Translations under genes and position numbers: made by a program
In this document: positions 1-64,000 of the stretch, piece by piece
Numbering within the stretch: position 1 is the stretch's first letter
How the letters are laid out: each line of letters starts with the position of its first letter
Notes under the pieces: generated by a model
The model's database searches: none
The model's input: the letters and a program-made list of their open reading frames with translations, nothing else
Told to the model about the DNA's origin: nothing
NCBI RefSeq assembly: GCF_032062105.1
Contig: NW_026930103.1
Span: 620,001-684,000 of the forward strand
Direction of reading: 5' to 3'
Length of the DNA: 64,000 nucleotides
Source of the DNA: Saccostrea cucullata
Lineage: Eukaryota

Positions 1-1025
1 GCATATCACGTTTACGTTTCCAAGTTCTACAGTAAAAAGTATTATACAAACCAACACCTTCAAAAGAATAAATAGACAAGCAATGGTAAACTGGTCAGGA
101 AACATCTCGATCGGAAATTTTTAATCTCAATGGATTTTACTTGCAAATGGATGGAATTTCAATACAAGTCCTCCCAGTTTTAAGTTGTACGATATCCAGA
201 TTTTTGGCGGAGAAATCACAATGCATTTTGAACAGGAGTAAAACATTGCACAGAAGGGGGGGGATCTCGTTGAAAAATATTTTATGCAGATAAGAAAATG
301 GCAATTTACAGTGTTTGCCTAACATCTAGATTCGTATTTATGATGGAATTCCAATTTAAAACATGAACATTCAGAAAAAAAAACTTTTTTGTTCTCCTTA
401 AAATTCATGTTAGAAAATATGGGATATGTAAATAAGCTTTTGTTTTCTTTTGTGCAGAAATTCTTCGAAAAGTGACGTATCAATACAAAGTGCTGAACCT
501 TTATGTGACATTAAATTGAAAGTATGAATTTCTTGTTCTCTGAGTATATAAATGCTTATGTTCAAGGCACCTGCACCCATTTCTGCATTACCTCTGCTCT
601 GAGCAGATAATCTGTGTCTTAACAGTCTATTTAAAATTGATTTCACAAATGAAATAATTCCTACTGAAAACAGGAATTCATCTAAAATTAATCCGAATAC
701 GTAGAATATCTTGATCTGAACTAAATATGACAAGCGTGATTCCCAAACCTGTTTTTGAAAAGTGCATATAGATATAAATGTCTTTTTGAATAACTGCTTT
801 GACACTATAATATGCATTTCAGGAAGTTTTCAAAAATCAAATATATGCAATATGATATAAACAATAGCATTTTTACCTGTTTTTGAAAAGTGCATATAGA
901 TATAAATGTCTTTTTAAATGCATCATTTGAATAAACAATAGCATTTTTATATCCCCTAGCCTTTTGGCTATTCGATCCAGGTAAAAATGCTATTCTGCTG
1001 CCTAAAATCACATATTCCCTTGCAA

Positions 1026-4000
1026 TTATTTGTTGTCATTATTGTCATGGAAACAAGTGTTATTATCAACATCAACATAAATGACCTCTGCATTCGTGTT
1101 AGAGTTTTTTGTGCTGTTTTGCCGAGTGAAACCAAGAGAACCGAGACTGAAGGAGGCAGGAAACATAGACGTTGATATTTTCTTTTTCTTCTTGACAGGA
1201 GTAAGGCTGGAAGCTACAGAAAAAGATAAAAAAAATATTACAATACCAGCATACACAGAAGATTCATATTTCATAAGATTTCTATATGTACTTAAAGTTG
1301 ATGCAAAAGTTGAATTGCTCATCTAAGGGAAATTTGACTAAAACAAATTTTGCTCATTTTGTGACTAGCATTTGTTCAATTCTACCTCATGAATGCTCAT
1401 TACATGAAATAAAGAAAAGGCTATAAACCTTCTTAATTTTCATCATTTGTCTCTTTAATTCCAAAAGAAAGTGATGCAAAAAATCACCGTTTTATTTTTA
1501 TGACTTAATTATTCTTTATTCAAAATCTTGTAGTCTCCCTTAATGCGTATACATGTACATGACATGGAATAAGATACATTGCAAGAACTGTAGTCTTACA
1601 TCAGATTGTAAATAAATAATAATGAGCGGAATAACTGAAATACTGAATAATTAACCTGAAATGAACCGGCCATTTAATGACAAGGGAATACATATAACGT
1701 GTTTGTATTACATTCTGCAGTATTAATCCTGTCTTTATATCTAATTATTTACCTATTATTTCATCTAGTTCTCCTTCTGGAATACCTGCAGAGACAGCTC
1801 TACTGCGTAATGAGTCAATGCAGGCCTATAAAAAAACAAAATATTTTCTCAAGACATTGGTGATCATTGTATATGTACACGAACCTAGCATAACCTTAGA
1901 AGCTTGACTACCCGTATTGTTGGCACCGACTCATCCAAGTTTAACGTAAAATTTAGATCCAACATGTATAAGTAACTGGTATGAATTTCTATTAAGAATT
2001 ATAAAATATTCCTACAAAATAAATCACATTTGTATACAAGGGTTCATAGACGTGTAAAATCTTGCTCTTGTGTGAATGCGTTTTATGGAAGTGTTTTCTT
2101 TTTTCTTATATCTTTAAAGTGAGGGTGAATAAAGATTTTTTTTTTCATTTTTCAAGAAGAATCTCACTTCATCGCGATAATAAAATTAAAATAAAATACC
2201 CGTACCTGAAGTGCCTTATTGTCTGCTTTAGACGTTTTAAGATCACTGGCTACTTGTTTTTTCTGCTTATATAAAAGCTTCATCCTGAAGTGCTCGTGAT
2301 CAATAACTGCTACCACCAAACCTAAGTAAGGATAAAGAATAGGGTTAATATGATTGATTGCCTTCAGAAATTGCATCATTTATTTATTGTTCATTCAGGG
2401 CACTATCACCTCCAGTCGTTTTTGTTTTATAAAAGAATCTTCATCTGTCTGCCATCAAATGTATACAAGTAAATGGTCAGAAAAGATTCGTACATATTTC
2501 TCAGTTACAGTTATCCTTCCTTTACAGTTCGTAATAACTAAATTAACCCATTTTATAAAGATTCGCATTTGAATCTAAGCTCAATTGAGTACTTTGTATT
2601 ATTTCGATAGAATAAAGCGACTATGGTTTGGCAGTTTTTTGTCATGGCTTTACTTTTAGATAAATTGAGAAATGCATAATCATACAATGAATATTTAAAA
2701 TGATCAATAACTGTTCAATAGTTCAATAGTTGCAAAGATCAATAATATATGTAATGATCAATAACTGTTCAATAATTCAATAGATGCAAAGATCAATAAT
2801 ATATGTAATGATCAATAACTGTTCAATAGTTCAATAGTTGCAAAGATCAATAATATATGTAATGATCAAAAACTGTTCAGTATTTCTATAGATCAATGAT
2901 AAGCAATGAGTTCACAAACAATGGTCTACTGTATTATCCACATGTAATACATTAATTTATACTCGATTCTCATTATATCGCGGGTTTCATTGTATCGCGG
3001 TATATTCCAAAAAATCAGATACATAGCTCATATTCTTTTTGTTGAAAAAACTTTCTCTCTGTTGTCTAAATGTAATTCTTTGTGATGATTAAAATGCATG
3101 GAAGATGCCTCGAATTTTTTTTTTTTGTTGAAATAATAAGTAATTTTACAGATTTCCGTTTTCGTTTTTATTATATTTAGACCACTCAATTTTTAGTCTA
3201 GTAAAATCCATAATAAAGTTCATGTTTTGAAAGATTTTAGTTTGTACTATTGTTTATTTTTTGTGTAGAATTACATCGTAAATTTAAAAATAAGAATTGA
3301 AGTCTATGTCAACCATAAGTTTCCATGTTTTTCCATACCGCGATACTAGGAGACTCTCCAATTCAGTAGGTAAATAAGACTTCCTGTTTAAAAATAAACT
3401 ACAAATTAAACGATGCAAGATTGGAACATAATTTGACATTAAAAGCTTACGCCATAGTTTGGTTTATGAATATCATTTGAAGAAAGTTAAAGCAAAAAAA
3501 AAAATGAATTACACTTTTTATGCAAAAGTTTTAAGTACCGCGATATAATGAGACACCAGTATACATTAGTTATGCTTTTGAAAATATATTTATGCAGATC
3601 GTGACTGTTTAACAGAAACCAAATGAAAAATTCAAATTCTAAATTTATATTAATATGATCTATATATTTCTAATTTTAAAAAAAACTTAAAACATTAATG
3701 TTTTATTATCATTATTTCCTTACTGTGCTTTATTTGTATTATTTTGAGAAATTAAACTTTCAGATGTCACTGGGAAATTGGAAAAAAAATTCGCAGTTTG
3801 AAAACAGAAGCTACACACGAGGACCAAGATAATTTTTTTAATGAAACCATGCAGGGTAACGTTTCAGGTTGTACTCGTACATGCTTGGTCATTCTGTCGC
3901 TTAACTATTCGTCAAATGGTTGTCAGGAGTGGTCGTTTGAATTACTTCCTTAATATGTATTCATAAAAATATTTACATACATATAGGGGTTGTAAATATC

Positions 4001-7000
4001 TTGATGAGTTGAAATTTATGATAATGTTTCTATGGAAAGTCATTTTATCATACTTGAACTATAATCAAAAGTACAATTACACAATAAAACTTTTGCGAAA
4101 AGTTGAGAACCTTTCTCAATCAGATCCAGATATGAACTGTAACACTTGCACTTTCAAATAATCCAGAAAAAATACATTCTCATCATACATTTTGTCTTCA
4201 TGATGTATTTTTCGATCTGCTCCATTTTTAAAAATTGTTCTTTGGGTAAATTAAAACTATTACAGGTTTGAATCAATTTGTTATAAATATGTATTCATAA
4301 AAAATATTTACATACATGTACAATTACTAAATAAAACATTGGGGAAAAGTTGAGAACATTTCTCTTCCACATCCAGATAAAAACTTATACACTTTCACTA
4401 TCTTATAAATAATGCAGAAAGCACACTATTTCGTAATACATTTTGTCTTCATGGTTTGTTTTTGGATCTGCTCCATTATTTAAAATTGTTCTTTGGGTAA
4501 ATCAAAACTATACCACAAAAAATTATCTTTAATATATTTAAGAAAGTAAATCAACCGATTTTGTGGCCATAGAGTTTTCATCTTTAAAAGGACATTCCTT
4601 CTTTCTTACTAAACATGTAATCTAGCTTGTACAGCGAAAAATTAATTAATTAACACTGTGCTTTTTACTATAATTTCGAAATTTATGCTCCCAGGGATAG
4701 GGGATCTGGAACTAGGGTGGAGCTTTTTTGACACTTTATCAATTTTTAAGATGCTTATTTTTTCGCTGATAGATTACATGTTTAGTTAGAAAGTAAGAAT
4801 GTCCTTTTAAAGATGAAAACTCCACGGCCACAAAATCGGCTGATTTAGTGTATAACTCTAAATTTTTTCTTCCATTTTTAAAATAACAGATAACCAATCA
4901 ATATTATACTTACTGTTGACCACTCGAATGACTCTCCATGGCACAAGAAATGCCAAAATAACCACGAATTTCTGAATTTTGTAGGCACTTAGTCCTCTTA
5001 TAAAAACTAGATCCACCACAAAAGACGCCACCACGATAAAACCATCGAAGACCTTGAAATAGATTATTGTTACCTTATCTGCATGTTCATTTCAGGAACA
5101 TGAAATATAGCTGCATTTTGAAAACGGACAACATAATGGTATTTGCAACAAACAACCAACTCATTATTGTAAGTTTGTGATTAAGGATAACAACAGCATT
5201 TCTTTTTTTAATCCATTAATTGATGTAAAATTATTCTGCTGTATGATGTACATGGATATCCTTTTAAGCTTCCAAATGCATCGTGAGTAACTTAATTCTG
5301 TACTTTGTTTATCCTGACATATTATCCATCAAATCAAGCAAAATGACATCATAACTTAATTGTCATTACCTCTAACTTCTTTTCAAAATGTTCTTTTCCA
5401 CCACATATTACTTTTAAAATATTCTGAAATAAATTAGAATATTTATTTCAATGTTTTCCTGTATTTGGTATGTAATACTACACATAGTAGTCTAGAGCTG
5501 ATTTTTAAAAATCATGGATTGATAGAACTGTAACATAAATCTAAATCATAAACTTGGGATTGAACTATCGATACCTCCACAACCAATATGGCAAGGATAG
5601 AAATGCTGCAATAATGTAGTTTGTGAGCTAGAATCACTTCTAAACTATGTGAGTGATCGTCGTGTTGAATTTCTGGGTGACTCCTATTGCTAAAGTTCCA
5701 CTGATCATTGCTGACATTTGATGACCAAACTCCAGATGAGTTGTTAATGAAATATTCAGAATACACGCCAGTAGTCTCAAGGGACCGTTTGTCCAATTTC
5801 GGCTGTTGTTGATAATTAGTTTCATTATGTTGAGAATCCACAGAAGAAATAAACGCTAAAGGACTGTATGATGCAGAAGTTACCGATGTGAAATCCACTC
5901 GAGACGACAGAATCATGGAATGTAAAACATTGATGTCTGTTTCATAAAGGTTGTGTAAATCCTCTGGATATGTTGATTTCATTGTTTTCACGAAATATAA
6001 GTTAGCCATTTCTTCGTGGTCAAGAACTCCTGGAAAATCATGTTATTGAGTACATCATAGAAGAACACTCTAAAGCCACTGCAGAAATATGTCAATATTT
6101 GGCCTATGCTTAATAATTTTCAACAAAAGTCACGTAATGAAAAAATATGTCCCAAATTTAAAACCAGTCAAATAAATCAAAGGTAAAGCCTAGCTATATA
6201 TTGGCTAGTTAACTTAAACCATTATTATTATTTCTCGATTTTCTTTTCTACTGCATTAATTATAGAATTATCTGATTTGTTAAAATTGAGCTTAATGTGA
6301 GTATAAAACAAAGAAAGATTGGGTGACCGTCTAAATTTTGATATCAAAGAAAAAATATACTCACTCTTGAGATAGAATATATCCAATATGAGTTCCCCAA
6401 GCACGAGGACACAGTCAATAACATTTAAGATGACAATACACATCAACACATGTTTGGTATGCATTAAATTGTATCCCAAAAATCGTGACCTGTAAATCCA
6501 ATGAGAGTGTATCACACAGCGATAATATATATGTTAACAGAGTTCAAATGTTTCAGAATTACATTTTACAGGTCTTTAAAACAATTAAGAAACATCAAGC
6601 GAGTTTATTGATTTTGGAAGAGAGAGAGAGCACGCTATATATTAAAATGCATGCAGGCTAAATTATGAAAACTAATGTCTGACCTGCCAATACATGAAGA
6701 TGGTGGTTTTCGATTTTCCCTTTCTATTTCATATTCTAAACTCTTCTCTGTTTTGTCCAGTTCGGCATGAGCTTTTGCCATAGCTAAGACACCTGACGCC
6801 AGCGCCTAAAACATACCATAATAGATACTTCAGAGGGTAGGTAAACAACTGAGGTTAACTAAAAATGTTTAAACAGAAACGCTATATCTTCTGAAACAAA
6901 CTCTCATATTTTGTTTAAGTATTTTGGAGAAATGAATATTTATTTATTATTCAATCACAGTTTATTTTTGAAAATTTTTTTTTACAAGCTTTAGATGCAT

Positions 7001-7139
7001 TTATACAACAGTACGAAGAAGACTTGAATTTCAATCAGTTACAGTTAGTAACTTTTAAAGTAATTTATCAATAAAGACCAACCTTTAAGCCTGTGAATTC
7101 CTGCCTTCTCCTTTTCCTTTTTTGAGATAAAATCCCCAT
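1026..7139 (-). CDS. Voltage-gated proton channel, Hv3-like (HVCN1 family), paralogue A; 9 coding exons
   Basis: GT-AG exons in continuous phase: 7139-7083, 6805-6684, 6489-6365, 6029-5575, 5423-5370, 5052-4914, 2321-2206, 1825-1753, 1213-1026. S1 'LNVIDCVLVLGELILD' (cf. human Hv1 LVVLDALLVLAELILD, D112), S2 'HYCSISILAILVVENILK', S3 'VFDGFIVVASFVVDLVF', S4 'FLVPWRVIRVVNS', then a coiled-coil-like C-terminus; no pore domain. Confidence 0.9.
2701..2880. repeat. 54-bp minisatellite, about 3.3 copies (Hv-A intron)
   Basis: Unit tgatcaataactgttcaatagttcaatagttgcaaagatcaataatatatgtaa restarts at 2701, 2755, 2809, 2863. Confidence 0.9.
2958..3563. mobile_element. MITE / non-autonomous TIR element
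   Basis: Imperfect terminal inverted repeats tatactcgattctcattatatcgcgg ... ccgcgatataatgagacaccagtata; no ORF. Confidence 0.65.
3953..4510. repeat. Diverged local direct duplication
   Basis: aatatgtattcataaaaa...gatctgctccatt...aaaattgttctttgggtaaat.aaaacta occurs twice (about 3953-4260 and 4287-4510). Confidence 0.7.
4547..4848. mobile_element. MITE with about 75-bp inverted termini
   Basis: taaatcaaccgattttgtggccatagagttttcatctttaaaaggacatt...acatgtaatcta is mirrored by tagattacatgt...aatgtccttttaaagatgaaaactccacggccacaaaatcggctgattta. Confidence 0.75.
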
Positions 7140-10100
7140 TTTGGTGTTTAGTCAGAATTCTACAAGAAAAATAAACCTTCTGATTAATCCATATTTTATT
7201 CATTTCCTACTGTCGCAGCTATTTGATTACAAGAACCACGTGGTAACGATAAACTCCAATTAGCAAGGAGAAAGAGCAAGAGGAATTTGCACATGCAATT
7301 GTTGATGATTTGTTGTGACAAACATTTGAATAATTTGCTGTGATGTGTGTATCGAAATTTGAAAGAAAATTTCTGGTAATGTAATTATTTAGACGCACAT
7401 TTTTATTAATTTGTATATCTAAAATGTTGATAATATTTCTAGATTTCGATATTTTTTTCTTTCGACCTAAACTACAGAAATATTACTGACGGCAAGGTTG
7501 ATTCAATTCTATACTTGACCTGTAGAATGAAGATGGGATTTTTCATTGCAACATACTTATTGCATTATGTAGTTCATATGAATTGAAACTTTGACATTAT
7601 TAAACATCTGTCGTTAGACATGATAAAATTACGCAAGCTAGTTTCATTTTATTGATTGATTGATTTTTTTATACAGTATCACATACTTTCAAAAAATTTT
7701 AACTTCAGAATGACTCAGACTCTTGTCAACTGAAAAAAAGTTGGTGTGGTTCTAATGTTGTGAAATAATATGATTGATTGCCTAATTAAATAATGAAATA
7801 TTACAATTTACACAAAAGAAAAATTAAAATTTCTTGGAAAGTACGTATATATGACATTATTCTATCAAAATAAAACATCCATCACTTGAAACTTACTGGG
7901 GCAAGTTGATGGCTTACCAAAAAGTCCAAATTTAAAAAAAACGCAAAAATGAACGTCTTAGGATACATTTCATAACCTTACATCACATCACAGGTACTTT
8001 AACTTTCACACCCTTCCACCCCTTTTCACTTTCAAGATTAGTGCAAATGATTTTTTTTTTAGAAAGTAAGAGTCCTTACACTTTTTAATGCTATAGTTTT
8101 ATTTTATCCAGATGCATTCATGAAAACATATGATCATGCAGTCTATATATTAAAAAGATTAATAAAAAAAAACAGAAGAAATTCTTTGTTATCACTTGAA
8201 CATGGAGAAAAAACTAATCAGATTTCTCAATTATTTCATTTTTGATCATTTTACTGTATTTCACACATTATACACAATGCATAAAATGCAGTAGTCCTAA
8301 AACGCAATGCTTTATAGAAACTAATTTAAAAATGGCTGTGAATTTACTGCAAAAATTACTCTTACCATCAACGTTCTTCTCTCCCTAGCATAATAGGTAA
8401 GTGACACTAATTTCAGATGTTTTGTTGAAATTTTGTACAAATAACATTAGGTTTGGCGTTGATTAAACTGGGAGATGTGTAATGGGATAATTATTTATAT
8501 AAAAAATATGCATTAGAATTCACCAAAATTCTTTTTATTAAATGTAAAGCATAAAAAGAAGTGATTTACATTTCTGGAGAAAATGCAATTAAAGGGTCAA
8601 TTGTTTTGTAATACTATGTTTTATGACAGATTTGATTAATTATTAAATTTGTTATTTTTTACAATTCTCTTGTAAAACTTCATTGCAATATAGTTCCGGT
8701 AATTCCCTAATTTGTACAAAATTAAGGAATTTTATTTATTATTAACATAATACAGGAGAGGGGATGGCGATTTGATGAAACGTCCTTTCACAAACAACCA
8801 CCAAATGATCTTTCTTCAATGAGATTTAAAACAATGAAGCTCGTAAAAAAAACAAAAATCTATCAATTATTTGGACAAAATTTCAAAATAAGAACCAAAC
8901 CAAGGTGTCGTAGAATACATGTATCTATAACTAAAAGCTTATCAGCTTGGCCAAATTTAATTTGGTAAGAAATTAAGAAATGTTTACTAGGAGGAGTAAG
9001 TATGCTCTGTAACACATGCCGTTAACCTATATATTGATCGGGCAGACGACATACATCAAATGAAGTAGAAAAGCATGGACCTAACACATGATACATGTAA
9101 GACAAAACACTATCCAACGAGACGTTTCATTTCACAATAAAATGTTATTTTAACAACTATGGAAGTTGCGAGATCAGTGTTTTTAAACCCTTGAACATAA
9201 GCTTATTTGTCAGTGGCTTATCTAATTTAAAATTGGTTGTAATAAGGGGATGCTTGCACATCGATTCAGTTTGAAGACATAAAAATTATATGTTTTGGTT
9301 TTGTAATATTGCTAAATAATAAAGGAAAATTGACATTAATTCGGTGTAAGGATATGGGTTTTTATTTATTTTTTATTTTTTTGAAGCGCCTAAACGTTAA
9401 AAATCTGTTTGTTTGATTATTATGACTTTCTCGTAAAATTTAGATTCTATAATTAACTGTATATACAGGATGTAAATTTGAATTTTTAAGAGGAGGTTAC
9501 AAATATGAGGGATAATAAATGAGCCTGTCACCGTTTTCTTAAAATATGAATAAATAATGAATGTATCTCCATGATTCTACATTTATGTTGATTGCATGTT
9601 CAGTAAATGAAGTTTTTATTTGAAAACGCATGGAGGAAAGTGGCATGTTCAATTTTAATACTAAGCAGAAAATATCAGCTTGCAAATTCGTTGTCATGTA
9701 TAGGTTAAGGGCAAAAGCGTACAAGTTACATCATGACATTATTTGATGGTTGATTCAATTTCGAAAATGCTGACATTAGAGATCTACTGTTTAATGCCCT
9801 TTCTTCACCAGTATTTCGAGACTGAAAATACTTTGCATAGGCTGTGGATTTGAAACAATATGTTTGGTACTGATAGAAGATTTCGATCAGTGCCAATGTG
9901 AAAAAAATCATATGTTGAATGAAGTGCAAATTAGTGGGTAATCCTGATTGGTAAATATCAAATGGTTGACATTTCTCTGATAGAACTGAATATTATTAGA
10001 AATATTTCACTTTTAATAAAATCCTTGTCATATCAATATTAAACTATAAAAGATGTGGACTATCGAAAAAAGATACATGTACTATTATAGGATTTGACAT

Positions 10101-10858
10101 GTCTATATGGTCATAGGTGAAATGAATGCCATAAATACACAAAAGATTACCATGAAAACATCTCAATGAGAACATTAATAGTTGTAAACAGATATAAACA
10201 TATCTTTTACACACCGAATTCGTCAATGGATTATTTCATTCTTTCCAAAACTTGACACGGAGCACACGGCGGATGTGACAGGTTGGTAGGGGATGCTCAC
10301 CCCTTCATTGCACTTGATCCAACTCCTGATGTTTTAAAGGTCCGTGTTTGCTCTGCTCCAGACTTTGTATTGTTTAATGAACTTTTGAGCTTGAATATTG
10401 TTTTCCATCTCCATATTTTTTCCCTTTTTTATTCCGACTGACAAACATCGGTATCAAATGAACTTGATTCATTTTTTTAAAAGCTTATAATCAATTAAAA
10501 ACATTTGTTTATTGAAATTTCACCCAATTTCATACTCTTTCCTCGCCCTTTTTAATAGGGAAGGGAGCACCTTTGATTCTCGATTCAAACCTATGACGTA
10601 AACAACGGTTTTGATATTCCCTCATCAAGTCTAGAAAAAAAAGTCAATGTTCATTTGGATGACATCTTAAAACTGATGTCCCATGTCACAGTGGTGTTAA
10701 CAAAACAAAGGACTCTCACTGCTCAAAGGCCCCGAGAGTCAAATGGAGATCTAAAATTGATTTAATGATGACTCTATTTGAAAGCAAAAAATCTTGAGTT
10801 GGACTTAAAACACCACAAATACAATTAATCTTAATCAATTCTTTTCTTGTTAAAAAAA

Positions 10859-12090
10859 TACGGTTTTTTCAATTTTTCCAGGAAAGCCGCGGCTTATTTT
10901 AAGTTTTGGTAAGAAAGTTGGGGCTTATTTTCAAAACCGGCTTATTTTCAAATTCCGGCTTATTATCAATGCAAAAAACTGGTAAGAGAAGAGAGCACAA
11001 TTTCGGTTTATTTTCAATACAATCATTGAATAAAGTGTAATCGATAGAATAGGAAGTACTTGTTCGATTTAAAATTAAACCATCATGAATTTAATAAAAT
11101 AAAATAATTACAATAATACTTTGTTCAGTATCTTGCGTGTAGAAAAAAAATACTTAAAAGTGGAAAGTTTGACAAGGAGGAAACATTAACGAATGACTTT
11201 AGCTCGTCAAAGTTTTCTCTCGTCATTTTTTTACTCATTGGCATTCCCCGGTGTATGTTTTCTTTTGGTCTATGGTGTAATCGTCTACTTTATATTTTGA
11301 GAATGTCGATCCCGAAAAGATAATTTCATTGTTTACAGCTTATAAATTTACATGAAATATAAACTTGTTTTTGAAAAGTAAAAATAAAATATAAGATATC
11401 CGCTTGTAATTGAATCACTTGATAAATTAGTCAAACAAACACATATTTAACCAACTCAATTATACGGTACATTGAAATGTAATTACTACCAAGCCCTGCT
11501 GATTAGCACGTTTCTTGCCTCGGGCAGTGTTACCTGACAGTTAAATGCTTTACAAACAAAATCTTCCTTTTATCCGTTTACTTATTTAATTATAACAATT
11601 TTAAACACACTGTTAGCTTGTACAGGTCTGGATGAGATAATTATTGTTTCTGACAATTTTATGAAAAAAAAATTCACCATGTTACTGGTTCCGCAATGAA
11701 TTTTTTTTAGCCAGCGTAACATGCTTACTGGTAAAAAAAATAACAACTTTAAAAACTACCCACTATTAGGAATTTTACATAAGTTCATTTGTTTCTACAG
11801 ACTTAGTTCGTATCATGTCGTATGCAGAAATTGGTAAAGGTTAAATGAATTAAAGAAAGATAACTCAGTTTATTTTGCACAGTAAAAAAAATCGTCGAAG
11901 TTTTCAATCGTCAAATTTTTAAGACGAGGCAATCGTCAAACGTTTAACATCTTTCCTAAATGGCATTGTCATGACCGGCTTATTTTCAGAACTGGCTTAT
12001 TTTCGAGTAATTTTTAATGCAAGAAATAGGTGGCTTATTTTCAAAACCGGCTTATTATTAAATCCGTCTTATTTTCAAGATTTTAGGGTA
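10859..12090. mobile_element. Non-autonomous DNA transposon with subterminal GGCTTATTTT repeats
   Basis: Termini tacggt...agggta; clusters of (cc)ggcttattttc at 10889-10968 and 11976-12078, like transposase-binding-site arrays of Tc1/pogo-type MITEs. Confidence 0.6.
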
Positions 12091-13058
12091 TGACTGAAGT
12101 GGAAAAATGAGGAAAACTTAAATGTTCGAGCCTTTATCCACATATTATAGAATTGCTCTATTAAAATATCATATTATATCAAGGTAGGATTCTTCTTTGG
12201 TTTCTGAGTAGATGAAATATTCAATGTACTAGTATATTCATATATATATGTCTTATATATTTAGGTGAAAGAGATTTAAAAGAACCACATTTTTCTTTTC
12301 TCATCACAATTGCTCAACCTTATATAGAAATGGTAAATTGAGTTCGAAAACTAGCAGGTACAGCGCATATATTCATATTTATATATGTCTTATATATTTA
12401 GGTGAAAGATATCTTCTCACAATTTCAACCAGAAAAGATGAAAATATCTTCTTTTGATCACGTACCGACCCACTTCAATTCCCATTGAAGTTTATAAACT
12501 TGTTATTTATTACTTATATATACATTTGAGATAGACGATTGAATATTTTCGAATAAAATTATTGCACTAACCGTCCGTCGTAGATTTTAAAAGAAGACGC
12601 AAGGTGTAAATCGGCTTGAATGGCGGTTACGCTTCGAATTCATCTGGCTAAGGATTTTATTTCTAAGGGACTATTTTGTGAAAGGCTACTTGTGATCAGT
12701 TATAGTGAACAGATTGTTGTCTGGGAATATTTCTATTCGTGAAATTGAATATCAATGCAGAAAAGACACAAGAAACACGTCCGAAGATCAATGATAAAAA
12801 GTTGGAGGAATTTCGGTCGCCAGAAAGGGATGGATGATCCGATGGATGGAAACACTTGACCGTACCAGTTAATTTGCAATCAAGTATTTAAGATCAAAAA
12901 CATTACCCTACAATTTCAATAACTAAAGACATATTCATGATGTAAACAAAACACGGGGACACTAGCAAAAGCTTACATTGAACTACGACAGCGATGAGGT
13001 GTTTGATAGGCCTATTTTACAACAGATTGACACATTCATCGTAAGTAGAATTCGATGA

Positions 13059-14146
13059 AACAAGCTAATTCAGAGAATTCGTGTCCCCCGCTTAGGAAAA
13101 AAGTCGGATCCCCCTGACTGAATTTGTAGAATTATTAAAATTATACATGTATACTGAAGAAATACATGTATGTCAATATGCATATAAAGCTTATTCTTTA
13201 TTATTCTTTATTATGTGTATAGAAGATTCTTTTTATATGGAATATTTATCACACTGTAAAGATGATTTTATAACCACATGCTGAATACTATCATTTAGTA
13301 AAATAAAGAAAAGTTTTGTTTTTTTTAAAAAAAAAAAGAAAGGATCGACCGAGATTCGATCCCAGGACCTCTCCCATGAGAAGCGAGAGACATACCACTA
13401 GACCACGGAATCGCTTTACATGGGGTTAAGTATATGCAGAACTGAAGTTACATACATGTATATATTCATGTTCGGTATTCTCGAAATTTTACACGATCCA
13501 TGGTGTTTGATAAAGTCCGCCGGGAACCTGTTTTATACGCAATAACTCTCCTCATGCCCCTGTGCTAAAAATAGCGACATGTAATACTATAAATACTAAT
13601 AAAACAAACGAGGCGGGGCACTTTGAGAGGGGTGAGAGAGGTTCTAGGGAGTTTTGGTGTAAGATTATATTGCATAAGCGCAAAATCTTCTTGAAATATC
13701 GCCCGGAAATGATAGTGTTACACACAGACAGAATGTATAAATATACGACCTTGAACTTTGACCTTTTGACCTCAAAATCAATAGGGGTCTTCATTAGGCC
13801 ACAGGGAGTTGTAATGTAAAATTTCATTGCGATAGCTCAAATGGTTCTAGAGATATCGTGTGGAAACGAAAGTGTTATAACAGACAGACTTTGCTTATTT
13901 ATGACCTTGACCTTTGACCTTTTGACCTCAAAATCAATAGGGGTCATCTTTAGTCCATAGGGAGTTGCTATGCTAAATTTCATTGCAAAAGCTGAAAGGG
14001 TTCTCTAGATATCGTGTGGAAACGAAAGCGTTACAGACAGACAGAAAGACGGACGGACGGACAAACCCAAATTAATATCCCCCACTTTTCAAGCGGGGGA
14101 CAAAAAATGTATGAAGTACTTGTTAACGTTGTAAATAAAATAATTA
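13059..14146 (+). mobile_element. Helentron-associated non-autonomous element (HINE-like) with internal ~170-bp repeats
   Basis: Starts acaag..., subterminal inverted pair tgtccccc (13082)/gggggaca (14135), internal repeats gacctttgacctcaaaatcaataggggtc, (GACG/GACA)n microsatellite at 14034-14063, 3' hairpin followed by an A-run. Confidence 0.7.
13342..13412 (-). pseudogene. tRNA-like segment (CTC anticodon, Glu-like) inside the HINE
   Basis: Minus strand GATTCCGTGGTCTAGTGGTATGTCTCTCGCTTCTCATGGGAGAGGTCCTGGGATCGAATCTCGGTCGATCC: A-box TGGTCTAGTGG, B-box-like GGATCGAATC, imperfect stems. Confidence 0.5.
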
Positions 14147-14371
14147 TTATTTCACTTGCATATTTTGTGCATTTTTATACATGAAAAGCAAGTACAGCAA
14201 AAAAATTTATATATATGTTCCGGTAGATATTATTGCGCCGTGTGATTAGGTCACGTATTGACCTCTGACCTCAGACAAACTTCATACAGAATTGAAGATA
14301 TTTGTTCTCCGTATGTTTATATAATAGAGAGATACCACAAATGTATATATTATACAATGAAAGACTTGAAG

Positions 14372-14941
14372 TTTTTATGCGCCCGGATCAATAGATCCGG
14401 GACGTATATTGTTTTGTCCTGTCTGTCTGTCTGTTTGTCTGCAAACTTTAACCTTCGCTTTTGAACCATAAAAGAGAGAGACTTTAATTTGGTATGCACA
14501 CTCCACTAATAAAATTCTTTCAAATGACACCAAGGTCAATGACTTTGTGATTTTGACTGTGACCTATATGCTAAAAATAGTTTTTTTATGCAAACTTTAA
14601 CCTTCGCCGTAACTTTTGAACCCTGAAAGTCAGAGACTTCATAATTGGTATGCATACTCTACTAATCAAGCTCTTTCAAATGACACCAAGATCAATGACC
14701 TTTTGATCTTGACTGTGACCTATATGCTAAAAATACCTTTTTTGAACCTTCATCATAACTTCTGAACAATGAGAGATAGAGACTTCGTATTTGGTATGCA
14801 TACTCCACTAATCAAGTTCTTTCAAATGATTCCAAGGTCAATGACCTTGTGATCTTGACTGTGACCTATATGCTAAAAATAGCTTTTCTTCGAACTTTAT
14901 TGCCGCCGGGCGCATAGTGTTTCACAAACACATCTTGTTTT
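14372..14941 (-). mobile_element. Second HINE-like element, opposite orientation
   Basis: ttttatgcgcccggatc...gatccggg hairpin, (CTGT)n microsatellite, three internal repeats (caaatgacaccaaggtcaatgacc...gtgacctatatgctaaaaata), ends ccgggcgcatagtgtttcacaaacacatcttgttt. Confidence 0.7.
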
Positions 14942-17732
14942 CAAATGTTATCTAAATTAATAATTAGGGATTAAAGTTTTAAAATATATCAAATAAATAT
15001 GATTTTCCAAACAAACTGAAATAAAACTTCCAATCTAAGTACAGATATGAGCCAAAAATCCGTAGAACGTGTTTTTACTCACTTAGTAAACGGTCAAAAC
15101 TTTTTGTTTTTACATCATTTTGTATCTCTATATGAATTCTTTACCATAGGTGAAAATAAGAAAAATTTAAACATAGGGCGCATATTGAATAACTTAAATA
15201 TCCTGAAAATGTAAGAAAAATAAAGAAAATTCGGATTAGGCAAAATCCATTTTGTTAAACTATTTGTGTCAATTTGGTCATATCATCTTATAGATTCTAT
15301 ATAGTAATATCTTTTTATGCAAAAAGAAAAACATTTAATCTTTTGATATAGAAGACATTATCACATGATTGGGTGCAATCATTTTTATTCTTAATGTCCA
15401 GGGAAAAGGTAATGACCTTGACCTGACTTTGACTCTAACGTAAAACGGTCAAAACTAATCTCACTGATACCATCAATTAGTAATATTGTCTTCTTGATTC
15501 CGTGAAAATTTCATTAATTTTTGAATACAAGAAATACAGTTTTGTGTGAGAAGAATCATACCTTTAGCTTTTATGAAGCTCAAATCTCAAAATACACGAT
15601 TTCACTTTTACTGGAATCGATTTGTATGGGCGCATTTAAAGTACAACATCATTTAATACAAGAATTTGTTTGAGGAAACCATATTTCTGCTGAGCTTAAG
15701 ATGAATAATTTTTAAAACATTCCTCTAATGGTAGACCTTTTTTTTAAAAAAAAAAATGAGTTACCTTCCTCCAAATTAACAACTCCGTTTGATATATTTG
15801 AAATACCATACAAATCTTAAAGAAACTCTTGATAAAAAATGAAATCTAACCTTTAGGGAAAGTAGGTTCCGTTATTGGGCTCGATATAGTCTCTAAGGAA
15901 TGAAGCCGGATTTTCTGTTTTCGCATTAAATATTAAGATGGGCCATAAACTACTTTATTATCAAATTATTTCTTTCTTTTTCAGTGGGTGAAAAAGTTCT
16001 TACAGCCCCTCATCAGTCATCTTGGGGCGTACGTAAAAGAAAAGTTCTTAGGAAAACACACACAGGAAAACACACAAAGAATTGTATTTGGTTATTTTAT
16101 TGAAATCTGTCAAATTCATCAGTTATGATAAATTTGCTTTAATTGACAATAAAATATGATTAAAATGTATTATTATTATTTTACATTAAATTGTTTTAAG
16201 AAATTGTCATATATTAACAAGGGCAGAGACCCCTTGAATATAATTCGGTCTCCAGTAATCGTCATGTATCGATATTACAAAAAATATTTCTTATAAATAT
16301 GAAAGTAGAAACATGATGTTAATTATTTCTCATGAGTTGCCATGAATTGAAAACATAACTGTTTCAAATTATCCTCCAATATTGTCAGCATCATATTAAC
16401 TTAATATTAACAATGCAATGGCATTATGAGTTGCGTAGCTATGTCCTTAATACCCATATCATAATTTGATGAATCAAAACACTTTTTCAGGTATATCTGT
16501 TTATCTCGATTTGGTGGCAACAAGATTAAACTTCGATGATTAAAAAAAAATCAGTAACAAAAAGTAGATGGGATGCCAAATCACTTCGACAATGCCCATT
16601 AGTCGAAATACCAGTTTTCAAGATAATGAAGTTCAACTGTGTTCAAGTGTGTATTTTTAAAACTATTTTAAGTTATTCATTTTATTAGAAAAGCATGTTG
16701 AAAGACATTAAAAGATGTTACATAATAATTTTATCAATTGTTCGTACATACACATAAACAAACTTGATGGCATACAAAGATGTTTTGTTCATTTCTTCGT
16801 CTTTCTTTTCCCTCCGGCTATATATTTTAATGTATATATCATAATTAACACTTTACTTCTAAAACAAGCAACGTTAACCTTTCAACCTTTGCAACCTCGT
16901 AACATTCTAAAATCCATTTGGGGAATCCTAAATCATCTACATATAAATATTTGCACTGTCACATAGGCGTTCCAACTAATATTTTAGTCGCCTTCAACAT
17001 ATCTACATATTCCTATCATTTATTTTCTTCAGTTTCCTTATCCACTGTTATCAGGTCAAATTCATCATATCTAAAACTCAACATATGTTTTGGTTATTTC
17101 GACAAAAACAATTCACCTCAACAAACGGACTTATTTTATCGACACTCAACTCTTTATTGTTCATCATAGCAATGTATCTTCAAATAGGTCTATGTGTAGT
17201 TTTCGTCTAGCTATGCAGGAATACCATGTTTAAAAAAAATTATTTTAAAAAGTACTTTGTGAGCTTATGACTAATACCTTCTATTGCCTTTGCCTCATTT
17301 AACTCTGCCTTGTCATTATCCATATCTACATACATTACATGTCGACACGAATTAATGTTAAGTATTCAAATTCTTATCATAACTATCAATACTAATTTTG
17401 ACCAAAATCGATGTGCAGACATCAGTAGATGAAATATTTATCTCGAAAGGATCAAATATCCGCGAAAAGTCCAGAAAGAACCACTTATTCTTGATTTTGT
17501 GACCTAATAATAATTGAAATGTTTTTTTTCCAAATAACCTCTCCCTCCCAGAAAAAGACGACTTTCAAAGAAAATTAAAGAAACTTGACAAATTACTTTT
17601 TTCATTTGACCACGTTTTCAAAAACATATTCGCCTGATAACACTTACTGTCTTTCTAAGAACCAGACAACATGATAATATTTTACAGAACGACAAAAATC
17701 TGTTGTGATCATTGTGCTTTGGTTAAACAGGT

Positions 17733-20571
17733 CTACTCTCCAGAATGAACTGATATAAGTTCCGAGGTTTCTGAAGAAGAACTGATCAATCTCTCAGAGC
17801 GCTTTGTATTGTCATTAGATGATGAATGTCCAACTAAAAACGAAGGTAGGAGAGTATGAACTCCACCTGTCAGGTGATGCTTTTCCTTTTTCTTTCCTAC
17901 TTGGTAGGCTGCTACAAAAGTATTTAAAATAAAGAAGAATGGGGAAAACGTTAATGTGTGTAAAATATTATTAAGACTCGGATACCTGTTGTTTTCTATA
18001 ATACCTATTTGTGCATCTATATCACTTTCTGGAACCCCAGCACTTAATGCCAGTTCTCTCAAAGACTGTACACAGTCCTGGAATTAAAACGATATATAAT
18101 TAATTTAAGATTTGTAGATGTCATAGAATATAATTAAAGTACTAATTTTAAACACAGAATTAATTAAAATTCATATTTAAATGTTACACACACAACGGTA
18201 TTAAGTTTTATAATTTAATTATTAGTACATGTTCATCAGCTTACCTGCAGCGTTTCGATGTCAGTTTTACAGGTCTTTAATTCTTGTGTCACATTTTTCT
18301 TCTGTTTGTAAAGCAATTTCATTCTAAAATGGGCGTGGTCTGTCACAGCAACTATAAGACCTTAAAGAGATAAAAAAAAATTGTGTTTGATTTTCAAAAA
18401 TAAAAATATCTAATACTAAAGCAAAAGTATAAGGGCTAAAACGATTAAAATTACACAAAATATTAGAATGTATAGTATCTTTCATTGCCTGTGATTGAGA
18501 GTATTTCTTTTTATTACCTGTTTTTGCGACTTTATAAAAATCTATGTAAAAATGAATTAAAAAATCATATCCAATCACAAAACAAGAGAAATAGATATTT
18601 TCTTACTGTTTACAACTCGAATAATTCTCCATGGAACAAGAATAATCAAAATGACAAGAAATTTCTGGACTTTGAAAGAATGGACTCCTTTGATGAAAAC
18701 AAGATCCAGGATGAAGGAAAAGATTACTACGAAAGCATCAAACACCTAAATGAAAATGGTTAGAATTAATAAAAAATTCAATGCTTTAAATTCCAAAAAC
18801 AGATATGTAAGAGAAAGAACCGAGTATTCTCTCTCAGAATCAATATTTTGATACGTCTTTCAACCAATATCTTTATTGTCCTATTATATATTGGACAGAG
18901 AAAAGGTTAAACCCGAGAAAACGGTGACAGTTTTTTCATTTGTTGAAAAGGTTTATGAGTGGATTTGTTTCATTGGTAGCATTTTTTTTAAAGAGAGGAC
19001 AGTCCATGGAAACTTAATTTTAAAAAATAAGCAATAAATCCTTGGTGTTATATTGTGGACAGTACCAGTTATGAAAGAATTGTATCAAATTTGTAAACTT
19101 TCAGTTTTTTTAACTGATTTTAGAAAATGAAATAAAAAAAAAACCATACCTCTATCTTCTTCTCAAAGAATTCTCTTCCACTGCAGAGAAATTTAAAAAT
19201 GTTCTGAAACAGAAATTTTTGACATGGAATTTTTACATTGAATCGCAAAAGTGACTCAAGCACCTCTCTCCTATTTTAAAGGGTAAAAAGTAAAAATTGC
19301 TTTAGTTCTGGGATTCCAAATCATGGATTAAAACAATCAAAAGCTTACCTCAATAACCAGTATGGCAAGAATAGATAAGCTGAAGTAATGGAACAAATGG
19401 GCTAGCTTAACCTCTAGTGCGTATTGCAAAATGACACTATTTTCAAGTCCTATTAATGGTATAGTATCATTTGGCGAAGATAATTCATTTACAACACTTC
19501 GTTTGACAACACCATGATTTGAAGTTGGAAAAACATCACTGTTATTGGACGTTGGTAAAAATTCACTGTATACTGTATCCGAAGAATGGAGAGCTGAAAT
19601 CACATGTTGATTGTCGGTCGTCGAAGTGAAGTCAACATTGCCTGATAAAATTCGATTATATAACCCATCGATATCAGAGACTGCGATATTCATTAATTGC
19701 TGAGGGTATAAATGCTTCATTCCACCCATAAACAAACTGGCGCTTAGCTCTTCCTTATCCATGACTCCTGAAAAAGTATTCATTCAAAATATACTAGTAT
19801 GTAACTGTATCGTTATCTCCATTTATTTCAGCTCAAACCTTTAACATCACATACACATTTTTTTCAACAATTTCTCAGGTTTGTCTAAATGAGGCTTCAT
19901 AAAAATTGTTCATTTTTTTCATAGATTTTGGTCAAGAATCTATAAAGACAGGAATATATCAAAATGTTATAGAGGGTTGAAAAAGGCATTCAACTTCACA
20001 AAATAATTTTGCAAGTGACATCTGAATGAAAAAGTCTTCAAATAATAGGAATGCAAGCAATTCAAGTAATTTACCTTTAAGGTAATATATGTCCAGAAAA
20101 AGCTCTGCTAGAACCAGAATGCAATCTAACACATTCAGTACGACAATAAACAGTAAAATGTTTTTGGAGTGCATCAAGTGATGGCCATTGAACCTCAAAC
20201 TGTAAAAATATAGTTATTAGAATTCTATGTGTCATTTATATGTTAAATAAAATTCTTGTATGGAAGACGTTTATACTTTCAGCATACAACCTTGAACCAA
20301 AACAAAAATGTTCATTCAATTTTCTTGACACTGCTTTAAGGAAATTTTTAAAATAGTTTCTGAAAACTCAGAATAAAAACAGGTTATATACAAACCGTCC
20401 TATTTTGGAGTCTGGAGGTTTTCTGTTTTCCTTTTCTATCTCATTCTCAAGGAATTTTTCTGTCTTCAGAAGTTCAACGTGGGCCCGGGCAAAGGACAAG
20501 GATCCTGCTGCCAGAGCCCGCAGACCCTGACCATTTCCTTTTCTTACAGAATTCCTTGATGGTAAAACCAT
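17733..20571 (-). CDS. Voltage-gated proton channel, Hv3-like, paralogue B; 8 coding exons
   Basis: Exons 20571-20396, 20199-20075, 19767-19349, 19203-19150, 18745-18607, 18360-18245, 18077-18005, 17911-17733. S1 'LNVLDCILVLAELFLD', S2 'HYFSLSILAILVIENIFK', S3 'VFDAFVVIFSFILDLVF', S4 'ILVPWRIIRVVNS'. Same intron positions and phases as A and C except the first intron is absent. Confidence 0.9.
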
Positions 20572-22557
20572 GTTTCTACTATTTCTCCAACATCTAAAAG
20601 CGAGGATAAAATGGGTTGAATTCTGAATCCCTTTTGTTGCAGAGAATCTGGAATGTTGATTACGGCTACACTTGCATAGCTTTAGTTAAAAAAAAAACAT
20701 CAGTAATAGCGAGTATGGGTATCAAAATGTTTGAGAAATGGAATCCTAAAGTTTCCTACTTGTGTTTTAGAGTTGTTTGTTTTCTCGGTTTTAATTGTCT
20801 CCTAAATCAGTTTTGTTTTATTTATGAACTCTGGGATATCTTAATGGGCTTTCGCTCAAAGGAAAATCCCTTATGAAAATTCTCTTCACTGCATAATTAT
20901 GCATATATTTAATGCTATGAAATCAAGGTGTCATAAAGTTTCCTGACCTTTTCAAAGTTCATGAACTTTTTGTTCGTTACTTTAACAAGAACTCTTTTAA
21001 ATTCAATGAAACTTTGCAAATTTTATTCCAAACACCTTACATCTTTTCGATCATGTTGGGATTTATATGGTGGCGCAATGCTATTCCAACATGAACCGAT
21101 TCCTATTTGCATTACTTTCCAAGGAAGTTCGGATTCTGCAGCTAGATACACGTTTGCAATACAGCATTTACAAAGATGCTTTATCAGGTTGGTAGTAGAG
21201 TGTTTCCCTAGCATTGAATAGCTGTTAGTTTGAATGTTTTGAGTGATAACATTGGGATAATGTTGGCCAAGTTATTTTACTGTGAAGTAAATGATGGTGT
21301 TCTTGTAAGCTGCTGACTTTTACATTGGGCAAACGCTGATTCCATGTTTGTAAAGCCTTCAAACTTGATGGAGTTCCTGTAAGTTGGGTTCCCAGTGTTG
21401 GTTCAATAATAGTATTTAAAGTTGTTTTTTATTGAAGAGACAACACTTGATAAGAGACAAGATAATAAAGTCGACATTTTCTGTACATGTTTCTTATTCA
21501 TAGACCAATACAAATTGTAAATATCCAACCAACCGTTTAACTACATGTATATCAATAAACGATCAATCTTAATAACTGACTGCAATCTTGTCTCCTTCTT
21601 GGTTGATGGATATTTATGATATCTACACTGGCTTAACAATATCCTATCAACTGAGAGCCATCTTTGAGCCAACCTAACCAACAAGTTTGCCAGTAATGGT
21701 TTTTTAGTTGGCTAAAAATCATTCCTACAATGACTCAGTAATAATCATCATTTTGACCAACTTTGGCGATGAGCAAAATGATTGTTGGACAAGGTAGGAT
21801 TACAATACCCGGTAATACAAACAGTGAAATAAAATTCGACAACCGTAGGGCAAACGTAATTTTTCTATTTAGAACCAAAAACAATTTTATTGTCATTATA
21901 AAGAAATAAACTACAACTCGCAAAAGTCCCATTTATCTTCAGTTTTGGTTTTAAATATTTTCAATTACATAATACATGTATACTGTTTTGTATCGGTGCA
22001 GATAATTTAAATATTTAAGTCCTAATAAATTTCCACAAATGTGCACTTTGATAAAAATTCATATTTACTTGATATCTCCGTTATAAATCATAATGTCCAT
22101 CTAAAATGAACCTCTAATGAGCAACACGGCAGTTAGCAATCTCTGAAATGTCTATTCTCTGCTTTCTATACTAAGTAGATATGATACAATGTAATAATGC
22201 ATTTGCAACTTTTATTAGGAGACCCAAGAGTGTAATTGTTTTCAACACCAGGTAAACAACTATCAATACATGTTGCAGAGATCTATAAAAAAGAGTTATA
22301 ATGAGAGAGGTATAAAAAAAAAAACCTTACCGTTTGTGTGTGTTTGTCACAGAATGTTTAATGACTAATTTGTTTCACACAAAAATTATGCATACCATGT
22401 GGGTTCATGAACAATAGTTAAATAGTTAAAATAAGTAAGACTTGTTTCTTTTTAGATGATTGAACATATGTTGTAAATAAAGAATATCAGAAGATTTGGA
22501 CAATGTTATGAAATTTGCAATCGGTCATAGTAAATTATACGCTTTAAAATTTTATTT

Positions 22558-22848
22558 TATGTAGGTTGTTGCATTACTAATTCCCCTATAAACAATTAAT
22601 GCAATGTAAGCGTTATGTATAGGTTGTTGGATTACTAATTCTCCTATAAACAATTTGGTATCAATGTAAGCGTCATGTAGATTGTCGCATTGCTAATTCC
22701 CCTACAAACAATTTACTGCAATGTAAGCGTTATGTAAGTTCTTGCATTACTAATTCTCCTATAAACAATTTAGTGCCAATGTAAGCGTTATGTAGATTGT
22801 TGCATTACTAATTCTCTGATAAACAATTTAGTGCCAGTGCAAGCGTTA
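22558..22848. repeat. About 59-60-bp minisatellite, 5 copies
   Basis: Unit tatgtaggttgttgcattactaattctcctataaacaatttagtgcaatgtaagcgt. Confidence 0.85.
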
Positions 22849-22921
22849 ACATATGTAAAGATCACTGAAGACCATAAAGGGACCTTTATAATTGCCTCAG
22901 CGATAAAAAATAAATATCTCC

Positions 22922-24781
22922 TATGGAACGCCATCACTGCCTTATAGCATACAACTATGCATTTATTATGTCAATTTATCATTGCGTGATGTGAACATAT
23001 CTTTACGTTATGTCCATTTTTTTAAATATATATTAACATCATGTCAATGCTGCATAACATGAAGTAAATACATCCTTTCATTATGTCAGCACTTCATAAC
23101 TTGAAGTAAAAAATTCATTATGTGAAGTGATAATGTGTTTACATTGTGTTAAAACTTTATCATGTGAAATGAATGTTTCTTTACATCATTTCATTTCTTT
23201 AATATGTGAGGTTAAAATTGCATTACGTGAAGTAAATTGTGTTTTATAATTAAACTTATTATCACATGAAGTCAAAAGCCCATTCCTTTTTGAGAGTGTA
23301 TATTTCTATTATATCAAAGCATTACAACATGATATGGATTCATCTTTATTTTACGGCGAGGGCATCATGATGTGAGATGAACACATTTTACCTTTATGTC
23401 AGTGCTTGATTACGTGGTGTAAAAAGTGTATAACATAATGTGAACATATCTTTATATTATATCAACACTTTATTACATTATGTCAAAACTCCATTCCGTG
23501 ATGTGGATATATAATTACGTTATGTCAACTCTTTCTTGTGTGATTTAAAAATGTCTTTATATTGTGTTAACTCTTTATCATGTTTTGTTTTGAACATATT
23601 TTATTGACAATATGTCAAAGGGATTGGACACAAGTTCCAAAAACTTAGATATTCCTCTCCCATATCATGTTGATTCCCAAAGTTCATTGCCTGATGTTAA
23701 AATACATTTACATTATCTCAAAGCTGTATATATCTAGTATTTATTACACACTTAGTAATAAATACAGGTTTTTTGCATATGCGATATGGCTGACGTCACA
23801 ATAGCCGTATCAGCCCTGCAGGGCTGATATCCGTATCAGCCCTGCAAATCCATATCAGCCCTGCAGGGCTGATACGGCTATTGTGACGTCAATATCACAC
23901 TCTTAGTAAATTAAACCACAATAACAGTACTTGTGATCATACACAATTTTTGGTGGGTTCATATTCTCTTAATTTTAACTTTTTGAAAATAAGGTTAATC
24001 ATAATTTACAAATACGTGTAATACTATAGAATATTTTCAAATTACGGATCAAGTGCGTTGAAACAGAAGTAGAAACAAACCCAAATCGTATGAGACATAA
24101 GACTATGTACATGTATGTAAGAAGTCCATGCATGATTATATACTTATTTTCTTCTCAACTGAATGTGTTCTGTATTTTATTACTAAGTATGTAATAAATA
24201 TAATAAAACATACCCTTTTCCACATCACATCCTGTATCAGCCCTCGACCAATATCAGCCCTCGGGCCTTCGGCCCTCTGGCTGATATTGGTGTCTCGGGC
24301 TGATACAGGATGTGATATGGAAAAGGGTATGTATTATTCTCTATATAATGAATGTTGACGACCGTGTTTTAATGACTGGTAAGAAGGGGGGGGGGGGTCC
24401 TGATTGATTAGGACGAATTACAGGCACATAATATCAACCCCCCCTCTTTTCCCAGACATAACTTTACTATAGAAAATGTAATGTACGTTGAAACTGTACA
24501 GCCCCCACCCCCACGTTTTGCTGAAGTATAGTCCACTAAGGGTACTGTAGTATATCTGAAATAGGAAATGTCATTAAGAGTTTGACATAATGTAAAGGAA
24601 AGTTAACACAATGCAATAGTAGTGTGGGTTAATGTCATAAAGAGTTGAAATAATGTAATGGAAGGTTGACACAATGCAATAGTAGTGTAGGTTGATGTCA
24701 TAAAGAGTTGACATAATGTAATGGAAGGTTGACACAATGCAATAGTAGTGTTCTGCTATAAGGCAGTGACAGCGTTCCATA
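22922..24781. mobile_element. Foldback-like TIR element with inverted subterminal repeat arrays and 5-bp TSD
   Basis: TIR tatggaacgccatcactgccttatagcatac / gttctgctataaggcagtgacagcgttccata; flanking direct repeat TCTCC at 22917-22921 and 24782-24786; cattatgtcaa-type repeats on the left and their complement ttgacataatg on the right. Confidence 0.7.
23730..24345. mobile_element. Hairpin-rich non-autonomous element nested in the foldback element
   Basis: About 100-bp palindrome 23791-23891 and about 125-bp stem-loop 24209-24333 centred on ggccttcggcc, both built from tatcagccc units; boundaries approximate. Confidence 0.55.
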
Positions 24782-26189
24782 TCTCCGTTTAAGTGATATA
24801 TTACAAGTACAAGCACCTTCCTTCTAAATACGATATATAGATAGTTGTTTTGAACAGTTCGAACTAAAGCCAGATATCTGGTACAAAGTAAAATACTTTA
24901 AACTTTCTATTAATATTCGCGAATTTTTTATTTGCAATCATTCAGTTTGAACCATCAGCGACTAGGAAACTAGAAACCTTTCTGAATTTTGATTAAATTG
25001 AAATGTTTCTTAAGACATGTTTCATAAGTTTAAATATCATACTTAAGTCTGTATACAACTGAGTATATAATATTGAATTTGGGATTATTTCTGATTTTTC
25101 TCTGAGTGAAAATTGACTTAACTTGAATTGATAAATTAAAATGTTTCAGAATCATTTAGCCTAGCAGGAACAGCTATCTATTATACTGTTGAAAAAAATG
25201 ATACGTAGAGGTTGTAACAGTATCAACATTGTAGATCATTGTTAAAAAGATTTTTAGTCATTTTGGCCTTTTGTGGAAGTGTCTAAGAATATGCAATTTT
25301 AATCTGCGTGTGTTCCCTGTCACCTTGATCATAAAGACTTTTCCAGTATAATAACAAAGTAATTTATGCACATATGATATTTTTAACTGGTTTAAATAAA
25401 CCAGTACAAGTGTACTTGTAAAATGATATTGCTTATGCAATTTCATAAAACAGCCTGTCAGTGAGTCGCTTCGTACATTTTGGGTCGATACAATAAACTT
25501 GTCAGCAAATACAATTTATCATCAAGTCAAATGCACATGCTGACGGACGTTTTTTCATACTAATTGTTGGGCCATTTTTACTCCCTGCATTGTCGACGGA
25601 TTTTCTCACTATTTCCTTTTCAATACAAGGAGCAAACAGCGGGTGTAATCGGTTGGCAGGAGAATAATCAATCCTCCATGGCACCTGATCCCACCTCTGA
25701 TGTTTTAGAGGTCCGTGTTTGCTCTGCTTCTATCTTGTATTGTTTAATGGACTTTTCAGCTTGAATACTGTTCGTTATCTCCATATATAACACAGTAGTG
25801 AAGAAGAATCTTCATGAGTACTGTGTACTGTACAATAGCGTATTCAAGAAGTAGTGTAAATCAGATGTGAATATTTATTTCCAGTAATTTTATTTTGGAA
25901 AATATGAAATCACAAAATTCTTACCAAGATTAATAGCATCAAAACTTACGGATTTCTAACACTTTATACGACTATTGCCTTCAATAAATGAAAGATGCCT
26001 ACAGTTTTCTCTAATTTAAGAAATGTATAGACGGCTGCTTTTTCAATAAAAATGAAACTCGTACACACATTTACTTTTTTCTTGTTCATTTTCAAATTTA
26101 TTTTGTTAAAACACTCTGGGTACCAATGGGTGTAAATTACATCCCGTTGTTAGCAATTTTTATATTAACATAAAGCAGCATTTATTCAA

Positions 26190-27155
26190 AAACCTTTGCG
26201 CGAGAAGAAGATCACACTTGCTGAGGAGTTCAACTGGACTTTTAATATATACAAGTATCTAGGACATATTACCAATTAACACTAGATACTACCACCCATC
26301 TCTCCATATATCCCAGAGAGCTTGAAATAATAGATACTACAGCTTCTGACAAATAAATTACAAATTTGGATATTTTGCCAGAGAAAAACGTTTAAAATAA
26401 CCTAACAACTTAGCTTTATGATAAACGTGATGACTTCAACTTTTGACACGTCAATTTTAATTAATTATGTAACAATATAGCCTTATCAAATGCATGTGGA
26501 GATTATGTTTCCGCATTGTACTAACAATATATAAACGCGGCCAGTTATTGATAAACAAGTTGATGAAACAAGAATATCAACGGTTTTGATTGAAGTCATC
26601 CTTGCGGAAAGTTTTTTGATCTATACAAAGGCCTTGTCAGCAAATACAACGGTAACCTATCTTTGAGTAAAATGCTGCAAAACTTTTCATTTTTTTTAAT
26701 TTTTAGTCTCATTAAAATATTCACACAAGGAATGGTCTTCGATTTTATCATTTTTCCTTTTGGTTCTTGGTAGTGGCCTTTTCCAGATCATGAATTTGTC
26801 CAAAACAAAGAACATGTTGCGGGTGTGAATTTAACAACGATAATTTCCATCTTTAGCAAGCTTTAGGAGAAACTAACTCCTCATCATGCAACGATATTTT
26901 TTTGTTTATTCAATACCAATTTTGATGAACAATTTTTAGAACAAGGTAAATTAAATTGACAAACAAGTTGCTGAAGCAAGAATAAAAGCTGTCTCGTTTT
27001 AAGCCATCATTTCGTAAGTTTTGCCCCATGACAAAGAACATTGTGTTGCAGGAGAAACTAACTCCTCCATGGAACGTGATCCCAATTTTGATGTTTTAGA
27101 GGGTCATCTTTGTTCTGCCCCTGAATTGAGTTTGAATACTGTTTGTTATCTTCAA
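26190..27155 (+). mobile_element. Degraded Penelope-like retroelement fragment
   Basis: Residual reading LYDKRDDFNF near 26415-26444; associated 3'-end repeat (ctcctccatggcacctgatcccacctctg...ggtccgtgtttgc) also seen at about 10265-10412 and 25640-25785. Confidence 0.5.
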
Positions 27156-27714
27156 ATATTTCACTAATTCATAAAATCGCGGTAATTTGTTAGTACACAG
27201 TTCTTTCAGTAATGTTTTAACATTTGATGAAAATTCAAGATATCTGTGATGTTTTTATGCCTACTGATTGAACAGATCTTATGATTCTGCAAAATTATGA
27301 TTCCCGTGAAAAAAGGTACTTACTTTATAATATCCATACAAAGTAGCAATTTAAATCAACCAAGAATGTTTTTGTTTTTAATACATGAAAAAATCCAATT
27401 TCCGATTTTCAAACTTCAAGTCACGTTAAAGAAACTTGTAAAGAAATTAATAAAGTCGGAAAATCAGGAGAAAACTAATGTAGTTTTAATATCAACATGC
27501 TCTAAAATATGAATAAATGGCATCAAATAAAACTAAAAATATACTTGCAGGTACATGTAATTAGTTCTAATAACACAACAAAATGCTTTTATTTGCAGAT
27601 AAAGAAGTGAGCTTTCGAGTATACACGTAAGTTTTTTTTTTCCATATTCGTTTTAAGTATCAAGTTTTATGCAAATCAAACAATCAAGAAACATTTTCTT
27701 TTTCATTCGACTTC

Positions 27715-40599: not shown

Positions 40600-41771
40600 G
40601 TACAAAGTCTGTTGAATTCGCGGGAAATGTTACACCAGCCAATAAAATTGCATTTTACATCAGAGAACATTTAGTTGGAGGGCAGAGTAAGTTGAGGTAA
40701 TATACATTTCCTATTGTTTTAAGAAAAAATATTTTCTGTATTCAACTTCACTAGTGTTTTGACAATACATTTACTTATTCAGAAATTGAAAAAAATAATG
40801 TCAAACACTTAATTTTAGTCGCTTTAAGCCTTAAATCCACTCCTCATCTGATTAACATGTTTGTACACCCCCTTATCCACCCAATCCTTAGAATTTGTAA
40901 TGAAGTTGCTTATATACATCACAGGCGTCGAAACCGGGGGGAGGGGGGGGGGGTAGTCCATTTTTGCACAGATATAGCCATGGCACAATGGGGCTCCTTC
41001 TACAAATGTTTTTTAGTGGGAGGGGTGTGTAATCCCCCCCCCCCCCTGTACCCTTGTTCAATTTGTTTCTGACACCTATGTGCAGTGTTCATTTACCCTC
41101 CCCTTTTTACTGTACAAAGTGTCTTCGAACACGTTGCCCCCCCCCCCCCCCATTTTATTGCAAAATAATCAAAAGATTTCGTGGTAATTGTAATCAGTTT
41201 AATTTAAATATTGTGTGGCTGGAATCTATATGATTTTTATCTTATAACCAAAATAATCTATATTTAATGATGTGGAAAAAAACCTAGACAAGATTCTTTG
41301 GAAACGATGTGCCATTGTTTAGGTAGTTACTAGTGCCTTAATATACATGTATCTACCTGTATAAAATTTTGATACACAATTTTTGTTAAATATTTTTTTC
41401 TGAATAAATCATTATTAGAGAAGGGGGCTGTCTATCAAAACAGTTGTGATCCTTTGTAGAAAATCGGGACCTAATAGCTTTTAATTGCTTTTATATACCA
41501 GTGATGAGGATTTATCTTTTAATTAGAACTTGTCTCAAATATTTTTTGTTCAAATAAAGAGTTACCTGAATTAAAATATGATATGGTTATGAAAATATTT
41601 CTCTCATAACCCCCCAATATTCAACATAGGGTATTAGGTCTATCAGCTCATGTATGACAATATGCATGCATGATTTTACGGAAATGACATTAAATAATTT
41701 ACTGCAACATGTAATGCTATTTTTTGTGAAGTTTCATATCATTTTCAGTATTACTGGTAAACAAGAAGGAA

Positions 41772-42839
41772 ATGGAGACTGTAAATCAACGTGGTAGACC
41801 ATATGTTAAAGGGAAAGCTCTTTCAAAAGACATGAGAAGTTTAATAATAAATGACTTAATTCAAGGTGGTGCTGTCAAAGGTAACCCTACCATTCCTCGT
41901 GGTCTAGGTGTTGAGTTGTCGCACAAATTTAAAGTGTCGAAATCGACAGTGTCAAATCTCTGGAAAAAATACAACGAGAAATTCTCGGTTTCTCCTCGCA
42001 AACCATTTCATGCAAGTACACGGAAAATAGGAGAAGAGGACTGTGAGTTTATTAAAGTATTGAAAACTGAACAACCTTCTATGCAATTAAAAACAATAAA
42101 AAATGAGTTACTTCGCCATTCAAACAGTATAACGCACGTCGGAATAGGAACGATTTCTAACACGATTCGAAAAGATCTCAACATGACATACAAAAAAATG
42201 TGTCTGTATCATAAAAATAGATTTAATATTCACAATCTCCAATATACACAAAGATTCCTTAACTATGTCGCGAATAAAGATCCATACACATTAAAGTTTA
42301 TGGATGAAATGGGAATCAGGTTGGTGGACGGTCAGCCAAACTACGGACATTCCATTAAAGGTACAAGATGCGTGGAAATGACCAGATATGACAGAACAGC
42401 CAACTATACCGTCAATTTGATCGTTGGTATTACAGGTGTTAAATATGTCTCTATTATTGATGGTCCATCAGATACTTTCAAGTATGTTGGCTTTATTGGA
42501 GAGGCAGCCAATAGTTTTACAGATGAGGGAGAGAGAGCATTCCAGTTGGGGGATACCCTGGTGATAGATAATGCCCCTATTCACCACCATACCGCCGAAA
42601 GAATCCTCAGAAATTGGCTACCGACTATAGGTGTAGATGTTCTGTTTTTACCTACCTATTCTCCAGATCTTAACCCAGCAGAAAAATGTTTTCTTAAAGT
42701 TAAGACTTTGATCAAGAGTGATAGATATGTAACTGCTCTACATAAAGATATGAAAGAGGCCGTACTACAAGCCTTCGGCGAAATTACTATGGCAGACACT
42801 TTGTCCTTCTTTCATGCAACAGATTGCATATTCGCCTAA
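41772..42839 (+). CDS. DD37E transposase (355 aa), inner copy
   Basis: Paired-domain-like N-terminus VNQRGRPYVKGKAL and HTH; catalytic FMDE, IDNAPIH, YSPDLNPAE with 37 residues between the second D and E. Confidence 0.93.
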   Translation: METVNQRGRPYVKGKALSKDMRSLIINDLIQGGAVKGNPTIPRGLGVELSHKFKVSKSTVSNLWKKYNEKFSVSPRKPFHASTRKIGEEDCEFIKVLKTEQPSMQLKTIKNELLRHSNSITHVGIGTISNTIRKDLNMTYKKMCLYHKNRFNIHNLQYTQRFLNYVANKDPYTLKFMDEMGIRLVDGQPNYGHSIKGTRCVEMTRYDRTANYTVNLIVGITGVKYVSIIDGPSDTFKYVGFIGEAANSFTDEGERAFQLGDTLVIDNAPIHHHTAERILRNWLPTIGVDVLFLPTYSPDLNPAEKCFLKVKTLIKSDRYVTALHKDMKEAVLQAFGEITMADTLSFFHATDCIFA

Positions 42840-45716
42840 CGAAGTTAATTTGAGCTTAAGTTGACATTGTAAAGAGTTGATCTAATCTTTGGATGTTGTG
42901 AAGGGAGCAAGCTGAATTTAATTCGACAGAAGCTGTCCTCGAGAAGTAAATACGTCTCCGTGCACCCCCCCCCCATAATCAGATCTAATTAAATGGCGCT
43001 AGTCCCTTAACCCCCGACCCCTAAGATTTTGTGTGCGGGAAGTTCTCGACCCAAATTTTTCTTCAAACTTATCCAGGTTTATACAATGTAGATTAACAGT
43101 GTCTAGTTTAAAAATTTGTAAATTTTTCATTGGTCATTTAAATAAAGTAGATGAAACATATCCGGCGGAGTAAAGAGTTCTTTGTTAATTACATGTACTT
43201 ATTACTTTTAGTGTTTTTCTCTGTGGATTGGAAAATGTTACACATGCACTAAATGTATATAAAGAAAAAAGAGAATAAATTTGTAGTATTTTATCATGCA
43301 ATTTGTGCATAGGACTTTTCTTTGGGATCCAAGAAAAATATCATTACTAACTTTTAATTTTTCATGTCACAATCATTCTCGAAATCCATGGATTTTGTTT
43401 CCATTCTATTTCCACAAAATTGAACAAAACGATGCTACTTGTATTTAAAAGAGGTCAACCAACACTGTGTATTTCCTCACAGTTTACATAATCTTTACGG
43501 TAGGAATATTGCGTTAAAATTTGTAATTGTCCGAGTTAACAAAAGCGATTATACCGTCGTAAAAGCAGCGATTTGCAATAAAAAGGGGGCTTCCTGTAAT
43601 TCGGGTCACAAAACACATACTGGAAAACCAAATTTAAAATTAAATGATTATGTTGAAAACTTATCAGAAACTGAAGTGATTGAATCTGATTGAAAATAGT
43701 TATTTCTAGTCAAATATCTCTTCAAACCCCGCTGGGTTTCTCGAAACATAGATTTATCATTTTGCTCTTTTGAAAAGTTGTTTAATACTATAACTGTTAT
43801 GATTGACTGTGTGAAATGATTGCGTACAAAAATCTGTCAAATTACATAACATCGACCGACATTATTCTGAACTGAAATTTACAACTGCTTTTCTCTCAGG
43901 AGAAATATACATCAAAAACTTGCGCAAACGTCATAGAGTGTAAAAAACAGGAAGCTCGTAGGTGGGGCTAGTAATCAGCTACATCGCTGTTGCAACCAAT
44001 GAGAATCAGCGTCATCATTTTACAGCCGGTAAACAAGTAGCGTCGAGAAAGTCACGCCCTACTGAAAGTCCAAAGAAGGGTTGAAATGCTCATAAATCTG
44101 TTGAAATTTGTGTCCAATAGATCAATAAAGTCATTTTCATCATCTTTATACATTATGCGCACGGCCGGCATACGTCCCAAATATTTAATTTGAGTTTGGA
44201 TAAGTCCTTCAAGACCTATAAATCCAAGAGATAAAAGTTCTCGGAGTGAAACACTCATCAGGGTACATCTTTCACTTCCATAATAATCATAATGTACCTT
44301 AAAATCAATTTCACAATAATCATCCGAAATTATCTTTGACACAGCCATGTCGCGCCCAATACTGTAATGTGATGCAATCTCCCGTGCAAACATGTACAAA
44401 GTCTGTTGAATTCGCGGGAAAAGTTACACCAGCCAATAAAATTGCATTTTACATCAGAGAACATTTAGTTGGAGGGCTGAGTAAGTTGAGGTAATATACA
44501 TTTCCTATTGTTTTAAGAAAAAATATTTTATGTATTCAACTTCACTAGTGTTTTGACGAATACATTTACTTATTCAGAATTTGAACAAATAATGTCAAAC
44601 AATTAATTTTAGTCGCTTTAAGCCTTAAATCTACTCCTCATCTGATTAACATTTTTCCTGTACACCCCCTTCTCCACCCAATCCTTAGAATTTGTAATGA
44701 AGTTGCTTATATACATCACAGGCGTCGAAACCGGGGGTGGGTGGGGTAGTCCATTTTTGCACAGATATAGCCATGGCACAATGGGGCTCATTCTACAAAT
44801 GTTTTTTTAGGGGGAGGGGTGTGTAATCCCCCCCCCTGTACCCTTGTTCAATTTGTTTCTGACACCTATGTGCAGTGTTCATTTACCCTCCCCTTTTTAC
44901 TGTACAAAGTGTCTTCGAACACGTTGCCCCCCCCCCCATTTTATTGAGTATAATCAAAAGATTTCGTGGAAATTGTAATCAGTTTAATATAAATATTGTG
45001 TGGCTGGAAGCTATATGATTTTCACCCTATAACCAAAACAATCTAAATGTTATGATGTGGAGAAAAACCTAGATAAAATAATTAAAAGTAGTTTTTACTG
45101 CATGGTTAAGATACTTTGGAAACGATGTGCCATTGTTTAGGTATAGTTACTAGTGCCTTAATATACATGTATCTACAGTACCTGTATAAGATTTTGATAC
45201 ACAATTTTTGTTAAATATTTTTTTCTAAATAAATCATTATTAGAGAAGGGGGCTGTCTATCAAAACAGTTGTGATCCTTTGTAGAAAATCGGGACCTAAT
45301 AGTAATTGCTTTTATATACCAGGGATGAGGATTTATCTTTTAATTAGAACTTGTCTCAAATATTTTTTGTTCAAATAAAGAGTTACCTGAATTAAAATAT
45401 GATATGGTTATGAAAATTACTCTCATAACCAGGGATGAGGATTTATTTTTTATTACTCATAATTAGAAACTTGTCTCAAATATTTTTTGTTCAAATAAAG
45501 AGTTACCTGAATTAAAATATGATATGGTTATGAAAATATTTCTCTCATAACCCCCCAATATTCAACATAGGGTATTAGGTCTATCAGCTCATGTATGACA
45601 ATATGCATGTATGATTTTACGGACATGACATTAAATAATTTACTGCTACATGTAATGCTATTTTTTGTGAAGTTTCAATCATATCATTTTCAGTATTACT
45701 GGTAAACAAGAAGGAA

Positions 45717-46784
45717 ATGGAGACTGTAAATCAACGTGGTAGACCATATGTTAAAGGGAAAGCCCTTTCAAAAGACATGAGAAGTTTAATAATCTATGAC
45801 TTAATTCAAGGTGGTGCTGTCAAAGGTAACCCCACCATTCCTCGTGGTTTAGGTGTTGAGTTGTCGCGCAAATTTAAAGTGTCGAAATCGACAGTGTCAA
45901 ATCTCTGGAAAAAATACAACGAGATATTCTCGGTTTCTCCTCGCAAACCATTTCATGCAAGTACACGGAAAATAGGAGAAGAGGACTGTGAGTTTATTAA
46001 AGTATTGAAAACTGAACAACCTTCTATGCAATTAAAAACAATAAAAAATGAGTTACTTCGCCATTCAAACAGTATAACGCACGTCGGAATAGGAACGATT
46101 TCTAACACGATTCGAAAAGATCTCAACATGACATACAAAAAAATGTGTCTGTATCATAAAAATAGATTTAATATTCACAATCTCCAATATACACAAAGAT
46201 TCCTTAACTATGTCGCGAATAAAGATCCATACACATTAAAGTTTATGGATGAAATGGGAATCAGGTTGGTGGACGGTCAGCCAAACTACGGACATTCCAT
46301 TAAAGGTACAAGATGCGTGGAAATGACCAGATATGACAGAACAGCCAACTATACCGTCAATTTGATCGTTGGCATTACAGGTGTTAAATATGTCGCTATT
46401 ATTGATGGTCCATCAGATACTTTCAAGTACGTTGGCTTTATTGGAGAGGCAGCCAATAGTTTTACAGATGAGGGAGAGAGAGCATTCCAGTTGGGGGATA
46501 CCCTGGTGATAGATAATGCCCCTATTCACCACCATACCGCCGAAAGAATCCTCAGAAATTGGCTACCGACTATAGGTGTAGATGTTCTGTTTTTACCCAC
46601 CTATTCTCCAGATCTCAACCCAGCAGAAAAATGTTTTCTTAAAGTTAAGACTTTGATCAAGAGTGATAGATATGTAACTGCTCTACATAAAGATATGAAA
46701 GAGGCCGTACTACAAGCCTTCGGCGAAATTACTATGGCAGACACTTTGTCCTTCTTTCATGCAACAGATTGCATATTCGCCTAA
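45717..46784 (+). CDS. DD37E transposase (355 aa), outer copy
   Basis: Intact; 4 amino-acid differences from 41772-42839. Confidence 0.93.
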   Translation: METVNQRGRPYVKGKALSKDMRSLIIYDLIQGGAVKGNPTIPRGLGVELSRKFKVSKSTVSNLWKKYNEIFSVSPRKPFHASTRKIGEEDCEFIKVLKTEQPSMQLKTIKNELLRHSNSITHVGIGTISNTIRKDLNMTYKKMCLYHKNRFNIHNLQYTQRFLNYVANKDPYTLKFMDEMGIRLVDGQPNYGHSIKGTRCVEMTRYDRTANYTVNLIVGITGVKYVAIIDGPSDTFKYVGFIGEAANSFTDEGERAFQLGDTLVIDNAPIHHHTAERILRNWLPTIGVDVLFLPTYSPDLNPAEKCFLKVKTLIKSDRYVTALHKDMKEAVLQAFGEITMADTLSFFHATDCIFA

Positions 46785-48605
46785 CGAAGTTAATTTGAGC
46801 TTAAGTTGACATTGTAAAGAGTTGAACTAATCTTTGGATTCTGTGAAGGGAGCAAGCTGAATTTAATTGGACAGAAGCTGTCCTCGAGAAGTAAATACGT
46901 CTCCATGCACCCCCCCCCCCCCCCCAATAATCAGATCTAATTAAATGGCGCTAGTCCCTTAACCCCCCCACCCCTAAGATTTTGTGTGCGGGAAGTTCTC
47001 GACCCAAATTTTTCTTCAAACTTATCTAGGTTTACACAATGTAGATTAACAGTGTCCAGTTTAAAAATTTGTAAATGTTTCATTGGTCATTCAAATAAAG
47101 TAGATGAAACATATCCGGCGGAGTAAAGAGTTCTTTGTTAATTACATGTACTTATTACTTTTAGTGTTTTTCTATGTGGATTTGAAAATGTTACACATGC
47201 ACTAAGTATATATAAAGAAAAAAAAATAAATTTGTAGTATTTTATCATGCAATTTGTGCACAGGACTTTTCTTTGGGATCCAAGAAAAATATCATTACTA
47301 AGTTTTAATTTTTCATGTCACAATCATTCTCGAAATCCATGGATTTTGTTTCCATTCTATTTCCACAAAATTGAACAAAACGATGCTACTTGTATTTAAA
47401 AGAGGTCAACCAACACTGTGTATTTCCTCACAGTTTACATAATCTTTACGGTAGGAATATTGCGTTAGAATTTGTAATTGTCCGAGTTAACAAAAGCGGC
47501 TACCGTCGTAAAAGCAGCGATTTGCAATAAAAAGGGGGATTCCTGTAATTCGGGTCACAAAAACATACTGGAAAACCATGGAAATTAAGTAAATTTAAAA
47601 TCAAATGATTATGTTGAAAACTTATCAGAAACTGAAGTGATTGAATCTGATTGAAAATAGTTATTTCTAGTCAAATATCTCTTCAAACCCCACTGGGTTT
47701 TTCTCGAAACATAGATTTATCATTTTGCTCTTTTGAAAAGTTGTTTAATACTATAACTGTTATGATTGACTGTGTGAAATGATTGCGTACAAAAATCTGT
47801 CAAATTACATAACATCGACCGACATTATTCTGAACTGAACTTTACAACTGCTTTTCTCTCAGGAGAAATATACATCAAGAACTTGCGCAAATGTCATAGA
47901 GTGTAAAAAACAGGAAGCTCGTAGGTGGGGCTAGTAATCAGCTACATCGCTGTTGCAACCAATGAGAATCAGCGTCATCATTTTACAGCCGGTAAACAAG
48001 TAGCGTCGAGAAAGTCACGCCCTACTGAAAGTCCAAAGAAGGGTTGAAATCCTCATAAGAGAAACTCATGTATAAATGATAGTTCACTCAGCATATTGAC
48101 GTACCTTATACGGTCCATTTCTTTCTCGTTTTAAAAATCTTATACCTGCACTTGATTCAGACAATATTGTTGCGCATAAAAATATTACCAATCTAGACGT
48201 ACATCATCACGAAGAAAATGGATACCTTGTATAATGAGATAATTGTAAAACAAATAAAAATAAATTAGATTAGTATGTAGACTAAATTAAACAAACAAAA
48301 CAAAAAAATCATAAAAGTGAACCAAAAAATTAAACTGCAGGGCAGGCGCCAGACACACCGGTTGTGGATCTGTTTTTGTATTGTATCAACAATTAGGCAA
48401 TCGTATTTTAGAAAGGTACGTACACACAGTAGATATCAGCGTTAAAAACTACTTATAATGTAAAAGATAACCTTGATCAAAACATCGTTTATTCTCAATT
48501 ACATCCAAAAAATATTTCAATACACCAAACAACCTTTAATATATATTTTTCTTTTTACTGCATATAGTACTTTTTGCTTGCTAATATGAACACGGTAAGC
48601 TTTTT

Positions 48606-48746
48606 ACGTCAAATCCTATTGTGACGTCAGCAAACCCGCGATCTACCTTAAAAAGCTCTACTTGTTATAAGTATTTCTTTGTCATAATTGAATCACGTCA
48701 TAGTTGTTATACGTCACACTAATTTCATTGGATATCTATGACGTCA
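48606..48746 (+). promoter_or_regulatory. Cluster of CRE/ATF-like sites upstream of the stathmin-like gene
   Basis: Two perfect TGACGTCA (48622, 48739) plus ACGTCA cores at 48606, 48695 and 48711. Confidence 0.5.
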
Positions 48747-48775
48747 TAATACTTGGCCTTTCGTTGTTAGACAGA

Positions 48776-49550
48776 ATGGGTCTAATTCACAGTTGCTTGG
48801 AAAAAAGAAGCAATAAAGTAGGTATCCTTTCAGAGGAAATGTCTGCCCATAAGAAAATCGAGAAGGAGATCGAAAATGAAGTATTGGAAGGGAAATTTCA
48901 CAACAAAACTGTTTCCTGGAAAATGTTTTGCGTTGCTTCCCTTGGAGGTAAAGAAGCTGACACTGGCACCGAAAACAAGATGTCCGATGTCGTGAAAACT
49001 AAGGATGGCATGGCGTTCAACATCGAATTCAAATCAAGGGTTCCAAAACTGCCACCTATCAAAATTAGGTCAACGTCTAATGTTGTCCAAAATGAAGAGC
49101 ATGGAAACTGGAAAGGTATTTATTCTCTCATTTTCTTTCTCAGATAGATATGGTACCAAAGAACTGTAAAATTATACATTTTAGTGGGGTCAAATTTTCG
49201 TGGTTTTAGGAAAAACTCTTGGTTCGTGAGGTTTTGATTTCGTGGATGAAGAATTTTTGAGTAGTTATGTAACATTTTACATTTCGTGGTGGACATGAAT
49301 TCGTGGGTCTCTCAATCGAAAACAACTTAAGTTAAACCCCCTAGAAAATTTGTGATTTCACAGTATTTGAAATTAATTAAGTCATATGATTTTTATTTCA
49401 GATGAAAAAGAGAAACTCCTGAAGAAGAAGCAAGACAGGGCAAATGCTAGACGCAAAGAAATTTTGAACAAGAGGATAATGGCCGCCCAAAGACCAAAGA
49501 CAGCAAGAACTAGAGATGGATCAACAGTTTCCAGCTTCCAAGAGCATTAA
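48776..49550 (+). CDS. Small stathmin-domain-like protein (about 162 aa), 2 exons
   Basis: Exons 48776-49115 and 49402-49550 (phase 1, GT-AG). N-terminal MG..SC acylation-type start, 'GMAFNIEF...KLPP' and helix 'EKLLKKKQDRANARRKEIL' resembling stathmin 'GQAFELIL...KKLEAAEERRK'. Confidence 0.6.
49162..49365. mobile_element. Short MITE in the stathmin-like intron
   Basis: Termini actgtaaaatta...tgatttcacagta with internal ttcgtgg repeats. Confidence 0.55.
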
Positions 49551-50267
49551 AGAAAATATGTCTGGAACAAATTTTTCAGCTGTTTGAAGTTAATTAGATC
49601 TATATAGGAATCAAAAAGATACCAAAACTGTTAATCGTGATTTGTATTTTATTCAATGTGTGTTCTTTATATACCTCACCTTTGAACTTCCTTCAAGAAT
49701 TCATCCCATATGAGTATCCATATATATGGAACTTGCATTGCTGATGAAATTCATCGAATTGGATTTAAAAACTGATCTTCAATGAGTTATGAAGAACGCA
49801 TGCTGGAAAGTCCGTCAAACAGTTAGTTTACGATGTCTCTTTGTGCATGTATGTATAAGGCTCCCAATGAACGGGATTCCTTGTTAAATTACATGTATTT
49901 TAGATTTTCAGTACTACATCCACTTAAATCATATTCTTTCTTCTTTTTTTTTTTTAATTTCTTGTTAAATCATTTAAAAACGAAATTAAAGAAGATTGAA
50001 TACAAAAAAAAGTTTTCATTTGTGGATTACAATAAGTTATATACAATGTACTAGTACTTACCGTCTAAAGGCTGAATTTTGATCTGTTTATTTTGATGTT
50101 ATTCAATAATAAAAAAAATTTCTTTTAAAAAACAAAACATTAAAAACTCTCTTTGACTATTGTAACATCAACAGAAATTCGAGTATTCATAGTAATTAAT
50201 TTATGGTAACGTAATTTGATCTGTATAATAAAATGACATATAGTACGAAAGCTTGTTTTCTTTGGCT

Positions 50268-52155
50268 TTAACTGAGTAGTGGACAACAAAAATTAAATAT
50301 ACACCAAATATACATGGTATATCTGCAAACAAACTGAGATTTTTGTGAGCTGAAAGATACATTGGGAATGATATTAAGCCAGAAATCCATTTCCTGTTTT
50401 CTATACTTAATTCTAGAAGTAACGCCAGCACCACTTAACTGCACATAAGCCTGAGTTGATGAATCAAATGGAGGCCATTCGGGGAGGTTGTCATAGTTAG
50501 GGTCCCTGAAAAATTCAAAATTCTTGCATTCATTAAAAAAAATAATTTCAATAGTTACTTTTGACAAAAAAAAAATTCTATAAAGAAAAAGAAGGAGGAA
50601 AAAATACTAAACTCACTTACCCAGTTTTAGCAAAGTTTGACCAATATTTCCTCATAATGGCTGACAACTTCAAATCAGAATCCTTCGTCTTATATTTAGA
50701 ATTGGGATCCACAAAAGTTAAATTTTCTACGAAAAACAGAAACATTAAATCGGTGGTATGGGCAGAGCCTTTATACCAAGATGGTGGAGGAGATCCCATG
50801 AAAACTGGTAGCCCCTCCGTAAGAATAAACTGGTATCTTTTCGAGTTTGTCGTGTTTCCGGAAGAATGAGTGAATAGAGTTGACAAACTGGGCGCAATGA
50901 AAAATAAATCTGAGTACCAGTGTAATACGGAAAGACTTTGAAGAGTTATGTTGTCATTTCCCCCATACTCCTTGCACATCGCATTCATTACGCTAAGTTT
51001 GCCATTAAAATGATCAGTTACTGCAGTTGGAATGAGATGGTTGCAAAAGAAATCTCTAGGAATGCCTTCAGTCATGTTTAATCCGTAAGCAGTGAGAACA
51101 TCGAAAGTTTCTAGGTACAGCGACCCTTCCATGTCGCAGTTGCCAACCATTACATCCAAAGATTTGAAAAACATATATTCCTCTGATAATGGGCTTTTAA
51201 ACATTTTGTTGGGCGACATTTTGAAAAGTTCGCCGTCCACTACCGGTGTAAAGACATTGGTTATGAGTCTGTGAATGGAACTAAGCGAGCCTTTAGCAAA
51301 ATCGGATACTGCATGCTTTATAGAATCAACTGGTAAGTTCCGCATGCATTTTAGAACAAGTTCTGGGTTTGTGTTCATGTTACATCCGACTTTGTCAGTG
51401 ATTATTTCTGAGGATTGCCTCGTACTTCCAATGGCTAAAGGAGAATTAGCCGTCCCGCTTTGCAGAATGATTCGATGAAACAAACCTTTATTTTTCGGTA
51501 TAAGGGACAAGAGTCCCACGCTGAAACCTCCGGCTGATTCTCCGAACAAAGTTATTTTTTCCGGGTTTCCACCATAATCCTCGATATTATCTTTCACCCA
51601 CTGGATGGCTAACATCTGATCCCAGAGTCCATAATTCCCTTTGATAAAAACTTTATCTAAACTGTAGAAACCGAATATTCCAAGTCTGTAGTTTAACGTC
51701 ACAACAATGACGTCACCACTTAAAGCAAGCATACTTCCGTCATAGTAACTTCCATAACCAAAAATGTAGCCGCCTCCATGGATCCATATCATGACTGCTC
51801 TTTTGTGCGCATGCTTCAAAGGATAAGGGATGTAAATATTTAAGTTCAGACAATCTTCGCTCACTTTCCCGCCGAAGTTTGGATCATCCAAGAGTTGCAT
51901 ACAAACAGGTCCCAGAATTGTTCCATTTCGGGTTTCATTCCAGGCCCCGTACGGTTTTGGTTTTGCAAATCGCAGTTCATCAACTGGGGGCATTGCGTAA
52001 GGTATGTTTAGAAATTTCATAATCCCTGCTTGTGTTCCATTTAATACATGTTCTCCCATGATGTCGCCAAGTTTTGTATGGTGTATGATATTTCTTATGT
52101 ATTGTCCTAGAGAAAACGATAGGGAGTTAAGGATTATTACTCCACAAATGTTCAT
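50268..52155 (-). CDS. Type-B carboxylesterase / cholinesterase-family hydrolase; 2 coding exons
   Basis: Exons 52155-50621 and 50505-50268. Signal-peptide-like N-terminus, SEDCLNLNI, oxyanion hole WIHGGGY, nucleophile GESAG, Glu in GNCDMEG, His in GSAHTTDL, WSNFAKTGDPN, hydrophobic C-terminal tail. Confidence 0.92.
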
Positions 52156-52725
52156 TTTTGTGACCTGAAAGATAAAAGAAGATAAAATTCACGTTAAAAT
52201 ATGAAAATATAATTTTTTTTTTCATTTTGTTATGCTCTTGTATGAGAAAAAGTTTTTACATTTGAAGATTAAATCAAATTTTAAGTTAAGTATTTTAACA
52301 ATGAATTTCAAATTGTAATATTTTATGTTCTTTTATTCATACTGGTACAAATTTATATAGGTCTTTCTTGTATTTTCAAATCATTATTATTTCATTTTAT
52401 TCCATGTTTTGTTATTGAATTCTAGAACGTAAACTATAATAAACTATAGCTCTAGTAACTCTTTTTAAATTTCTCAAGAGATAGATTACATAAATTTATC
52501 ATCTAAAAAAAAACACAAACTCTTTGATGACGGTTTTTGATTTGATCTATGGAAAGAAGCTAAGCAACAATCTGAATAAAATCAAATCTTTGTTACGCTC
52601 CGAAATTCTGATAGTGAGCAAAGATGTGGTTTTAATCAAATTGAGCCAAACATAAAAAATATTTACATGTACAGTACCTACATATAAACTGCATCTCACA
52701 TGTTGTTTCCGCTTTGGTAACATAA

Positions 52726-53374
52726 TGTAACGATTTTGACTGTATATATATTTAAAATGTGTGTTTATCTATTGGTGGTTTTAATTTATTCCGACCGGAA
52801 GATTCATTCATCATTATTGTATGTTTAAACTACATTTAAACTTGTTGTACATCATTGTTTTACCTTATTTAAAAGTCATGCTGTCATTTCATATGTATTG
52901 TATACTTTCGTTTTCCATTACTTCCGGTCGCGGGAAAATATGTACAGGTTTTACCTAGAATTTGTCGTGTTTTCGCGTTTTATAACGTCACGTTGGGTCA
53001 TGCTATGTCACTTTGTTTTAACGTTTAGTTTTAGAAGTCAGTTGGGATTTTTAGATGATAGTGGACGGACGTAAATTTTTTTAAGGAGTTATTTTGAATA
53101 GTCAGCCCAGAATTGTGAATTTATTTTACTCAATTTGTAGTCGTTACCAGACTATTTGTGAGATGTCCAGGTAATTTAATTGAAATTTGTGATAATTTAT
53201 TTATTATTTATAAAATTTCGTATTAGAAATTTACTTTATCTGAAATTTAAGGAATCCGTGGAATTTAGCAAGTGACGTTGTGTGACCATATTTTGAAATA
53301 TAAATTGTTGTTAATTTATTGACTATCATTATTAAATTTTGGAATATCAGAATATAATTTTTGAAAACGTTACA
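52726..53374 (+). repeat. 5' LTR (649 bp)
   Basis: TGTAACG...CGTTACA inverted termini; first ~320 bp repeated from 59430. Confidence 0.92.
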
Positions 53375-53377
53375 TTT

Positions 53378-53395
53378 TGGTGGCAGCGGTGGGAT
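53378..53395 (+). other. Primer-binding site (tRNA-Leu-like)
   Basis: TGGTGGCAGCGGTGGGAT just after the LTR, complementary to a tRNA-Leu 3' end ...AUCCCACCGCUGCCACCA. Confidence 0.8.
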
Positions 53396-53468
53396 AGGAT
53401 AAAATTATTTGTGCAAGAATATTTGTTATTCTTGATTTTCAATTGCTAGATTTTCCCCGGTGAAAAAA

Positions 53469-56400
53469 ATGTCAGAATCCCGTGGTAGTAATGTGAACCC
53501 CAATGACAAGGGTGGGGGTGAATCAAATCCTGATATTGAAACTAAAGTGAATTCTATGCAGTCCCAGATTTGTGATATTTCTACGGTGTTACAGAAACTT
53601 ACAAGGACTTTAGATCGTTTGGTTGACAAAGACCATGACATGACTGACTGTAGAAGTGAGTACAGTGATTACAGAACAATTGACAGAGTGAGTGAGCCTG
53701 ATGGTCATAGACATACTCTGCCCAGTGACGCAAACCAGTCACAATTTTGTTCGTTTGATTCGCGAACACAGGTACACCCTCATAATATTTTAGATAGACC
53801 ATCGGATTTTAATCCGTTCAGACCAAATTATGAAAATCAAAACCAGACTCGACAGACTGTCAGAGCAAAACCCGACACTTATGACGGCAGATCTAGTTGG
53901 ACAGACTTTATCACTCAGTTCGAAATTGTATGTCGGTTAAATAACTGGTCCAGTGAGATTAAAGCCCTACAATTAGCAGCTTGTTTGAGAGGCTCAGCCA
54001 GAAGTGTTCTGACTGACCTTAGACCCCATCAGCTTGACGATTATTATGAGTTAAAATTTGTTCTCCAAACTCGCTTCGAACCAAAGAATCAAACTGAAAT
54101 GTACCGCGCAGAAATGAATAGTTGGTATCGGAAAAGAGACGAAAGCCTCCCTGAATTAGCACAAGATATAAAACTATTGGCCAGACTTGCTTATCCCACA
54201 GCCCCGTGTGAAGTTAGGGATACTTTGGCATATAAATGTTTCCGTGATGCCTTACATGACCAAGATATGGGCGATTTGTCAGAGCGCGTCCGAAAATATT
54301 GACGAAGCGTTAAACCTTGCGTTGAAATTTGAAGCCTTCAAAATGAGCAGAAATCGGAAGTACACAAATACTCCATATTTGCATCGAGCAGGAGATTAGT
54401 GACCACAGCTATCAAGACCTGTATGTATGAAAATTCCCAGACCAATGTCTCGCGATCAGACCTCTCAAATCACAGAAATGAGACAAAGAAATGTTTCTAT
54501 TGTGGGAAACTGGGTGATTTTAAAAATAAGTGTAGAAAACGCCAGTTTGATCTACAAGCGGGAAAATATTTCCTCCCAAAGAATGAACGACAGACCAAAC
54601 TTTGCGGAGAGGTCCGAAACCTCTGAGATTATTCATGCACGTGATTGCGCTCACGGTCCTTTAAACGACCAGAGGCTGAGCCTGTAGGTCAAGTCTCAGC
54701 CTGTGATACTAAAACCCAAACTTGTTGTGAACCGAATGACAGTGATAGACCTAAAGAGCAAATATTTGAAATCAAAGAGGCCCGCAGTGATAGTTTATTT
54801 GTTGTTGCAAAATTGAATGATAGAAAAATAAATTGTTTGACTGATACTGGAGCCTCAGTTTCTGTATTACATAAACGAATTTTTTATGAAATTTCGGGGG
54901 ATGTAAAACCGAGTTTGAATAGAAATTGTGGGAAATTGAAAGTGGCTGATGGTGAAATGATTACCCCGGCGGGAGCCGCCCAGATGACTTTTGTTATTGA
55001 TGGTAAACCCAATAGCTATAGGATGTTAGTAGCCGATATTGAGGTACCCGCGGTACTAGGATATGATTTCCTGAGGGACAATAATTGTGAAATGAAACTT
55101 GGTGAGGGTACGCTCAAGTTAAATGGTGAATCGATTAGTCGTAGACTTCACAGCCAAATTCAGACCCTATTCAAACTGTCGTTGACTGAAAATGTGGTGA
55201 TACCTCCGTTGAGCGAAAGGATAATTCCAACAAGAATTTTGGGTGATCAGCCATTTGGGAAAACGGCTGTTGTTACGGATATAAGTCCATCTGTGTCAAA
55301 GAAAGGAATTCTAGTCGGGAAAAGTGTTTTTGACCCTAATAAATCTGAAATACCTGTGCGTGTTGTCAATGTTTCTGATACTCCACAAACCATTTACAAA
55401 AATACGGTTACGTCAGAATGTGAGATAGTTCTTGAGAGTGATGTAGTATCATTTCAAAATCGATCTTGTGATAAAATGAATGCGCATACCTTGAATAACC
55501 TTGACCTTTTAAAGGTACCAGAAGACAATATGTCTGTTCCTGACCATATCAAAGTTGTTCTTGACTCATGTAAAAACAATTTAAGCGATGTAGAATTGAC
55601 GAAAGTGTGCAATCTTCTGCGTAACTATTTAAGTGTGTTTGCAACCTCTAAATCGTCTTTAGAGGTTGCAAACAGATTGTGTTTTACACAAAATAAATAC
55701 ATAAAACAAGCTCCTAGACGTATACCCATGAACCAAAAAGAGAAAGTTTCGACGGAATTGAAACGAATGTTGGATGTTGGTGTTATTAACCCTCTAAATC
55801 TCCTTGGGCTTCCCCTATAGTCATTGTGCGCAAATCAGACGGCTCCATATTCTGTGTCGATTACCGTAAAGTCAATGAAGTCACATTAAAAGACTCTTAT
55901 CCTCTGCCCAGAATCAATGACTCCCTAGACGTATTACGCGGATCTTCGTGGTTTTCTGTACTTGATTTACAGTCAGGTTTCTGGCAGGTAAAAATGGATC
56001 CGTCAGACCAATAGAAAACAGCTTTCGTAACAAATACTGGACTATACGAGTTTACCAAGATGCCCTTCGGTCTTTGTAATAGTTCCGCGACTTTTGAGCA
56101 ACTCATGGAGAGTGTCTTAGCTGGATTACAATGGGAGACTTGTCTTGTTTACATCGATGATATCATCATCTTTTCTGAATTCTTTGAGACCCATTTAGAT
56201 CGTCTTCGTGATGTTTCAAAGAAAGGTCAAATTTCTAGGACATATAGTGTCTGAACATGGTATCGAACCATGTCCCAGTAAAATTGAAGCAGTCAAGGAT
56301 TGGCCCATACCCTTTAATGTGAAAGACCTAAGAAGCATTCTGGGAACCATTTCATATTATCGCCGTTTTATCAAAGGATTTGCTGACATTGCGAAGGCTT

Positions 56401-58443
56401 TGCATAAACTGACCGAGAAAACAGTTCAGTTCAGATGTACCAAAGAATGTGATATTGCTTTTCAGCGTCTTAAATCTGCTTTAATGACAAAACCTATAAT
56501 GTCCTACCCAGATATGTTCAAGTCATTTATATTAGATACCGATGCTAGTGGCACAGCTATCGGTGCTGTTTCGTCCCAGGTTCATGAAGATGGAGAACAT
56601 GTTGTTGCATATTTTACAGGTGCTTGTCCAAGCATGAGCGACAGTATTGTATTACCAAGAAAGAGCTCTTAGATGTTGTCGAAGCAATTAAGCACTTTCA
56701 TTACTATTTATTTGGAACAAAATTTCTTGTTAGGACAGATCATGGTGCTCTTAGCTGGTTACGACGTTTTAAAAATCCTGAGGGTCAGCTAGCTAGGTGG
56801 ATCCAAGTTCTTGATACATACAACTTTGACTTTCGGCATCGTCCTGGAAAACAACACTCTAATGCTGATGGTTTGTCTCGTCGACCATGCATTTCTTGTA
56901 AATTTTGCGAGAGACAAGAAGACAAAATCACTCATTCCAGCGAAGCTGTTGTCCATATGTCAACCCAAACGTCCTGTCTGGACTACGAATCAGTTGAGGA
57001 TCAGCATCCAGTCAATGCGGTTTCTACAGTGGAACCCAGTTCAGTTTCAGGGGACGATAACCTTTCTTGGTTCCAGTCAAAGTCAAATGATGAACTCTCA
57101 CAAGCCCAGAGACAAGATCCTGTTCTGAAACATCTCTTCTCCCTGAAAGAAAAATACAAAGATGAACCTCCTAAGTGGCATGAAGTTTCTCACCTATCCC
57201 CAGCCCTCAAATCATATTGGTCACAGTGGAAAAGAATTGAACTTGTTAATGGTGTTCTATACAGAAGATGGGTGGATGTTGATAAAAATTCTGAAAGACT
57301 GCAACTGTTGGTACCAAAATGTTCGCAGAGTGAAATCTTAACTTTGTTACATGACTCTTTGCTTTCAGGTCACTTAGGCATAACCAAGACCATACACAAA
57401 ATTAGGGAAAGATTCTATGGGTCAGATTATATGTCCCACACCAGAAGATGGATTGAGAAGTGTACTGTGTGTCAAAAGCGTAAAACCCCTTCCAAACCAA
57501 TTAGAGGAGCTAGGGTCCAATACAATGTTGGTGCACCCTTAGAGAGAATAGCTCTTGATATAATGGGCCCGTTGCCACAGACCCAGAAAGGACACAAATA
57601 TATATTGGTTATTACAGATTATTTCACGAAATGGGCAGAAGCCTACCCTATGATAGATCAGGAAGCAAGTACCATTGCCGATTTCTTGATTGATTTCATT
57701 TGTCATTATGGTTTGCCTTTACAAATTCATTCCGACCAAGGGAGACAATTCCAGTCTAATCTTTTTAAGGAACACTGTAAAACCCTTGGGATTGATCAAA
57801 CAAGAACCTCTCCTTACCACCCTCAAAGTGATGGACTCGTAGAGAGAATTAACAGGACAATTATTGATATGCTTAGTAAAACCATTATCAAAAGTCAAAG
57901 AGATTGGAACAGAAAATTACCATTTGTGATGCTAGCATACAGGTCCTCTATTCAAGAGAGCACTAAGGAATCTCCCTGTTTTTTGATGTTCGGTCGTGAA
58001 CCCCTTTTACCGGTTGACTTATTGTATGGAAAATGCCAAGACCGCAAAATAGTGTCCGATTATGTACAAGACCTTGTAACAAAATTGTGGAATGTGCATG
58101 AATCTGCTCGTGAGAATATTTTGAAAGCTAGTGACAGACAAAAGAAATATTATGACCTAAAGACCAGTGACTAAACTTTTTCCCTAGGGGATGGTGTTTT
58201 TGTTATTTAAACCCAGTGAAAATTAAGGGGAAATCACCAAAACTTATGTGTAAATGGGAGGATCCCTACACTATAGTCAGAAAAGTGTCAGATTTGATCT
58301 ACGATATTAAGACTTCTTCAACTTCCAAGTCAAAAGTTGTACATGAGAACAGATTGAAACCATATTTTGGGAGAATGAGAATGTGGTTTGTACCACCCAG
58401 TGATAGAAACACCCGTGCCCAGGGGACCCAAAATGACCAATAA
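53469..58443 (+). pseudogene. gag-pol pseudogene (multiple frameshifts and stops)
   Basis: Gag (KPDTYDG, degenerate knuckle CFYCGKLGDFKNKC), protease LTDTGAS, RT MPFGL/YIDD, RNase H DTDAS/RTDH, integrase HHCC plus LDIMGP/HSDQG/GLVER and a C-terminal SH3-like tail. Confidence 0.92.
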
Positions 58444-58534
58444 TAAAATAGTCACTCAGACCAAAGATTGAAATATTTACATGTAAATTTGTGTTGGTGA
58501 ACTTTTGTATTTATTTATTTTTATTTATTATTAG

Positions 58535-59222
58535 TGTTAACAGATATCTTGGATACCTTGCTGCTCCCTCTGAGGAACCCCTGCATCAATGCGATGACTG
58601 TTGACGGAGGTTCTTTTCAAAACACAAACTGTCTCGTCACAGGAGGAATACCCATGGTGACAGAGTCTTCTGTTCCTTCTGCTACTATTGTGTACCAAAA
58701 ACCAGGAAGTACCTACTAACAAAACATGAAGAAACTGTGCACCGGAGTAAGCCTGTCATTGAAAACAAAAGACCAGCAGCCAAGACACACCTACCAGAAA
58801 CAGCTGTAAGACCGCCCTCTCCTGTGTACTCTGACGTTTCTTCTGCAGAGTCTCTGCATCAGGAGGACCCATTGGATCTGTTGGACTTCTTCTTGGATTT
58901 TTCTGGGATATCTTTTCCTGAATTGATGTCGTTTCAGGACCCCAAGGATCCCAAGACCTTTGTTCCTGAGTCTTTGGACACTCCTGCTTGCACTCCTGTG
59001 GAGCACGCATTCCCCGTTCCTGCAGTCACCTCCCTAGAAGAGCCTCTGGACCTCAGCTTACCATCTGCTGCCTGGAACAGTACCTGCTCTGACGGACCTG
59101 TAGGACTTTCCCCACCTGCCGATTTTTCCTTTTCTCCATCACATCCTTTCATCTACTTCCAGAATCAGTATTTACTTGCCAAGATCACAGTTAACGCAGC
59201 AACGCAGATGGGCTTTTCTTAA
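58535..59222 (+). pseudogene. Accessory ORF3 of the Gypsy element: two C2H2 zinc fingers plus acidic Pro/Ser-rich tail with PLDLS
   Basis: The frame of ORF 58737-59222 extends upstream as CDDC*RRFFSKHKLSRHRRNTH and CSFCYYCVPKTRKYLLTKHEETVH with a single TGA at 58602-58604; T-rich tract and AG acceptors at 58534/58543. Confidence 0.75.
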
Positions 59223-59429
59223 AGAGAATCTACATGACTTTGTATTTCACACTGAATGTATGTGTTATTGAACTGTTGTTGAACAGTTGGTACATCGGTT
59301 TCATGTTTACATAAATTGTTAATATTTGTAAATGTTATGAAGATTGTATTTATTGGTAAATTTATTAAATGTGTAAAATCATTTTTATCCCCAAGATTCG
59401 AGGACGAATCTTTTGTAGTGAGGGGGTGA

Positions 59430-59746
59430 TGTAACGATTTTGACTGTTTATATATTCAAAATGTGTGTTTATCTATTTGTGTTTTAATTTATTCCGACCG
59501 GAAGATTCATTCATCATTATGGAATGTTTAAACTACATTTAAACTTGTTGTACATCATTGTTTTACCTTATTTAAAAGTCATGCTGTCATTTCATATGTA
59601 TACTTTCGTTTTCCATTACTTCCGGTCGCGGGAAAATATGTACAGGTTTTACCTAGAATTTGTCATGTTTTCGCGTTTTATAACGTCACGTTGGGTCATG
59701 CTACGTGACTTTGTTTTAACATTTAGTTTTAGAAGTCAGTTGGGAT
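59430..59746 (+). repeat. 3' LTR, 5' portion only
   Basis: Preceded by polypurine tract agtgagggggtga; colinear with the 5' LTR until ...agtcagttgggat, then abruptly unrelated. Confidence 0.9.
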
Positions 59747-60181
59747 CACAGGCACCTGACGTTACTTATTTTTCTTTTAATAAAAAAAAAATATACACAT
59801 ACCGAATAATAAACAAGGTATCCATCGAAATCCGCCATCTTGGATTTTCGAAGTAGGTCATCACTTGTATTTTCGTCTGAAACTCCGTCAAATAAACCAT
59901 ATTCTTTCTTTGGCCAGTCTTTCGAGGTCTAAACTTACGGACACTGCAGCCAGAAAGGCGCATCACACTTGCAAATATTGAAAATCCCTCGTCAAACTCG
60001 ACCTACTGCTTCAACATTCCGAGAAATCGCCAAAGGGGGGCCGGAAGTTTACATCAATATGCTAATGGGAATTCCGTATTTGTCAGTTTTGTGGGAACAT
60101 CACTCGGCCTTTTCCGTCAAGTCGAGAAAAAACCTCGGATGTAATTACTTGGACTCGGTCACGTGTCACGTGACAATTAAA

Positions 60182-63100
60182 ATGGCGGCGCCCATATGCA
60201 CGTTTTGTGGCCGAATTCAAAGAAATCTTCAGAGGGTAACCGGCACAAAACGTGCATACGAAAAAGATATTGAGAAAATTTTAACTGACGCTTTATGTCT
60301 CCAAATCAGTTTCACATTTGCGTGTAAGATATGTGTCCCATGCCTTACGTTATGTGAAAAATTCTGTGAGTTTAAAAGAAAGGTCAAAGGCAATACAGAG
60401 TTGTTAAACAGTTTGGCAATTTCACCGGCTCTTATGTCTCCTTCAACACCTAAGGGACCTACTCCAAAACGTCGTCGGATGAACACGCCCTTAAAGGTAA
60501 ATTATTTTTATTATGTCATGTGCTAGATTAAAGGCAAATATGCACTGATATGATACTTTATAGTACTAATGGAAAAACAGAACATACTAGTATGGGTATG
60601 GTCAGAGTATATCAAACAAATCATTTTTTATTGTTGGCTATTAACCATGTTAACTTCATTATTTTATGACAGAGTATAGCTGAGGTCAAGCCTACTGAAA
60701 AAAAAATTTCATCAAGGAGAAGTATTGACTTTGCTCATGATCATGGCTATAGCCTTCAAACTGAGGGTACGAATTGAAATTTCCATTATTTGAATATATT
60801 TTCTTATTTGAATTTTTATTTTAATTTTTTCAACTGAATGAATTCTTTAGTAGAATCTGTTGGAGAGACATTAGCTAAGAAAATCCACAGCAATTCAACT
60901 CCAAGAAAATCTGTTGCTGAGAAAATACACAGCAATTTAACTCCAAGGAAATCTGTTGCTGAGTGGCTAAAGGAAACTTGTAATCCTGGCTATAGCCTTC
61001 AAAATGAGGGTATGAAATGAAATTTCCATTATAATGCCCCTCTTTGAAGAAGGGAGGGCATATTGCTTTGCTGCTGTCTGTCGGTAGGTCTGTCTGAGGG
61101 TTGACCAAGTTTCCGTTCATTTTCTTTGCAGGGGTTGCACATACTGCAATGAAATTTTGAAATTTGGTATACAGATTTATCAGATGAATATCTAGGTCAA
61201 GCTGGGTACGATTGTGCCATTTTTGACAGAGTTATGCCCTTTTGGACTTAGAAAAATTCCAATTAGGGGGAGGGGACATAAGTGTTTTACAAACATCTCT
61301 TGTTTGAAATGTATTTTGTTAAAAGGTTTCTGATTACAACTCTCTCAAAGTATCATGATACAATATATTTATATTTTTTCAACTGAATGCATTCTTTATT
61401 AGAATCTGTTGGAGAGACACTAGCTAAGAAAATCCACAGCAATTCAACTCCAAGGAAATCTGTTGCTGAGAAAATACACGGCAATTTAACTCCAAGGAAA
61501 TCTGTTGCTGAGTGGCTAAAGGAAACATTATCCAAAGGTACGCTTTTTTCAAAGTAAAAAATAAAAATGAAAAAAATTGCAAACATGACAGTATGAGATA
61601 TCTTAGAAGGAAAAAAAAGAGAACTATGTTATTTATTAAAGTATATGTAAATATTTGCAGTTGATGAATCAAATGAAGAGCAAAAGGTAAAGAAAGAAAT
61701 AATTATACACCATTTGGCTGCCCTTCAGAAATTAGCCTTCAATGGCGCTAGTGTACTGTTCAAGAAATCTCCATCAGTGCTATGTGATTCAACATTATCT
61801 GAAATTGTTGATGAAATGAAGAACCATCTCCCATTTCTGTACAGTCTTCTGAATGTTATGATTGGAGTAAGCGGGTCAAAGACTGGTACCATAGCCTTGA
61901 TTTATGCCATGATATTACATAGCAGGAATAAGCAGGCTTCAAGAATGCAGAGGATCATGTCAACTTTTCTAATGAGTTGTAATGCCAGCAACATGGTAAT
62001 CAACCAATACTTGTATATTTAAGAATCCTTTATATTTACCTTTGATTTACCTTTAAGGGCATGATAAAGAATTAATTTCATGTACATGTATTTAGAATGA
62101 TCTGCCCTTAGATCTAAACTAAAATAAATTTAAATAATCTACTGTGTGGACTACCTAGTTTATGATCAATTCAAGCATTTAACATTTTACTAAGCCAAGA
62201 CAACTTAACTGAACATTTTTTTTTGCATTTTTTTCTAAGTACATGTATTCTGATCTTTATTTAGTTAATGACAAGACTAAACAAGTTTCATCTCACCCTG
62301 AGTGGAGACAGTAAGGTAAACCTTATCAAGGACTATGCTAATTATAATGAACACTTAGTGATTAAGGCAGTTGCAGCTGGAGAAGATGGAAAATTAAATG
62401 GTGACAACCTTGATATTTTTGTTACAACCAATGATATCAGAATGACAAACCACAACAAAGATTACCACTTCTTTGCCACTGATTGGACACCATACAGGGT
62501 CAAGCAACAAGATTTCAATGAACATGCTGGAGTGCAAGAGGCCATTGACCGTACCATTGATTTGGAACCCACAACTGAAAATTTTTTGGTGTCAGACAAT
62601 GAAAATAAGAAATTTGTTCATTATCTAGCACAGCTTCTTGGTAGAGAAATGTCTAAAACCTGTACAAACTTTAAGTGGCTGGAATCTGTAGTTCCCAAAC
62701 ACATTGAGCATTCTTTGTCAGATATTATGTCACGAAAAACTGTTTCTTACCGATTACCTATTCTCCTTAAGAATGAAGCAAAGTACGATGACTGTATTCA
62801 GATAATGGAATCATATGTTACAATGGTAACAGACTGGTACAACAAAGCCGGCAGAGGTTTGGCCATCAGTTGAAGACTGTTGAAATGTTGCCAGTTTCTT
62901 GGAGTTTTGTTTCATGTTAGTTTGAATTGAATATATTTTATTTCATTTTGTTTTTGCTCTAGTTTAATTTCAGTATTCAGACATCATTCTAGACTTTTCT
63001 GCAAGAATCTTCGCAGACTTTTTCCCTTCATATCTAACATTGTTAAAATACACCAAAAGCATAAGCATAAAAATATCTTTTTTAGCAATTCTGAACAAGA

Positions 63101-63629
63101 TTCAACCTTTGTAAATTAAAGTGAGCAAATACAATGTTGATTTTTTTGCTTGTGTTTTTGTTATTGAAATTATGTATTTTGAAATGGAATGAGTAATGAA
63201 ATTAATATTTATTAGAACTATTAATGGACTATATTAATTCATTTCATTCACATAAGGGGGGGGGGGGGTGTAGATTTAACTATTTACTAAAGATAAAGAA
63301 ACTTTGGATACATGAAAGCAGAAATGTGTTTAACATGTCTCTGGTGAAATCATTAATAAGATTTAGTTTACAAGTACATGCAAAAAAAAATATTCAAGGT
63401 CATCATTAGAATTAATAAGAATTTATTCATGTAATATGACCTTCGTATGTATTTAACAGGTGCTGAATTGACCAATTTGAAAGTGCCAGTAGGTGGAGAC
63501 CAACTTACCCGTGTTCGTTTGCAAGGTGCTAAGTCTCTTCGTGCTGGTTGTCATACTGCTCGTGAAAGACTGGACATTCTATTCCCAGTGGTTGTGGAAC
63601 TGTTCCATACAGTTATGGATTTTTTGGAG
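60182..63629 (+). CDS. Multi-exon DUF6589-like putative transposase with N-terminal C2C2 Zn domain (3' incomplete)
   Basis: Approximate exons 60182-60496, 60673-60766, 60854-61009, 61403-61537, 61661-61995, 62265-62856, 63460-63629. Motifs CTFC...CVPC, RLNKFHLTLS, GDNLD, PKHIEH, NEAKYDD, GGDQLTRVR, ELFH. Confidence 0.7.
61031..61304 (-). mobile_element. Short HINE-like element in an intron of the DUF6589 gene
   Basis: atgcccctctttgaagaagggagggcat hairpin, ctgt/ggtc microsatellite, ends ggggacataagtgttttacaaacatctcttgttt like 14372-14941. Confidence 0.65.
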
Positions 63630-64000
63630 GTAAAAAATAAATGCAAAGATAAGGACAGGCCTATGGTTGATACACCCATGCCCTAGGTGGTTCATTTTTA
63701 AGCTGATATACATTTGGCTATTCTTTTAACTACAGTTTCGTAAAAGTGCACATGCATATACATGTATGTTTAGTAATAATTGAGGCTTTTTATACATGAT
63801 CCTTAAACTTAATTAATAATTTGTCCAAAATTAGGTCCACAGTAATCGCTTTATTTTTGTCAGACAATATCTTCCATAATATTTTTTACCTAAAAGTTTC
63901 TTGGGGATTGAGGGACACATCTATACATATACATGTACTAGTAAAATTTATCTTATTTGCTTTATGAAATTTTAAAAAGCCTTGGTAAAATACTTTGTTT

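Follow-up and report, generated by a model that had tools for sequence, protein, structure and literature searches.

Three tandem proton channel genes of the Hv3 family in the oyster Saccostrea cucullata, with predicted leaky and weakly voltage-responsive products

Six-frame translation of a 64,000-nucleotide stretch of the Saccostrea cucullata genome (contig NW_026930103.1, positions 620,001 to 684,000; referred to below as the window) revealed three Hv-like genes, designated A, B and C, arranged in tandem on the minus strand. Their exons and the codons discussed below, numbered after the equivalent residues of human Hv1, are located as follows:

1026-7139, minus strand: gene A, Hv3-type, 9 coding exons, 442 aa
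7139-7083, 6805-6684, 6489-6365, 6029-5575, 5423-5370, 5052-4914, 2321-2206, 1825-1753, 1213-1026, minus strand: coding exons of gene A
6365-6489, minus strand: S1 exon of gene A, with the N109-equivalent codon AAT at 6423-6425 and the selectivity Asp codon GAC at 6414-6416
5575-6029, minus strand: exon of gene A encoding the long S1-S2 loop and S2, with a dibasic KR|S at 5785-5790
5614-5616, 5584-5586 and 5575-5577, minus strand: S2 codons of gene A for H140, L150 and E153
4914-5052, minus strand: S3-S4 exon of gene A, with V205 at 4942-4944 and P206 at 4939-4941
4933-4935, 4924-4926 and 4915-4917, minus strand: S4 codons of gene A for R208, R211 and N214
17733-20571, minus strand: gene B, Hv3-type, 8 coding exons, 426 aa
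20571-20396, 20199-20075, 19767-19349, 19203-19150, 18745-18607, 18360-18245, 18077-18005, 17911-17733, minus strand: coding exons of gene B
20133-20135, 20124-20126, 19358-19360 and 18632-18637, minus strand: codons of gene B for N109, D112, L150 and V-P; loop KR|S at 19499-19504
27715-32185, minus strand: gene C, Hv3-type, 9 coding exons, 429 aa
32185-32138, 31967-31846, 31531-31407, 31086-30656, 30383-30330, 30188-30050, 28463-28348, 28083-28011, 27896-27715, minus strand: coding exons of gene C
31465-31467, 31456-31458, 30665-30667 and 30075-30080, minus strand: codons of gene C for N109, D112, L150 and V-P

The GT-AG rule is followed at all eight introns of gene A and all eight of gene C. 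Their products are identical to two proteins annotated by NCBI as uncharacterized in S. cucullata, LOC134282843 (P0002; 442 of 442 residues) and LOC134282845 (P0003; 429 of 429), and this exact correspondence rules out a pseudogene or misassembly in both cases. Gene B is a model built in this analysis, with seven GT-AG introns and with the first exon and last acceptor inferred; its frame is open up to the terminal stop, which makes a pseudogene or misassembly unlikely. Intron 1 of A and C is apparently missing from gene B at 20396-20571 (8 versus 9 coding exons, with a predicted start), and protein P0108 of Saccostrea echinata is its likely orthologue. Pairwise identity among the three products is 49-53% over the full length and 67-80% in the membrane core. 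In RNA contigs ∼95% identical to the window, all eight introns of gene A were skipped in three of four runs and five of the eight in the fourth. Coverage of genes B and C was thin and mostly confined to one run of four, in tables swamped by repeats and listing no exon joins. A tblastn search found no fourth Hv copy in the 64-kb window or in the adjoining 10 kb on its left side. The span 4914-6489, which the initial annotation had given for all three channels, coincides exactly with the four exons that encode the membrane helices of gene A, while B and C lie outside it.

The window also contains other coding sequences. Two near-identical DDE transposase ORFs lie on the plus strand at 41730-42839 and 45639-46784; the former carries a Pfam DDE_3 domain and a paired-box-like N-terminus, and the latter was assigned by sequence likeness. 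Duplicated minus-strand ORFs of unassigned kind (37932-40629 and 44052-44423) adjoin them. A carboxylesterase-family ORF of 523 aa occupies a single frame at 50617-52188 (minus strand; Pfam COesterase, E 1.9e-112), and LTR-retrotransposon-like ORFs with aspartyl protease, RNase H and integrase domains are spread over several frames at 53436-58174 (plus strand).

The gene A protein was aligned by HMMER with human Hv1 chain 5OQK (phmmer E 1.3e-07), where chain position plus 79 gives the published D112/H140/E153 numbering. This placed N82 on V109, D85 on D112, H240 on H140, I249 on F149, L250 on F150, E253 on E153, and V308-P309-W310 on R205-L206-W207. All three genes encode N109, D112, E119, D123, H140, L150, E153, D174 and D185, followed by V205, P206, W207, R208, R211 and N214. 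The S4 motif reads VPWRVIR in A, VPWRIIR in B and VPWRVVR in C, the first arginine (R1) being replaced by Val in each, and the RxWRxxR/K motif of canonical Hv1, Hv2 and Hv4 channels is absent. The remaining gasket residues are hydrophobic (position 177 is I, V and I in A, B and C, and position 178 is V). An independent MAFFT alignment of 139 sequences showed V, F and R in the altered columns in 24 of 24 canonical channels. Phe cannot enter position 150 by a one-residue shift, since position 149 is I, I and V in A, B and C, and the register is fixed by conserved flanking residues. A shifted register restoring Phe or Val was thus refuted by both alignments. The changes initially read by eye (R205/L206 to V-P, V109 to N and F150 to L) hold in the HMMER and MAFFT alignments and in the codons, as does the complete list of residues said to be kept. 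Human Hv1 (HVCN1; 5OQK) and the canonical Hv1 of the same genome (L009) share D112, E119, D123, H140, E153, D174, D185, W207, R208, R211 and N214 with the window genes, but have R205-L206, V109, F150 and a short S1-S2 loop; V109, F150 and R205 are all retained in L009.

Pfam barely recognises the three products: Ion_trans was detected in only one of them, and below the cut-off. An AlphaFold model based on the 139-sequence alignment reached a pLDDT of ∼90 over the helices, with a disordered loop; an earlier model from 10 sequences (pLDDT 43.7) was discarded. Among 60 re-aligned chains, which included no Hv1 chain, the best match was the Ci-VSP voltage sensor (Z 14.1, rmsd 3.9, 135 residues aligned). 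A Foldseek search with the predicted model gave no match at E ≤ 0.001. Judged from alignment and model together, the window's Hv3 genes encode a four-helix voltage-sensor fold.

The initial annotation did not recognise these genes as members of the described Hv3 family. In section 2.1.4 of PMC10377628, this molluscan ("unconventional") family is defined by the motif xPWRxxR together with a very large S1-S2 loop; the same source describes up to eight Hv3 paralogues per bivalve and much larger, hugely variable intracellular domains. Genes A, B and C carry this motif, and the spacer between D123 and H140 is 143, 131 and 135 aa long, respectively, versus ∼20 aa in the genome's Hv1. The Asp aligned to human D112 supplies the acidic S1 selectivity filter in all three. 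By these sequence features, A, B and C are intact tandem paralogues of the Hv3 family, and new, so far unrecorded members of this already described group.

Among 10 matching S3-S4 exons in the Saccostrea genome, eight are of the xPW type and two are canonical. The canonical ones belong to near-identical Hv1 copies on different contigs (L009 and L010), possibly uncollapsed haplotypes. One Hv3 paralogue (L005 / L011:5394-9610; G000:C23227) reads LPWGVIR, having lost R1 and R2 and kept a single S4 arginine together with N109 and D112; the same motif also occurs in Mytilus, Pinctada and Ylistrum proteins. L007, L008, P0100 and P0103 belong to a divergent Hv3 subgroup with Trp at the F182 position and S or A at position 109, and P0100 and P0103 have Gln at 119.

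A member of the family, AcHv3 of Aplysia californica, has been recorded by Chaves et al. (PMC10911540), whose available text describes a channel without R1 and with a proline before the S4 Trp, proton-selective and leaky, with an e-fold change per ∼60 mV versus 4-6 mV for AcHv1 and AcHv2. Its location in organelles is those authors' inference from retention motifs in the 535-aa tail. We identified AcHv3 as LOC101855857 (P0083), in which the length of 980 aa, L429, P430 and the 35-aa N-terminus agree with the description in PMC10911540. Core identity (S1-S4 plus flank) between A, B or C and AcHv3 is 48-53%, and that between gene A and the genome's Hv1 is 33%. AcHv3 shares with the window genes the S1 Asp, xPWRxxR, L150, I/V177, V178 and a long His-containing S1-S2 loop with a basic cleavage-type site. 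It differs in having T109 instead of N109, L instead of V205 and V instead of F182, a loop of 299 aa (131-143 aa in A, B and C) and an N-terminus of 35 aa (∼70 aa). The tail after N214 is ∼125 aa in A, B and C, 100 aa in AcHv1 and 535 aa in AcHv3, and AcHv3 is more than twice as long as the window proteins (426-442 aa). In a quick tree (86 of 107 sequences, 143 columns), AcHv3 fell into a T109 clade with SH-aLRT 100, and the window genes into a nine-row group whose named members are oysters, with a weak support of 85. On this sequence evidence, AcHv3 is not a one-to-one orthologue of A, B or C. Since it lies in a separate clade, the literature found covers measurements of one of many Hv3 subgroups. 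Aplysia also has a paralogue with N109 (LOC101857936), of which no recording was found in the literature.

The altered gasket was traced across the family in 225 gathered sequences, of which 164 with complete S1-S4 were used and 61 dropped. In the 128 proteins with proline in the S4 motif (xP proteins), position 150 is L in 101, I in 14, M in 10, V in 3 and never F. Position 109 is N in 69, C in 30, A in 10, T, S and V in 6 each, and G in 1; N109 thus marks a large Hv3 subgroup, so far unrecorded, and is found in bivalves and gastropods, the Aplysia paralogue included. At the D112 equivalent, 125 proteins have Asp and 3 have Glu; 28 proteins vary at E153. V109 and F150 occur together in all 25 R1-bearing proteins, while the 11 proteins lacking both R1 and the proline are mixed, with F150 in four. 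When representatives at 50% identity were taken (100 complete of 150), F150 was present in 0 of 65 xP and 24 of 24 R1 proteins. AcHv3, with T109 and L150, lacks Phe150 like other xP channels. The gasket changes are thus family-wide among xP proteins, and the idea that they are peculiar to this locus was rejected. The loss of Phe150 was probably a single ancestral event, so the xP counts are not independent. In its available part, PMC10377628 mentions neither this loss across the family nor the N, C, T, S or A at position 109.

The initial annotation proposed proton-selective channels that are weakly voltage-gated or constitutively leaky. This is probably right, the behaviour having been measured in the homologue AcHv3, but it is not new (PMC10911540); with both the class and its leakiness already published, the core of the finding is no surprise. 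By analogy with AcHv3, A, B and C probably form channels that are selective for protons, fail to close completely and respond only weakly to voltage. Pairing of D112 with R208 and R211 would keep proton selectivity. Without R1, the outer D112-R1 lock would be gone and the gating charge reduced by one, while the proline would loosen the top of S4. Together these two changes would be the main cause of the phenotype, with little charge moving and a poorly sealed resting state. Replacement of the charge-transfer Phe by Leu would lower the barrier to opening and Asn109 would wet the gasket, both likely contributing to the leak but not essential to it.

Precedents for closed-state leak through a polar residue 109 or loss of R1 exist among engineered gasket mutants (PMC6754559) and a somatic mutant of human Hv1, R205W, which leaks when closed with its gasket intact and has been compared with AcHv3 (PMC11853527). 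According to the accessible part of PMC10911540, leak has not been reported for S4 Arg-to-Ala changes, and its authors question whether the R-to-L change by itself explains the leak. They name a breached gasket as a possible cause of the AcHv3 leak, without naming residues. A gasket breached by N109 with L150 as the main cause, with an N109 subgroup leakier than AcHv3, is a reading that we consider unlikely. In its favour, Banh et al. (PMC6754559) list closed/open leak of 0.40 for V109D, 0.38 for F150D and 0.164 for V109A/F150A, although V109A, V109T and F150A singly do not leak; Asn is as polar as Asp (both -3.5 on the Kyte-Doolittle scale); and xP proteins have no Phe150 and hardly any Val109. 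These counts are, however, probably non-independent, and AcHv3 leaks with T109, a residue that is tight when introduced alone into human Hv1. Leu is more hydrophobic than Phe on the Kyte-Doolittle scale (3.8 versus 2.8), though less so on the GES scale (2.8 versus 3.7). Human F150L shifts V1/2 (26.9 versus 61.7 mV) with the slope unchanged (12.3 versus 11.6 mV; Wu et al., PMC9646954, Table S1), and the gasket mutants in PMC6754559 are still voltage-gated. The leak table there holds neither V109N nor F150L, its mutants are without the S4 proline, and no description of a V109N proton channel was found in the literature.

The initial claim that polar gasket substitutions cause the leak therefore stands in part. 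L150 is nonpolar, and R205W and AcHv3 leak with an intact gasket and with T109/L150, respectively, so N109 is not required; given the leak of V109D and V109A/F150A, N109 with L150 may still add to it. We infer that S4 best accounts for the weak voltage dependence and that L150, judging from the human mutant, favours opening.

It is considerably less probable that Hv3 channels of the N109 type shut tightly and use two arginines for gating, with leak confined to the AcHv3 clade or produced by overexpression. AcHv3 does differ at positions 109 and 182 and belongs to a separate clade, and gating persists in human R205A, which keeps 0.63 of the wild-type gating charge (PMC4969798), but xPWRxxR and L150 are common to A, B, C and AcHv3, and residue 109 is more polar in the window genes. 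Drift of A, B and C away from proton conduction, towards non-conducting sensors or loop-based receptors, is very improbable: the PWGxxR paralogue without R2 in the same genome and the variable E153 point that way, but D112, W207, R208, R211, E153, D174 and D185 are intact in all three genes, AcHv3 conducts protons (PMC10911540), and non-conduction of the TMEM266 type is likewise disfavoured by the S1 Asp and by the similarity to AcHv3.

Furin cleaves at the consensus R-X-K/R-R. Gene C contains two matches in its product:

30800-30811, minus strand: predicted furin-type site RRKR|AA, gene C aa 191-194, S1-S2 loop
30917-30928, minus strand: second match in gene C, RPRR|A

The corresponding loop motif is RRKR|SS in AcHv3, and A and B have only dibasic KR|S. 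Although the S1-S2 loop aligns poorly across Hv3, R-X-K/R-R was found in 70 of 129 xP loops (shuffled mean 4.2, maximum 10 of 300) and in 35 of 65 representative loops (shuffled mean 2.2, maximum 7), followed by A or S in 22 of these 35. The motif followed by A, S, G, D or E occurs in 27 of 65 loops versus 0.8 expected, compared with 3 of 65 N-termini and 6 of 65 C-termini. The bare motif is commoner than in shuffled sequences in the cytosolic N-terminus too (23 of 65 versus 5.8) and slightly enriched in the C-terminus (13 versus 5.9, maximum 12). It is absent from all seven long loops of R1-bearing channels and present in five of nine relatives lacking R1 and the proline, one of them a bryozoan. 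Only in the loop do N-glycosylation sequons reach twice the expected number (210 versus 101.5), which fits a luminal position of the loop.

From these patterns we tentatively propose, at somewhat less than even probability, that Hv3 proteins are precursors cut by furin-like convertases in the outer S1-S2 loop, S1 (the selectivity helix) and S2-S4 then persisting as two chains, with secretory-pathway processing controlling or sorting a standing proton leak and the N109 subgroup representing a natural gasket-breached form. Furin and convertases are absent from the available parts of the Hv3 papers PMC10911540 and PMC10377628, the latter not mentioning a convertase site. Cleavage of the Hv3 loop was not found in the literature; the loop site or the gasket residues may already be noted in an announced family survey ("in preparation").

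The probable role of these channels is to provide a constant proton conductance across organelle or secretory membranes, although the retention motifs from which an organelle location was deduced lie in the 535-aa tail of AcHv3, and the tails of A, B and C measure ∼125 aa. In the part of PMC10911540 available, the AcHv3 authors left weak gating versus a breached gasket undecided, and the alignment presented here makes this question testable. The variation of position 109 by clade (N, C, T, S/A, V) provides a natural series for recording. Should the convertase site prove to be used, it would represent a new mode of regulation for a voltage-sensor proton channel.

Follow-up and report, generated by a model that had tools for sequence, protein, structure and literature searches.

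A C2H2 zinc-finger ORF3 probably expressed by splicing from a coding LTR exon in a family of oyster gypsy retrotransposons

The window, a 64,000-nucleotide stretch of the Saccostrea cucullata genome, contains a copy of a Ty3/gypsy LTR retrotransposon whose family probably expresses a two-finger protein, ORF3, by splicing from a donor inside the LTR (53171) to an acceptor just ahead of the fingers (58533-34). We put the probability of this reading at about 0.88; splicing in vivo is supported by comparative evidence and public gene models rather than by junction reads. In the proposed mechanism, transcription presumably starts within the LTR, and an 8-base coding LTR exon would be joined to the acceptor at 58533-34, so that the primer site, gag and pol are skipped. 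The unspliced RNA would serve both as gag-pol message and as template, and the spliced RNA, having no primer site, would serve as message only. The ORF3 protein would then act in the nucleus, where it would bind host chromatin or the LTR of its own element and bring in a co-factor of the host. The parts of the element, in window coordinates, are as follows.

52726..53374, + strand: 5' LTR (TG...CA, 649 nt), by sequence comparison
52923..52990, + strand: TTCCGG and CRE-like ACGTCA motifs, from the sequence, in the same order in distant splice-type LTRs
53163..53170, + strand: coding part of predicted exon 1, ATG plus 5 nt (8 coding nt, phase 2), from the sequence
53171..53176, + strand: predicted splice donor GTAATT, 8/9 U1 match by consensus scoring, after the exon end AG at 53169-70
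53331..53336 (approximate), + strand: candidate poly(A) signal ATTAAA within the LTR, 3' of the donor, by motif only
53378..53395, + strand: PBS, inside the predicted intron, from the sequence
53469..54684, + strand: gag, broken by a frameshift and stops, by sequence comparison
54654..58440, + strand: pol (protease, RT, RNase H, integrase) in several frame-shifted pieces with stops, by Pfam and tblastn
58502..58534, + strand: T-rich tract followed by acceptor 1 (AG 58533-34), which we favour, from the sequence, the copies and a RefSeq model
58535..59222, + strand: ORF3 main exon, with two C2H2-type fingers (~58590-58655 and ~58671-58742) and a disordered Pro/Ser/acidic tail
58542..58543, + strand: acceptor 2 (AG), in-phase alternative, from the sequence and the copies
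59043-57, + strand: PLDLS motif in the ORF3 tail, from the sequence
59415..59429, + strand: purine-rich tract preceding the 3' LTR, from the sequence
59430..59746, + strand: first part of the 3' LTR, which is split by a later insertion, the remainder lying outside the window (G000:C12240:689351-689474)

The pol region has the Pfam order Asp_protease (below cut-off), RT_RNaseH, Integrase_H2C2 and rve, the RT stretch of the window pol being placed by tblastn against the pol of the younger copy L053. The element also has the TG...CA LTRs, PBS (which we take to be of the tRNA-Leu type), purine tract and 4-nt target duplication (ATAA, on both sides) of a gypsy element. LTRs measure ~843 nt in full-length copies, and the 5' LTR of the window is short by ~170-190 nt near its 3' end; it matches the two parts of the 3' LTR at 308/317 and 120/124 positions (~97% overall). 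The stretch with the TTCCGG and ACGTCA motifs, presumably of ETS and CRE type, is likely the promoter of the LTR.

An in-frame TGA (58602-04) lies within finger 1 of the window ORF3, and gag and pol carry frameshifts and stops. Because of these lesions a full ORF3 is beyond the reach of this copy, a point absent from the preliminary description, and the question of splicing therefore concerns the family. In two younger copies, L052 and L053 (LTRs >99% identical), the gag and pol frames are long and open; their ORF3 is open over 227 codons, and its first Met falls after the fingers. ORF3 is also open in the young copies L004 and L005, and ORF3s of the source genome share 98-99% identity with RefSeq proteins labelled Saccostrea cucullata.

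AlphaFold predicted two finger folds in ORF3 (pLDDT 89-96) with the remainder disordered; the only Pfam matches were of zf-C2H2 type, below cut-off. All eight ligand positions were invariant or nearly so among 11 aligned homologues, including oysters and scallops. Across four between-subfamily pairs pN/pS was 0.09-0.11 for the fingers, against 0.30-0.40 for the tail, and within-subfamily pairs, with few changes, gave 0.37-0.68. The comparison indicates that the fingers are under purifying selection.

We tentatively regard ORF3 as a nuclear transcriptional regulator of its own element, an assignment to which we give a little less than even odds. A PLDLS motif, which we take to be of CtBP type, occurs in the ORF3 of the window family and twice in protein P0069, and the nearest Atlas features were C2H2 transcription factors, a weak and generic lead. 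Both observations sit poorly with the other possibility that we consider serious, though we hold it the less probable of the two: that the target of ORF3 is RNA or a silencing protein of the host instead of DNA, ORF3 serving as a Rev/CERV-like export factor or a BTB-Cullin3 anti-defence adaptor. Such a role would agree with the presence of only two fingers, the second atypically spaced, and with a BTB_2 domain (KCTD type) that scored above the Pfam cut-off in 4 of the 4 such ORF3s scanned from other families. Strong splice sites would moreover require a means of exporting unspliced RNA, a problem solved in Cer1 by CERV according to PMC10309623. Between the two we favour the nuclear regulator.

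The splice signals proposed in the preliminary description were borne out by the sequence: the ATG lies at 53163-65, AG|GTAATT occupies 53169-53176 and leaves phase 2, and the AGs at 58533-34 and 58542-43 both follow the T-rich tract and are in phase with ORF3. Its statement that ORF3 has no in-frame ATG ahead of the fingers also holds, from the upstream stop (58449) to finger 1. Scored against what we took as the U1 consensus, the donor that it had called strong is the sole GT matching at least 7/9 positions in 52726-53470, and no site of at least 8/9 occurs in 53471-58530; in L052 and L053 the donor is likewise the unique best match between the LTR start and the acceptor. A donor of at least 8/9 together with an open phase-2 start arose in 10 of 2000 dinucleotide shuffles of the LTR 3' half.

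Conservation of both sites across family copies had been suggested as a check. Among 28 aligned LTR loci the ATG was kept in 25 and the GT in 27 (the best 30 of 47 matches supplied the 29 loci examined, some of which are the two LTRs of a single element), but this is weak evidence for the donor because the neighbouring LTR is similarly kept, 10-nt bins across 53140-53369 being 70-98% identical to the window. At the acceptor (12 loci, with L010-L012 near-identical to one another) the first AG was kept in 10/11 mapped copies and the second in 9/11, and for this reason we favour 58533-34. Processed, intron-less genomic copies were not found: 0 of at least 47 matches ended at the donor and 0 of at least 20 began at an acceptor. 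A three-exon model with a second donor at 53071 and an acceptor at 53140 was rejected for the window family, in which the +3 to +6 bases of that donor vary freely.

The RNA-seq check gave no joint from 53170 to 58535 or 58544 in 8 runs of 24 listed, at an acceptor depth of at most ~2.6 and with 3 reads needed. In the raw-read runs X10-X12, of which 44-47% was read, the start of ORF3 was covered to a depth of 0 to ~2.6, and reads were cut at the skipped repeat 58502-58540. Given the low depth, the 3-read requirement and this cutting, the absence of the junction is uninformative. LTR contigs ran across the donor unspliced in 5/5 contig runs; such contigs are also expected from gag RNA, 3' LTR RNA or DNA. 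We gave no weight to cover of ORF3 with little cover of pol (X10, X12), which is accounted for by oligo-dT bias or by copies that have lost pol (L058, L062) and is reversed in X11. Two other joints, 57141-58556 (X1) and 54567-59235 (X6), were also set aside, being without GT-AG ends; the second fits the pol-less element L054.

RefSeq models of the kind found for ORF3 usually rest on RNA alignments. XP_061170136.1 from Saccostrea echinata (PLAGL2-like, 65% identical) starts with MSSVHRYLG, the predicted join at acceptor 1: two codons of the window exon, a codon across acceptor 1 and the residues encoded between both AGs. XP_062606823.1 starts with MADPMQTRWIQRFKC (MADPMQTRW-IQRFKC), and at 3/3 loci checked its first 9 residues were found only in LTRs, followed by GTAATT, with the next 12 encoded ~6 kb downstream behind a CAG. 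The MADPMQTRW join had been read from DNA before this model was found in a protein search; as it bears the same species label as the source genome, it is an independent annotation but not an independent genome. The RefSeq N-terminus of P0190 maps to the LTR. A Crassostrea virginica model, XP_078324263.1, has a parallel start, MDQPKGIPQTRW-VQRFKC, and an unspliced ENA member of its cluster has different residues ahead of VQRFKC; the S. echinata and C. virginica joins were read from protein starts, with the first exons unplaced relative to an LTR. No LTR exon is used by 6 of the 9 oyster RefSeq ORF3 models examined: five (P0182, P0183, P0185, P0196 and P0211) start at an internal Met and P0210 starts at an unspliced upstream ATG. 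The join was not found in Logan/ENA proteins, those examined starting at internal or unspliced positions.

These models bear on the possibility of a genuine splice that ends at acceptor 2 (58542-43), or that starts from a donor inside gag, as in Cer1 CERV. Acceptor 2 is in phase and is a YAG in 9/11 copies, and CERV is described as spliced from gag-frame exons (PMC10309623). We nevertheless consider either variant unlikely: the S. echinata model contains the residues between both AGs, L009 has lost the second AG and retained the first, and no donor of at least 8/9 lies in gag-pol in 3/3 copies scanned. Exons in gag frames of the CERV kind were thus not encountered, and the N-terminus of P0190 lies in the LTR.

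Searches with ORF3 and with the integrase recovered many additional gypsy families in which the integrase is followed by a pair of fingers, and ORF3 is present in many families, in scallops and oysters. HMMER over representatives returned mainly generic multi-finger proteins, and a metagenome scan gave no relatives among 194 pattern matches. Behind differing T-rich tracts, a CAG stands directly 5' of the ORF3 ATG in L099, L123, L124/125, L127, L130, L131, L133 and L137; L122 and L126 are degenerate at this site. A GTAAGT ~130 nt after the CRE-like motif is common to the recovered LTRs (L099/L121, L139, L140 and L143). L100/L101 have the acceptor TAG|G and, in both subfamilies, AT|GTAAGT in the LTR (48/2000 shuffles); there the ATG would arise through splicing, a situation reported for Drosophila gypsy.

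In five distant families the acceptor is of phase 0 and the first CxxC is preceded by no ATG. A prediction set beforehand, namely an open phase-0 ATG ahead of the strongest U1 match of every LTR, failed: only L183 fitted, and it was tied, L182/L190 and L181 have a stronger donor without an ATG, and L179 and L180 have no site of at least 7/9. A revised rule, made after the strict one had failed, takes the first G|GTAATT following a TATA-like box, the hexamer being the same as in the window. It fits 5/5 families, in each of which a TATA-like box is accompanied by an open ATG with G|GTAATT at phase 0, and shuffles satisfied it in 19, 13 and 11 of 1000 in the three families tested. The phase-0 mini-exons encode MADPMQTRW, METQNRW, MTHTTTEEFRW, MSEAQLRRAREDL and MSEEQLRRARGDL. 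The last two differ at 9/13 codons, with 7 synonymous and 2 non-synonymous differences, and since these are mostly synonymous they argue for coding constraint inside the LTR.

In a sister group ORF3 has its own ATG. This group is one integrase clade (15 rows, 100/100) with short LTRs. The ATG stands behind CCAAT/GC/CRE-like motifs at 12/14 loci, with a TATA pattern at 7/14, and none of the 5 LTRs checked has a donor of at least 7/9, the GTAATT hexamer occurring in 2 of them. The arrangement suggests that ORF3 of this clade may be expressed from an internal promoter. Splice-type families were not recovered as a single clade in the integrase tree, which covers elements of the source genome only, is midpoint-rooted and excludes 10 redundant rows and 3 without usable integrase. 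We viewed 16 of 25 related integrase loci; no ORF3 lies within 1.5 kb after the integrase in L156, L157 or L176, and L153 stops at a contig edge.

The sister clade lends some weight to an account in which the LTR donor is kept for U1 binding that suppresses the poly(A) site of the 5' LTR, and ORF3 is made from an internal promoter or an internal Met. An ATTAAA or AATAAA lies 3' of the donor within the LTR in 7/7 splice-type LTRs checked, PMC3694450 describes a foamy virus precedent, and junction reads were absent at a depth of at most ~2.6. We judge this account improbable, slightly more so than a different acceptor or donor: it leaves unexplained the phase-matched ATG exons and their synonymous divergence, as well as the RefSeq joins and the YAG with which ORF3 begins in many families, and an internal Met in frame is first met in ORF3 beyond the fingers, its most constrained part. 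Binding of U1 at the donor may also coexist with splicing, and one site may do both jobs. Finally, a chance match of the splice signals, with ORF3 as a host fragment that was captured and is not expressed, would fit the broken window copy and the low RNA cover but is very improbable, given the purifying selection, the open ORF3 in L004/L005, the presence in many families and the shuffle controls.

Drosophila errantiviruses splice env from a short peptide exon upstream of gag (ZAM/Beagle), from an AU dinucleotide (springer/gypsy) or from within gag, according to PMC12992720, and in Drosophila gypsy splicing creates the env ATG (PMC2585583). The oyster families resemble these in that a third ORF after the integrase lacks its own start and would be completed by a 5' mini-exon or a split AT|G (PMC12992720, PMC2585583). 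Both variants, mini-exon and split AT|G, are present among oyster families. The env-like subgenomic splice skipping PBS, gag and pol that the preliminary description proposed is therefore supported for the family, but what it would deliver is a zinc-finger protein of C2H2 type, in some families with BTB, and no F-type envelope (Env-F); hence the element is not an errantivirus. The likeness drawn to gypsy and retroviruses also needs adjusting, since in the oyster both the coding exon and its donor are within the LTR and so precede the PBS, which is itself skipped, whereas the gypsy 5' site is described in the gag region (PMC12992720, PMC2585583).

The arrangement is closer to that of foamy viruses than to Drosophila gypsy. 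Their major donor sits in the LTR ahead of the poly(A) signal, and U1 bound there suppresses polyadenylation (PMC3694450). The oyster donor likewise precedes a poly(A)-like signal, an order known from motifs alone; unlike the foamy virus case, the oyster LTR exon is protein-coding, and the likeness is one of layout and implies no sequence kinship. Foamy viruses also drive the regulator Tas from an internal promoter, which the own-ATG ORF3 of the oyster sister clade parallels.

A further parallel is CERV of Cer1 in C. elegans, described in PMC10309623 as a spliced non-env nuclear protein needed for export of genomic RNA. Both would be non-envelope accessory proteins of an LTR retrotransposon made from spliced mRNA, which for the oyster is a prediction. 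CERV, as described there, differs in having five exons that share gag frames and no C2H2 pair, against the single LTR-to-ORF3 join predicted in the oyster. The mollusc Gypsy clades reported in PMC6238403 (C-clade, MolGy) belong to the same superfamily and host group as the oyster element, and the main text of that paper has 0 mentions of 'zinc', 'ORF' or 'splic'. The sORFs of MDG1 were dropped as a precedent, as they are described as not spliced (bioRxiv 2025.03.14.642691). A C2H2 ORF3 joined by splicing to an LTR exon was not described in the literature available to us outside Repbase, subscription journals and supplements, including the accessible text of PMC6238403, PMC13524379 and bioRxiv 2025.03.14.642691. 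What appears to be new is a zinc-finger cargo expressed via an LTR-exon splice; the splicing strategy itself is textbook, known from errantivirus env and the foamy LTR donor. To our knowledge, regulatory genes have rarely been described in LTR retrotransposons outside retroviruses, CERV being one case.

The analysis thus points to a finger protein under purifying selection in many oyster families, together with a constrained short coding exon within the LTR. It provides exact junctions to look for in the RNA of oysters, and ORF3 is a tractable protein in which to study possible self-regulation or counter-defence. We see an even chance that these families are part of a large and old bivalve gypsy radiation of 'complex' retrotransposons, with a finger regulator in the env slot, swapped effector modules and two routes of expression. 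The modules would be the PLDLS tail, the BTB domain and an unnamed C-terminal domain, and the routes a protein-coding LTR exon or an internal TATA-type promoter, in parallel with the Tat/Rev/Tas logic of complex retroviruses. Oyster genes named 'PLAGL2-like' and 'KCTD-like' in RefSeq are likely transposon ORF3s. Because several ORF3s are already annotated as ordinary oyster genes, such elements, if this picture of complex retrotransposons is true, could seed host zinc-finger and zinc-finger-BTB genes.

The 3' half of the LTR of the window element carries several occurrences of a CGCTACCAG-like word (53141-53150 in the window LTR; among full-length LTRs, L053, a younger copy of the family), and at the first of these the sequence AG-TCG is common to the window LTR and to L099 and L101, which represent distant families of the splice type. 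The 3' LTR is interrupted by a later insertion, and the other flank of the element adjoins a separate reading frame:

59747-64000 and beyond: insertion containing introns, starting CACAG
50268-52188, minus strand: 523-aa frame, carboxylesterase-like by eye

The insertion, which includes a weak zf-AD match (59933-60523), is probably a DNA transposon; the donor-bearing portion of the split 3' LTR was not found in the stretch examined. The 523-aa frame is apparently a nearly intronless host gene.

ORF3-like RNA contigs from runs X3, X7 and X8 depart from the window element upstream of 58557, over 55 to at least 255 letters, and their source locus was not found by searching genome assembly G000.

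One contig of RNA run X6 contains a junction matching the following element:

G000:C13010:180700-186200 (L054): element without pol

Its LTRs are 98% identical, and its gag continues in frame, for a total ORF of 732 aa, into about 350 residues without likeness to the window element, coiled-coil-like as judged by eye and likely captured host sequence. L058 and L062, with an internal deletion that fuses the gag start (~53499) to the integrase end (~57997) at a short sequence common to both ends, are non-autonomous carriers of ORF3.

The ORF3s of L179, L181, L182 and L183 add a KCTD-type BTB domain to the finger pair, and RefSeq labels fragments of them KCTD2/5-like. An unnamed C-terminal domain starting DPRxF is found in L099, L186 and protein records P0023, P0032, P0060 and P0069. 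A TQT-like motif, of the kind present in LC8 dynein light chain partners, recurs at the C-termini of P0167, P0197, P0032, P0060, L099 and L186.

ORF3 has its own ATG in one sister clade:

L103-L106, L108-L118, L132, L134, L135: sister clade, short LTRs

None of five LTRs checked there has a splice donor matching the U1 consensus at 7 or more of 9 positions. The ATG lies 45-90 nt downstream of TATA/CCAAT/GC-like motifs at the integrase end, which, judging from their sequence, are a candidate internal promoter; among 14 loci checked, 12 carry such motifs and 7 show a TATA pattern.

Follow-up and report, generated by a model that had tools for sequence, protein, structure and literature searches.

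The question raised by the present locus is what kind of gene occupies the position of env in the Gypsy element in which it lies. The window analysed here, a stretch of 64,000 nucleotides of Saccostrea cucullata DNA to whose positions all coordinates below refer, contains between the integrase and the polypurine tract (PPT) of the element an exon at 58535–59222 on the plus strand (GC 48%). It had been predicted from the sequence that the product of this exon is not an envelope protein but a regulator of transcription borne by the element, with C2H2 zinc fingers and CtBP-binding motifs.

The element at 52726–59746 is a decayed Ty3/Gypsy LTR retrotransposon, all the features of which lie on the plus strand. 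Its 5' LTR (52726–53374, 649 bp) has the inverted terminal arms TGTAAC...GTTACA and is directly followed by a primer-binding site (53378–53395), which we take to be of the tRNA-Leu type. Then come gag (53436–54626), which is broken by frame changes and gives a Pfam Retrotrans_gag match at E 0.0046, below the cut-off, and pol (54645–58443), where protease, reverse transcriptase (RT), RNase H and integrase are arranged in that order, with the Pfam matches Asp_protease_2, RT_RNaseH, Integrase_H2C2, rve and Integrase_p58_C. The last of these, at 58171–58440, corresponds to the integrase C-terminal domain and lies upstream of the finger exon, from which pol is separated by an AT-rich spacer (58444–58534, GC 21%) ending with a T-rich tract before the AG that is predicted as the acceptor. 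Downstream of the exon are the PPT (59420–59429) and the 3' LTR (59430–59746), so that the predicted position between integrase and PPT is borne out. The 3' LTR consists of its first 317 bp only, as it is interrupted by unrelated sequence and its remainder is outside the window; aligned with the first 323 bp of the 5' LTR, it gives 308 matches, 9 mismatches and 6 gap columns, i.e., a divergence of 9/317 aligned positions. It is thus the LTRs with primer-binding site and PPT (the 3' LTR being partial) together with the order of the pol domains that assign the element to Ty3/Gypsy, and the Pfam matches of gag and integrase are of the Gypsy type.

The copy at 52726–59746 is dead. Pol contains stops at 56012 and 58172 besides several frame changes, and in gag-pol as a whole at least seven breaks are found in about 5 kb (stops in frame account for two of them and frame changes for at least five, as read from the frames); the finger exon contains one stop in 0.69 kb, which is the same density. 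The decay of the whole element and the cut of the 3' LTR after about 317 bp had not been noticed in the original prediction, nor had the lack of an ATG before the fingers discussed below. It is noted that the sequence interrupting the 3' LTR (59747–64000) starts with CAC, and that its frames give a weak zf-AD match (59933–60523, E 0.003) and a DUF6589 match at 63435–63683 (E 1e-9); probably, a DNA transposon that extends beyond the window is nested here. Note also that the U3 region of the LTR contains an inverted pair of one 10-mer at 52792–52801 and 52921–52930, with a CCGGAAG core that is presumably ETS-like, and that the words ACGTCAC at 52984 and 53272 are, as we assume, CRE-like; the 10-mer pair and these words are candidate sites for host factors or for the finger protein.

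The exon, which ends with the stop codon at 59220–59222, encodes two fingers followed by a long tail. Finger 1 (58590–58655) has the canonical pattern C-x2-C-x3-F-x5-L-x2-H-x4-H (C-x2-C-x12-H-x4-H), and finger 2 (58671–58742) is a variant with the pattern C-x2-C-x14-H-x4-H, a spacing that is common to the family described below. Both of them, as well as a TGA at 58602–58604 that interrupts finger 1 directly after the second Cys, are found exactly where they had been predicted, on the plus strand. The Cys2-His2 ligands and the Phe/Leu core are present, and AlphaFold2, given an alignment of 22 sequences, models a beta-beta-alpha fold for both fingers with pLDDT of 87–97 and a disordered tail. 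Among solved structures, the closest in fold are C2H2 arrays that bind DNA, with Z of 4.6 or less. Searched by itself, the window protein has weak C2H2 matches in Pfam, the best of them (E 0.003) falling short of the curated cut-off, which its relative P0010 reaches; in the ESM Atlas it retrieves clusters of the generic C2H2 kind and, at 0.93, an unnamed one, with low recognition.

Because the stop density in the finger exon equals that of gag-pol, the TGA is best read as a decay lesion, one of many that arose after the insertion. Its 3' context resembles what we take to be the leaky type; programmed read-through was set aside, since the next codon is at an Arg/Lys position of the family and the lesion density matches that of gag-pol. 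That intact relatives should have a sense codon at 58602 was expected in the original prediction, and the finger-1 pattern is indeed open at this site in 30 of the 32 finger-bearing relatives, a count that is biased as the protein databases hold open frames only.

The tail is acidic and rich in Pro and Ser, as had been described: beyond residue 70 it contains 14% Pro, 12% Ser and 13% Asp+Glu, and the net charge of residues 95–195 is −16. An acidic-hydrophobic patch at 58827–58940, defined with an ad hoc score and a candidate for either an activation domain or a first CtBP site, includes the word PLDLL (58869–58883), at the site of which P0002 and P0003 have PLDLS. The canonical CtBP-binding motif PLDLS itself is at 59043–59057, and a short C-terminal motif common to the close subfamily, with a TQT-like word at its end, is at 59133–59219. 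In 200,000 shuffles of the window protein, PLDLS arises by chance in 0.14% and two PLDL in 0.0055%.

As no ATG is present upstream of the fingers in the frame of the exon, splicing is needed for the expression of the finger frame. A coding mini-exon is predicted in the 5' LTR at 53163–53170 (plus strand), consisting of an ATG and 5 nt and followed by a GT donor at 53171. This donor has the top score of the 367 GT sites from 52727 to 58500, calculated with generic donor weights. The candidate acceptors are the AG at 58533–58534 and a second in-frame AG at 58542–58543, and the ATG 8 nt before the donor is in frame with both of them. With the first acceptor, the predicted N-terminus agrees with that of the Saccostrea echinata protein P0002 at 8 of 9 residues, and a Met-Ser-Ser start as in P0002 is provided by only one of 366 GT sites, which is the donor at 53171. 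The splice from LTR to exon (53170/58535) is thus the expression route predicted from the sequence.

Two features are shared with env, namely the position between pol and the 3' LTR and, as predicted, the spliced expression; in the insect errantiviruses of the ZAM and Beagle subclades, env follows the same spliced design according to PMC12992720. By contrast with errantivirus env, the window protein is a C2H2 finger product with neither a signal peptide nor a transmembrane anchor: its highest Kyte-Doolittle 19-residue mean is only 1.09, from which a transmembrane segment is taken to be absent, and no envelope family is among its Pfam matches. The claim that the gene is not env is therefore upheld. 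Neither does the protein resemble a fusogen of the sORF2/FAST-like kind, which is a short protein with a central transmembrane helix.

In a phmmer search the sole match of the window protein was P0002, with 60% identity over 82%. With a profile, 154 matches were obtained among 1.84 billion representatives, of which the best 150 were taken; among the matches listed, at least 36 were kept as family and 11 were dropped after reading as ordinary finger proteins, and the family tally leaves out 103 listed matches, mostly multi-finger proteins. The family then comprises at least 39 proteins or fragments (36 profile matches, the window protein, P0002 and P0153), the hallmark of which is the finger-pair spacing H-x4-H-G-x4-C-x2-C-x14-H or the tail in common. 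Named members are from S. echinata, Mizuhopecten yessoensis and Pecten maximus, and three members are entered in RefSeq/GenBank as ordinary host proteins. A molluscan host is suggested by these bivalve relatives together with the AT-rich, intron-containing DNA of the window. The database name of P0002, 'zinc finger protein PLAGL2-like', has generic finger similarity as its support and nothing beyond, and was probably assigned automatically to a gene of a retrotransposon.

Linkage with pol is seen in two further gene models: that of P0014 has an integrase stretch upstream of the fingers, and that of P0099 has protease and RT stretches there, its RT being 57% identical to the window RT. The branches of P0014 and P0099 differ from that of the window protein, with weak support. 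The genomic context has been seen for one of the 39 members and inferred for two, and the other 36 could include host genes. Several member pairs are 80–99% identical at the start and then abruptly diverge or end, as decayed repeats do. Between lineages the identity of the finger pair falls to 28–52% with the metal ligands kept, and of the 24 branches of the tree built from the finger pair (28 rows, 54 columns), 5 are well supported. Longer fused forms (397–2000 aa) were not found among 7909 candidates, which is weak evidence. In a scan of prokaryotic genomes, the sole locus (L001) from 48 pattern matches was rejected; it is 33% identical and is read in another frame across a bacterial gene, among genes for ribosomal proteins. 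Taken together, the anatomy, the predicted LTR start exon and the pol-linked P0014 and P0099 support an accessory gene borne by the element in the position of env, and we regard it as very probable that this is a functional, spliced gene.

We now consider the CtBP motif. P[LI]DL[ST] is present in 13 of the 39 members overall. Because the query itself carried the motif, a fairer test set is that of the 28 distant members, of which 6 contain it, with 10 motifs in all, where 3000 shuffles gave 0.06 on average and never more than 2. In these six members the profile match covers the finger region only, and the motifs are at unalignable positions, with up to three per protein. The motif is absent from 5 of the 10 complete long members, including both named scallop proteins, and thus CtBP recruitment is not the core function of the whole family. 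The second-site PLDLS of the window protein is at a similar place in P0006, P0008, P0019 and P0024. It has been changed or lost in P0007, the nearest relative of the window tail (71% identical there), and the first motif site has been changed in P0008 and P0009, so that neither site of the window protein is invariant among close relatives; P0007, P0008 and P0009 may be decayed copies. On the finger-pair tree PLDLS is unclustered, with 7 changes, a number as low being given by 176 of 500 shuffles.

The original prediction that fingers and PLDLS are both conserved thus holds for the fingers; for PLDLS it holds insofar as the motif recurs above chance in distant members and fails for half of the complete long members. 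Judged from the sequences, P[LI]DL[ST] is genuine and under selection in about half of the members, without being the core of the family. As in partners of CtBP, the motif lies in a region modelled as disordered, its conservation being restricted to about half of the complete members. In E1A and EBNA3C, PLDLS binds CtBP (PMC11209466), and it is likely that the motif-bearing members of the present family also bind CtBP.

Besides the CtBP motif, two other modules are conserved in the family that had not been described for the locus, an acidic-hydrophobic patch and an unnamed C-terminal domain. An acidic-hydrophobic 24-mer, starting 21–50 residues after finger 2, is present in 10 of the 20 members examined, including some without PLDLS, and the patch is at least as widespread in the family as PLDLS; of 300 shuffles of the window protein, 2 attain the ad hoc score of its patch. 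In several long members (P0025, P0049, P0056 and P0099) it is not above shuffles. The patch is a candidate for an activation domain, which it resembles. The C-terminal domain, of about 75 residues (DPR-x-FF-x-GAPS...LPDG), is present in 10 of 153 gathered proteins, 7 of them by construction, namely in P0011, P0018, P0025, P0049, P0056, P0066, P0095, P0099, P0136 and P0153. No Pfam match to it was found in the three carriers scanned. Modelled within the whole protein, it consists of a helix and then three strands, with pLDDT of about 56–80; fold searches of PDB and BFVD with the P0066 model gave no match with E <0.001 (best VIA Z 4.7), the weakest hints being three-stranded sheets of the Pur-alpha/PC4 type with Z of about 4, and the ESM Atlas gave no usable feature match. 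The window protein does not contain this domain (0.4 bits), and its own C-terminal motif is related to it with an hhalign probability of only 0.1.

Near the end of the window protein (59196–59210) is a degenerate form of TQT, which we take to be the motif of the dimerisation hub LC8 (dynein light chain), and it is TQT proper in P0007 and P0024. Six of the 39 members (P0007, P0011, P0018, P0024, P0095 and P0153) have TQT within their last 40 residues, in comparison with a shuffle mean of 0.44 and a maximum of 4 in 2000, in a test chosen after seeing the data; anywhere in the protein it is present in 4 of 37, which with a shuffle mean of 2.5 is not above chance. As for the recognition residues, 20 of 25 members have at position 6 of the finger-1 helix an Arg, the typical guanine contact, while widely varying residues are found at positions −1, 2 and 3. 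As a rule of thumb, two C2H2 fingers read only about six bases.

Based on these results, the best explanation, which we hold tentatively and at a chance just short of even, is that of a regulator borne by the element that damps or times its own LTR via CtBP. As the third, accessory gene of a molluscan Ty3/Gypsy lineage, it would be expressed from a spliced subgenomic RNA in which the tiny ATG exon in the 5' LTR is predicted to be joined to the exon behind the integrase. The product would be a nuclear two-finger C2H2 protein of predicted fold, with the finger pair binding some short site within the LTR of the element itself and the PLDLS motifs recruiting the host corepressor CtBP, as suggested by the presence and the conservation of the motif; the element would thereby damp or time its own transcription. 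It counts against such self-repression that there are only two fingers with variable recognition positions −1, 2 and 3, that P0007 has lost the second motif and that two close relatives have changed the first one, as well as that half of the complete long members lack the motif, that the activation-like patch is no less widespread than PLDLS, that genomic context supports so few of the members and that the window protein is without the C-terminal domain of the long ones. A wider reading, possible but somewhat doubtful, would be that of a widespread molluscan 'complex' Gypsy lineage having its own splice-made, sequence-specific transcription factor in place of env, with modular effectors, namely CtBP sites gained or lost by lineage, the acidic activation patch and the unnamed C-terminal domain.

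The main rival of self-repression is that the protein is a trans-activator or an anti-silencing factor, where the fingers are bound to the LTR, the acidic patch activates and PLDLS draws CtBP off repressive complexes; we consider it rather unlikely. It would account for the occurrence of the patch also in members without PLDLS and for its score above nearly all shuffles in the window protein, and it has a precedent in foamy-virus Tas, an activator that binds DNA and whose gene lies close to the 3' LTR. Further precedents are E1A, which disrupts CtBP complexes via PLDLS, and EBNA3C, which can relieve CtBP repression (both in PMC11209466), and, for anti-silencing by a family-specific accessory protein, VANC of VANDAL elements (PMC6719617). 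By contrast, the patch does not exceed shuffles in the four long members named above. Moreover, DNA-binding fingers together with PLDLS are the usual design of CtBP-dependent repressors, and a titration of the E1A type needs no DNA-binding domain.

If instead the protein controlled host genes (e.g., germline, stress or small-RNA genes), leading to a permissive cell, this would agree with the viral PLDLS proteins, which mostly target host promoters (PMC11209466), and with the LTR, in which no outstanding lineage-specific repeated site was found, the best being the 10-mer pair at 52792/52921. Such control is improbable, however, as the variation of the recognition residues between lineages fits better with a target that diverges with the element, and as broad manipulation of the host would be costly for a germline-bound element, an argument made in PMC6719617. 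Quite improbable is a non-transcriptional role, in which the finger pair binds RNA or protein of the element (e.g., in integration-complex tethering or genomic-RNA handling) and the motifs serve as adaptors: with it would be consistent the low number of fingers (two), the non-canonical spacing of finger 2, the alpha/beta C-terminal domain of long members, without a Pfam match, and the C-terminal TQT of 6 of the 39 members, while the recurrence of PLDLS points to nuclear transcriptional control and the prevalent Arg at helix position 6 to contact with guanine. That the exon is a passenger from the host, or that a host finger family lies near Gypsy remnants by chance, without any function for the element, we regard as very improbable. 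The entry of three members as ordinary host proteins would suit it, but against it stand the predicted dedicated in-frame start exon in the LTR, the metal ligands kept between lineages at such low finger-pair identity and the pol linkage in two further lineages; moreover, no host donor of the fingers was found, the best solved-structure match being at E 0.003.

It is instructive to compare the gene, with self-repression as the favoured reading, with known systems. Host repressors of the ZNF217, Ikaros family, Snail and KLF3 types have C2H2 fingers and PxDLS in a disordered region and recruit CtBP. The fingers of the present family give weak sequence and fold matches to those of such repressors, from which they differ by being two only, with a family-specific spacing and in a mobile-element carrier. 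Foamy-virus Tas and HTLV Tax/HBZ are LTR regulators from spliced genes in the 3' region; these complex retroviruses differ in belonging to the Retroviridae, with env and regulators of other folds, whereas the window element has no env. To our knowledge, none of the viral CtBP binders E1A, EBNA3C and Meq has C2H2 fingers. Adenovirus E1A, EBV EBNA3C and MDV Meq likewise are foreign proteins that engage CtBP via PLDLS (PMC11209466), but they come from DNA viruses, while the carrier here is an LTR retrotransposon.

Non-env accessory genes of Gypsy elements are also known from the Drosophila MDG1 group, where sORF1 is predicted as helix-turn-helix and sORF2, in some cases downstream of pol, is a membrane fusogen; these are short and unspliced in the elements tested (PMC11952523), whereas the window gene has a predicted splice, two C2H2 fingers and CtBP motifs. 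Arabidopsis VANDAL VANC is likewise an accessory protein encoded by the element and thought to act on its own family via a short DNA motif (PMC6719617), but it belongs to a DNA transposon of a plant and acts on DNA methylation. The window gene may act in a manner like that of VANC or of the regulators of complex retroviruses.

In the open-access full-text literature, which was the scope of our search, we found no earlier description of such a gene. A term search of the mollusc transposon surveys PMC6238403 and PMC10294476 did not find the word 'zinc', and the accessible parts of PMC12440569 and PMC13269885 contain no description of such a gene. Few regulators of silencing encoded by transposons are known, a scarcity stressed in the review PMC6719617. 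In Drosophila, CtBP recruited by PLDLS-type motifs is reported to silence the canonical promoters of transposons at piRNA loci (PMC12992792). If the wider reading given above is true, an animal LTR retrotransposon would have a feedback circuit on its own promoter, using a corepressor that is also used by the piRNA pathway. DNA-binding fingers together with a corepressor motif on animal LTR retrotransposons would give a handle on self-restraint versus countering of host silencing, and the slot of env with its splicing route is predicted to be able to hold a nuclear regulator. Among the bivalve gene models named 'zinc finger protein', some are probably genes of elements, one example being the oyster protein labelled 'PLAGL2-like'.

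Finally, we note the surroundings of the element in the window. Directly upstream of it, and on the opposite strand, is a host carboxylesterase gene at 50268–52188 (minus strand; Pfam COesterase, E 1.9e-112), with an exon of 523 codons. Tandem arrays are present at 2690–2893, 13724–14887 and 22562–22834, with units of about 54, 146–156 and 58 bp, respectively, and in the region 37400–48000 segments are duplicated in tandem, about 1.45 kb and 3.8–3.96 kb apart and with 95–99% identity.
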